Positions 1-64,000 of a stretch of DNA of 64,000 nucleotides are shown here, in pieces. The notes beneath the pieces are model-generated. The model made no database searches, was not told the origin of the DNA, and was given only the letters and a program-made list of their open reading frames with translations. Each line of letters begins with the position of its first letter. Positions within the stretch are counted from its first letter, which is position 1. The DNA is from Curvularia clavata. Taxonomy: Eukaryota. The stretch lies in the NCBI GenBank assembly GCA_023920165.1, contig CP089274.1, positions 5,022,001-5,086,000 of the forward strand, in the 5' to 3' direction. Made by a program: the position numbers and the translations under genes.

Positions 1-142
1 GCCAGAGGGTTATATTCCTGTCCATTCCCAGTCCCGTGCATCTTGGACGCTGATGACGCTCGATCCTCAGTCTGACCCCATTATCATCGAGTTCAAGTAC
101 GTCTACGCCGTTTGTTGAAACATTGTTTGCCTGCCGCACGCC

Positions 143-1413
143 ATGAGATCTCCCCCGTTGGAGGTCATTTTGACCTGGCCCAAGCCCAACTATGTCGACC
201 CCGTCACCAGAGGGCCGGGCTTGATGATTGTTGAGTTGACACTGCTCCCCATTGCCATGATAGTCGTCTTTCTTAGACTATGGGTCCGGATATCATGGTT
301 GAAGAAGAGCTGGTATGACGACTATCTCATGATTGTGGCCATGATCTTCAGTATTGGTAAGTCCTCGCCACCTAGGCTCCCATCACCCCTTCATCACGAC
401 TCACTCGTCCCACAGGAACTACCGTTATTGTCATCATGGCATCTCAACTGTATGGGTGGGACCGCCATGTCTGGGACCTCAAGCCGCACGAGATGATGGT
501 TGGGAGACAGGTACGGATCAGTGTTGCCTCATGGCACAACCAGTTGATACTGACTTCTCCAGGCATCCATGGCAGGCCAAACATTGTTCGTCCTTGCATC
601 GTCGACTGTCAAGATGTCCATCTTGGTCTCATACTTTCGCATCGCACCCGAAAAATCTATTTTCCGCAAGTTGGTGTGGGCGGTATTCGCCCTCGTCTTC
701 GCCGCTTTCGTCGTCTTCCTCGTTGCCCTGTGGGTGCAATGCATGTGAGTGTATCAAACCATCATATCATCGACTTTTTACTGACCAGTTGCAGCCCAAT
801 TTCGAGTTATTGGAAGCTAAACTCTGATCACCGCGATTGCATTCCTGAAGGACCGCCGCTCGTCGTACAGAGTGTCCTCAACGTCGTAACCGACTTTATG
901 ATCTACGCACTACCGATCCCGACCTTGTTCACGCTCTCGCTGCCATGGACTCAACGCATTGGACTGGTCGTTCTCTTCTCGGTTGGTGGTCTTATCGTCG
1001 TTGCCAGCAGCTTCCGAGCCTACTGGGTCCACTATACGCTCTTCAGAACCTACGATGCGACCTGGGAAGGATACCAGATCTGGGTATGGACTGCCGTCGA
1101 AACAAACGTGGGTGTCATCTGTGGATGCATTCCAGCACTCAAGCCATTGCTCTTCCCACATCGGGCAAGACAACAGGGCTCGAGGTACGCTACCGGATCG
1201 CAGCACAGCAGGAAGAAGGAGAAGATCACGCCTGTCATCGACCAGGTCGAGCTGGACACGCGGAGATTGACAGAGAGGAACGAGTCGCAGCCCGGGCTTG
1301 CCATTACCAGCCATCCACATCACAGCGGCTTCTCGGAGCGACCCATGAGTGGCTCAACAGACAAGAGTCGGTTCGACATTGACATTGAGCAGCAAAAATC
1401 CTTCATGTACTGA
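143..1413 (+). CDS. PTH11-like (fungal rhodopsin-domain) integral membrane protein, no CFEM domain; 4 exons (about 143-356, 416-510, 563-744, 795-1413)
   Basis: Motifs [19 protein letters not shown]...WYDDYL, G(W)[45 protein letters not shown] are typical of the PTH11-like family. GT-AG introns at 357-415, 511-562 and 745-794 join the ORF fragments. Confidence 0.85.
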
Positions 1414-3111
1414 TCGCGAGGCGCAGTACGATATATCTTTATTTAATCTTTGCATACGTTGAGGGTGTGGAGTCGGATCGCCCTGCAGCTGGGATTCCCT
1501 GGTACCTGGGCTGGGCCGCTTGCACCTTGGACGTCCTTTTTCATTTGTCTTTTCTCATTACCACGATCAATGCTCGTTGATACCCCCCCATGGATGGGCG
1601 GAACTCTCAGAGTCGGCATTCATTTCTTACCTTCTTTCTCCCTATTTCCTTCTTCTTTGGGTGGTCATCTGCGCATCACGATCACGATGCCAGTCTCTTC
1701 TTTCCCGTTTCTTAGCGAGGCGTTTAGTACGGTAGCATATAATGCCATCACGTCAGCTCACCAGGGCAACGATCTCCTTTATACTTTGGTGCGCAAATGC
1801 TTCCGTGTGCAGACGTCGACCCAACTGCAGGTGTGCTTGCCTACCAACTCTGCTCAAATGTTCACATTTAACATGTCCAGGTCACGTTTTCCAGTGCGAG
1901 TAAGAAGCAGTGGCACTTGGTCGCAAGCACGACCGACGCGACGGGCGCGTGCATACGACTTTGTTGCAACGAACTGGTGGTATGAATGCGATGCTGACTG
2001 TGCTCGGCCATGGTGCGACGGGCATATTCTTTTTTTGGCCGTGCTTTGAACCGGAACCCTGAGCTCGTCTACTGGTGTTTTGTGTGGCCTGTGAGGCAGG
2101 GCTATGATGTCAGGGCATGACGCTTCTCCACCGCGCGCATGGGATTTGATATTACAGGCACAAACGAGTGTCGTCGCAATGCCTGGCGGACGAGGCTGGG
2201 TGAGGGTGAGTTGTCACCGTGGCGGCATAACGGGCGCAGCGACGTCGCCGACCACGGATGACCTCCCTCTGCTTGTACGCGGCGTATCGGACACGGCATG
2301 TGCAGCGGCCGTGCAGGGCAGGGCAGAGTTGCAACACCAGCCAGTCTGCAATAGCGAAAAAGGAGGCCTCTTGTGGTGAAGAGGCGAGGCGGTCGGGCAG
2401 TAGAAGGTTTAGAAGGGCCAGGAACCAGTCCCGAGAATGCGGACGGCTGGAGGTCAAACGTTGGCGGGGGGACTAGCGACAGGGCTGAAGAGGCGAGGCA
2501 GGGCTGGCACCACTTTTATCGACTCGCGGCCTGCATGGCTGCTGCACCATGACATGCGCCTACACGTCTGTCCTCACCGCTTCCAGGGCTTTCGAGAGTG
2601 TCGTCGGCTTGGGTCCAGGGTGCAAAAAAAAGAGGCGATCGTCCATCCTCTATGATGGCATCCGGGTCGGCCGCAACGCAAACGCAAACGCACAGCCTGC
2701 CTCCTCTTGACTGACGGGCCGGGGCCATACGGGAAAAATCAAAGCGACGACGGCTCCCAAGTAGCAGACCCTCGTCCCAAACGTCACAGGAGGCGCCCAA
2801 TGCTTTGGTGCACGACCGTTTCCAGCGCAAAACCTAGGCCTTGGGTGCCCGCGCCGGCCTGATCATGGCCGCACATCCCAAGTTGGCGTCAGAAGTGGCA
2901 GCGAGGCCCTGTGCTAGCCGGTTTGTATCCCGTCTAATGCCAACGCACCGCGCAGCTCCTGGCCCTACAGGGCATTCGACGTCCGAAAAGGAAGCCAAAC
3001 GACGCAAGCCGCCCTGCCCAAGGCCGCTGTTATATGTGCACTTGGCTGCCTGCGCCAGGTACATGCTCTCTTCTCATGCTCTCTCCATTGTCTCACCACC
3101 ACGCCCCCAAC

Positions 3112-4732
3112 ATGCACCCAACAATCGCTGCCATGTGGTCGCTCGTGCTGCCTCTGATCGTGCTGCCCTCGCTCGTCCTGTCAGCCCCGACCGCCTCTCA
3201 CCACAGCCAGCCAAACCCCGTCTGCATCATTGGTGCCGGTCCTGCAGGCCTTGCTGCGGCTGGTCGCTTGAAGGACAAGGGCATCAGCGCCGTCGTCTTC
3301 GACAAACAGGCAGAGGTCGGTGGAAAATGCCAGGCGTGGTACGACGACCAGTAAGTGTTTCGCGCCATTGCTCACCTCAGGCGCAATAGACGCCGCTGAC
3401 CACCCTTCCAGAGGCATCTTCCATCCTCTCGGCGCCGCCTTCTTCTCCAATGCCACCTACACCGAGACCATTGGCATACTCAACAAGACCGATGTGTCCA
3501 TTGAGCCTTTCTCTCTTGCCGGCTCGCGCAGCCAGTACATCTACAACTTCACCAGCGGTGGCATCATGCCCTATCCCGCCCTCAACGCCCAATTCACCGC
3601 TACAGTCGCTGCAGAGACCCCGAGATACATCGCCTTGTGGAACCAGCGCTTCCGGCCCATCAACGCTCTCAACTACCGGGTACGGCGCTCCCTTGTCGCG
3701 CCAACTCCACTAGGCTAACACTGCAACAGAACGGCGTACCACCTGAATTCACCGTATCCGGCGCCGAATGGTTTCGCCAGAACAATTTCACTGCCCTGCC
3801 GCTCCTGCTCGTAAACGCCGTCGCGCTCTACGGCTATGGCGATATCAACATTGTCCCAGCTGTACGTCATGACCCACCAAAAATTGTTGCAGGGATCGCG
3901 CATACAGAACACGCTAACGTTTGACTAGCTCTACATCCTCGAGTACTTCACGCCTGACATACTTACTGCTTTTGTTGGCATTCACAATGTCTACTACATG
4001 GACTTTCACAAAATGTTTGTCGAGTACTCCAAGAAGGAGTTGTGTCACACGCCCATTCACACCTCTTCCGAGGTCCGTTGCGTAGACCGATCCGGACCCA
4101 ACCCGGTCGTGACCTACACCACCCCCAAAGGTAACTTTATTTCTTGGAACAAACAAGAATGCTCCTCGGTCATTTTTGCCTTCCCGCCAAGCATCGAAAA
4201 CTTGGAACGCGTTGGCGTCGACTTGACCAAGGAAGAGTACGACACCTTTTCCAACGTGACGACGCACCAATACTACTCCTCGGCTGTCGAGCTCGCGCTT
4301 CCTTTTGGTGTATCCTATGTTGCTGCGAGCAAGTCTCCCAACGTGCCTCCACCAAACGATGGCGAGCCCGTCGCTGTTCTGCGTCTGAACCAACAGTCCA
4401 ACGTCTCGGTCGCCTGGTCCTGGGGCCCCTACGAGTTCCAGACGGAAGCAGCCGCAAAACGCTTACTCATTGAAAGCTTATCCGACATCAACAAGGACCC
4501 CCGCAATGCCACGGCCCCTCCCCTTCCTTTTGGTGAGGACAACGTCAAAGCGTTCCGCAAATGGGATTACTTCCCCCACTTTGAAACGGAGGCTCTCGCC
4601 GCAGGTGCATACAAGAAATACAATGCGCTCCAGGGTTGCAAGAAGACGTACTATGCCAGCGCCATCAGCGGTATGGAAATCGTCGAGTACGCCGTCCGCA
4701 GCGGATACGACGTCGTCGACCGATACTTTTAG
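3112..4732 (+). CDS. Secreted FAD-dependent oxidoreductase (amine oxidase-like Rossmann fold); 4 exons
   Basis: Hydrophobic signal peptide (MWSLVLPLIVLPSLVLSA; ATG at 3112 or 3133), then IIGAGPAGLAAA (GxGxxG) and EVGGKC, with C-terminal WDYFPHF. Introns start at about 3351, 3680 and 3862. Confidence 0.85.
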
Positions 4733-5489
4733 AGGCGTCCAGCTTTCGTGCCCGCGGATCCACTTTGAAGATGGCGAAAAAAAGAAAGCAATAGAGTACG
4801 CAACTCTTTTGTCCTTTTTTGTATTCTCAGTCACACGCCGCCGGGCTTTCCCCTCATGTTTTCCCGGGAACTCGGAACCTGGATATCACGGCGGAAAAAA
4901 AAGCGCCCCTCATGGCGGAACCCGGAGACACATCCCGCGTCTCTCGTCTCACGGCCTCCTCCATCTTGCCTTGCTGTTTTTTTTTATAACGATGTTTACG
5001 GCTCTCAATTTTTTGTCTTGTTTTTTTTGTCTATCTCATTTTCTCTCATCCTGCGAAGACTCCTTAGACATGATACCTAGCCCCCTCCCCACCACTCACA
5101 TGGATGGGGCATGGCACATACACGACCACGGCCCTTACCTTGATGAAGCGTCATGAACGGAAAAAAATTTGCGAGTACGAGTAATGTTTTTAGTTTCCTC
5201 CTTCCCCTATGCCCTTTCCTCTTCTTGTTGAAGAGGGAGGGTTGGCCCGGAAAGATGGGAAGTATTGTCCTGTTTTGATTTGGAAGTGGGTAATGGCTAA
5301 TCGATGCTCGCCTGCTTGAAAAACTAGCTTGCAGCGTTTTGTATATTGTAGCACAGAGAGAGACGAAGATTAGAATATGGTGAAAAGAAAGGGTAATATG
5401 TGAATTGGACGATGGAGGAGGCATGTCGGCAGACTTTGTATATAGACACTGCACACGTGTGTGAGAAATGCGTACATATCATCACACAT

Positions 5490-6394
5490 TCACATTCTCG
5501 AATCCCCATAACCCAATGTCTTCACCCCATCTTCAAACCGTATCTCCTCGTCCACTGAATCCATCGGCCCTCCCCACGTCACCACACCCCGCCCATCAAT
5601 TGCATATGCACCACCTACCTGCCATCGACACGCCCCCTCACCCACCTCGTGACCCCACACCCCTTCATTCTTGCGCAGCATGATTTGGTTGTACCCGTTC
5701 CGCGGGTGCAGCACATGTGCCCACGTGGAAATACCCAGGCCCCATAAGGCGTATAGGCTGCGCTCGGGGTCGACAATGACTTCGACGTTCCAGGCGCCGC
5801 CGAAGCTCGAGAGCCAGGCTTTTGTGGCTGCAGGCGTGCAGTGCGATATGGCGATGAAGCGGATGGAAGTGTAACGGTTTGCGAGGACGCGAAGGCGGAG
5901 GAGGAGCTTTTCGGCGACTGTGTTTATTCATGTCAGTTAGGTGTGTTCATGACTCGTTTTACTCGTATAGATTTATTTGATTGTTTCTCCCCACATCTCC
6001 CTCTCTTTCTTTCTCTCTTTTCCTTTCCAACCCCGAAAAAAATACCACACTTACACGGACATCCACAAAATCTTAGAAATAAAATAATTGTAGGGCGTCC
6101 ATCTGCTGCTGGGAACTGCAACTTTGCATGCGACTGTGCGCGGTCTCCTATCGCCGGCGGCTTACGAACGGGGTTCTGTGGCGGCGGAGGCGTAGTCCAT
6201 GATTGTAGGGCTTTGGGGACTCCCCATTGTACATTTGCAAAAGGGTTGGCAATGCCCGTGTCGTCTGAGGCACCTCCCTTTTTCGAAGTGCTGCCACCAC
6301 TGCTGCCGCCAAACAAGTTGTCTGTTTTTGGAAGCGAGAGGTTTCCTAATCCGGCCTTTCGCAGTGCGAGCTTGGTGCCCAGTGAGCTGAGCAT
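5490..6394 (-). CDS. AhpC/TSA-like (thioredoxin-fold, peroxiredoxin-like 2 family) protein; 2 exons
   Basis: MLSSLGTKLALRKAG...IILFLRFCGCP spliced (GTAAGT donor at about 6055, CACAG acceptor at about 5918) to FAEK...IAISHC...VIVDPERSLYALWGLG...RWQVGGAYAIDGRG, stop at 5490. Confidence 0.8.
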
Positions 6395-7203
6395 CTTCTT
6401 TTTTGGGGTTCCTTTTCGGTGGGAATATATAGAGGCGTGGCTTGCGTGCCTACAAGGATCAGGCCAGTGGAAGATATCAGGCCGAGTTGGTAGGTTTGGT
6501 GGAGCCTGGCGAGGGCGCGTGTTCAAATGGAGTGGTGAGGAAGGGGTCGAGTGGTTGTCGAGGCTATGCGCTTGTGGCGGAGGGATCGCAATGGAAGCCA
6601 CTGATGTGCAGCCCAGAAAATTGGCAGAGCAAAGATACGGAGGCGAGATGGCTGAGGAAATGTCCCCGGGAATGCCGACCCAGTGGCTGATCTTGTACTG
6701 TAGCGACTGTACAGCGCGTCGCGCACCACGCAGCTGAAACAAAGTACGTGGCACGGACGTCGCGGCTGAGGTCAGAGGGGAGGATGCAAAGACATGGCTG
6801 AAATCTCATCGAGATCAAACTGGTCGTGTCGCGTGTGGCATGCTGCTCTTTTTCATTGTGCAACTCATTGTGACATGATATGGTCCCAGCGGGAGTGGGC
6901 ATGGATTCAAGATGCGCTCTATGGAGGGGCGCGAGGGACTGGGCATGTCGCGCTGTCACGTGATGCCACACACACTTCTAGCGGGGTAACAATGCTTACA
7001 TTTCAACATGACTTCATTGCACACCTTTTGTCAAACCTAGCTCAATGGTGGTAACAGAAATGTGGTATTACAAGAGCTACAAGTAAAAACTGCAACAAAT
7101 CGGGTATCCCTAGCCTCCAGTAAAGCGCAAACAAAGCACCTGATCCTATTACTCCCATTACCCATAGCACCTTCGTTAAGCACCTTTTTATCGACAAAGT
7201 CAT

Positions 7204-9184
7204 TCATCGCTTGTACGCGAAGATTGTCCTACACTCAAGCACCGTCTGACGCTTGACACACTCTTCCACAATATCCTTGTCTTCCCACCACCACTTGGGC
7301 TCATCAGGGGAGTTGTTTACAAAACTTCCCCATATGTCTTTCCACAAGGCGCGACCTATGATGGTGGAAAGCTCTTCATCCACTTTTGAAGATGCAGGAT
7401 TGGAAGCACACGGCAGTGTCAGTTTCTGCTCATCGTGTTGATCAGACAATTCGAAGCCAGCGTCCGTCAGCCACACAGGGAGCAGTGCGCATGGCTTGGA
7501 GCATCTGAAAAGCCGCTCTAGGTTGACGGAGAGCCTGTCCTCAATCCAAGCACGCATCAGTGGCCCAGCTGTCTTGCGTACAGGTCCCGCGTCCATTACT
7601 CGAATTTCCAGGAAGCCACCAGGAGCGAGCAGCTTGTAGCATTCGCTGAACAACTCTGGTAGTTCAGACGATGGCACAAGAGAGGGGAGTGTTGACGTTC
7701 TAATGTGAGAAAAGTAGTCTTCCGGGTAGGGCAGCGGGACGGAACCAAACTTGCGGACCGTCAGGTAGGACACATTTCCGGGCAAGGGAACATGTCGTTG
7801 TGGTTTTGTAGTGAGGAAATGCACAGTTTGAGATGGGTGCATAGCAGACAGTTGGTACACCTCGGCTGGTGACGACTGTTAGAGCTTACACAACAGCGTA
7901 ACACAAGAGCACGACATCGACTTACAAAGATTTCCATATAGCTCCAGGATCTTGCCTGTGTTGCACTCTGCTCTAGGGGTGCTCTTCTCCCGTCCCGCGC
8001 TTTGCATCTGGAGACCAGTCAATAGCCAGAGCTGCTTTTCGAGAATCAACTAATATCAAATTAGCAAGAGCATTTCCACCAGAGAGTCCAATGTGTGTAC
8101 CTCTTCGTCCACGCCATCGCTAGTCACCTCTTGCCAGTCCTCCTTGAGCCGATCGAGTACGACCTTGGGACCTGCAGATTCCATTCTGCGAATGAAGCGC
8201 TGAAATCGGGTAAGCGGCATTGGCTCGCTATTCGGGGAGGAAAGTATGCTGCCGTATGCCGGTGGTTGCACGTTCAATTGTATTGCCACAGGAGCTTCGC
8301 GGGGTGCGAGACACTGCCACTGCGAGAACGGCTTGCTAGACATGTCGGAGTCCATAGAGGTTTTCCGAATGTCACTCGAGCTTCTTTGGCTCTGGATACC
8401 ATCGTATGGTTCCAATAATCTCGACTTCGAGCATATATACTCTATTCGCTTTTGGGAGCTGGAAAGATTTAGCAAAGGTACATGGCGACGCAGTGTAGAG
8501 TACTTACGGTTTTTTCTTGATCATCATATCCGTGGTAGACGTTGTCATAACAGTGGGTTCAGGAGTTAGCGAACTGGCCCGGCTTCGACTTGTCACGAAC
8601 GAGTCTGGACTCATTTTCAATTGATGGGCTGCATCCTCGCTTTCGACTGTAACTGGTGTCACCACATCGTTCTGGTCATCTACACGATAGGATTAGCATG
8701 AGTCTCTTTCTAGCATACTGGTGGCTAACTTACGGGAGAAGTGCGATGAAATAGAGTTTGATGGCCGAGATGAAGTATCGCCTTCCAGCTCCGGGACTGG
8801 GTGGTATTCATCCAGATGCAAAGAGTTTCCGGATGGTAGAGTGGCAGATAGTGAGCCGGTATATGTCCATCCTGGTTGCAGCGCTGGATCTTTGAACTCA
8901 TGTATCTTTGATACATCCAATGTCCCTGGTACAGTACGACAGGTCTTTTGCGAAGAATCACTTTGGCCAGACGGAGGCCGTGCGATCTTTTGCTTGACAT
9001 GTGCCTTCTTCAAGCTCGCTGGCCACCATAGCTCACGCTCGGTCGAGAGGGAGCCTCTGGAGCTCCTCGGCGCACTAGAAGTATCAATGGACGGTGGCCT
9101 AGCGGACCGCTCTCTTGCCTTGCGCTCTCTCCGCGACCCAAAGGTCTCCGGCTCTTTTTCCAACGGTAGGTCAGTTGCGAACAT
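7204..9184 (-). CDS. Conserved fungal protein with a low-complexity N-terminus and a C-terminal class I SAM methyltransferase-like fold; multi-exon
   Basis: ORFs 8693-9184, 8056-8475 and 7204-7860 are linked by GTAAG...AG introns (e.g. 8733-8680). ECYKLLAPGGFLEI resembles the MTase L.PGG.L motif; motif I looks degenerate (KILELYGNL). Confidence 0.65.
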
Positions 9185-10720
9185 GGTCAGCTAGGGACAG
9201 GGACAGTGGGGTTAGTGGGGCCGCTCTGAATGGACAGCCTCAGGAAATGGGCACAGAACGTGGACTGGAGGCTATTTGTGAGTAGAATGGAGTCTCGTCT
9301 CGTCGGCCAATGCACAGCTACACAGGCACCCCCAGGCTTTCCGGCAGATGGTGTCGCGGCCGTCAAGCGGACCACGTAGCGGCACCTGGCTCCTACTGCA
9401 TATGAGCAATCGACAAGACATTGTCGCACTACGGAGAATGTGGCGTTATTGACCTCTCAGGACATAGTTCAAGTCTACTATCAGGGCTCCCGAGCCAAAC
9501 CACATGCCCTAGTGCGCATATCCGCCCACCCACCCCATTCTGCCGTGCTCGGATGCTAGGCGCACGGTTGCTCAACGCTATGCGCATGCATACTTGGACA
9601 TGGTGTCCTTAATGCTGGGGGACATATGCGCCTACACGTGGTAAGAGCGCGCAGTGCCTCTCTCTATCTGGCTCGGGTCTTCCCCGGAAAAAGCATACTG
9701 CAATCTGGCGTGGCAGGCCCAGCCCATTAGTCCCTCGGCCTGTTCTTTTGCATTCCGCGGCGACCCCTCGCTAGGTTTGGTAAGGTGGAGGCATCGTGGG
9801 CCGTCTTCTTGTACCCTGGCCGCCCACAAAACCGGCCAGCATGCGTGACAAGGGAAATTGTTTCGTTCGAATGGAGATCAGCGTTGATCCCCAGAACGTT
9901 GCCGTCGAGCAGGCAAAGTGCCACCAACCCGGCGCAGCGGCGCGAACTCTGACCTGCCTATGCCGGGCCTCTTAGTGGTCAAGTAAAAAAACAAGCTGTA
10001 TGGCGCAAGACGGTCGCTTTCGTACTGAAGTCTCAAAGCGCCCGTCATCTGCTGCCACGGTGGGGCGAGTATTCAGGATCGACACATGTTGATCTGCGCT
10101 GGGGGTGCCTGACTAACCCGGTCTGGTCTCCCAAGCCCCTGACTCGCTTCCGTCCATCCATCCATCCTCCAGGCTCACCACCACAGCATACAGCTATTAC
10201 CCCCACCCGCGCGCACCATGGCACAAAATCCGGTTCGTCTGCACGACAACGCTCTTGCTGCCGCGGAATCGACGGGGGCTGATAGCTCCTGGTGCCACAC
10301 GACGCCTAGGGCACCCATGTAGACAATGCGTCACTCCCTCGTTCCCCCATATGGGAACGAATTCGGGGGGGCGTTTTTACCCTTGCGCCGGAATTGGCTG
10401 GACGTGACCCCCGGCTTTTCTAAAGCCTAGCCAGCTTGCTTCCTGGCAGTTCAAAGGCTAAGAAAGCCTCCATCTCGTCTTATCTTTCAGTGGCATTATT
10501 GTCTGCCTTTTGCTTATGGCTTTGATCTAGCCTGCTACAGTCGATAAATCCTCTACATGACATCTGCTTTTCTTGGGCCTCGTTCATGCTTGCTTTTACA
10601 CTTCGCCTCCTGCGAGACACATATAGTCAGTGGAGGCCGATCCTTTGCATTCCTCTGGCCGCCCCTTCGTAGCAAAGATCCGCACCTCCACACCTGGCTT
10701 ATCTTTGTCACTTTGCAGCC

Positions 10721-12910
10721 ATGCAATCTTTCCACGCTTACATTGACACATTCAATGCCCATGTAGGGAGGTCGACTTTTGGGAGAATATTTCGCCTTGA
10801 AGGCAGTGGACATGTGCGTCTCACCGTTGGAGCTTGTTGTCCCTGGATTACTCGCTGACATGAATGATAGGAGAATGAGATCAGGCATACTAGGCTTACC
10901 ACTGAAGTTCGAGCTGGCCTCACTTCTTTCTTCACCATGTCATACATCATTGCTGTCAATGTCAGTATACCCGCATCCAACTTTAATGCTTTACTGAAAA
11001 CACCAGGCCACCATTCTCTCGGATACCGGTGGAAATTGCGTGTGCAATGACAAGAACGACCCTCTGTGCTTGGAAAATAATGAGTACCTCCTCTGCAAAC
11101 AAGGCACGAGCATTCTGCAAATGCATCTTCAACCCCGACTAACATCAGCTCAGAGGTCAACCGCAATCTAATTACAGCAACGGCAGCAGTAGCAGGATTC
11201 AGTTCCTTCCTTTTTGGCTTCCTCACTAATATGCCAGTATGTCTTGCCCCTGGAATGGGATTAAACGCATACTTTGCCTACCAAATCGTCGGTTTCCATG
11301 GAGGCGGCCTCATCTCTTACGACCTTGCGCTTACTGCCGTCTTTGTTGAGGGCTTGATCTTTATCTTTTTGTCCTTGATCGGAATGCGACAATGGCTTGT
11401 CAAGGTCATCCCTGTATCGCTCAAAATTGCCGCCGCTTGCGGTATAGGGTTGTTCCTGGCTGAAGTTGGTTTGAGCAATAACGCCGGAATTGGAGCTATC
11501 GCTGGTTCAAGCAGTACACCACTTGATATTGCTGGATGCCCGGATCAATTCAAGGACGAATTCGGCTCATGTAAAAGTCACAAGATGACTTCTCCTACGG
11601 TATGGTGTCTTGCGATACCTCAACAAGACCCAGCTAATCAGAGCGCATAGATGTGGCTCGGAATCATGGGTGGCGGCGTTCTAACGGCATACCTAATGTC
11701 TTACAAAGTCAAGAGTGCTATGATACTGGCTATCCTCCTCGTATCCATCATCTCATGGCCGTACGTATGCGACAAGTCTACTGAGGGTCCAGCTATACTG
11801 ACATTTTCTCAGACGAGGGACTCCGGTGACCTTCTTTCCAGATACTGAAGTTGGCAACAATCGCTTTGAGTTCTTCAAAAAGGTAGTCAGCTTTCAGCCT
11901 ATCAACCGAACCTTGAACGCCCTGGACTGGAACATTGCTGAAAAATCGGGCCATTTCGCTCTCGCTCTCTTCACCTTCCTGTATGTCGACATCATCGACT
12001 GCACAGCGACGCTCTATTCCATGGCCCGCTTTTCTGGCGTTGTTGACTCAGAAACGGGTGATTTCCCCAGATCAACAATCGCCTACTGCACAGACGCGTT
12101 CTCCATCTCCGTCGGCGCTCTTCTTGGCTGTTCGCCCGTCACCGCTTTTATTGAGAGCGGCGCCGGTATCGCAGAAGGCGGGAAAACAGGGTTGACGGCC
12201 ATGACTTGTGGGCTGTGTTTCCTGATATCCATGTTCTTTGCGCCAATCTTTGCATCCATTCCTCCTTGGGCTACTGGATGTACCTTGATCCTCGTAAGTT
12301 GTTTACTGAACACTCCTTACTCGGGTTCGTCGTTGACTCAATCTACACAGGTTGGTTGCCTCATGATGCGCCAAATCACGTCGATCAACTGGCGCTACAT
12401 CGGAGACGCCGTCCCTGCTTTTGTGACCGTCATGTTCATCCCGTTTGGCTATAGCGCGGCCTATGGTCTAATTGCGGGGCTAATGATCTACACTGCCCTC
12501 AACGGCATGATCTACATGACAAAGGTTATTTCCAGAGGCCGCATCGTACCAGACGACGAGGATCGTCGCGAATATTGGACCAGTAAGTTTCAGAAGTCAC
12601 TGGACAGCACCCTACCTTCCCTGTTTCACGAGCCCGGGCTGATCTTGTCAAATTAGTCAAACCCGCTGGTCGCCTCCCCTGGTTCGTCTCCGCAAGCCAA
12701 GCAGTTGCAGATCGTGTACGCCGCACTCCCGGGTCAAGCGAAGACATTGCACTCTCCGACCGCGACAGTGAGGCGGAGTGGAGGTACCGCGAGCGTATTG
12801 GTTCCAATGGATCGCACCGCGAGCTCGAAGCGGTTATCGTGAAAGCACTTCCTACAGACCCGCGCCACGAGAAAGTTTTTACTAAGATGGGGGTACATGA
12901 AATGAGGTGA
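10721..12910 (+). CDS. azgA: AzgA-family purine (adenine/hypoxanthine/guanine) permease; about 8 exons
   Basis: EVRAGLTSFFTMSYIIAVN, NMPVCLAPGMGLNAYFAY, FLYVDIIDCTATLYSMARF and SPVTAFIESGAGIAEGGKTGLT are AzgA signatures. ATG at 10721, TGA at 12908-12910. Confidence 0.9.
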
Positions 12911-14936
12911 GAACATGAGTAATGTGAGCGATGCATACGAACACTGCCTTGGGTTCTGTTTTTTTGGGAATCATCTCCCACCCTTGGGACTGGCGGGAGG
13001 ACCTGTAGTCGGGGATATTAAAGTTTAGTTAGCGGCACGGAAAGCATACCTCCCGTCCGCGTTACCTTAAAACGTACGATGCCTATCAGCAAGCGATTCA
13101 GTAAAAATGCAACTCAATTTCAAAACTATTCTGTACCATGACGACAGCGGGGATGTTGCTTGCTCTACGCCTCGGTCGTACAATAGTATCTTCAACTGTA
13201 TGATGTATTGTGGCTGTCCAATAAGCTCTGAGTAGTTAGACTTAAGCTTTGTGTTTGACGAATCAGCCAATCAAGCACGATCTCAGGGCAGCTGCACCGG
13301 GTTTCATCGAGTAACACTATTGGCTCCCATGCTAGAGCACCGCACTCGTCAATCGGCTGACATACAGTTGAAAACGCCCGTACCGTTGAAAATACGAGTG
13401 TATTTTCCTAATTAGGCGACCCCACGTGTTTTCACTCTCGATTCCTTGCCTTTGACATCAATTGCATCGTATTCCCGTCTTGCCTTGTTCGCTTCATATT
13501 GTTCGGGATTTTGCACCTAGCCAATCCCAGCTTTGCTCTCTTTGTTCCTCTCCTACACTCCCAGCAGCCTTGCTTATGCAAAGTATGCACGGCGACCTCC
13601 TATACTTACCACGCAAGTAGCGCAAATTTACATCACAAATAAAAGGGAACCAGGATACACCCATGCAACAAAGATTAGGAAAAACAAATGACTCTCCGTC
13701 AGAGGATCGGTCCTTTTGCAAAGTCTCAACTCTCCAAGACCACTTCATCATTATTTTGTAGTGTTTCAAGAGAAGAAAGAATATGCTTAGACTCAACTTT
13801 CTTCGCCGTCTGAGAATGTCTTACCAAAAACAAGCAATCTAGAATTTGCGAAAACGAGACTTTTTGCCTGCATCGCCGCCTACCGTTGCGTCTCTTCTGT
13901 TGTTTAGTATTATCGTGGACGGTTAGGTGGATACTTACCTTCGTGTACGTTCAAACATGCGCAATGCTTTTTTCTGTCGTATCGAGCAGGTAGAGCTAGG
14001 TTAAGAAATGACGATATCATAAATGAAATGGCTTAATTTACTAGACAAGTGGAGCGTACGCGTGTACCACAGCTGCGATAGAATCGCCGAATGAAAATGC
14101 GAAAGCATCTAGACAAGGATTTTGCGACTCAGGAAAGATAGCGCTAGCTCTATACTGCTTCGTCATGATGGTGTAGTGGAAAATTCAACCACTTTCCTTT
14201 TCTAGAGGCGTTGTCCACGTTCACACTAGCTGCGCCTTTTCTCACTCTTCTCACTACCTTACTGCTTGCGTTCTGGTATCTGTTGTTGGCTTACAGTCGC
14301 CACAGAATCCAGAGCAGAGTGTGTTGATTCGAACCCAAGAAAAACAATATAGCTCATTTCTCCTCGCATACTTGCACATCATCATCGCGATCGTAGAAAG
14401 AAAAGAAAAGTAGAACAGTACCCAACACCGTAAATAATAAGGCCGTAACGGAGATATTTGCCCAATGCTGCAGTCCTGATTCGCTGGCTCATTTGCTTTC
14501 CTATTTCAGCTTTCCCTATTATGGGCGGCTATTCCAACAGAACTGATTACAACTCACAAGCCCCAGATGCACTCTTTTGCTTTATTTCCTTCTTCTTCCC
14601 GGAATGGCCTGATGCATATCGGTCAGCGCGATGCAGCCTTACGTGTCGCCAGGATATCCGCGCTTCGGTACCAAAGTACTTCAGTAGTAATCGGTCGGCC
14701 ACTTCCACCCGCACACTTACCAAACTTCCCTGCTACACTAAGCGTTTCCCTTTGACCCCTCCAGCATTCAAAAAACAAAATATTCAATCAAAAAACAGCT
14801 TTTACCCGTTATGCTCTCATTTCGGCACATTCCTCTGCTTGGCCCCACTACCTATATTTCCTTTTTCTTCGTCCCCTCCTTCATCCACCCCTTATCTGCA
14901 GTGTCTACTTCCCACCACTCAGGCGACGCAATATAC

Positions 14937-16093
14937 TCAACACACCATCCCCCCATCGATCTGATACACCGATCCGGTCACAAAGCTCGCCTCGGTACTC
15001 AGCAAGAAGCGAATTACTTTCGCGACTTCATCGGGGCGCGCGCGCCGCCCTAGCACTGCATCGTTCGGCAGCGCGAAGCCCAGCTCCGCATCGAGAGCAT
15101 GCATGAGGGGCGTGTCTACAAAGCCACTACCGAAATGTCGTAAGTAGACTATTCGCGCCGCAATAATCAATCCGCGGCTTGCTGTCCCGCACGCACGTGC
15201 GCACATTCATCAGTTGCGGCGTTCGTACGTGCAGCTCGGGTATGCACGTCAAGGACGGCGAGCGCGATGTAGGTATCCACCAGAGAAGAAGGAGAAGAAG
15301 CGGGAGTGGAGAAGCAAAAGCAACACCAGAAAAGAAGAACAAGCTACTTACGGCGCAATAGCGTTGATTCGAATACCTGATTCCGATTGCTCGCGCGCAG
15401 CGGCTTTGGTAAGACCTATGACTGCGTGTTTCGAAGCGCAATAGATGGAGCAATTGGGCTTGCCCACGAGACCGGTTATCGAGGCTGCATTGACGATGGA
15501 GCCGCCTGGTAGTCCGTCCTTCGCGACACGCATGTTTCGCAGTTCGGCGGACATGCAGTTAAAGGTGCCTTCGACATTGACGGAGAAGACGGCTGCGTAG
15601 TTGGTGGCGTCGTGGTCTTTGGCGGACGCGAGACGGCCTGAGATACCGGCGAGGTTCACGGCACCTGTTTTTTTGGTGTAGCGTGTTAGTCGGTGCTGTG
15701 TTTTTATCAAGGCATTTTGAGCAGAGAAGCTCTAAGCATAGATGTTTTTCATTTTCTCCAGAAGCGTGCTTACTTACCGTCGATACAGTCCATCCCCCAC
15801 TGTGAAGCCGCATGACCCAACCATTCCTCTACTTCCTCCCTCTTCGTAACATCAACTTTGTATCCTTTTGCGTTCTCTCCTAGCTCAGCTGCAAATTGCA
15901 TAACAGCACTTTCGTCCCTGTCCGCGAGCGAGACTTTGGCTCCGCTTGCGACGAGAAGTTGAGCCGTTGCGCGGCCGATGCCTGATGCTGCTCCCGTGAT
16001 GGCAAAAAGCCGGCCCTGAATATAGTGCAGATTTCCAGTGGAGCTCCCAGAAGTTGTTTCATGGCTCTGAGAAGGCTTCGGGGTTTGCATCAT
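14937..16093 (-). CDS. Classical short-chain dehydrogenase/reductase (SDR); 3 exons
   Basis: TGAASGIG (TGxxxGIG), VNLAG, IVNAAS, catalytic YCASK (YxxxK), IRINAIAP, and [14 protein letters not shown] at the C-terminus. Confidence 0.9.
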
Positions 16094-16699
16094 GGGAAAT
16101 GTGTCTCCTGCTGATATGGGCGATGTAGGATGTGGTATGAGCGCGTTTGATGGAAGGGTGCAGCTACTGAATGAGACACAAGTAATGAGGAATATCGATG
16201 TGTTCAAAGTATCGGATCGCTGCCATGAAGTGGTTGAGATACTTGCTCTGTTCGCTGCTACCACCTATTCTTGCGATGAGGTGGGGAGCCGACTATGCAG
16301 CTGCCGTGCTTCTTACAGTGCTCTCCGATACATATGCTGCGTGCCACTTCATACTCTACATGCCGCAAAAACATTTTCGAACTCTCTCTCTCCGCCTTTA
16401 GTCGTATATCCTCATACTTTAATCTCTTTCCACATTTTACAGAATGGCCAATTTTCGGAGTGACGTCCTTGGACTCACTCCTGGTTAGCTCAAGTGACAC
16501 AAAGGTCGGTTGTGCCGCAGGATAAACTTCGTGTGTGATTTTCCTACACCTAAGGGAGAGACGGAAGCGTTGTGTAAAGTGATACGTAATTCTAGACGGA
16601 GTGATCTCCGGTCACCACTTTTGCTTCTCTCAATACCACAGCTTTTTTTTCTTACTCCATTACTCATCTCTCGCTGGCTGAAGAGCTGACATAGTCAAT

Positions 16700-19600
16700 T
16701 CCCATTTAATCCCTCCATCTCCGTTGCACGAGAAACCCTGGGGACTTCAGCATGGTTTTGGCCGCCGACAGCCTCATATATTCCGGACAGCGTGCTTGTT
16801 CTATAGTCATGCCTCATTCGCCGATGGCAGACTGGATGAATTAAGTGTGAATATTATGAAAACATGTTGGGTGTAACTTACTGAATATCCGTTTACGCAG
16901 TTGTACCAGTGTTCAGAGTGTGTTGTAATTCGTCCTGGTCTACTAACCATTGCTGTTTTGATAGCTTCCAGTTTTTCCTTTAAAACTCCCTTGTAAGACT
17001 CCTTATTTGGCATCTCTTTTGAGGTTACTATGGCTTGCAGCAGGGCATATCGACCGCGGAAAGGGTGTTTGCAAAACTCCATCGCCTCTGTCAAAGACTT
17101 TTGGCGGTGCTGCGGCAATTCATTGCTTGCGTACGACCAGTACGTATCCTTGGCAACTCCAACGTAGGTGAACATCTGATCAATGCGGGCATAATATAAG
17201 AACGTCTCAACGTCAAGCTTAGATAGCTTTATCTTAAAGGCCATATTATTCGTGGTGCTGTGCATGATGGCTTGGTACAGCTTGTACGTCAGTTAATGTT
17301 GAGGTCCACTCTGAGTCTGAATGACTTCACAACATTCAATAACTCAGGTCTTTTCAAATATCTCTGAGCATATAGTAGATGTATATCACCATCAACTTGT
17401 CAGGAATTTCACTGCTAGCCAGAATTGGAGATGCAGGAATGGCAGTTGCCCGCGATGCTTCGAAGTTGGTTCGCTGAGCATTAAGCCTGGCCCCTAGCAA
17501 CTGAAGCTTCCGTTATCCACGGATGATGAAACGTTTGGACATAACGTCCAGGATAGCTCGGTTGATAAGGCGGTTGTAGCGCTGCGTAACGTGCTGCCTG
17601 ATGGGTTCTTTGCAGTTTGCTGAAAGCTCAGCTTTCTCAATCAGGCAGATGAATTTGCCTTTCTTCTCATCTACATCGTATACGTATTTTAGGCGCACAA
17701 GGACATCCAGAGTTTCAATTGTAAAAAATTGACCACAGCCCAGGACAACTATGGGTGTTTCGTTGAGATTAACGGTGGGATAATGTGACATCATGATCAT
17801 ATCTGGCTGCTCTTCGGACTTCGTACTACATTGCTGGCAGTAATCGATAGGGCGATCTTCACTACAAAAGGCGGGCCATCGATGGCCACATGGCTGAAGC
17901 CTGGTGCAACGCTCATCGCAGGGTAGGCGATCACAAGGCGCTGAACACGGCATTTTGCAACCACCCTGGTGATCGTATGACCACTGACATGGTTCATTGC
18001 ATGGTTTACAAGGTTCATGGCGCTTCTTTGCATATCGGTTGTGTTTACGTCGTACCTGCAAATGTTAAACGAATGCGTTAGAAGTGTTTGTTTGAGACTT
18101 ACTTCACACTGCTTTTGACACGTTCCACAATCTGATCCATTGTGGCACGCACGCTTGCAATTATGGTTGCAAGTTCCATGTTTTCTTCCCCACGGCTTTT
18201 GAAGTGTGGAATGTTTGACTTGTGGTTGACCATAGACGTCTTTGGTATTGCAGTGACCGTAAGTGCGGGGGCAGGAATGGCGGCAGGGCAGCAACGATTT
18301 GCACGGTGTAGGGCATCTGGCAAATTTTTGGGAATCATCCAAAGAGAACTTGAAAATCGCATCGTGTCCACAGCCCGGCATTCGTTTGCGGGCTTTCGCG
18401 TCGCAAGTGATGATAGCGATATCTTGAGTGAGGTGACAACGGACCGCATACTTGAAATGACCACATGGAATCTGTGTATTGTCCAACAGAACCATGAATT
18501 TGCCGCAGGGCTCTCTGCACCTAGCCTTCTGACATGGATGGTTACAGGGCCGGTGTCGACGTTGACACGGCTGCTCGCGCTGGAACGCTAGATGCATGGT
18601 TTCTGAATGACATCTTGCTCCGCATCGACGACCACAATCCAGTCGGTCAATACACGCTTGAATACAGCCACCTTCGGGACTGTGTTGGTGGAAGTCATCT
18701 GGCTCTTGCACTTCAATAGGCATCGCAGGGTGTCGAGGGCAGGACAAAGCGAATTTCGTACCGACACGACCGGCAGCTTGGAGGATGGTGATGACTTTCT
18801 GTCACATTTCAATGCTTGTGTACGTTTCCGTATTGCCGAAGAGATACCTCCCGTGCTTGGCGCAGCTGAGAAGTACATTAATACGATTGGGTGTCTTAAG
18901 AAACCCAACTTTCTGTTTGTCATTGCTTCGTACCAGTGAGATGGTGACGATCTTCGTTTCCTCTCCTAGGATGTTATCAACAGTGGCAATTCTCAACAAT
19001 TCGGAAGCTTCTTTTTCTCTAATATCGCGCCATTACCTGCTCTGAATTTAAGTGATCCCTATTTTTTCCGGTGCGTCGTCCTCAATTACAAACCCATCAT
19101 TCTCTAATACTTCTCCGTCGCGGCCGCTGAGGTAAACCTCGAACTCTCTCCTCATGGTGGACTGTAACTCTTGAAGCTGATCAGTACATGGTGTCAGAAT
19201 CGCAATATCGCCAAGTTTATATATGCCTTGGCGAACAACGTGTCGCACGAGTGCATGTACCATCTCAACTTCTCACGAGTTCGACATGAACTTATTGATA
19301 TGAGAATTGTCAGCAACCTGATCTTCGAATCTCTTGTGGTCGAACCAGAAGACCTTATAGCGCACAGAAACTACATCAAGTAGATTGATGGTGGAGGGAT
19401 GGTCTCAGATTTTCCTGTATATGGTTTCGCGAATCAGTAAAGATATTCGTGGGCGCATTCTGTGTTGAACATTGAGTTGAGCAACGGATATCAACGGCCG
19501 TTCAGGTTGACTAATACGAAGTCTTTCGAACTGGCTTCTGTCGAGCTGGTGAAGCTTTCTTCGTTCGCTCTCAATTGAAAGATCCTGGAAGTTGTTTACT

Positions 19601-19700
19601 GAAAGCCGAAGTTGCGGATGATCACCAATCTGTATCACATGTGTATTGTCTGACAGTAGCGCAGATATCATATGGCTCTCCATCACGTCCTTTGCTTTTT
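16700..19700 (-). pseudogene. Truncated, degenerate ZNFX1-like gene (UPF1-like SF1 helicase C-terminal half, NF-X1-type Cys-rich fingers, RZ-type finger)
   Basis: Helicase motif remnants IGDHPQLR, SQFERL, LNVQHRMRP, IATVDNILGEE and NRINVLLSCAKHG, then CPRHP and long C/H-rich repeats, then HWYNCVNG...AIGE*GM.IEQARCPE..VGGQNH. In-frame stops at 19405, 19273, 19048, 18802 and 16814, apparent frameshifts, and no Walker A or N-terminal half. Confidence 0.85.
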
Positions 19701-19993
19701 ATAGCCCTTACAGCTCTACTTGTAAAAGTAGCTGTAGTTGTCACAAATATTTGTTACTGTGTCAACAGCGTAGGTGAGCTCGTTTTGATACAATGTTCAA
19801 GTTCAACACTATCTCCAATTGCAGCCTTGTGGTATATCCTCCCTTTTTCTGACTGATACATGGTATGAAATAAAGGAAAATGTAATCTGAATAGTAATAC
19901 ACAGTCTTGGCGCCATTATGCTCATCCCAAACTCCTAGTCGCTCACGCAACACAAACATGTTGATTTAATTCTCCCACAGGAGTGTCAGGCGC

Positions 19994-21493
19994 TTAGTAC
20001 TTTTGCCGTCCCAGTGTTGGTTTCCAGTCCAAAGGATGCGTCTCCTCAGTGGCATCCTCATCCTGCTTCCATATCTTGATTGACTTGTCGGACTCACCAG
20101 TGATGAGACGAAGGCCGGTCTTGTCAAAAGTCGAGCACATGATTCCTGCTTCTGCTTCGAGGGAACCAGGTTGTGCGATGCTCTCTGTGTGTTGGAAGCG
20201 GTGACCAGTTTTCCAGTCATAGAAGGAGACTTCACCGTTGTCACTGCCAGCAAACATCATGTTATCCTCGTTTACCGCAAGTGTATTGATGATGCTGTTG
20301 ACAGGAGAGAAGTTTTGCATAAAGTCTCCGTTGGGGCATAGCCACTGCTTCGCGGATTGTGCAGAGCCAGAGGCGAAGGTGAACTCTGTGGGATGTATGG
20401 CCAGAGCGCGAACAGACTTCTTGTGGTGAGTCAACACGGTTCTAGTCTTTCCTGCGACGAGGTCCCAGAGTCGAATGGTGCTGTCCATGCTTCCGGAAAT
20501 AACTTGCGGTTCGGCTTCTTGACATTGGATCGACGAGATTGTTCCTTTATGGCCACCGAGGACGTGAATGTTGCTGCGTGTGCGCATGTCCCACACACGG
20601 ACTACACCATCTCGCCCTCCTGTGCACAACACGTCTACAGTTGGGTGGAGCGAAAGGGAGTAGACTCCACTCAGGTGGCCGTGGTAATGTCGGATTACTT
20701 TGTTAGTCTCTAGGTCCCAGCACTTGACCATCTTGTCTTCGCCACAGGAAAAGAGATACGGGTGCCTTGGGCTCACCGCAAGGCCTCTGACTGCCGAAAT
20801 ATGTCCTGTGAGGGTAATTTTCAATCGACCGCTCACAAGATCCCAGAGCTTGATGGTGCGGTCCGCTGCACCAGTTGCAAACCATTCGTTTCCAGGCTCC
20901 ATGGCCACCGAACGCACCCAACCCATGTGACCGCTGATGACCGTCTTGACTTTCCAAGGAGCATGCCATTCAGGCTTCGCCTGTCTGACCACGTCCTTCC
21001 TAACCAGCGAGCTGGATGTTGGGTCTCTGTTCGGTGTAGGCCCTTGTGCGTTTGGAGCGGCGCCTTTTCCTCCAGCTCGTACTGCCAATTGCATCGATTG
21101 CGCGTCGCGCGCCTTGTCGGCCCTATCTGAGACTCCCTCAATCATCTTCTGCATCTTAGGGTCTGAAGCCTTCTCCTCGGCGTTCTGAGCCTTAATCTTC
21201 TTGCGGCGCTCCGCTGCTGTAGACGCTGCGCTTGCCATCTTTGCTGCAAGAGCAGGTGGCAGTTCGCGTACGTGTTCGTATTCATTGCGAATGCGCGATG
21301 CGACGCCCGCTTGCTCTGCGGCTGTCGAAGGGGCTGGCGAGGTAGGGTGTATAGAGAAGCTACTGTTGGATGCGTGTTCCAGTGCTGCGGACGAAGCAAA
21401 GTCGGCCTGAAATATCTCTCGCGTGCGCTTGGAGGATAACCGTACGAGCTGCTCCGCCGTGCTGGGAGGTCGCGAAGCTGCCGTGTCGGCCAT
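19994..21493 (-). CDS. PRP46: Pre-mRNA splicing factor Prp46 (PLRG1), WD40 repeat; intronless
   Basis: 499-aa ORF with PEWHAPWK...[37 protein letters not shown] and C-terminal EDATEETHP. Confidence 0.95.
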
Positions 21494-22283
21494 GATTACG
21501 GACGTTGGCGGGTTTTATCAGAAAAATGCTACACCAAGGAGACAGCGATTCGGATGAAGGCAAAGACAACGGCAGCGACGAGGGGTTCACGTGTAGGGGA
21601 GTTGGCTGTGACTGGAGGCCAACACTTCGTCATGAACTTAAGATCGCGAACGCCGACGGAAGTTTCACTAGCGCGTACCAAGTCGGCACGAGCTCATATC
21701 TCATCTTATCTGATCATCTTATCTTATCTGTACCATTGATATACAAGATGGTAATGCGCAGAAGCTGCTCGACTTTTAAGTTAAGGCTATGGGTAACTAT
21801 GCATGCTTGTCTTGTCCATATGCTTCATCTACAAGATAGATTATTAGTAATCCAGAGCAGGTCTAGTCCCGTATGTGCTCAAATGATTAGTCTTGCGAAA
21901 TACGATGACTGATATTGATGCAATGATGAATATTCAGCGCATAACACTATAGAATATCTTCATTGAAGTACTCAAAAGCTTTTAATTTGGTGGATTCCTG
22001 CCGTTTATGGGTTTGCTTTTCCAGTTTCTATACATAATCACGTGATGATTAGACTTGGCATGGCATCTTGATTCAAGATGGCAAGCATCGCTAATGCACA
22101 TCCCTAACTCCAACTCTTCGTAACGTTGTGATTGCACTATTCATTCCAACCTCTTTCGAATATATGAGCTAGACGACATTCTTGTCTTTCGCTGTATTCC
22201 CCGTACAATGCCAATCAAATTCGCTTCGCTCTACTCGGCGCTATGCCGAGTAGTGCTGGAGAAACTCCGCCTGAATACTGATC

Positions 22284-23260
22284 ATGAAAGACAAGGAACT
22301 ATGCTGCACACCCATGGTTGCTCGTATGAATCCAACAAATAGCGAGATGAGCCTCTCCGCCGCCTTGGCGCTCGGATGTCACGTTCTCATACTCGGATCA
22401 GCCGATGTTCTCCAGACAATGCGCTCACCCAACAGAAGAGTCCTCTCATGCCTGATTGCTCAAACCCAACAACAAAGTTCATTTCGCTTTCCCAGGACTG
22501 ATAGGAATCCAACCAAACTTCGATACATATAGCGCATACTACGTATGGCAGCTGGGATTTGGTATGGACAGTTCAAATGGTCAGGGCGCAGGCAAATACT
22601 CCAGATTTCTATCGGGTTCGATGGAGATCGTCGCAGAGGCGCTCACTTGGGCCTTAGCATTGGAGCTGTTGTCATGCTCCGAGGACACCGCTACACCTTG
22701 CTTGGAATGGCATGTGCGTGCATGCGTACGTACAGGTTTTTCGGACTACGCAAGGATACGACTCAGCGCCACTGATTTGTCGCTGTTCAGGTCCTGTGCC
22801 GCTGCGGCGCAAATTATGTAAACGATGAAGCCGTTCATTGGAGTGCTGCTAATGAACTTAATGCGCGCTGCTCAATCCCTACTCAAAGCCATCGACGCAG
22901 AGCCAGCCCTTGGAGACATGGAAAAGGTCTTTGGCTGTCTTGTGGACTCTCTCTTGCTTCTCACAGGCTCAGGGACAATGCTTGTTTCCCCAGATTTCCC
23001 GGGTTCTCCGCTTTACAGCTCCATCTTCCAAGCTGTTTTGCTTGGGGCCGCCAGACAAAAGCACATGCTGCCGAGGAAGTCGATGCTACGCGCAGACCGA
23101 GCCGTCAGATCTTTCCATACAAGGAAGCTGTCTCCGCATAAGAATGACGCAGGAACGCACAAGCCTCGCCGTTCAAAGATCGCGTTGCTTGGCCATTGAC
23201 ATTGACTACATCGCATCAAACGACAAGCGGTCGCTCGATGACCAAAAAGCAAAGCCGACT
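22284..23260 (+). pseudogene. Possible degenerate ORF of unknown family
   Basis: ORFs 22456-22821 and 22825-23199 are in the same frame and separated by a single TAA (ATG TAA ACG ATG). The composition looks globular-protein-like but I recognise no motif. Confidence 0.3.
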
Positions 23261-23596
23261 TGAGAAGACTATCTTACAGAAAGACGCAGGTACGGCAAGC
23301 CTACCAGTCTCACGCCACTCAAATCGCCTTGCCAAAATCCTTCACGCACAGTGTACGCTGGGGGCCATTCGGATGACACATCCGGGCGGGTGGAGGACTA
23401 GGATTCTCAGCCATTTCCAAACGGCTTTAGCCAGAAAGGGACGCATGTTGGCTATCCCGGATGTTTGACCAAGAATGGGAACTCAGGGTTGCGGGGTTGC
23501 AACAACGGGCTCTGTAGTCGCACATCACATGTAGAGCCCCCTTTCCCAAGGGCTTCGATGCATCGGTCCGCAGGAAATTGTTTATTTCGCGTACTG

Positions 23597-23832
23597 ATTG
23601 GCATATTACATGCGTTTTGGCAAACACCCCGCGACTGCCAATGCTGCCCCGGATTTCCTCGTTGGCGCCAATCCTGGACAGGTTAATGTCCGGGCCACAT
23701 CCGCACCACTTCCAATCAACAGCCCACATCCAACAGCCTGTAGTCTTCCAGGCCCTGCACCGGCCAATCCAATCAGCCTTTGGCCCCTGAACAGACCCCG
23801 GGACCAATGTTGTGACCCTGCGGCGAGCCAAT
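23597..23832. promoter_or_regulatory. Cluster of 8 CCAAT boxes upstream of the CFEM gene
   Basis: ATTGG at 23597; CCAAT at 23638, 23668, 23712, 23764, 23769, 23804 and 23828. TATA-like TATAAA at about 24252. Confidence 0.55.
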
Positions 23833-24367
23833 GACGTCTCATTATGATCTCGGGGGATCGCGGCTTGGCTCAACACAATAAAGTACTACACACCATGCTC
23901 GTGTGTTTGCCAGCAGCCAGCAACAAGGTCTGGGGGCTGACGCGGCAATGCATCCCTTCCAGGCATCTGGATCTGCCATCCATCATTTGCTGATTCCACC
24001 CGGCGCCTGTTTTCCGCACTCAATAAACTTCGCCGTCTGCAGTTCCGTGCATGCAGCCGCAACTAGTGGATTAGTCTGGGGTAGGGTCACCTAGCGTTGC
24101 CATATCGAGCAATACCTCCAGCAGTTTTTCGAAGATCTTGATGGAGGCAAGAATCCTAATGTGACAAAGACCAGTTTGTGGAGCCAAACCCTACCGATGT
24201 ACAGGCCTATTCCCTTGTTCAGACATGGGGCGCCTCATGACCCTAATGTCATATAAAGAGTCTCTTGTAGCCTCCTCTGCTCCTATCCACAAACCCTACT
24301 GTCGTTATATACATACCATTAGCTTTTGCTCCGTCCACAGCTTTACCCAGCCCAAACAACCGCCAAA

Positions 24368-25046
24368 ATGAAGACCTTCACTGTCGCCTCTATCATCGCC
24401 TTGGCCTCTGTTGCCAGCGCTCAGCTCGACAACATCCCCCAGTGCGCTGTAAGTCTTCCACAATCCATGTTGCTTTTACGCCCCAAGTAAATTTGTACTA
24501 ATATCAAACTAGCTTGCCTGCTTCGTCGGTCCCCTCACCAGCGACGGCTGCGCAGCCCTCACCGACTTTGCCTGCCACTGCAAGAAGGGTGACGAGCTCC
24601 TTTCCAAGGTCCAGCCCTGCGTCCAGGGTGCCTGCTCTGCTGCCGATCAGCAAAAGGCCATCGAAGCCGTCGAGTCTACTTGCAAGGCCGCTGGTGTTCC
24701 AATCACCATCCCTGGCAGCGGTGCCGCCTCCAGCGCTGCTCCCTCCAGCGCCGCGGCTGCCTCATCTCAGGCTAGCTCCGCCGCTGCTCCTTCATCTTCC
24801 GCAGCTGCCGCGACCTCTGTCATCTCCTCTGTCGCTTCTGCCGCCTCCTCCGCAGTCTCATCGGTTATTTCCTCTGCCAAGGGATCCGTCACCCCCGTGC
24901 CCATGCCCACCGTCAACAGCAGCATGCCCTCTGCTTCCGGCTCTGCCAAGCCCTCTTCCGTCTCCGAGTTCACTGGCGCCGCTGCCCAGGCTACCCAGGC
25001 TGTTGGTATCATTGGTGCCGCCGCCCTTGCCATGCTCGCTTTGTAA
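24368..25046 (+). CDS. GPI-anchored CFEM-domain cell-surface protein; 2 exons (24368-24448, 24513-25046)
   Basis: Signal peptide MKTFTVASIIALASVASA, an 8-Cys CFEM (IPQCA|LACFVGPLTSDGCAALTDFACHCKK...QPCVQGAC...ESTC), a Ser/Ala-rich stalk and a GPI signal (FTGAAA...GIIGAAALAMLAL*). It is not present as a correct frame in the ORF track. Confidence 0.92.
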
Positions 25047-26098
25047 ATTACTACCAACATGTCTTCATTGCACTGACGTCTGATACGAGCTCGAGCCGAC
25101 ATGGCTGCGGGCGAGGAATGGTAATGGGATAACGATGACGGGTCTTCAAGTTTGGGTTTGCATGCCTTGTATACCATTGAAAACAAAATAATACAACTAC
25201 TTAATATCTATGATTTTTCTTGTTCCTTTGATCCCATGACACGTTGAGATGTGTTAGTTGAGTGTAAATGTGTTGGTTGATTGATTACCCCAACTTACAT
25301 TTCTTCCCTTCCAACTCTACGTTTGCGCCTATGAATTATCCTTTTTTCTCGCGTCCCTCCTAGGTGCCGTATAGATGAGGGTTTTTTTAGGATCGCCCGA
25401 TTTTCCGCCAGCTCCCTTGTGCGGTTTTGAGCGAGCGGGTTTATCCGACTATTTCAATACACCAAGAGACCAAGACCGACATCCGACCCAAGAATTTAGA
25501 TCGCTGTAATGCACAACTCACAGTCAGACTCATACCGTCTTGTGCGGTAGGATGTATATAAGACTGTTTACATATTTCTATCTACATTGTATCTTTGGGA
25601 GCTGAAAAGCGCGTTTTGCCAGAGTTGGTGGGTAGCTGTAATGTTGTGGTAGGGGCAGTTTCTGTTCGACTATGTTGGTACACCAAGAATTAGTGTAGCA
25701 ACGCTCCCTCATTCTAGAAATATGCATTGTCAGGTTCAGCCTTCTATACTTCGTGGAATGGGCCAGGAACAGATAAGAAGTGTAACACAGACACGTAACA
25801 GCACGCTGTCATCTGAGGTATATTTTCTTGCACCAATGAGCGTGAAGCAATGTCTCCTGCTAACCAAGCAATATCTTCATGAAAAGAGCCCACCCACCTA
25901 GGCCGTAGGAATTTGAAGCAATCCTAGACTTAGCTACTATCCTATTAGTGAAGCTGTACCTGGTGGATACGGTATACGGCGGCACGCGGATCGACGTCAG
26001 TGGCCTAAGCTCCGAAAGTGGGCTGTCCGCAACACCAAGCCTCCCGCATCTTCGGCCACGACACCCAAGATGCCGAACCGGGCGCCGCCAGCACGAGT

Positions 26099-29000
26099 AT
26101 GGCCACCGTGAAGCGCAGAGACCTTATTCTTGCAGCCGTCGCAGTATTCATCGCCTGGGGCTATTTGACCCACTGGCAGCCCAAGCTGCTCTACCTCCCC
26201 TACGCCTTTGTCACCGGAGCACTCGCGACGCTCGCACTGCTGGCATGGCTTACCTTCACGACCGCCTGGAACAAGGACCTGCGAAGCGGCGGCCAGGTCG
26301 ACTACGGCCCGCGCCATGTTGCCTTTGTTGCGCCAGACATGTGGAAGGCTGAGAGGGAAGCTCTGGACAAACGGAACATGTACATGATGGAACCGCTATA
26401 CCCCGCGTCCTTTATGATATCTGACAGTCTCGATGTCCTGATCGGCTTGATACTGCGCGATTTTGTGAAAGGCTGGTATGGAAACATCAGCAAGAGCCCC
26501 ACGTTCGTGCATGAAGTCGACAAGGCAGTGCGCGTGGCCATGGGAGAGATACGGGAACGGCTGCTGGCAGTGGATATGCTCGGGACAGTCGTGTCGCGCA
26601 TGATTCCCCTTATTACCGACCATTTGAAAGCATCATACGAGGCTGAGCGCGTCGTTCGAGGGCGCAAGCTGTCGCGCAATATTACAGATTCAGAGGAGCT
26701 TGACCTTGCCATCGCAGCTAAATATAAAGACGGCCGACTGCATCCTGCTGCATCGTTGGCGTATTCAAACACCAAGCCAATACAACAGCAGCATCTAAGG
26801 AGCATCGTCTCGCGACTCCTACCAAAGATTATGCCTGCCAACATGTCCACAAGTCCGGCTGTCAATGTACTCATCAAAGAGATCGTGGCCTGCGCAGTCC
26901 TGTCGCCCGTGATGCACATGCTCGCTGACCCTGATACGTGGAATCAACTCATGGAGGGTTATGTAAGGACTTTGCTGGTCTAGAGTTGAATGTTGCTAAC
27001 AGCCTCAGGGTCGGTCTTTGCTACAAGAACGAAAGACAGTCCGCAAGCTGCGAGCTGCCCTCGACGAACATGCCCCGCCCTCACAGAAACCATCCAAAAT
27101 TACGCAGTTCCCTAAGCTGGCACCTAGCGACAACGAGCGGAAATTCGAACGCTTTATGCGGGCAATTCAACAGACAAATACGCTCGCGGACGCCAGACGT
27201 TTTCGCAGTGAGGTCGCAAGCCAGTTACGCAAAGACTCCATAGTTGAAGGTCAAGACCCTGTTTATTTACGGCGTCTTGAGTCAGCACGTAATGTATTAG
27301 ATACAAAGGTTGCAACGCTCAGTGCCGGCGGATCAGTTCGAGCCAAAGTCGCAGCACAGGAAGCTCCAAAACACAAACGTTCGTCGTCCAGGTTCGCCAA
27401 CGCATCGTTGCGTGAAGTACTATATGATGCATCTGGTCTGTCCTGCTTCATGGAGTTCATGGATCAGGCAGACCTTATGCGGCTGGTGCAGTTTTGGATT
27501 GTTGTGGATGGATTTCGGAACCCATTAGAAGTAGAGACTGATGAAGGTCAAGACTACGTTGGCGCGCTTCCCACATGGAACGAGTCAGACCGTGCAGACC
27601 TGGCGCAGATCTATGAAGCATACTTGTCCAAGCCTGAACTCAAGATTCTCCCTGAAGCCCGTCGAGCGGTTGCAGAATTTCTCAAAGCCGGACGAAAAGC
27701 GACACCGCAACAGTATCACAATGCGCGACGTGCTGTTCTACGGGCGCAAACAGCCGCATATGAACAACTGCAAGAGCCGTATTTCCGAAGATTCAAGAAA
27801 TCCAACCTATACTACAAGTGGCTGGCCATGGATGAAGCAGCGAATGCTGACCGGAGCACTGGGACAATGAGGACTCAAGCGCAGCCACCTGACATTGCGC
27901 CCCCAACGGCACCATCTCGTACGCACTCGAGGCAAAACAGTTCATTACATACGCCGCAAGGGGATCTGCGTCGAGCAGCCGCCTCCTCTTCAGACCTTAA
28001 GAGCCAAGCATCAATTACAATCAACGAGCCACCTGCGCGACGTTCCTTGGACGTAGCGCCGTCAACAGCTAAGCGCGCACCTTTGTTCGACGATGAGTAT
28101 GACTCTGACCCACTTGCACACTCCACCGCAAGTTTGAATTCGGATTATGGACATGATCGAACTGGCGGCCACGATGCCCGAGTAGTTGATGCCATGCATG
28201 CTGCTCTAACAGACATCATGGATGAGCCTGAAGGTTCCATTTTCTATGAGCCAGGTTTAAAATCCCCCATAGACAATGACTCATTGCGAGGATCTCTTGA
28301 CTTGCCTCGAGCATTATCACCTAATCCTCAAGGACAGCAGAACAAAGATAGTCTGAAGCCGAGTATAGCATCGCTTGGTCTAGTCGGGGAGCCGAGAACC
28401 CGTGGTGTCTTTGACGATGATTTATTTGGTGACGAGCAAAAGTTTTTGGAAGATGAAGTTGAGGATCCAGTACCAAGCGAGAAAGCGGCCGACGAGGAGA
28501 TACACGAAGCTGCTCCCGGGGATCTAGGGTTAGCTGAAGCTATCGATGCACTCACTGCCGATATCGAGCGCCTAGTAACACAGGAGTCCATTGTGGATTC
28601 GCTAACGTCGAAGGCTGAGTTGACCAACAACGCCGCCGAGCTTAGAATCTTGCGCAAGTCTAAAGCTAGCTTGCAACGGGAGATCCAGCGGAAAGAACTT
28701 CAACGACAGCAGTACATTGTCCAAGAGAGTGACAACAGTTTGTACGGGCGTGCGAATGTGTTCATCCAGTCAATAATGGTGGGCACAGAAGAAGACGGCA
28801 AGGAGTACGCCATGTACGTTATCGAAGTCCGACGGCGCGCAGGCGATCAGATGCCTGCTGCAACTTGGGTCGTCTCGCGTCGATACAGTGAGTTTCACGA
28901 ACTGAACAAAAGACTCCGTGCAAAATTTCCTCAAGTTCGAAATCTTGAGTTTCCGCGCCGCCAGATGATGCTTAAGCTTCAAAAGGACTTTCTGCACAAA

Positions 29001-29919
29001 CGGCGGCTCGGTCTAGAGAAGTACCTGAGAGAGCTACTGCTTATCCCGGCAGTTTGTCGTAGCCGTGAGCTTCGAGCGTTCCTTTCTCAAGCTGCGATCA
29101 GCCCCGCCGATGCGCTCAAGAATCAGGATCCAAACTCGAATGATTTCGTCACCCGTATTTATAACTCTGTAGCAGATGGCATGGAAGAGTTCCTTGGTAA
29201 CATTCCTGTCCTCGACCAGCTTTCGGTGGCGGGCCAGAACCTCATTTCTGCTGCTACAACACAGCTCGCCAACACAAACGGCGCAACCGCACAACCTACA
29301 AGCCTTGCCTCTTCTGGTGTTTTAGTTGCGGGTGAGCCTAATCCTGACGCAGAAGCCGAAGCAGAATTACTGGCATTTGAGAACAAAGAGCTAGAGCCTT
29401 TTGTAAAGCCGATATGCGATCTGTTCTTGGAAACTTTCGAGCTGAATCGCGAGAACAACTGGCTTCGCGGTCGCGCTGTCGTCGTGGTCCTACACCAGCT
29501 CTTAGGCGGCACCATTGAACGCAAGGTCCGCGAATCCTTCAATAATCTGTTGTCTGAAATGAACATTGTCAAATACATTGACACATTGAAAGACAGCATG
29601 TGGCCAGACGGGCGAATGAAGGCCAGTGTAGAGCGAACGAGCCAGGAAAAAGAGAGGAGCAGAAAAGCAGCGAGTGACGTCCTCAGTACATTGGTGCCTG
29701 AATTGGCTAGCAGTGTCGTAGGGAGACAGAACGCACAATTGGCGGCAAAGAAATTGGAGGGAACTATCAATAATTCACGTTTGAAGTAAGTTTTTTTTAC
29801 GCACCATCCTTTTTGCCTGTACAGCTGTAATACTGACAACTCCATGTAGTACCCATCTTGCTTTTACGCTACTAGACGAGATGCTACAGGTGCTATTTCC
29901 TGATGTCTACATGAAGTAA
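26099..29919 (+). CDS. PXA-RGS-PX-nexin C sorting nexin (Mdm1/SNX13-like); 3 exons
   Basis: N-terminal TM segments, PXA (ILRDFVKGWYGNIS...ADPDTWNQ), RGS-like (FMEFMD...VQFWIVVDGFR), PX (VSRRYSEFHEL...RRLGLEKYL) and nexin-C (NWLRGRA...DSMWPDG). Introns at 26963-27008 and 29786-29849. Confidence 0.9.
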
Positions 29920-30163
29920 TGTGTATATGAATGTACAAGGGGAAGCATTGCATGGATGGCGTTGTATAAGTGCTAGAACTCATGTTGATCCTGTGTAGTG
30001 TTTCAGAAGATATAGTAGCTGTTCAACTTACAAGCATGTGTATAAGATGTGTTGAACTCAAAATCGTCATAATGTTCCCAATACGATACACGTTGTCACT
30101 GACTAAGGTTATGTCCCAAACTATTCATTGTGCGTCGTAAGAATCATGCCAAAACAGAGGATT

Positions 30164-33100
30164 CTACTCAGAATTACCCATAACACCTCTACCGAACCAC
30201 TCACTGATAACCGCAAACCCATCCTTGCCCCTCTTAAGAGCATCCTGGAAAAGATCATGCCTTTCTGCACTCTCCACCTGCGCACGTCTAATAGCCTTAA
30301 CCGTCGCGTTATTCGCACTGCAAATCGGGCATTCGACCTCCGCATCATGCACGTCCTCGTCTGTGCTCAGACAACTCTGGTGATAACTGTGCTTGCACAA
30401 AAAGTGCACAACAGGCAGCTCCAAGCTCTTCATGCAGACTTGACAGCGCGAGTTCTGGAAGACGGCAGGCTTGGTGTTGAGAGCCTCCAGCTCGGCTTTC
30501 TTGGCAGATGTATCGGAGCGGAACGTCTCAATGTTGCGGCGATTGGCGGCGATTTCGGCGCGCTCGCGTTCGATTGTCGTGCTGAGATATGTTTTTATCA
30601 TTCCCATTGTTGCAACGCCGTTGATGGAGAGGGTCTGGATGACCTGGAGCGGCGCCATGAGGCCGTCTTCATCGATCTTCTTGAGTACAGAGTCGAGTTC
30701 GTCACCTGCTTCTGCAAGAATTTCTGGTGTCGATGTGAAGTACGCAAGTGCGGCTGGATAGAGTGCTGGTTCCTCCGGACCGTATTTTCGCAGGGCGCGA
30801 ATCGCGCCTTGGGTGTCATTTGCTGCTGTATAGGAGCGGAAAATGTCAAAGTAGAGGCCTTGCTGCTCGCGGACAAGGATTGCTCCGTCGCGGAAGTTGG
30901 AGAGGTGGGAAAGTAACAACACGTTTGAGGTGTCGATGGGTATGTCCTTGCCTTCAACAAGCTTCTTAGCCTTATTCTCCCATTCTTGTCGCTCGCCGTC
31001 TTTCTTCGAGGATGCGGTGTGCAGGTACATCTCGAACAGTGTCGTGTAGAGATCGACCTTGTCATCTTCGCGAAGATCATCAGATGCAATGCACGCCTCA
31101 AGGAACACTATGAATTCCTGAGGGTGATCGACAAATGCCGAGAATGCAGTCCGGGGTTTCGGCACCTTGTATTCAGGAGCGGGCTCATCGGTGGTCGTCT
31201 CGATGATTTGGGCTTGGCTCATAGTCCCCTTCTGATCGCCGTTGGGAGGTGATGCCAACGCGTTGGTGTTCATGTAAGGTAAAGGAAGGAGTGCGGCAAG
31301 GTTCTGCACAGCACTGGATGCGACGCCGAGGCCCATACCCATGCCTTTCTCAGATGGAGGAGCATTGGGGATGACGATAGCATCCTGCTTTGGCCGAAAT
31401 TTGCCAGTATAGTAGTCGATGAACAGCTGGGTGGTGTCCTTCGGTAAGTGCTGCAGTAATACGGTAGCGTACTTCATAAGATTGAAATACGCCACTTCTG
31501 GTTCCAGTCGCCATATGTAAGCCAAGGCTTCTGCGTACCGCTTTGAATCTTCAATCAGAACATCCACGACCAGTTCATGCTCCCCATGCTTTCGGGCCAG
31601 GAAAGCTGCTTGGTCGTAGTAGCCTCCCTGTCGACACATCGAAATCGCTGTGTCGAGATCGAATTTCAGGTCGTCAGGCGACTTGATGAACTCTTCAAGC
31701 TTTTCTACATCCTTGAGCTTGGCATAACAATTCAAGAGAAGAGTAGTGTGGTCTGATGTCGCTTTGTGGTGATCATGGAGCTCTTCAAGATACTCTATCA
31801 AGTTATGAATTCGCTGCGTGTCAAGAAACTGATTTGTCCATTAGTCATGAGCCTGTTCGATGGCTGGTGTTTACATACCTTTCGGATTACCTGAGATGGC
31901 TCAGTGTTGTCAATGGCTTTGAGGTACTGCTGCATAGCAGTATCATAGTCTTGCTTGGAGTACAAGTAGTCGCCAAACTTGCGAAGGATGACATTCTGTT
32001 GAGAGGAGTCCAGGCCTGCCTTCTGGGCCAAGTTAATAGCCAGAACGTACAAGTTGCGTTGGTACAATATGTCAAGCTTCTGGGCAAAAGGTTTCTCATG
32101 ATATCTGAAGATCTAGATGCTGTTAGCTCTGAATGCTGGTACTATTTAGATAGCGTACCTTTCCGTCGATTGTGAAGACAAAAAGATCTCCCCATTCGGC
32201 GACGACGGCCTTGACTTGCGAGGTCAGTTGCTCCTGATGCGCAATGAATCTCAACTCTGTATTGAGGAGCGTGAAGCTGGAGGTGTTGAAGACATCGTCA
32301 GCGGCAGCGACACCAAAGGCTCGGAGAGGGTTGGTCCTGGGCATCGCATTCGACTTGGGAGGCGCGATGATGGCTATGTAGTCCTTGAACACGGAGATCA
32401 TCTTCTTCTCTCCTTCATACGTGTACGGTGGCCCGCGCCCATGCTGGCCATAATAGTAAATAGCATCGTTTCGCGCAACTACCACATCTCGTGTCGATTT
32501 GTCTACAGCCATGCAGCCCACCCCGCAACCGTACTCATCGAGGGATTTCGCGGGCTGACCTTGTCCCCTTCCAGATATTACGAGGGTCATGATGCGGCCA
32601 GTGGTTGCAATGTACAAGGTGGTAATATTGCCTTCCCGAAACTCGATACCCGTAATAGGTTCTTCGGATTCGAATACAGTCCGTTGACGCGCGCCGCGGT
32701 CGTGTATGAGGTCGCCACGTACGACGGTGACGGCACCATTTGCAAATCCGACTGCCAACTGAGACAGATCATCGAGTGCTGCGAATGCGGATATGGGGAA
32801 CTGCTTGCGTCCGTTGTGAATGGTGAGGGTGCTCTGGCATCGTGGAATGCCCGTCTTCTTCTCGAGTTTGTCCAGGGCCCAGACCTTCAGAACCGGCTCG
32901 TCAGAGAGGTCTTCGGCTATGGTGACGAGGAGAGAGGTGCCCTCGATTTGCTTCATGTGGGTAATTGAGCCTGCGTCATAGGCCTTGAAGGTGCGCACGA
33001 CCTTGAAGGCCTGCGACACGATGCGAACGACGCCATCTGCACCGCCGAAGAAGATGTTTTCCGATCCGGATACAATGCATGTGATGTCTCCAATCTACAA

Positions 33101-33287
33101 GTATTCATAAGATGGCGTCGGCGAAGAGGAGGCTGTCATCATACCTCGGACAGGAAAGAGCTCTCGTCGTCGGGGAGCTTGACTTGCGAGACGTCGAAGA
33201 AGCGGAACTGCCACTGCTCGCCTGTTAGCACCACCATTGCGCGATATGAAGAGCGAATGGTTGGACACGTACCGGAGTGACTGCCAT
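30164..33287 (-). CDS. VPS11: Vacuolar protein sorting protein 11 (HOPS/CORVET class C subunit); 5 exons including a 15-nt first exon
   Basis: MAVTP|WQFRFFD N-terminus, EPITG, EPSQVIRK|FLDTQRI, clathrin-repeat region HTTLLLNCYAKLKD, RING-H2 (CQVC...VHFLCKHSYHQSC...CPIC), C-terminal ISEWFGRG. Confidence 0.93.
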
Positions 33288-33804
33288 GCTGCTATCGCTC
33301 CATGCTCGCCGCTGCCTGTATGACAGGAGCTATCGTCACTCGCAACCCTGGTCGGGGAGGTACGGCCCACCTAGTGACCGTGCGCCTGCACCAATGAGCT
33401 TTCGCGCACGGCGGGTGGCTCAGCAGTGCTTGGCGCTCGCCCTGTTGATAGATAGTCTTGTGTTGCCTCGCGCTCCCTCTCCCCTTTCCTCATCTCACCA
33501 CACACACCCCCACCTCACAATTCGCTCATCGCATCTGCGCTCCATCAACCACAGGTCCATTCTGTAGCGCCACCCTCTCTGCAATTGCGCAAGCCCACTT
33601 GACTGCTTGACCCGCGAGTCTTACCATCCACGACGCGCCTGGCCCCAAACAGCGCGTTCTTTGTCTTCTCAGTCGCGCCTCCATCAAAGAGACCACTGCC
33701 CCTGCTACTCCAGTAGCTTTTTCATCGTCCGCCCGACATCAGCGCGCCTTTCCATCAACGCCCGCTCAGTCCCAAGTATAATCACTTCTCAACCACTCAT
33801 CAAC

Positions 33805-35302
33805 ATGTCTTCAAACAAGATGGAGCAGAGCCTCGACGACATTCTCAAGGCCTCCAAGACCTCGCGCCGCGGCCGCAACAACCGCCGCTCTGGTGCCGGA
33901 CGCCCTGCCGCCGCCGCCGCCCCTGTAGGCGGTGTCGTAAAGGCGACCAAGCAAGCCAAGCCAACCAAGGCTGCGCCAGCCGCGCCCGCCACTGTTCTCG
34001 GCGGCGAGACCAAGATCATGGTATCCAACTTGGTATGTTTTTTGCCCTCTTCGACGCGCTCGAACCATGCTAACGCGTACCAGCCAAGGGACATTGACCA
34101 AGCCCAACTCCAGGTATGTAAGACCGATGCAGGTCTTTGAGCCTAGTCTTCTCGCGTTTGCGAACACGTACGAGTGCCATCCGACAAACCGAGCCTATTC
34201 CCTTCGCCTTCGGTATGGATGTTGAGCCATGACTTGCCAAAAAATCGAACCATGATCTGTGTTGGGCACACAAGACTGGGACAAGATTAGCAGCATGCGA
34301 ACATTTTGAGCTACCGCAGCGACGAAAGTGGGAGATCCGTATTCCAAGCTACACTTTCCAAGTGGCAGCACAGACAGCTACGCTCCAGTGACTTTTTCCT
34401 GGATGCCACGCAGCAACTCAAGCCAGCCATCAGAGCAGCGAGACGAGAGCGCTGAGTACAGTCAATGATAGCCTTCAAGTTACCAGAGGGGCGTGGGCAG
34501 GCATCAGTCGACTATCTCGCAACGTTGTAACACGTTACTCGCAACAGCCGCTGCTGCGCTGAGTTAGCTTTGTCTTGCCGAACTTTGCGTTCAAGGCCCA
34601 AGATGAGGACTCCCACTTTCCGAGCGGTACTCACTACCGCGAACAACGAAATCGACGACTACCCACCGCCGACGCCGCACTCGCAGCCGATGTTGCCTCT
34701 ATTTATCGCGTACTCAACTCCTAGCACGACCACTAATACGCCTTGTAGGACTACTTTGCTTCAGCGATCAACGTAGGCCGGCCAAAGAAGGTTCTTCTCC
34801 AATACGATGCTACTGGCCGTAGCGTTGGAAGCGCCACCATCATCTTCAACAAGCACGAACAAGCCGCCAAGGCTACTGCTGCTCTTGATGGCGTCAAGAT
34901 TGACGGACGTCCGGTTCGCGTCGAGATGCTTGTCAGCCCTAGCGCAATCCCAGCTTCCGCACGTCCGGCTTCGCTCGCCGACCGCGTCACGTATGTACAA
35001 GCGCTTCACTTGAAATAGAACGTTGACTAACATGCACATGCAGCCAACCCAAGAAGGACAAGCCCAAGCCCGCTACCACAGAAAAGGCTGCCGCCGGTGC
35101 TACTCGTGGAAAGGGACAGACCCGTGGACGCGGAAAGGGCCGTGGCCGCGACCCACGTCCCAAGAAGAAGACTGTTGAAGAGCTGGATGCCGAGATGGCC
35201 GACTACTTCCCTGGAGGTGAAGCCAACAATGCTACCAGCAACACTGAGGTTGCTCAAGTCACCGCCGGCGGTGACACTGCCATGGACGATGAGATGCTTT
35301 AG
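33805..35302 (+). CDS. YRA1: mRNA export adaptor Yra1 (ALY/REF family); exons 33805-34032, 34084-34113, 34749-34990, 35044-35302
   Basis: REF-N box (MEQSLDDI), RRM (KIMVSNL|PRDIDQAQLQ|DYFAS...LQYDATGRSVGSATIIF...LDGVKIDGRPVRVE), RG-rich segment, REF-C box (KKTVEELDAEMADYF). Confidence 0.92.
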
Positions 35303-36087
35303 ACGCCATTCATACCGTCATTTCTCCCACCCCATTTACTGTTATGATTTAATTGAATATTGGTCGAAGTGTTTTCAACTTTCCCGGTAGTCGAGTTGGC
35401 TTTCACCTTTCTTTTCTCGGGAGCGTCTTATAAAAAAAAAATCGTCATACCCCGATAAGTCGGTTCGCTGCCAGGCCATGGTCAGCTCCAAATACAATTC
35501 GGCCTTTGTACACTGCTCATGGACGTCACGTTTTCGGCTCTCAAATTGTAATTCTGAGCCTCAGTAGCGACAATCAAGAATTTGCACAGATATGTATAGA
35601 CGGTTCTTGGTCCCTTGTGCCTTTTCTCGTGATGCTTGACACACACCAGGATCATCTTTACTCAGCCACCTGCACGACTGGTACGCACCCTCCGGATGGC
35701 AGGAACCATGTCAGTGGATCGATACGCTTCTCAATACACGTGTCCATTGGGTAGCGCGGTAAAATGGTCAGGCGTTCAGATCTTTCTGAAAAAGATGAGG
35801 TAGATCGTGGGCCATGTCGGCCAAAGCCGGGCGGAAACAAGCCGTTGCGGCAATAAGAGGCCCGGAACATGGCCGCGAGGGGAGACAGCATTGGAATAGT
35901 GCTTGTGGTGTGGAAGTTCCCAGTCAGCACCCCTCGATATCACACCACCATAGAACCACGCACTTGACAGTCGCAACCGCAGCTGACTGCGGCTCCCGTA
36001 CTTGAAGCATGGGCATTCGCGTAGGCACACCCATTCGTGCGAAAGGTGTTTTGCGCTATCTCGTTAGACCCGACTTTGTTGCATCTT

Positions 36088-36799
36088 CCCCGCCATCTAC
36101 TAGGCTGTGTGGAGGTCCGCGGCTAGCCTAGCTTCCGACAAAGGAAAGTCACCGCAAGTGGGCAAAAGGAGCGCTCGTCCGACGCTGCGTATGCGTATTC
36201 GGACAAGATGATTACAATTCTTCTGACGTCCATCCTTGGCGTCGCTAGAATATGCTCCGAGCCCTGTAGACCTTGTTAGTATAGCCTTGAAAGTGGACGG
36301 GAAGCAATAGTCAACGTGGCTCGGTGCTCTCTCCGAAACAAGGCGGACTTGCTGGGATGGACGATAGGAATACTGCTTGCGTCTTAGTGGAGGGGCGCTG
36401 TGGGGAGCTCTTGTGCTTGTGCAAGACGAGTGCGGTTACACAATACTCATGACGCTGGTCGAGATCCAAGCTGTCGCCATCAAGGTGGAGCCACGTCGGC
36501 TTGTTTTTTTCTCTGCACACCCAGACTGGTTGCGATCCTATGTCTATTCCGCATTAGAAAATCCAATACCACGTGTGGCGAGGTTAGTTGCGGCTTCGAC
36601 GACACCAACTGCGGGGGAGGGGTAACTTTCACTGGCAGCCAGAGCGGGGCATTAGCCCCCGCCGCTGAGTAACGCATTATCCACCCTTGCATCCCTGGCG
36701 CCCGCGATAGGCCACCGAGCTTTCCTTGGGACGGGCTCCTCATGACCGAGGCTGTGTCGACGGGCGATCGTGTAGCGATGGCTCTCGTTTTGGGTGGAG
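36088..36799. promoter_or_regulatory. Multiple SYGGRG (CreA/Mig1-type) motifs upstream of the aldehyde dehydrogenase
   Basis: Matches at 36088 (reverse), 36109, 36387, 36400, 36485, 36611, 36644, 36657 (reverse) and 36794. Confidence 0.4.
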
Positions 36800-36937
36800 G
36801 TGATTCCCTAGTGCCGCCATACTGGGTCCATACAAGTACTTAAGATTTCTCTTTGCCTCCATTACCCCTCCTTCAAACCCCCAACTTTCCCACGCCTCTT
36901 TCCTTCTTTCAGATACCCCAATTCGTTTTTCACAGCC

Positions 36938-38599
36938 ATGTCCGAGACTGTGGTAAAGCTGTCGACTCCCCAGACGGGCGAGTACGACCAGCCCACCGGC
37001 CTGTAAGTCGCGCTCCCAATCCCACGTCTCTCCTGGCACATGATAGCCCTGACAGGTGATATAGCTTCATCAACAACGAGTTCGTGAAGAGCGTCGACGG
37101 CAAGACCTTTGAGGTCATCAACCCTGCCACCGAGGAGGTCATCTGCCACGTCGCAGAGGCCACCGAGAAGGATGTTGATATCGCCGTTGCTGCCGCACGG
37201 AAGGCCTTCAATGGCCCGTGGAGGAAGGAGACACCAGAGAACCGTGGAAGGCTCCTCGTCAAGCTCTCTGAGCTCTTTGAGAAGAACGCCGACCTTCTCG
37301 CCTCTGTCGAGGCGCTCGACAACGGCAAGGCCTTCAACATGGCCAGGAACGTCGATCTCCCTGCTGCCATTGGATGCTTGAGGTACTACGGAGGATGGGC
37401 CGACAAGATCGAGGGCAAGGTTGTTGACACAACACCCGACACCTTCAACTACATCCGCAAGGAGCCTGTGAGTATGCCTCTGCTCGACCTTTTGGCCATA
37501 TAGCTAAACCCGTTAGATTGGTGTCTGCGGTCAGATCATTCCCTGGAACTTCCCTCTTCTGATGTGGTCTTGGAAGATTGGTCCTGCCATTGCCGCTGGT
37601 AACACAGTTGTCATCAAGACTGCTGAGCAGACTCCTCTGTCCGCATACGTCGCCGCCAGCCTCATCAAGGAGGCCGGCTTCCCACCAGGTGTCATTAACG
37701 TCATCACCGGTTTCGGTAAGATTGCTGGCGCTGCCATCGCCTCCCACATGGACGTTGACAAGGTTGCCTTCACTGGTTCCACCGTTGTCGGTCGTCAAAT
37801 CATGAAGGCTGCCGCCGGCTCAAACTTGAAGAAGGTCACTCTCGAGCTTGGAGGCAAGAGCCCCAACATTGTTTTTGCTGACGCTGATCTGGACGAGGCC
37901 CTTAACTGGGTCAACTTCGGTATCTACTTCAACCACGGCCAGACCTGCTGTGCCGGTTCGCGTATCTATGTCGAGGAGTCCATCTACGACAAGTTCATGG
38001 AGCGATTCAGGGAGCGTGCTGCTCAGAATAACGTCGGTGACCCATTCGCCAAGGACACTTTCCAGGGTCCTCAGGTTTCGAAGCTTCAGTTCGACCGTGT
38101 CATGAGGTAAGACTTGTGCCATTCAAGTATGTAAAACTTGACTAACGCCTATTTCAGCTACATTGAGGATGGCAAGAAGGCCGGTGCCACTGTCGAGACG
38201 GGTGGTAAGCGCAAGGGCGACAAGGGTTACTTCATCGAGCCCACCATCTTCTCCAACGTCACCGAGGACATGAAGATTCAGCAGGAAGAGATCTTCGGTC
38301 CTGTTTGCACCATCGCCAAGTTTAAGAGCAAGGAGGAGGTTATCAAGATTGGCAACTCGACCACCTACGGTCTCGCTGCCGCTGTTCACACCACCAACCT
38401 CAAGACTGCCATGGAGGTCGCCAATGCGCTCAAGGCAGGAACTGTCTGGGTCAACTCATACAACACTCTCCACTGGCAACTGCCATTCGGTGGTTACAAG
38501 GAGTCTGGTATTGGCCGTGAACTGGGTGAGGCGGCGCTGGAAAACTACATCCAGACCAAGACTGTGTCGATCCGTCTCGGTGACGTTCTCTTTGGTTAA
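36938..38599 (+). CDS. aldA: NAD-dependent aldehyde dehydrogenase (aldA/ALDH2-like); 4 exons
   Basis: [26 protein letters not shown], catalytic Glu motif LELGGKSP, catalytic Cys [29 protein letters not shown]. Confidence 0.93.
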
Positions 38600-39313
38600 G
38601 CGGTTTTGTTTTCATGGGTAAAAGGAGAACTGTGTACTGTATATAGCTAGGTTACCAGCAGATCACAAATGAAAGTAAAGAATCTGACGCCCTTTGTTCC
38701 TGGCTGTGTATGCAGCTGTGATGCGTTGACGTGATCAGATGTTAACGATTTGATGTCGAAGTTCTCTCAAAGAAACTCGGTAAACGCCTAGATTGCGGGA
38801 CGTTTTGCACGAGTGTCTACCTGGATGTGGAGCTGAAAACATTTTCTAGATCAGGAGATGTCATGGTTCAACGGCTATGCGGGAGTTGTGGGGATCGGGA
38901 AGTACTTGTACGCTTAGCAAGACAGCCGATCAGATCAGATGCATTTTCTCTCACTGCTCGTAAGGAACGGCATGCAGGTGCGAGCAGCGACGCGAGATGG
39001 CGGATCTGTTGGTGTGGACTATGGGAGTGGCACGGGTGGAGACTGACTACTGAACCGCTGTTCACATGCTGGGGCACGCGTTTGTTTTGGCGACGGGCGG
39101 TTGCGTCAGTGCTCCGAATGACGATCAGAAACATACCGCGCTACAACAACCATCATTCCAAGGCTCCCGCTTTTTTGCACCCAGCTCTCATCTCGTCATC
39201 TCCGCCCATGTACACGTGAGAAATGCAAATAAATCCACTCCGACCATCATGATATCATGAAACCTGTGAATCGCTGCTTCTGTTAAAAGTTGCAGCATTT
39301 GAACAGTCCAGCC

Positions 39314-42182
39314 ATGCCATCAACCACCATGGCCGCCAACGAACATACGCTCTCGTCGCGAGCAAACCAGTATGTGCGCGAGGTTCTGCATAGTACCGAA
39401 ACGCCTCCAGCCATACCTGTTCGCTATTTCTACACATCGCCGCTCGCTATAGACGATCCGCTGTCACCTGTGCCGCCGCCGCCAACACCCGCCTCCACTG
39501 CGAAGAGAGTACCGCCACGACCCTTCTCCGAATACGACAACGCAGCTATTCAGGAGTCATGGCACACACTCCGGAAGAAGATCCTCAAACACAACGAAGA
39601 GTTTGGGGAGAAAGACGGGACGGGGCGCGGCACACCGACGAATCCAGCGGTAGAGCGGCTGAAAAGGAAGAGGGGAGGTAGCGCTTCCAGCGTCGAAGGC
39701 TCCATTCAAGGAAGGGATATACCAGGCCGTGAGTCCGCATACAGAGGAGATTACTCTAGGTCTGCCGAGATGACGGATAGGAGGAGGCCAGGCTCCAGCG
39801 GCGGCAGTCACAGCCACCCTGCGTCTGGCTCGTTGAAGCCGTACGACCACGGATCTATATCACCACTCGAGCCTGCAACGACCGGTACCCCTTTCATACG
39901 AGCCCCTTCAAGAGGGAACTTGACCAAGTCGTGGAAGCCTGCACCTGCAGAGGGAAGTCATCGCCCAGCGATACACGAAGTGGATAGCTACAAATGGGAC
40001 GATGACATGGAGCCTGCTTTGTCGACAGCCAAGGATAAGGGCCCTGCGAAGCCGTCCAAACCGAAGCCGGGCCCATCTGCCAAAGTGCCCGTGGGTGTCT
40101 CAAGGCTACATCATGTGGTCATGGACGCCGACTCGATACGGATGGAGCCCATATACTGGTCTCCACTTAGTGACGTTGCTAAGATAGTTCGAGGGACATG
40201 GTTCTACAAGGATAGTATGATGCCCGTCGAGGTGGAGGTCGCCAACATGCTGGAAGTTGGGTACTTGGAAATGAAACCCTGGACACAGACATGGATGGAC
40301 GAACTCAACAGTGCGGTAGAAGTTGGCGCCTACGGTGAAATGAAGATCCTGCACCAGCTCTGGCCTGAAAGACCCAGGAAATCAGAGAGCAGACCATCAA
40401 CTTCGCAACAAGTGATGCAATCCACGAGCTTAGTCCAGAACACTTTACTTGAAGAAGATGATGACCCTGAGAAAGAGCGACGAGAAATAGTTGAGAATAC
40501 ATGCGACCTGATTGACATCTCCACAGGCCCGGACGGTCCTGATCACAAAGCGGCTGGAGATCTTGAGTATGGGGCAGACGGGCGGAAACGTCTCTATCTG
40601 AAAGCTGGCGTGATCTACTCAAACGAGACTGAAGCCTTCATCCTCAAGCCTGCGCTTCAGCCGTCGGACTACTATGGCAGAAGACCACTTGCAAACTACA
40701 TCCGCAAAGGAAGACAAATCGGTATTCACGTCGTACGGGGGTTTGACCAGGCCATCTGGGACAAGCTGCATCCAAGCAAGAACTCTCCAAAAGTCCAGGC
40801 AGCACGTCATGGCGTCTCGTCAGCACAAGCTGGTGCACCACCATATCAGCGACAAAAGTCCGATCCTGCACTTGCGCAGTCTGAACGGCCCAAGGTGACG
40901 GATCTGGTGCTTGTGATACATGGTATTGGACAGAAGCTGTCGGAGCGGATGGAGACTTTCCACTTTACGCATGCGATGAACTCTTTTCGGCGCGAGATGA
41001 ACGTTGAGCTCGGAACGCCAGATGTCAAGCGACATCTACGAAAGGACATGGGGGGCGTCATGTGTTTACCAGTAAGCCAACACGAACTGCAATTTTGACC
41101 CAACGTGCTCACAGATACAGGTCAACTGGCGACACCGCGTTTCCTTGGATGTCGACAAAACTGAAGTAGAGGAGCCAGAAGATCCTACCGCCAACAAATA
41201 CACGATCAAAGACATTACCCCTGATACCCTACCCTCCGTACGCGGTATCGTCAGCGATGTAATGCTCGACATTCCGTACTATCTTTCACCAATGCACAAT
41301 CCCAAGATGGTATCTGCTTGTATCCAAGAAGCAAATCGCATCTATCGTCTATGGTGTCAGAACAACCCTGGATTCGCTGAATACGGCCGCGTCCACCTCA
41401 TCGCTCACTCACTTGGCTCTGTAATGGCCATTGACATATTGAGTCAACAGCCGACATATGTCGATCCGCAATTTACTGACCCAAACTTTCCCGAAGCCGA
41501 ACTCCCACAAGATCAGTTTATCTTCAACACGTCTGATCTCTTCGTCTGCGGCAGCCCAGTCGGCCTCTTTCTGCTCATGAAGAATGCAAACCTACTACCG
41601 CGCCGTGACAAGGAGAAGCCCGGTGCAGACTCGTATGCTGCGCCGGGTGTAGCTGGTGAGCAAGGAACATATGGGTGTCTTGCAGTCGATAACATCTACA
41701 ACATCATCAACCCATACGATCCCGTCGCTTGCCGCATCAATCCAACCGTGGACATGGTCTATGCCTCGATGCTCAAACAAGCAGTCATTCCCTCAGCCTC
41801 CATCTCCTACTTCTCCTCGCTCAACCCCTTCCGCTCCTCAACCACGTCCCACTCCGCCTCTACTGCCAACAAACCCCTGACTGTCCGCCTCCCCAGCAAC
41901 GTTGAGCTCGAAACACACAACTTTACCCGTGAAGAGATTGCAGAGAAGAGAATGTACTTGCTCAACGACAATGGCCAGATTGACTACTACATGAAGTACG
42001 GCGGTGGGCCGTTGGAGATACAGTACCTGACGATGCTGGGCGCGCATAGTAGTTACTGGATTAGTAAAGACTTTGTAAGGATGATTGTTGTCGAGGTGGG
42101 CAGGAGTCAGGGTAAGGAGGGGGCGATTGGGGAGATGAGGGCTGTAAAGAAGAAGCTGGCTGTTGGTGTTGGTGCAGCATGA
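39314..42182 (+). CDS. DDHD-domain intracellular phospholipase A1 (PA-PLA1 family); 2 exons
   Basis: MEPIYW...VRGTWF, LVLVIHGIGQK, LP|VNWR, lipase box AHSLGS, CGSPVGLF, NIINPYDPVACRINP, AHSSYW. Intron at about 41072-41120. The start may instead be the ATG at 39329. Confidence 0.9.
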
Positions 42183-45100
42183 AGGTGATGGGAGTTGAAA
42201 CTGGGATTAGAATGGGAAGGATATGTTAGGTGTGCTGATTAGACTTGGGAAAGCGTAGCATCTTTTATCGGTTTGTTAGGATGAGTTATACCCTGTTACT
42301 ATTCTGTGTTTAATATTGTCGTATATAGCGGTCGCTTTTTTATTGTAGCATACCGCGAGGGAGAGAAGGAAAACTCTGTTGTTCTATGTAGATAGATTGG
42401 TACAGTTACTTCGTAGATGCATGGAATCTCCTCTTCAACAAGATGCATGTACATGTTCCAGCCAAACTTGCTGTTCTCCAGCACTACGAAACATGCTTCC
42501 GAACCATGCCACTCTTGTATCACATCCAACATCCAACATGTTAGCATCCCACACCTTGAGCATTACGTGTCTGAAACATGCTCGTAGAAGATAACAAAAA
42601 AACAAGGTCTTTGTACTTGAAACAACGCTGTGCGAGGCAACTGTTTTCCCGGTAGCAATACACAGCATCATCAGCATGAGACACGCATACGACGGAGTCT
42701 TAACTTCCCACTCTTGCACTACAAACAGTATGAGCAGAGAAATACGTGTAAAATATAGCAGCTGAACAAATCCACTCTATCCTCGTCATTATTCACGATG
42801 GCGGTTAAACTCTCTTCATCACGCCATCCATAAAAACCCCATTTGAGAAACAACCCACTGCCCTTCCCCCTCCCCGGCCTTCCGCTGCCTCTGCGCCCCT
42901 TTCTTTCCCAGAATTCCAAGCATATCTTAAAAAACACAAATACACACGCGTCCACCTCGCCTGCCACGCCGCCAAGGCACCGCACACAGCCCAAGCCAAG
43001 CAGTGCGCGCGCGTCAAAAAAAAACAACCAACGCACCACCGCCCCATCTAAAATTTCAGGCACCGTCGACAGCCACATTGCTACCTTGAACTAGCCGCAG
43101 ATGGGCTGTGTAGATAGATACGTCACCGGAAAAAGGTATCGTGCGTTAGTGTGTGTAGTTTGGGTGGGGGAGTTATTTTCAGCTCAGGCGTCCAGTTTAT
43201 GTGCGTGCTAGAGTTACGCCCTGCTTTTCGCCCTGCTTTCCGCCCTCTAAGGTTTTTTTTGGGGAATATGGTATTCGGAAGGACTTGATTGGCTAGGTTT
43301 AAGGGACGGGAAATGGAGGACGAGGAGGTGGGCGGGGTTGGTTGGTGCAGGTGTGTACGTGGGAAGATGGGGCGTGGGTTGCTTGGGCGCTTGTATGATG
43401 GATTTGTTTGGAGGGATAAGACAAGGACAATGTTTGCGGTAGGTCGGAGATGGAGATAGAGTAGATTTGACTGTTTGGGGGTTTGTTTTGAAATTTCTGC
43501 TCTTGTTAGCACGTTGGTGTAGTATTTTCGGTTGGAATCATGGTAGGCTTAGCACGAGACTGGCGTTATACTCTGACTCCAAGTTGAGTTCTCTCATTGG
43601 AAAGTATTTTGGTGCCTGCACAAATATATTTGCGACTGAAAATTCCGCTGATGAGTTGGGTCGGCTCCGGAATTTCAAGGAAGTGCAAGTTAATGAGATA
43701 TCTAGTGAAGAAGATTTATTTGCGAAGTACATGTCTGTTAGGAACTTCGAAAATGAGATTGATGTAAGAATGAGAGTAGAAATAAATGATGTTAAACATT
43801 CATCCGTCTTTGGCAGTGAACTTCTCAAGGGAAGAAGCTTGCTTCAACACCACCACTGACAGGACATAGTTAAAGATGCTGCTACGGGCAAATACATTGG
43901 AATTTCACACTACAAATATGTACATTCCGTTCTTCTATACGTATTTTCCAACTCCCCGCAAAAGAAATCATCTTCATTCACTATATTACTTACACTCCTC
44001 TGTCTTCTTAGTCTCTGTTCAGCGTTCATACCACTTTTCATACATCAACAACTGCGACCGCCCAAGCAACACTTCGGCTCAACACTGGGAGTGCTACCTA
44101 CCACCCACATCCATACGCACGGCCTCAATATCGAACCACTCTCCCCTTTGCAGTACTCCTGACACCCTCCATTCTTCCCTCCACCATGCCCCACCACATT
44201 CGAGCAAGAAGATCGACAAAGAAACGGCAGTAAGAGATATACCGAACACTAATTAACAGATCCTGTGGGGCACAGTAGCAACTGAGACGATCTACATGAG
44301 GAAAGCAAAGCGGAGAATTCCAGACGACTATGCAAGGGGAAATAGGCAGGTGAGGAAAGTTAGTCGGGCAAAATTCAACAAGAATAAAAAGGAGTAACGC
44401 CACAAATACGATGGCAGAGACGGTGAATCGGCGAACAGGCGCAGGTGTCTAGATGATTTGGTTCTCCATGGGTTTGGTAGTGAGTTGGTGTGTAAGGATA
44501 CGGTGTTTTTGGTGGAGATTTTAGGTTAGGTTATGCATACGAGATCACAGCGCATGAATTGGCATCGACGATCAGCAATCAAGCAATGTGCATCTCCTTA
44601 CAAGGACAGGGAGGGGCCAAAGTAAAGTTCCGTACGCTGCAGAGAGATCGATCGTGAGACAAAAGCATGATCATGGATACTTTACGGTGCTTCTCTCGAC
44701 GTGCGCAGAGAGAAGATGTGGGGTGCGTGCGCCGTATGCAATCCCCTTTGTCGCTTGGCCGCATACAGTATGTAGACGCAGAGAGACAGGGCAGTCACCA
44801 AAACCACGGAAGATGCAATTTCCGTATCCGGAAGACATGTGAGCTGGAGAGAAGACAGAGACAAGAGCGACAGATTGAGGCAGGGGTGGAAGGGACTGCG
44901 CGACAGTCTGTTCACGTGCCGGGTCAATAGTGTATGTGTCAATGTCAATCACTCGGGATGATCATTTGCTTTTACGGAGGACAGAGCAAAAGACCCTTGC
45001 CTACTAGCTTGCTCTACCCTGCGATCAGGGACAGAAACAGAAAAGTAACACCAGACAAGCCACGATAACAATACCACCGAGCAAAACGGGCTGCAAAGCC

Positions 45101-46407
45101 ACAAGTAGCTTAGAAAGATAGAAAACGGCGAACAAAAGCCCAAGCTTTCCTGCTTTCCTGTTAGTGTGTTGGATGCCCGAGAATCACTTGTACAGCCAAT
45201 CCCTCCTTCCATTGAGCGGTAAGAGATACCCAAGTTTTGACAGGTGCGTTATACTCCATCTGATCTTGATTCCCGTTTTGTAACCAGTATCGACCTTGAT
45301 ACAAGCCTTTTTTCACCGTCACTTCCCGTGACACGAGCCATGACAGACACAACGGAAGGCTAACTAAGGTTGTAAGAAATAAGTGCAGCGGGCGGTGTAT
45401 CCATACCGTTTCGTTGTGGCCTGTCCCGTCTCCGAAGCGTCTTTTTTTCCCAGCCCTAAACCGTTGCAAGCGCACGCGCACTAATTCACCCTTCCCTCAC
45501 CGGCCCCCTCCTCCGCGGGCCACCCCCCGTTAGGGTACCGTGCATCCGCACTAACCCGCAAAGCCAGCCAGGGCCCATACGAGAGGGAAAAAAGGGATCC
45601 ACGAGTCAGTAAAAACCCCCGTTGTTTAAACGCTGTCAAAGCGAACAAGAAACGTTCTTTGTAATTTCCCACGGCCCAGGTATGTCCTCGCTAGCTAGTT
45701 TGCCTTGCAGGGAAGACAGACAGAGCGATGCGCAACCAGCAGTAGCCGTTCTAGAAGGCTTCGAGTTAGTAATGCTTGCCATTTCGCGCGGAATCTCAAG
45801 CCCCCAAGCCCCTAAGCCAAGTAAACAACTAACCTACAACTATTACTATTACCAAGTTCAGTCTAGCGCCACCCCCCTTCCGTCCCTCACTATGTAACAA
45901 CATCAAGCAACCAGAAAAGAAAGTTGAAGCGGGAGTATCAGAATAAAACACCACTATAAATGCCTAGTTGATTTTAATCACACGCCATCATGTTTCTGGA
46001 ATGTGTCTATGTCATGACCAAAACCACCTAACAACCCAAACACGAGTAGGTGCCAGTGTGCTAACACAGCCTAAGACGCCGCCCCACCACGTCACGATCT
46101 CGCAACAGTGCACAACAAGCGTTCATCGATTCCGTCACTATCCACAAAAAAAAACAAGGCTGTAAAGAACGGAGACGTGGGGCGGTGCACGCGCACGTTC
46201 GTGAATCAGAAACGCCCAACGTTCAACCTTGCTCGTGCGAGATGGGGGATGGGTGATCATGTGAGGAAGAGTGATGGAAGAAGCCGCCAAGTCTCTACCT
46301 GGCTCGGCGGCGGCCTTCCAAGACTACCGACGGACTTACTAGTAGGGAAGATATGGGACCGAGCAACGGACCAAAGTCCCATGGCCGTCTTGTGGTGTCT
46401 TGTCTTG

Positions 46408-46424
46408 TGTTGTTGTTGTTGTTG
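46408..46424. repeat. Short (TGT)n microsatellite
   Basis: tgttgttgttgttgttg read directly. Confidence 0.7.
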
Positions 46425-49400
46425 CTGGTACGGTGTTTCAAAAGCATGCAATGTCACTTTTCTGTAGTACGTACATACGAATGCGAATGCACTTTAGCGA
46501 GGCAAAAGCCAAACAAAAAAAATCTCCTTGAACACGGAATGCTATGACCCCAAGAAAATCACCATCGTTGTTATAATTCCGACAGTCCCGATCTTTCGGG
46601 TACCAACAAAACAACAATTGTATCACGGCAGTTGAACTCCCATCGCAAACCCAAAAAATGCAAGACAGGGCCAAAAGCATGACGCAGTAATAGATAGCAG
46701 TGAAATTGCCTCAACGCATAGCCATGCGCAAAGGAGAAAAAAACCTCCACCAACAGGAACAGCTAACCAGGTATATAGAATTGGTTCCCAGAAAGCTGGG
46801 TGGGATGGGTAGGTGTGTCTGCTGCGCCCAAAAGATTTACTTTCGTCAAACGGCCCTATTGTGAACCCCCTTACCCAAAATGAAGCAGGCGCGACCTTTC
46901 CCTAAACAAGGAACTAAGCACCAAACAGAAAAGGTACAATCGAATCAAACCACTCGTTTGGGATGAGATCGACCTTTTATCGTGAGTGAATTACTAGTGC
47001 GTTATTTTGGCTTCTCGACAACATCGTGGCAAAAAAAAAAGGTGTGTATTGTATCAAAGCAGCGGTTCCGCGGGATAGCCCTTGCCTCCCTCTCTCCAGA
47101 GTAATGGTTGTGACAACTTTGTACAAGGCATAGTGACGGGATATATGGTACCGAGATCAAGACCAGCTTATCCTTACCTATACACCCAAAAAGCCATTTT
47201 GCGCGGTGTTGTCTTGTCCTGAAATGTCACTTTTTCATTTTCCAGCGCATACTGGACCGGTTGACCGCTTTACTGCGGCGCAAAACCTCATACTCGCCGG
47301 CCCTCGTTAGGCGCCGCAGATAGCTATAATCTGGGACACCGACGTATGTCCATCGGAGTATGCTCCGCCTGCCCTATGTGCCCGGCGGATTCGTCATAGA
47401 GTCTGTCTGGAACGGCATCAACACAGTGCACGGTGTTTGTGTGAGTGTGTATGGCTTGATGCCCACCGGACATCGTCGTTTGAGTCGGCGCGAAGGACCA
47501 GGAGAGATAGGGAGCATAGCTAAAAAAAATCACAAGAGAGTCGGAGCGATTTCAGGGCTGATCAACTGGGGCCTGGTGGACGGCAGTTGTTGTTGTCGAG
47601 ATTTGGATGCATCCATCTAGTTAGCCTTGCGGATCGATAGGCATTACTGATCAGATTAAACAGCCGGCAGAACCTGCCTACGTGTACCTATCCAAGTCCG
47701 TGTTGTTGTCCTTTGCAATGCGGATGGCGGAACATGCCGGAGCGACAGCGGGTACGGAGGAAATCATAACGGAAGGGCCGGATTTGCAGGTGCACGACTC
47801 GGGCCATCCGGCAGTCGTACTTGTGCGAACAACTCAGAGACAATCGGAACTCGGTCCTGTAGGTTGCGCCGAAATGGCCGAGCGGCGGTTGGGAGACGAA
47901 AGGGAGAGGAAGTGTCACCATGTCGTCCTGGCTCCAGCTATAGGGGGCTTCTGTCATGTTTCACACGGAAAGATCCTTTTGCCAGGGTACGTTGGCTTCT
48001 ACGCAGTCCGCCAGAGGTGCTTGTGCATTGAGTGCGCGTGCGTGCCTCCTTTGGACATGGGTATCGTGTGTTTGAAATGCATTGAGTTGAGTTAAGATTC
48101 GGTGCGGCCTGCACAGCGACGGCAGAAAGGCGACAAGATCTGCAGCATTTTGCATTTGATCGCAAAGGTTGAATCCATTTTTACTCTTGTATCATGTCAC
48201 GTGTGATTGACTTGTAGGATGTGAGATCAGATACAAGCAGCGTGGGCAGCATGTCAGACTGCCCGCTGGCTGCCCCCCCGCGTGGAGGGGGAGGGTAGAA
48301 AGTCTCCTCAGCCCTACAACGTTCGCGACCGTCAGATCAGTAAGCCCTTGCGCGAGCAACCGTCCGTGGAGCAGGCAAAATCACTCCTCCACCGCCTGAC
48401 CCCGGTCAATCAATCGTCTTTCGGCCCAATTTGAGTGCTGACCAACGACTCAAACGTGCCAACGTGGGAGAGATCCGGGGTAATAAAACGCACCCATGAC
48501 AAGCATAGAAGGTAGATGCGGCCATGATTTTCCAACCTGACGGTCAGCGCTGTATGCATGTTTGAGAGACAAAGAAAAAGAGAATCCCTAATTGGTGATT
48601 TGTCTGTGTGTGTGAATATAGTTGATGCTACCAGGAGATGAAGGAGGCGAGTCGGATCCGACACACTGTCCGCGTCCGTATTCGGGCACCGGCGGCGTTG
48701 TATAGAATGCTGCCAATCGCCGACCACCCAGCCCTAGGCTTGGGCGCTGGCACGAACCAAAACGAAGCCTGCCAGGGGCCAAGACGCTTTACTCGAACTA
48801 GAAAGCGTTACGACGATTTGCACCGGCTCAAAGGGGCCTAGCGCAGACTGACTACAGGCCTTTTGCTTCCAGTCGATCATTCGCCAGGGCGTTTGGATGT
48901 CAATTGTCGGACTAGCGTAGGAGCGCAAGGCTGACAAGAAGGCAGCTGTCAAGTGGATTTGGACATGCGCCAGAGAAATTTTCTTCGCATTCCGTGCCGC
49001 TACCGAGCGGTGCAGCCGTGCCGTGCCGTATAGAGATGTTGTAACGTTGTGCGTTATGTCGAAAACTCAATTATGCGGTTTCGAGATCGAGATGGCCCGC
49101 CAAGATGGAGTTTTAAGACGACAGAATTTCCGACAGAACGACCGTTGGCGGCCAAAGCAGAGGGATGGATTGAGTGCTTAGCGGCTTGCGATAGTTACCG
49201 GCGCTAGGGGACGCGGTCCATGCTTCCAGTAGACAGTTTTTGTCGCCCAGCCTGTTACGTTTCTCTGGGTGGGTGAGCCACGCGCTGTGATCGTCCATGA
49301 CCAGGGAGGCATACCTAGACACTTGCTCGTGGCTCACTGGCTTCACGCAAAAGACATGGCGCAAACGTTTGTTGGGCCTTGTTTGAGCACATGTTGCGAG

Positions 49401-52400
49401 GTGTGTCTTGGTCACGATACGTGCTGGAAATGGAGGGGGGGAAGGGCGACGGTCATCGAAGGCCCAAGGGTGTCCTGTCACGCTCTATCGTGTGCAGCCG
49501 CCAAGGTTGGTGTCGTAGTAGGCGTTGTCCTTGGTAGAGAGCACTTTCATAACCAGGAACAACCTCGCACACAAGACACGGTTGAACCCGCGGACGATGC
49601 CTGCGCCACTGCATTGTTCCACCTCAGTGGCCTGTTGGTTGAATTCCTTTGCCCAGTTAGGCCCCCCGGAGCTCCCCTCCGTGCCGCGTCCTTCTCCCAA
49701 GTGCACGTGACGACATAGCCGGTGACCGAGTGCCCGCCCGCCCGCCAGGTCACTGAGAGTGGCTATGTCTCGTTTTGGCATGTTTCGCGCTGAGCAGAGC
49801 ACTGTACTACACGCCGAAACGCGATTCACACAAACTCAATCGTGGGGTCTGAAGACGCTGTCTGAGCCTTCAACGCCCCCACATTGGTCCGCTGTCACAT
49901 GTGTGGGAAATTTGTGGTCGTAATCTGTCTCTTGTCGTGCCTGCAAATTGCAGCCTGTTGATGATGATTTTGCTGTGTGATTCCAAATCCAAGCGATATT
50001 GATGCATGGCGCAGTCGCAGCCCCGCAACTAGAGGCTGGAGCTGTACCAAGCGAGCATGTCGCAGCATACTTCCCAATGAGGAACCTTGCTTTCGCGTGG
50101 TAATAATGGTAGTATGGCTCCAGACCTATTTGCGTCACCTTTCATACAGCTGCTCGTTGACCAGATTAGAAAGCGAACTTGCTCCCAATTTGGTGCCCGG
50201 GTTTCTGGTGGCAACGTTGCAGACACGTATGGTTGCATCCGTGGCAAGCCTCATGACCTAGCAGCTGAAAGATAGGCGCAATCACACAGTCGTCAATGGC
50301 TGGGCGCAGCCAAGTGACCACAAAGCAAGTCGGAGCTTCAACTACCAGGTCGGACTTTGTGACAGCCGACGGACAAACTAATGACTTGCATCTTCGCCCG
50401 TCGTCCGTGGAAAGGGTAGCGCGGGGTAAGCGGCGCGATGAATCTAGCCTTTGTCTACACTTTATCCAAGTTGGAGTCGATGCTGCAGTACTATTGCAAC
50501 CGTCTCCTAGCAAAGTGCACGTTATGTCTATGCTATATTCCTCCCAGGGCATGTCCAAGTAAATCCTTCATCTGCAGCATGGTAGTCAGTAGAACCACTT
50601 CGATCCCGGACCATATGCACAAATATCAACCACACAGGGCTGTAGGGCGTTGCTTGCAAGCAGCCGATCTACCATGATGCTTTCCAAGCAATTGCGCAAC
50701 ACCTTGGCTAGCATAGTAAGAGATAGGGTAGTTGGGTAATCATGCTACGGATTTAAGAAACGAGCTCCGAGCGTCGCTGTACCGGCGATAGTAACATATG
50801 GTTGACAAATCCGCAATGACGTACAGTGTAGAGATTTGCCAGTGAAGAGGCGTATTGAACAGCATGTGGAAACAGGTGGACAAGATTTGAAAAAAAAAAG
50901 ATAGCGTAGCCCAAGTTGTCTGCTCATACATGCAGCAGCGCTGTTGAGCAACATATGCCGATAAAAGCTGCAAGTCCTTTGCTGCTTTGTCACCGTTCAC
51001 AAAGGGCAGCATACGCAGCCTCGTTGAGCAGGTTTCCACCTTCAGCCCTACTGTCGGCGTGCTGTAGTAGCAGGTAGTGATGCCCTTTTGGTGCGTCACT
51101 GGCTGAGTAATTCGCCTAGAGAAGTAGGCGACGTTTAGGGCCAGAGGTGGCGTCCAATGGCGTTGAGAACCGCGGTGGCTTGTCACCACGAGCCCGTTCA
51201 GGCTTAACTACCGGTACGGCTTGACGATCCTGAGTCAGGCTCTTGAATCCTACATCAACGCTTCGCTAAGCGTAGGCTCTGCGAGGCGGAAACAAGGAGA
51301 AAACGACCCCGACGCAACGGCGTGCGATAAGTCAATAGCTCGAACTTGGGCAGTGGAGCGCGTGCATTAGTGAATAGACCTGGTTGGACACTGACGGAGT
51401 ATGCCATTCCAGACCTTTGCTGCGAGTGTCCTGCAATGTTCCTGCATGGGTATTGAGCGGTGGGGTTTCGCTTGGTGCTCGTGGGATGCCAACTACCCAC
51501 GCCAGAGACATTCACCACTGGACGCCTAGAATGGAAAGAGAAGGACTGCCGCTTGCCGACGCGTGCTTCTCGGCAGCCCAGTATGATGCCTACCGGCATC
51601 TCCGCTCCAAGCGCACCATGGAATTGTACCAGTATGCAGAGCATTGGTCAACTGCGCTATCTTGCGACTTGGAGCACCGATCTGTGCAAGTAAGCCTGTC
51701 CGCATGCGCGATAGAGTGGACCTGTTGAGCTTCAAAGTGTGTCGAGAGGGGTTTGCTCCATGGAGCGGAAGAAAAAGGTGGAAACAAAGAAAGTCGCTTC
51801 ACAAATTTCCTAGCGTTGAGCGCGCTCCGGGTTGGAGTAGTACAACAGCCCTGGCTGGAAAACAGTGGGCGAGCGGGCTTGTAAGGCCCTCGAGCTCTTG
51901 ATTGCATGCATGCATGTTCCGAGGAGCAATACCCAAAAGAGCATCTTGTGGCTGATCCAGCCCTCGACATGGAGTCTGCCTTGGGGGCTGCATGGTGACG
52001 GAAACCAGGATGTGATGTGATTGCGCAAAACGGGTTTGCCCAAAGGTGGAGGGCCGAGACAGTCCCATACCAGACTGCCACGAGGCCTACCTGACTCTCA
52101 CCCCCGTGCGCATGTGTGGACGCACCGCATTGGCGAACGTCCGTGGGCTAGGCGGCCAATGGTCATCGGTGAAGTCGCTGCTGGATATGTATGGGCGCTT
52201 GGGTATACCGTCCAAACGAAGGCTCTAAGCGAGCCTGCCCACCAACTGTGTGCAATGTGCGACTAACGCGGCCCTAGGCCTCGCATCCTTCTCGAGACTT
52301 GCGAATGATGGTTCGTCTCGTTTGCAGGCTCGATATTGTTTGTGCAGAGGGAAGCGGTAGGCGTTCCCACGGCGGTGGTCGTGCCCTACTACCGGTTATG

Positions 52401-55400
52401 CCCAGAAACCGGTGAAGTCGATGCTGCGCAGCTACCCCTCACCTGATTTTGGTGTGCGCGTGGTGAAGGGTCGTTGTCACAGGCCCTGGCTCAGGTGCTA
52501 CAGCAGCAAGTGCTCGGCGATGGCACACGGAGGCATGACCATGTAGTTTCACGTATGGCATGGTTATGCTGGACAAGATGTCGGCGACTTGTGTGCTGGG
52601 AGGAATGCGATGCGATGCGATGTCATGTGCTGGTAGGGCTGTAGGGCTGCGAAGAGGTGTGTGGGATGGTGTGTGGAGAGAGGGGTATGCTGTCGTCAGA
52701 ACGCAGGCCCTACTCGGTTGAGTGGCCGCTAAATATAGGCCTTCTGGTCTCGTCTCTGGGGGGAACGAATCAGCGCATCCGCGGCTGGCGTCAGTGTCTG
52801 CCAGATGTCGCGATAAGATTAGCAGAACGAGCATTAACGCGGCGGTTAATGGCACACTGTTCTGTCTGAGGAGACCAAAGTAGCGTCGCAAAATAGCACA
52901 CACTGGGCGATACAGCCCTCGACGGACCACGACCGAGAGTATTTTGGTCGCGGCGCCAGCGAGCATACATCCATGTCGCCGTCTTTGCACCATACCCACT
53001 GGTTGCTGAACATATACTCTTCTTGGGCATAAGTGTGGCCAGGAAAGTACCAAGAGACATGCTGTAACTGTAAGGAACCCAGCACTCTGGCGCTAGGCGG
53101 GAATACATGACCGCTCGCGGTGTGCCTATCTCCGCACCTTATAGTATGGCGTCCAGCGGTGAGATTCCACCGGTACGCCCGACAGAACGGTCGTCTAGCA
53201 CCCTGAAAAGGCTGTTCGCACGTCTCGGTAGCGCTTCCACCCACTCACGGAGGGCCATGGGCACTTGGCAGCAGGGGTTGTGGTTGCTGCTAGCCGTTAG
53301 TAGGAGAAGCAAGGGTCTTCCCGCTGTATACACTCACCGTCGGAACTACACCGAGCTTGACATTGCGTAGAGTAGGTATACCACGACACAGCCGCGCTGT
53401 GCTGGCAGTCGAGCCGTAGCGGGTTATGCTGCAAACGGTATAGCAACCGCTGGTGCTCGAGAATCGACACTGGTGCATTCGTTTTGGGGTCTGTGCCCGC
53501 CTGTTTCACGTGATGGACTCGCAAGTACACGCCCATATCAGGCATATCTGGACAGGAGGGGAAGTCGCAACGCATGGCAGCGAGCGAGCGAATGAGGTGC
53601 CCGACTGCGAATTTAGCTACGCCGGGGCCACTGACATTTTGTCCAAGCATACCAGTCGAATTCGCGCCCGGCGTGCTTCGCCCACAGGCAGGGCGTAACT
53701 CAGCCATGCTGCACAAAGGGCATATTCCAGAGCAATCGTAGCACCGTGTCTACAATAGACGTGTCTTGTTTCACGTGTTTTGAGATACTATTCGTGGACT
53801 TTATGCGAGGCATGTCTGGTATTCGTCTGTGCAAGACAGCAGTGGTAATACCATGGCCGTGGGAGGCAGGCATTCACTGGGAAAGCTTGTCTAGATAACG
53901 GGCAATAGCAGCGCTTGCTGCCCTCGCCCGATTAGCCTATATCCTGGTTCGAGGATGCTGACAGGTAGAAGGTACCAATTCCTGTCTATCGGTGTTTTAC
54001 AAACCAAGAAGATATTAGCCTCTGGGCTACGGAACATGTCGAATAAAAAACATGTGTGTTGAGCATGGACAACAATTTTGCGGAGTCGTACGATTGCAGG
54101 CGTTGCGGAGCCGTTAGCAGATGCAACAACCTTGCCATTACTGAAAGAGGGTTATTACTGCAGAAGGACAACAGTACGGAGCCAGTCCGCTGGGAACAAG
54201 GGCAAGGAGGTGCAAATGTTTGAGGCAAAGCGCATCCATGGGCATCTAGATGAGCTCGACGCCCCACTCACACGGCCATGGCAGTTGCAAATGCCTATGT
54301 AGATTGCTGGTTGAGAAGGTCGAGACTTGAACACACAGAGGGGATCGGCATGGCAATCTTTCTGTTTGATTGGGGAAGCGAGCCAACAGCAGGCAGCTCT
54401 ACCAACTGTTGTGGATCACAGACATGTCTCAAGTGAAAGTGCGGATCGGGGACTGGATTGGCTGGTGGCATGGCCATGACTTGGCCCCCACAATCTCCCA
54501 GTGTTATTTGGTGGTGGGCCTGAAGCTACAACATAGCCAGCAGGCGAAGCCGATGAGCCTCCACCGGCAGGCGTAGTAGGGCGTAGTGCTAAAGTGGTGA
54601 CTTGTACCATGGATCCATCAATAGAGCAGCTGAGGGTGCGTCTGTCAGTGTTTCTAGATGGCCAGGCGTGGACAGTGATTGGCGCGTGGCATGGGGTTTG
54701 GACGAGGGACAAGCTTTGGGCTGACCGTCGGCTTCGCGCCTCTGGGCTCTGGATACACCGACATTACAGTAAGGTGCTGATGCGGCTGCGGCATGGTGCG
54801 TAGGGCTGCTGAGAGGTCAGACGTTTGTTCGAGGGCCATTCTGGGGCTCTCTGAGATGGGGGTGCAGGGGCGCGATCCAACGGTCGGCTAGGCAGCGCAC
54901 TTTACTTAGGTACTGAGTGACAAAGCAGACTAGGCGCATGCCAGGCAGAGTAGTGCGAGGCGGGCTAGGCTGGATTGAGGATATGGTCCTCGAGAGCAGC
55001 CTTGGACTTGTGCACGACGACGACGACGAGCGACGGAGCAAGAGATGTCCCGCACCGCTTTGTCGCTGGGCTGGCCGGTTGGCCGGTGGGTAATGGCGGG
55101 CGTGGATGGCAGCGTCACAGTCACCATAGTGTCGGACGCGCTGCGGCGTGGCCAATGGTGCAGAGGGCGAGCATGCACACTGTCGTACGTAGGCAGCGAA
55201 GAGACAGATGGTGGGGGGGCTGAGAGAAGCCAACCAGCGGGCAGCGGGGTGGGGCAGCTGCCCAGCACTGCTCTGTGTGTGTGTGTGTCTATGTAGAGCG
55301 TGTGCGGGAGTTTGCGGCCCCCAGCACCGCACTCGCTGCTGCTGCATGGGGCATAGCAGCAGTGGAGGCAACGGCAGGCGCGGGCTGGCAAAGCGGTAGC

Positions 55401-56105
55401 AAAGCGGTACAGACGACGGCACAAGGACGGGCGGACGAGATCAAGGACGTGAGGATGCATACGCACGCCTTTGCAGCAGCAGCGCAACGCAGGGACGGAC
55501 AGACAAGGACGCGGCCTGCGTGAAGTTCCGTCAGGCTCGGGCGGCCAAGAGACGTAGGGCTGTCGGCGACGCAGATGCAGACGCAACTTTGGGCGTGCAG
55601 GGGGGCGCGGGGGCGCAGGGGGGTGACGAGGGCAAGGGCGAGGGCGAGGGTCGGGGGCAGTCACCGCTCCCCAATAGCCCGCTTCTGCACGCCCGGCTTT
55701 CAATACACGCCCGCGCATCCGCCGTCTGACGCTGAGCCCCGGCCTGGCCAACGCTCACTGGCCCGCTGCCACGCCCGCGCTGGCGCCCCTGCTAAATTTA
55801 CAAGACGGCAGTCGGTGAAAGTCGACTGTCCAGGGTCTGTCCAAACCGTACCAAATTGAGCAATGCTCGAGCCGGCATCGCCAGACGACAAGGGTGCCTG
55901 CCCTGCGAGGGCCTGAAGCTGGGGACCAACACTAGGCCGTCTGTGCTCCCTCGAACGACTGCGCACGCTGCAAACGACGGCGAGATAAATATAATGGCGC
56001 CCCGTCTGCTACAGCCCTCTTGTCATTGATAACCAGACATCTTCTGAGCCTTTCTCATCCTCCATCTCTCCATCTCTTCCTCTTCTTGATACCACTGTAC
56101 ATCCA

Positions 56106-56106
56106 C

Positions 56107-56137
<31 letters not shown>

Positions 56138-56147
56138 CATATATATA
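56106..56147. repeat. Imperfect (AT)n microsatellite just upstream of the bZIP start codon
   Basis: catatacatatatatatatatatatacacatacatatatata read directly, followed by (ACC/ACT)n. Confidence 0.85.
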
Positions 56148-56219
56148 GTCATCCCACCAGTGGTGCCTTCCTCAACCACTACCACTACCACTACCCCACC
56201 TCACATCTCGCTGCCCACC

Positions 56220-57168
56220 ATGCATCGACACGCCGGTTACTACGCCAGCCCGGCTCCCACTACCACCAGATACTCAGGCACATCATCCGCCTTTTCCGCC
56301 TCGGCCAACCCCAACGAGGACTGGACAAAGATCTCCGACCTTGCCGAGCGCAGGCGGATACAGAACCGCATTGCCCAGCGCAACTACCGCAAGAAGCTCA
56401 AGAAGAGGCTCGAAGACTTGGTGAGTTTCCCCGTGCTACCGCACCTCGTATAGCTCGGAACCATGTACTAATACAGATGCAGGAGCGCCGTGCTGCCTCG
56501 AGCTCAGCTTCACCTGAACAGAAGCCCGCCGAGCTGCAGCCACCCCAACCATCACCGCGCCACGAGTTCCCCTCACCATCCTCTTCGGAATCCTCGTACA
56601 CGACCCCACCTGCAGAGGACCGCATGTTCTCCCACCAGTACACGCGCCAGCTGTCCACCAGCCCACCCCCCTTCTCCGTAGCCTACTCGTCCGCCTACCC
56701 AGCCCCGGATGCAGTTGCCTACTCCATGCCCTACTCAGCCTCGCCCTACCACACAATACCAACCACGCTCACCACAGACATGCCCACCTACGCCTATCTG
56801 CCTCCACCTCACTCGTCCTCCTACTCCAACCCGCTGCCTAGCCTGGTCCCCGCCATGAAGACCGACTACTACGCAGACGAGGACATGAGTCCCTTTACCG
56901 TCGGCTACGCGGCTCTTGGCGGCATCGAGATCCCACCACCCCACTCGTACGCCCACTCAGTAAGGCTCCCTACCCGCCAGCCCTACTACGCATAGCCTTC
57001 CTCCTCTTTTCCCTTCGCTGGCCGCTGCTGTTCTCTCACCGAACATGCGCTGACCGGTTCCGCCAGATGACGACGACGCCACCACTTGACCACTCGGACA
57101 TGGACTACCCATCATCCCCAAACTCCATGCCGCCGACGCCTCCGGCCCATCCGCTTCCGTCCATGTGA
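56220..57168 (+). CDS. Fungal bZIP transcription factor (possibly ada-1-like); exons 56220-56420, 56483-56959, 57067-57168
   Basis: SGTSSAFSASANPNEDWTKISDLAERRRIQNRIAQRNYRKKLKKRLEDL|ERRA basic region and short zipper, followed by a P/S/Y-rich tail. Confidence 0.9.
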
Positions 57169-57646
57169 CCACGCTCTAGTGGCTCGTATTCTCTCATCTC
57201 ACTTCGACAGAGACACAGAGTCTCCATTCTTCTTTTGTGATTACTACCACTTTTTTCTTCGTCTTCTTTTTATCTACTGCATCGTCAGCGTCGGTCGTTT
57301 AGGCAAAGGTCCCTCACTTGAATAGCGAGGTTGGGCGTTTGGGCGTTTCTTGTCTCTTGACAAAGACTGTTTGATGTCATGACTAGGTTAGAGCTCACCC
57401 ATGGGGATGTGAGCTCAGTGCCAGTGCGAGCCTGGGCCACGTTGATATGGCAATGAATACTATTATCATCACATAAAAAAGTCTTTTTGCATTTGTGACA
57501 ATGAAACAAGTGATGTTTGATGCGCGCATCTCATTTGCCATGTGCGCGACCGATTGCGCATGATAACCAGCGAGTGTTGATGGGTCTAGTGAACATGTCA
57601 AGACCGTGCCCGGGCGCTGATCACGTACCGCGCCAAGCCTGCCCCC

Positions 57647-57656
57647 CGACGCGTCG
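57647..57656. promoter_or_regulatory. MluI cell-cycle box (ACGCGT within the palindrome CGACGCGTCG) upstream of ORC1
   Basis: Located about 80 bp before the ORC1 ATG; MCB elements are typical of G1/S replication genes in ascomycetes. Confidence 0.5.
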
Positions 57657-57730
57657 TTGCGTGCCGCTTCCCTGCCAACGTCAGCGACAAACAAACCCAA
57701 AATTTGCGACCTCACTACTCGCAATCCTCC

Positions 57731-60422
57731 ATGGCTCCCATTAAACGCTCCAAGGTAGACAAGGCGCGCCAATGCCTCTTGGGCGGCGCAGTGTTCCGCG
57801 AAGACTCCGACGATGAGCTAGGCTACGAGGACCACCCATGGGAATGGATCTACAACGACAATGGCGCCCAGGATACACAGCCCGATGAGAACGCGACACC
57901 ACGCAAGAGAAAAGCCGCCCCTGAACTGTTGGGCAAGCATATTGTTGGCGCTAGAATGGGCCACTTTCAATGTAAAATCGGCGACGCTGTCCTGCTCAAA
58001 GCCGAAGGAAACCAAGCATGGGTGGGCATCATCTGCGACTTCTTCGAAGACGTCGACGAGGACGAGAAGATGGCCAAATTCCTCTGGTTCGCTTCTGAGC
58101 GAGAGATTCGAAACCAGAGCAAGAAGCGCACCGACTTCCTCCCTGTGAGCCTTTATTGACTTCTCCTCATGTACACGAGTCGGGACTGATTGTAATACTT
58201 ATAGAACGAACTCTACATATCTGCAGCATTCGACGACAACCCTCTAGCTTCGATCAATGGCACAGCCAAGATATTCTCCTTGGAGCGCTTCCAACAACTG
58301 TACCCGACAGGGGTGAAGAAGTCGTCAAAGGACTACGGCAAAGTATTCGTCTGCAGAAGAGGCTGCAACGTGCGCACAACCACGTACACACCCGAGTTCA
58401 ATTGGGAAGACATTTACAAGAGCGCCGAAGATATCCAAGCGCTCGTTGACTTTGTCGAGAGCCAGACCAAGGCCACGAGGAGAGGACCCGGTCGGCCGAG
58501 AAAGCAGCCGCCAAAAGACCTGGACGACTTCGTGATGCCAGATGGAATGCATGAAGACCAACCCGAGACTCCGCGGAAGCGCCGGAAACTTAATGATGCC
58601 ACTACGCCTACTTCGAGCAGGAAAAGCCCGGCAGCCCGCAAGTTCCTGACCCCAACGCACAAGAGAATTGTTGTAAAGAAGCAATTAGAGTTTACGCCCC
58701 TGGGAACACGCGTACTTGACCCCTCTGCCCTGAATTCACCGTTCCAGATTGCTCGCAACCAACTCCATGTTTCCTCTGTACCCGCCGCCCTCCCCTGCCG
58801 GGAGGAAGAATTCTCCACCGTCTATAGCCACTTGGAAGCTGCCATCACAGAAGGTTCAGGGTCCTGCATCTACATTTCCGGCACTCCAGGCACTGGGAAA
58901 ACTGCTACGGTCCGCGAAGTCGTGGCACAACTGCAGGCTTCAGTGCAAGCCGAAGAATTGGATGATTTCATATTTGTCGAAATCAATGGCATGAAAGTCA
59001 CGGATCCCCATCAGTCCTATTCATTACTATGGCAGGCATTGCGTGGAGATCGGGTCAGCCCTGCGCATGCCTTGGAGCTCTTGGAGCGCGAGTTTTCTAC
59101 CCCAAGCCCGCGCCGTGTTCCTTGCGTCGTTCTAATGGATGAACTTGATCAGCTGGTCACCAAGAACCAATCCGTCATGTACAACTTCTTCAACTGGCCC
59201 GGGCTTCGGCATAGTAGGCTGATTGTCCTTGCTGTAGCCAACACCATGGATTTGCCTGAACGCACCTTGAGTAACAAAATTAGCAGCCGGCTCGGTAAGT
59301 TCCTGAATTCCCATTCTATCACGAGGCCCCACACCTCGAGACGTTGTTGTTCCCATGCACCTCCACCTCCACCTCCACTACCTCCACCACTTTCAGATCA
59401 TTGCCAAATTCGAACCAAATCATCACCAGACATGGTAGCCCCTCCACAGCTTGCACATCACAATTATGCACTACCGACGTGTTACACGTGACCGAGCTTA
59501 TTGTTTACTGCGGCGGCAACGCTAACTACTTACCCCATTAGGTTTAACGCGAATCACTTTCCCGGGCTATACATATGACCAGCTGATGCAGATTATTCAG
59601 TCACGGCTTGAAGGTGTGCCTGGCAATATTGTGCACCCTGATGCCGTTCAGTTTGCAGCACGGAAAGTCGCAGCTGTTAGCGGCGATGCTCGACGCGCGT
59701 TAGACATTTGTCGACGAGCGGTCGAAATCGCCGAAACCGAGGCCGAAATCAAATCACAGGACCGAGATAATGAAGTCCAGCCGGCTACTCCAAGTAGGAC
59801 CGGCCGAAACAACAAAGATAGCTTGCAACAAATCTCCCAGTCAATCACAACTGCCGGAGCACCAGTGGGTCGAGCAACTGATCAAGCTGGACGTCCTACC
59901 CAACGAAAAGGCGTGGTCACAATGGCGACGATCAAGCAGGCCATCAATGAGGCCACTAGCAGCCCCCTGCAACAGGCATTGCGGGCTCTTCCGCTGGCTT
60001 CCAAAGTGTTCCTGGCTGCACTCTTGGCACGGAATCGCCGTTCAGGCATTGGCGAAGCTGTGCTTGGAGATATCGTTGACGAAGTCAAACGACTAGGCCT
60101 GATGAGCCAATTGCGACCTGTCCATGAATACATTCTTGCACCAGAGAAAGAAGACAGTATGGACGGAACTCCTGCTCCTGTCATGCAGCTATCCACGCCG
60201 TCGAAGCACCGTGACCTTGCTACGAGACAATCAGACCTCAAAGCAGCAAGAGCGCTTGGTCTTGCACACGCAGCTATTGAACTTGCAGAGGCAGGCATAA
60301 TAGGCGTCGAGGCCCGACATGGCGAGCGGGTAGGTCGTGTGCGGCTGGGTGTTGGTGAGGACGAAGTGCGGCTGGCGCTGGGAGACGATGAGTCTGTCCA
60401 CGGTTTGGGGCTCGGTGCGTGA
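57731..60422 (+). CDS. ORC1: Origin recognition complex subunit 1; 3 exons (introns 58145-58204 and 59295-59541)
   Basis: BAH domain (IGDAVLL...WVGII...|NELYIS), LPCREEEF, Walker A GTPGTGKT, Walker B VVLMDELD, AVANTMDLPER, SGDARRALDICRRA. Confidence 0.95.
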
Positions 60423-63088
60423 CACAATTCTCGAACCGTGTCTCTGACAAGTACTCCCTCGCAGCACGCTACTTCGGCATGGTGACTTGGAAACGGCTAC
60501 TAGTTCGCATACAGTTAATTTTCCGGAGGACACCTTGGTTCCGACAACCAACCATGGTATATTCTCTAGTGAGTGCGCACTGTACCTTCTTCGATGCTTC
60601 CGCTTCGATCCTGCCCTTTGTGTCCTCCATGTGGCTCGTCCCAGCCATTCTACACGCATAGTCCAATGAGCTGCGCCACCGATCTACCGGTCAAACTCGA
60701 AAGCACCGGCCCGCCGACTGGGGTTCAATCGGAGCAACAATTTAGGCGATCTGTACATTAGCCGTGTCCCACAACTGTAAGCCGCTGGTTGGGTTGGGTA
60801 CGGGATAGCTTTGTGAAACTCATTGGTTGATTATTATTCGATAGCAACATCACGGCCTACGCCTTTTTGCGCAATCACGACTCGCAGGTGTCGACTCGAA
60901 AGTGTATCAACTGCGCAGATTGGACCGCAAGTATTCGTGCGGTGCCACTGCGTCGGCGGCCGCACGGGGTCACGTACGACTGCGCCAACCAAATTATAAT
61001 GTGTGCATGTGTCCTTTTCTTTCCCTTGCCGTCTCGAGTACGAGTTGGACGGTCACACATCATGGCGCGTTGCGAGTTGCTCCGGCACCTTGTTCTGTAA
61101 AGGCAACGATTGCGCGCGTTTATTTCACTTTCTCTCCCAAATTCAAGTTAACATACATTACAAAAGTATGTTGTTCTAGACCCCTGCATAACTCGAAAAG
61201 CGTATGGCATGAGAGAGATCGCGCCGTATAGACCACCTGGAAATTACAAAGTAAAGTTGGCTAGATGCCATACGATCATGGCGATTATTCACAAGGCCGC
61301 CCAAAGTTTGTCTAGTTGTTTACAGTAAAGGCCTTGTTTTACCGGGTTATTGGCACCGTTTTTTTCCTTTTGCCTGACCCCTTGCTCCCCCATATGCCGT
61401 ATTCCATTCCCTCTATTCCTTCCCGGATATCCGGATGTTGGAGTGGTTGTTCGTGCAAAACTATGTTCGTTATTAGAATTTGTGTGAACGCCGATGTGTG
61501 TGTGAGAGCCCGAGTTCAATCGGCGACCACAAGAGAGAAACTCCGAAGCAAAGGTTCTCAGTGTTCTGCGGATATCCCAGTCGGCAGCTTCTCAAATCGT
61601 GGAAACATACTTTCTTTGGATCTTGTCTTTGTGTTTTTTTTTCTTGTTCTCCTATGGACGTGCGTAAGGACTTATCGAGGAACTAAGATAATGACCGAAA
61701 GGGAGAGTAGGTAAATTTGTGGCTTGAGTCGGGGGGTTGATGCAAGATGCCCGAAATACACGCTCGCATGCACTTAGTGTCCGTAGTTAGATATACAGAA
61801 TCAAAGAAAAAGAAATACATACTACGTACCCAGAACTACCCAATTAAGACTACATGCGCACACGCGACTGTTAGACGAGATCCCGCATTGTATTTCCCTC
61901 TCTTGTTCTGCGTGCGTACCTCCACCCACAAACCACCCGCACTCCACTCCACTACACCAACAACGCCACGCCCCCAGTCAAATCTGTACCACCACACCTC
62001 TCCCAGTATTTTCTCTCCTCCCATCCCTCTCCACTACATCAATCTCATCCTATCGTACACGAATACCAAAACATGTTAAAAAAAAAGGACCTCAAACAAC
62101 GCTACGACCACGCCGCCTACGTCACGACTCCACCACGAACTTCTTTGAACTCCGCTCCGCTCTATTGTACTGCACTCCACTCCAGTCTACTGTGCTTCAG
62201 ATGAGTGCTCTAGAAAAAGACCCAAGGGAGGTTTTCTAGGCACCCATTCAAGCCTGAACTTGTACTGTAACGTATAGCGCAGAGATGTCGTATTGGATAT
62301 CCAAGACACTGACTTGTTGCGTTGCGTCGTCTCGTGTGTGTATATGAGTGTGTGAGTGGAGACACACCATGTGACGTATTTGCATAACCGCCGTGCCTTT
62401 CTTCTCTACAGAGGTTTCGAGCCAGATGCAATCCTATGGTGCTAGTACTGGCACTATTACGCGGCGTCCTAGCGGTGGCGTAGCTGTGTCCTATCTACTC
62501 AGGAGGGTAGGTCAGGTGTGTATTTTTTCGCTCTTTCTTGGCGGTGCAACGAGGCGGGAAAATGTGGCTTGAGGATGAGAACGTGACGGTTCGGTTTTGT
62601 GGGCACGGAGTTGGGTTGGGGGCGTTGGTGGCGTAGTCGGACTTGCTCGGGGCAGCGAGAGTGTTGGTGGTACGGCGGGGTGGGTGGAGGGTGGAGGGGC
62701 TGGGATAGACGAGAGTTATGCGGGTGAGGTGGTGGAGGCGGTGGAGGCGGTGGGCAGTATGATGGGGGGCGGAAAGAAGGTCATGCTTGGAAAGGGAGGG
62801 AGTAGAAAGGGTAGGTAGAGGGAGTGTTGGAATGGATTCGTGGCGTGAGAGGGATAAGGCTGGAACGGAGAGTCTGATGCTACTGCTTGGGGAGACAACG
62901 AATAGTAAATAAATACAATTGAAGAGACGACGATTGTACATAAGTATTCTGTGTTGCTAGGCATGCCACGACTAGAGACATGTCTAGCAAGTGACGAAGA
63001 ACAGCCATAAGCATCACCCAGACATTACATTTCTCCCCATTTCCCGTAGAATAGGCATATATAAAAAACATTTCCCAACCCACCCAAC

Positions 63089-64000
63089 TCATATAACATC
63101 CATGTGCATCTCACACGGACTCCCTTCCAATCGGTCTTTCCTTCTCTCTGCTCTAAAGCCCTCCTCTAAATCCAAACCCACAACTGTCGCCGGCCACTCG
63201 ATCAGGCCCCAGTTCTCACGACCAAGCGCCATCGCAACGGCTGTGACAATGTCTGCACCCAGCCCTTCCAGCCACCACACATTCCTCACTCTACCCGGCA
63301 GAATAGCGTAGTGTGCCAGAATGACTAGCGCATGTGCGTTCTTCGACTCGACGAGGCCGATAAATTCCCGCGGTATGCGCGTCGCCCAAACAAAGATTGC
63401 GCCGCGATCTGTAAGCGTAGAAATGGTGCTGTCGTCGATGGAGTAGGGAACGGCAGACATGGGAGGAAAGCGTTCGGGCAGCGTTAATTGACTGATCAAA
63501 CCGAAGCTTTGGCGGAGGTAGAGGAGTGCCTGGGAAAGGTAGACGGAGTGCGGCTCTAGGGGATCCTCGCTTTCCATCCATAACTTCTCAATCTCTTGCA
63601 GTCGTTCGTCTTCTAGGACTGCTCGCGGTGTGGCGGAAACATTGTATTCTGGCCACCATTCGCGTGAGGTTATAGGCTGCATCTTGCTTCCTAATACCCA
63701 GCTCCATCCGGATAGAAGGACGGTGAGAGGGCCGCGGAGACCCCATATTGTACGCAGTGCACATGATAGTATCTTGTCGACTATCTCTGGTGATGGTGTA
63801 GCTGTGTTTGGAGGAATCGAAGCGAGGAGATCTTCAATGTCAATGGCTGATGTGCGGAACAGGTACACAGCAGTGAAGGTCGAACTAGCAAAGAGCGCCG
63901 CAGCATTCCTCTCTGTGACATTTTCCAACTCCACTCTGTATCTTGTCAAGGCTTTATTCATTCGGGCAGCTGCGAGAGTGTTCATCTTCTTTTTCGCCTC
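63089..64000 (-). CDS. 3' part of a probable Zn(II)2Cys6 (UPC2/sterol-uptake-type) transcription factor; 5' end lies outside the window
   Basis: ALTRYR..L.NVT..NAAALFASS, FVW...IPREF..L......ALVILAHYAIL, WWLEGLG and W..LIEWP are characteristic of this family's C-terminal region. The Zn cluster itself is not in the window. Confidence 0.75.
   Translation of the reverse strand, partial: EAKKKMNTLAAARMNKALTRYRVELENVTERNAAALFASSTFTAVYLFRTSAIDIEDLLASIPPNTATPSPEIVDKILSCALRTIWGLRGPLTVLLSGWSWVLGSKMQPITSREWWPEYNVSATPRAVLEDERLQEIEKLWMESEDPLEPHSVYLSQALLYLRQSFGLISQLTLPERFPPMSAVPYSIDDSTISTLTDRGAIFVWATRIPREFIGLVESKNAHALVILAHYAILPGRVRNVWWLEGLGADIVTAVAMALGRENWGLIEWPATVVGLDLEEGFRAERRKDRLEGSPCEMHMDVI

Follow-up and report, generated by a model that had tools for sequence, protein, structure and literature searches.

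Within the 64-kb window analysed here (64,000 nucleotides of contig CP089274.1 of Curvularia clavata; source assembly GCA_023920165.1, 32.4 Mb in 8 contigs), a coding stretch on the minus strand is broken by stop codons, which raises the questions of what this gene was, how it was broken and what was lost with it. The best explanation as a whole, with a probability of roughly 0.8, is that it represents a unitary pseudogene of an RZ-finger fungal ZNFX1 which was cut at an inversion breakpoint in a Curvularia-lineage fungus.

Six-frame translation and tblastn with intact homologues identified the 3′ half of a ZNFX1-type gene at 19698-16713 on the minus strand, as a preliminary description of the sequence had reported from minus-strand pieces with helicase motifs III-VI, fingers and an RZ finger. 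The remnant aligns to residues 905-1958 of the intact 1959-aa Exserohilum orthologue (P0246) and shows the domain order helicase motifs III-VI, Cys/His fingers, RING-like segment and RZ finger; two introns are retained:

18103..19698, minus strand: long-exon remnant (end of Walker B, motifs III-VI, Cys/His finger array)
18056..18102, minus strand: intron of 47 nt, GT..AG, at the orthologous position
16882..18055, minus strand: second-exon remnant (last fingers, RING/Miz-like segment, first half of the RZ finger)
16832..16881, minus strand: intron of 50 nt inside the RZ finger, GT..AG
16713..16831, minus strand: last exon (second half of the RZ finger)

The intron at 18102-18056 is common to five of six intact loci and that at 16881-16832 to all six. 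With both introns kept at the positions of the relatives a processed pseudogene is ruled out, as had been stated beforehand. The helicase pieces do lie in one frame across stops, namely 533 codons at 19698-18100 on the minus strand with five stops (three TGA and two TAA). The Pfam domain AAA_12 (UPF1-like SF1 helicase, C-terminal RecA) matched the remnant with an E value of 2.5e-29 over 194 of 195 profile positions. The profile check proposed for the stitched translation was also carried out: a ZNFX1-type profile of 20 intact proteins scored 1253 bits against the X-stitched translation, and an RZ-only profile of our own, built from the orthologues, gave an E value of 3e-23, with a stop in the place of the catalytic Cys. 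Taken separately, the RZ pieces of the remnant had no Pfam match (orthologues: PF20173, E 7e-21 to 1e-22). The NF-X1-like Cys/His fingers are collinear with those of the orthologues and free of gaps, with several invariant Cys/His residues altered, and Pfam finger models had no match in the remnant translation. At the place of the Miz/Z-RING the orthologues have a conserved C-G-H-F...C-P-x-C segment, judged by position because the human ZNFX1 chain in the PDB is alignable only to residue 1446; the remnant is without the His and one Cys of this segment.

Homology to the intact proteins begins at residue 905, inside the EEAG Walker B motif, and therefore Walker A and most of Walker B are gone. 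The N-terminal region with Walker A/AAA_11, present in the orthologues, was found in neither the window nor the genome, in agreement with its reported absence, and a DNA profile of the 5′ half detected no trace of it in the window (best E 2.3; 1472 bits for the 3′ profile). This loss bears on the status of the remnant as an intact member of the family, not on its descent.

As to descent, a search among longer proteins gave 950 matches for the remnant, the best 120 of which, all either fungal or unnamed, belong to the kind called "NFX1-type zinc finger-containing protein 1" (47-67% identity, many with PF20173), and the closest homologues were from the Pleosporaceae. A phylogenetic tree was constructed from the helicase segments of 34 proteins, S. 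pombe Hrr1 and N. crassa SAD-3 not being among them. This tree placed the remnant with P0246 of Exserohilum and the unnamed P0005 (support 100/100), within a 25-row clade of RZ-type proteins (97/99), on an end branch of 0.64 as against 0.065 for the sister and 0.10. The Hrr1-like proteins, so labelled from database names, formed a separate clade (100/98) with the remnant outside it. An open Hrr1-like gene is kept on contig C2 of the genome (P0125), and a third family member on C4 (L009:2849-8600), a ZNFX1-like helicase followed by exons of an AAA (AAA_lid_6) ATPase, is apparently open and forms a long separate branch. Three RdRP and three Piwi (Argonaute) loci also exceed their family cut-offs, with four matches each. 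As the remnant lies in the RZ clade and the Hrr1-like gene is kept, the lost gene was the animal-like helicase-ligase rather than the RNAi helicase, and the link to an Hrr1-type RNAi helicase drawn in the preliminary description does not hold. The available part of PMC5384783 sets N. crassa SAD-3 apart from two more distant paralogues, NCU05861 and NCU09357, and these three genes fit the Hrr1-like, AAA-fused and RZ-type genes found here.

The suggested search for an intact paralogue was made with the full-length protein, the N-terminal 822 aa and the RING-RZ exon as queries; in the assembly these returned only the remnant and distant paralogues, with no second RZ-type copy. A PF20173 search of the genome gave zero candidates and missed even the remnant, making it too insensitive to judge copy number. 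The locus thus combines disabling lesions, relaxed constraint, an intact orthologue in relatives and no working copy in the assembly, and it is virtually certain that it is a pseudogene and a vertical orthologue of the RZ-finger fungal ZNFX1. No Bipolaris-named protein was present among the best 120 of the 950 matches or among the cluster members listed, while Bipolaris names do appear for the Hrr1-like gene, MDM1 and PRP46, and a shared or separate loss of the RZ-type gene in Bipolaris is possible.

Lesions were called against six metagenome-contig loci, drawn from ten that were found. The tally for the minus-strand remnant was seven in-frame stops, seven frameshifting indels and two in-frame deletions:

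19407: TGA stop, long exon
19275-19273: TGA stop, long exon, facing TGG (Trp) in 6/6 intact loci
19050: TAA stop, long exon
19035: TAA stop, long exon
18804-18802: TGA stop, long exon, facing TGG (Trp) in 6/6 intact loci
17515: TAA stop, second exon
16816-16814: TGA stop, last exon, in the RZ finger, facing TGC/TGT (Cys) in 6/6 intact loci
19032: indel of +1, long exon
after 19006: indel of −1, long exon
after 17348: indel of −4, second exon
after 17304: indel of −1, second exon
17146: indel of +4, second exon
after 17095: indel of −1, second exon
after 16778: indel of −1, last exon, abolishing the last zinc-binding Cys of the RZ finger
after 17620: 18-bp deletion, second exon, taking out one Cys of the RING/Miz-like segment
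after 17234: 261-bp deletion, second exon

The three stops that had been named beforehand, two at Trp and one at the RZ Cys, were thus found as described; the other four stops, all seven frameshifting indels and both deletions had been missed. TAA also stands at a Gln position. The stop at 16816 occupies, by residue spacing, the position of human Cys1860, which is the RZ nucleophile of human ZNFX1 according to the available parts of two preprints (10.1101/2025.10.14.682297; 10.1101/2025.09.05.674436). Further changes are a His to Gln in the RING/Miz-like segment and a His to Tyr in the first half of the RZ finger, which has lost two zinc ligands overall. Among the 266 columns invariant across the 20 intact proteins, the remnant has changed or lost 61, as compared to 1-10 for each intact protein when left out in turn as a control. 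The dN on the remnant branch was 0.18 vs 0.08. Synonymous differences to all six loci, none of them congeneric, were saturated (0.78-0.85). It should also be noted that, relative to the Alternaria orthologue P0012, the reading frame changes within the helicase region of two loci that look intact (L023:11158-11356 and L022:10729-10770), through either an intron or a lesion.

Frameshifts are a typical error of long reads, and the broken frame could in principle be an artefact of assembly or sequencing. This was examined with contigs, not raw reads, of three other studies (X3, X4 and X6), in a comparison that took in four of 19 runs; X1 and X2 were left out as a possible source of the assembly, as were X17-X19. 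One X3 contig covers 16944-19848 as one piece with six differences and no gap, X4 contigs cover 18974-19224 and 19238-20025 with zero differences, and X6 covers all 6101 bases with 96 differences, three gaps and the same junction, an agreement not at the level of single stops. With the same sequence in the contigs of three other studies, over the parts covered, an assembly error is given practically no weight. An additional 1-bp deletion was present at 17187 in X6, and a low-depth X4 contig has one at 17190. Decay of the remnant continues among strains.

The stops could also have arisen had a duplicated gene been destroyed by repeat-induced point mutation (RIP). The GC content of the remnant (46.8%) is below that of the genes around it (52-55%), and 68 of its 171 specific changes are C>T or G>A, as RIP would lead one to expect. 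However, the C>T rate was lowest at CpA (17/201), compared to 16/132 at CpC, 18/107 at CpT and 17/122 at CpG; the RIP indices (0.63 and 1.32) are as in the neighbouring genes, and a second copy of the gene is absent from the assembly. The context counts refute RIP, unless the RIP of this lineage has no CpA preference, and this origin is regarded as very improbable.

The two TGA stops at invariant Trp codons are suggestive of a gene that still functions, through A-to-I editing, read-through of the stops at Trp positions or TGA read as Trp. Restoration of premature stops by editing is described for filamentous ascomycetes in the part of PMC11156358 that is available; however, the fungal stop editing described there targets UAG with G depleted at −1, and the stops in question here are TGA. 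Nor can recoding of any of these kinds repair the TAA at Gln, the TGA at Cys, the seven frameshifts, the deletions or the missing 5′ half, and its probability is put close to zero.

The pseudogene reading leaves the question of how the 5′ half was lost, for which the surroundings of the break are relevant:

19697..19789: repeat fragment, a 93-bp internal piece with both ends missing, abutting the 5′ break of the remnant
19994..21493, minus strand: PRP46, an intact WD40 gene in one exon, now the immediate upstream neighbour of the remnant
26009..29789, plus strand: MDM1/sorting nexin (PXA, RGS, PX, Nexin_C), moved and inverted compared to relatives
30164..33094, minus strand: VPS11, convergent with MDM1

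The end of PRP46 (19994) lies 296 bp from the start of the remnant, close to the 300 bp first estimated. MDM1, the usual upstream neighbour of the intact gene, is here 6 kb off on the opposite strand. Three of the ten metagenome loci (L014, L020 and L023) carry PRP46, MDM1 and the intact gene on one strand, four further loci (L016-L019) have MDM1 before the gene, two (L021 and L022) have neither neighbour and L015 is too short. The gene and MDM1 are consecutive by accession in Exserohilum (EOA82015, EOA82016), Decorospora and Plenodomus tracheiphilus, though these numbers give no orientation, and the Exserohilum PRP46 (EOA82021) is five accession numbers past MDM1. In Ampelomyces and Cucurbitaria, two of the five named species, the gene and MDM1 are 48 and 12 accession numbers apart. 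The proposed synteny check therefore yielded an intact allele in relatives, but one usually preceded by MDM1 and not by PRP46. Upstream of PRP46 in the window, a stretch of about 550 bp (22974-23508) is 62-64% conserved in L014, L020 and L023, with no clean ORF and no Pfam or Rfam match; it is possibly a conserved non-coding element or a small multi-exon gene.

The parent of the junction fragment is a dispersed repeat of about 225 bp with terminal inverted repeats of about 29 bp and 45 matches in the genome, and its family profile has a single match in the 64-kb window, at 19697-19789. The cut end of the repeat meets the cut end of the gene within a few bases. The repeat is MITE-like, being short and dispersed with terminal inverted repeats; no consistent target-site duplication was seen by eye in 14 aligned copies, Rfam had no match to the repeat or to any part of the window, and the repeat folds weakly (z −1.9). 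A rough chance of such a repeat at the break is 3e-4, a value that assumes 40 evenly spread copies and is too low, one side of the junction being intergenic. The repeat also has an internal direct repeat of about 30 bp, and its copies are 67-87% alike in the longer matches (e.g., L037, L043 and L039). A copy with an internal deletion is found upstream of the Hrr1-like gene (L010:1536-1699), and ends resembling those of the repeat occur on several X6 contigs. In run X15, for which RNA status is a guess and only contigs were used, one contig covers 19705-21600 and none covers 16640-19704; the gap is one run without cover and not evidence of silence. The X15 contig of PRP46 ends at 19705, a weak hint from one run that the repeat fragment (19705-19789) may lie in the PRP46 3′ UTR. 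No convincing repeat pair at both breakpoints was found over 15000-34000, and the best inverted pair (26 nt, at 16856 and 25043) lies elsewhere and was taken as chance.

Inversion of the block from PRP46 to MDM1 in an Exserohilum-like order would produce the order in the window, VPS11 being unplaced in the relatives. It is suspected that one inversion of about 10 kb broke at the gene, with a second breakpoint in the roughly 200 bp between MDM1 and VPS11, and that the promoter and codons 1-904 (about 3.3 kb) would have been lost at or after this break. The repeat may have been the site of breakage or filler at the junction. Deprived of promoter, start codon and ATPase, the rest would have drifted neutrally, accumulating about 0.12 substitutions per site. 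Rearrangement in the Dothideomycetes usually takes the form of intrachromosomal inversion, as given in the available part of PMC3516569. The deletion followed by drift that had been proposed earlier is consistent with the 5′ loss and the neutral decay; it does not account for the coincidence of the break with a change of gene order and a repeat fragment, as the displaced MDM1 and the junction repeat had both been overlooked. Had the inversion passed cleanly through the gene, a 5′ trace would be expected at the second breakpoint, and the lack of one there counts against such an event.

The distances bear on the age of these events. Protein distances gave 0.33 for the remnant branch and 0.06 for the sister, and the excess, on the simple assumption of neutrality, amounts to about 0.12 substitutions per nucleotide site; the nucleotide test gave an excess dN of about 0.10 on the remnant branch. 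The junction copy of the repeat differs by 0.17 from the family majority (14 other copies: 0.10-0.30). From these distances and from X6, which differs by 1.6% over the stretch and shares the junction, the loss is placed after the split from Exserohilum and is much older than the sampled strains.

That the rearrangement was the first hit is given an even chance; a single dead copy does not record the sequence of inversion, deletion and first stop. A point change or small indel may instead have killed the gene first, with the inversion and 5′ deletion tolerated later, and the many independent lesions agree with this. Against it, the divergence of the repeat (0.17) is of the same order as the decay (0.12), which fits one old event without proving it, and the order with death first is held to be somewhat unlikely. 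Less likely again is an older inversion that left the gene intact behind PRP46, followed by a plain deletion from inside a repeat copy which took the 5′ half, the account nearest to that of the preliminary description. This would explain both the absence of a 5′ remnant on the MDM1-VPS11 side and a repeat cut exactly where the gene is cut; however, it needs a break in the gap of about 640 bp between MDM1 and the start codon (as in L014), followed by another event at that very place, and the repeat is without its other end too.

Under the preferred reading of a unitary pseudogene cut at an inversion breakpoint, the lost function has to be judged from intact relatives. The RZ-type genes of Exserohilum (P0246), Alternaria (P0012) and Decorospora (P0013) are direct orthologues with 60-68% identity over the remnant and with introns and gene neighbourhood in common; they differ from it in their length of 1900-2000 aa, their Walker A and a PF20173 match above cut-off. 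The best match of P0012 to a solved structure was human ZNFX1 (PDB 9q9z, E 4e-97; next UPF1, 6e-25), which shares with the fungal orthologues the succession of helicase, finger array, RING-like segment and RZ finger, whereas the window has the dead 3′ half only. The RZ spacing C-x3-H-x6-C-x8-C-x2-C-x8-H also equals that of human C1849, H1853, C1860, C1869, C1872 and H1881. RNF213 has only the RZ finger in common (P0012 residues 1907-1954 match its chains, E 3e-7). Hrr1 of S. pombe, SAD-3 of N. crassa and RnhA of Mucor are on the same helicase superfamily branch and about 26-33% identical to the RZ-type orthologues, but this kind forms a separate clade of proteins of about 1000-1230 aa without an RZ finger.

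For animal ZNFX1, the available parts of three sources describe a two-part ubiquitin ligase whose activation depends on RNA and ATP, together with an antiviral sequestration of RNA (10.1101/2025.10.14.682297; 10.1101/2025.09.05.674436; PMC13710534). In the two preprints, as far as available, RNA-activated ligase activity is shown for the human protein only, and the Walker A lysine, in the region absent from the remnant, is needed for ATPase and RNA response (10.1101/2025.10.14.682297; 10.1101/2025.09.05.674436). The architecture and the RZ residues are conserved in the fungal orthologues, which makes the same chemistry likely, and the lost protein most probably acted in the manner of animal ZNFX1, with ATP-dependent RNA binding that would switch on a RING-like plus RZ ubiquitin ligase. 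An immune role of the fungal gene would follow from the animal proteins only. No functional study of the RZ-type fungal clade was found in the literature searched, which mostly left out subscription papers. The available text of the preprint 10.1101/220111 names Hrr1/SAD-3 as the fungal counterparts and gives the zinc-finger region as absent from fungal orthologues; in contrast, the RZ-type fungal clade does have this region.

In this fungal class, the loss of a gene at an inversion breakpoint is nothing unusual, and databases already contain the family. The RZ-type gene is dead while the Hrr1-like helicase, RdRPs and Argonautes are kept, and it is therefore dispensable here and the roles of the two helicases are separable. 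The locus represents a natural knock-out of a fungal gene without a functional study, and one that may be antiviral by analogy. A beneficial virus is known from a Curvularia species. An antiviral role could be tested by comparing a lineage in which the loss is fixed with a sister genus that has kept the gene intact. In the strongest form, which is considered improbable, filamentous ascomycetes would carry a true counterpart of the antiviral animal ZNFX1, distinct from Hrr1/SAD-3, that ubiquitinates and sequesters viral RNA and was repeatedly lost in the manner of immune genes, with Curvularia (perhaps Bipolaris) as a natural knock-out of altered mycovirus load or tolerance. The accessible portion of PMC3571971 names NCU05861, the candidate RZ-type orthologue of N. 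crassa, as one of the fast-evolving genes, together with QDE-2 and an RdRP.

A small, secreted-looking gene was also noted on the plus strand at 24369-25046, with a Cys-rich N-terminus and a Ser/Ala-rich tail; it is CFEM-like by eye, and its second exon alone has no Pfam match. Other genes of the window were recognised by Pfam as ordinary neighbours:

376-1413: fungal rhodopsin domain gene
11084-12656: xanthine/uracil permease
15348-16264: SDR
37517-38110: aldehyde dehydrogenase
41076-42182: DDHD
58205-60422: ORC1/CDC6-like
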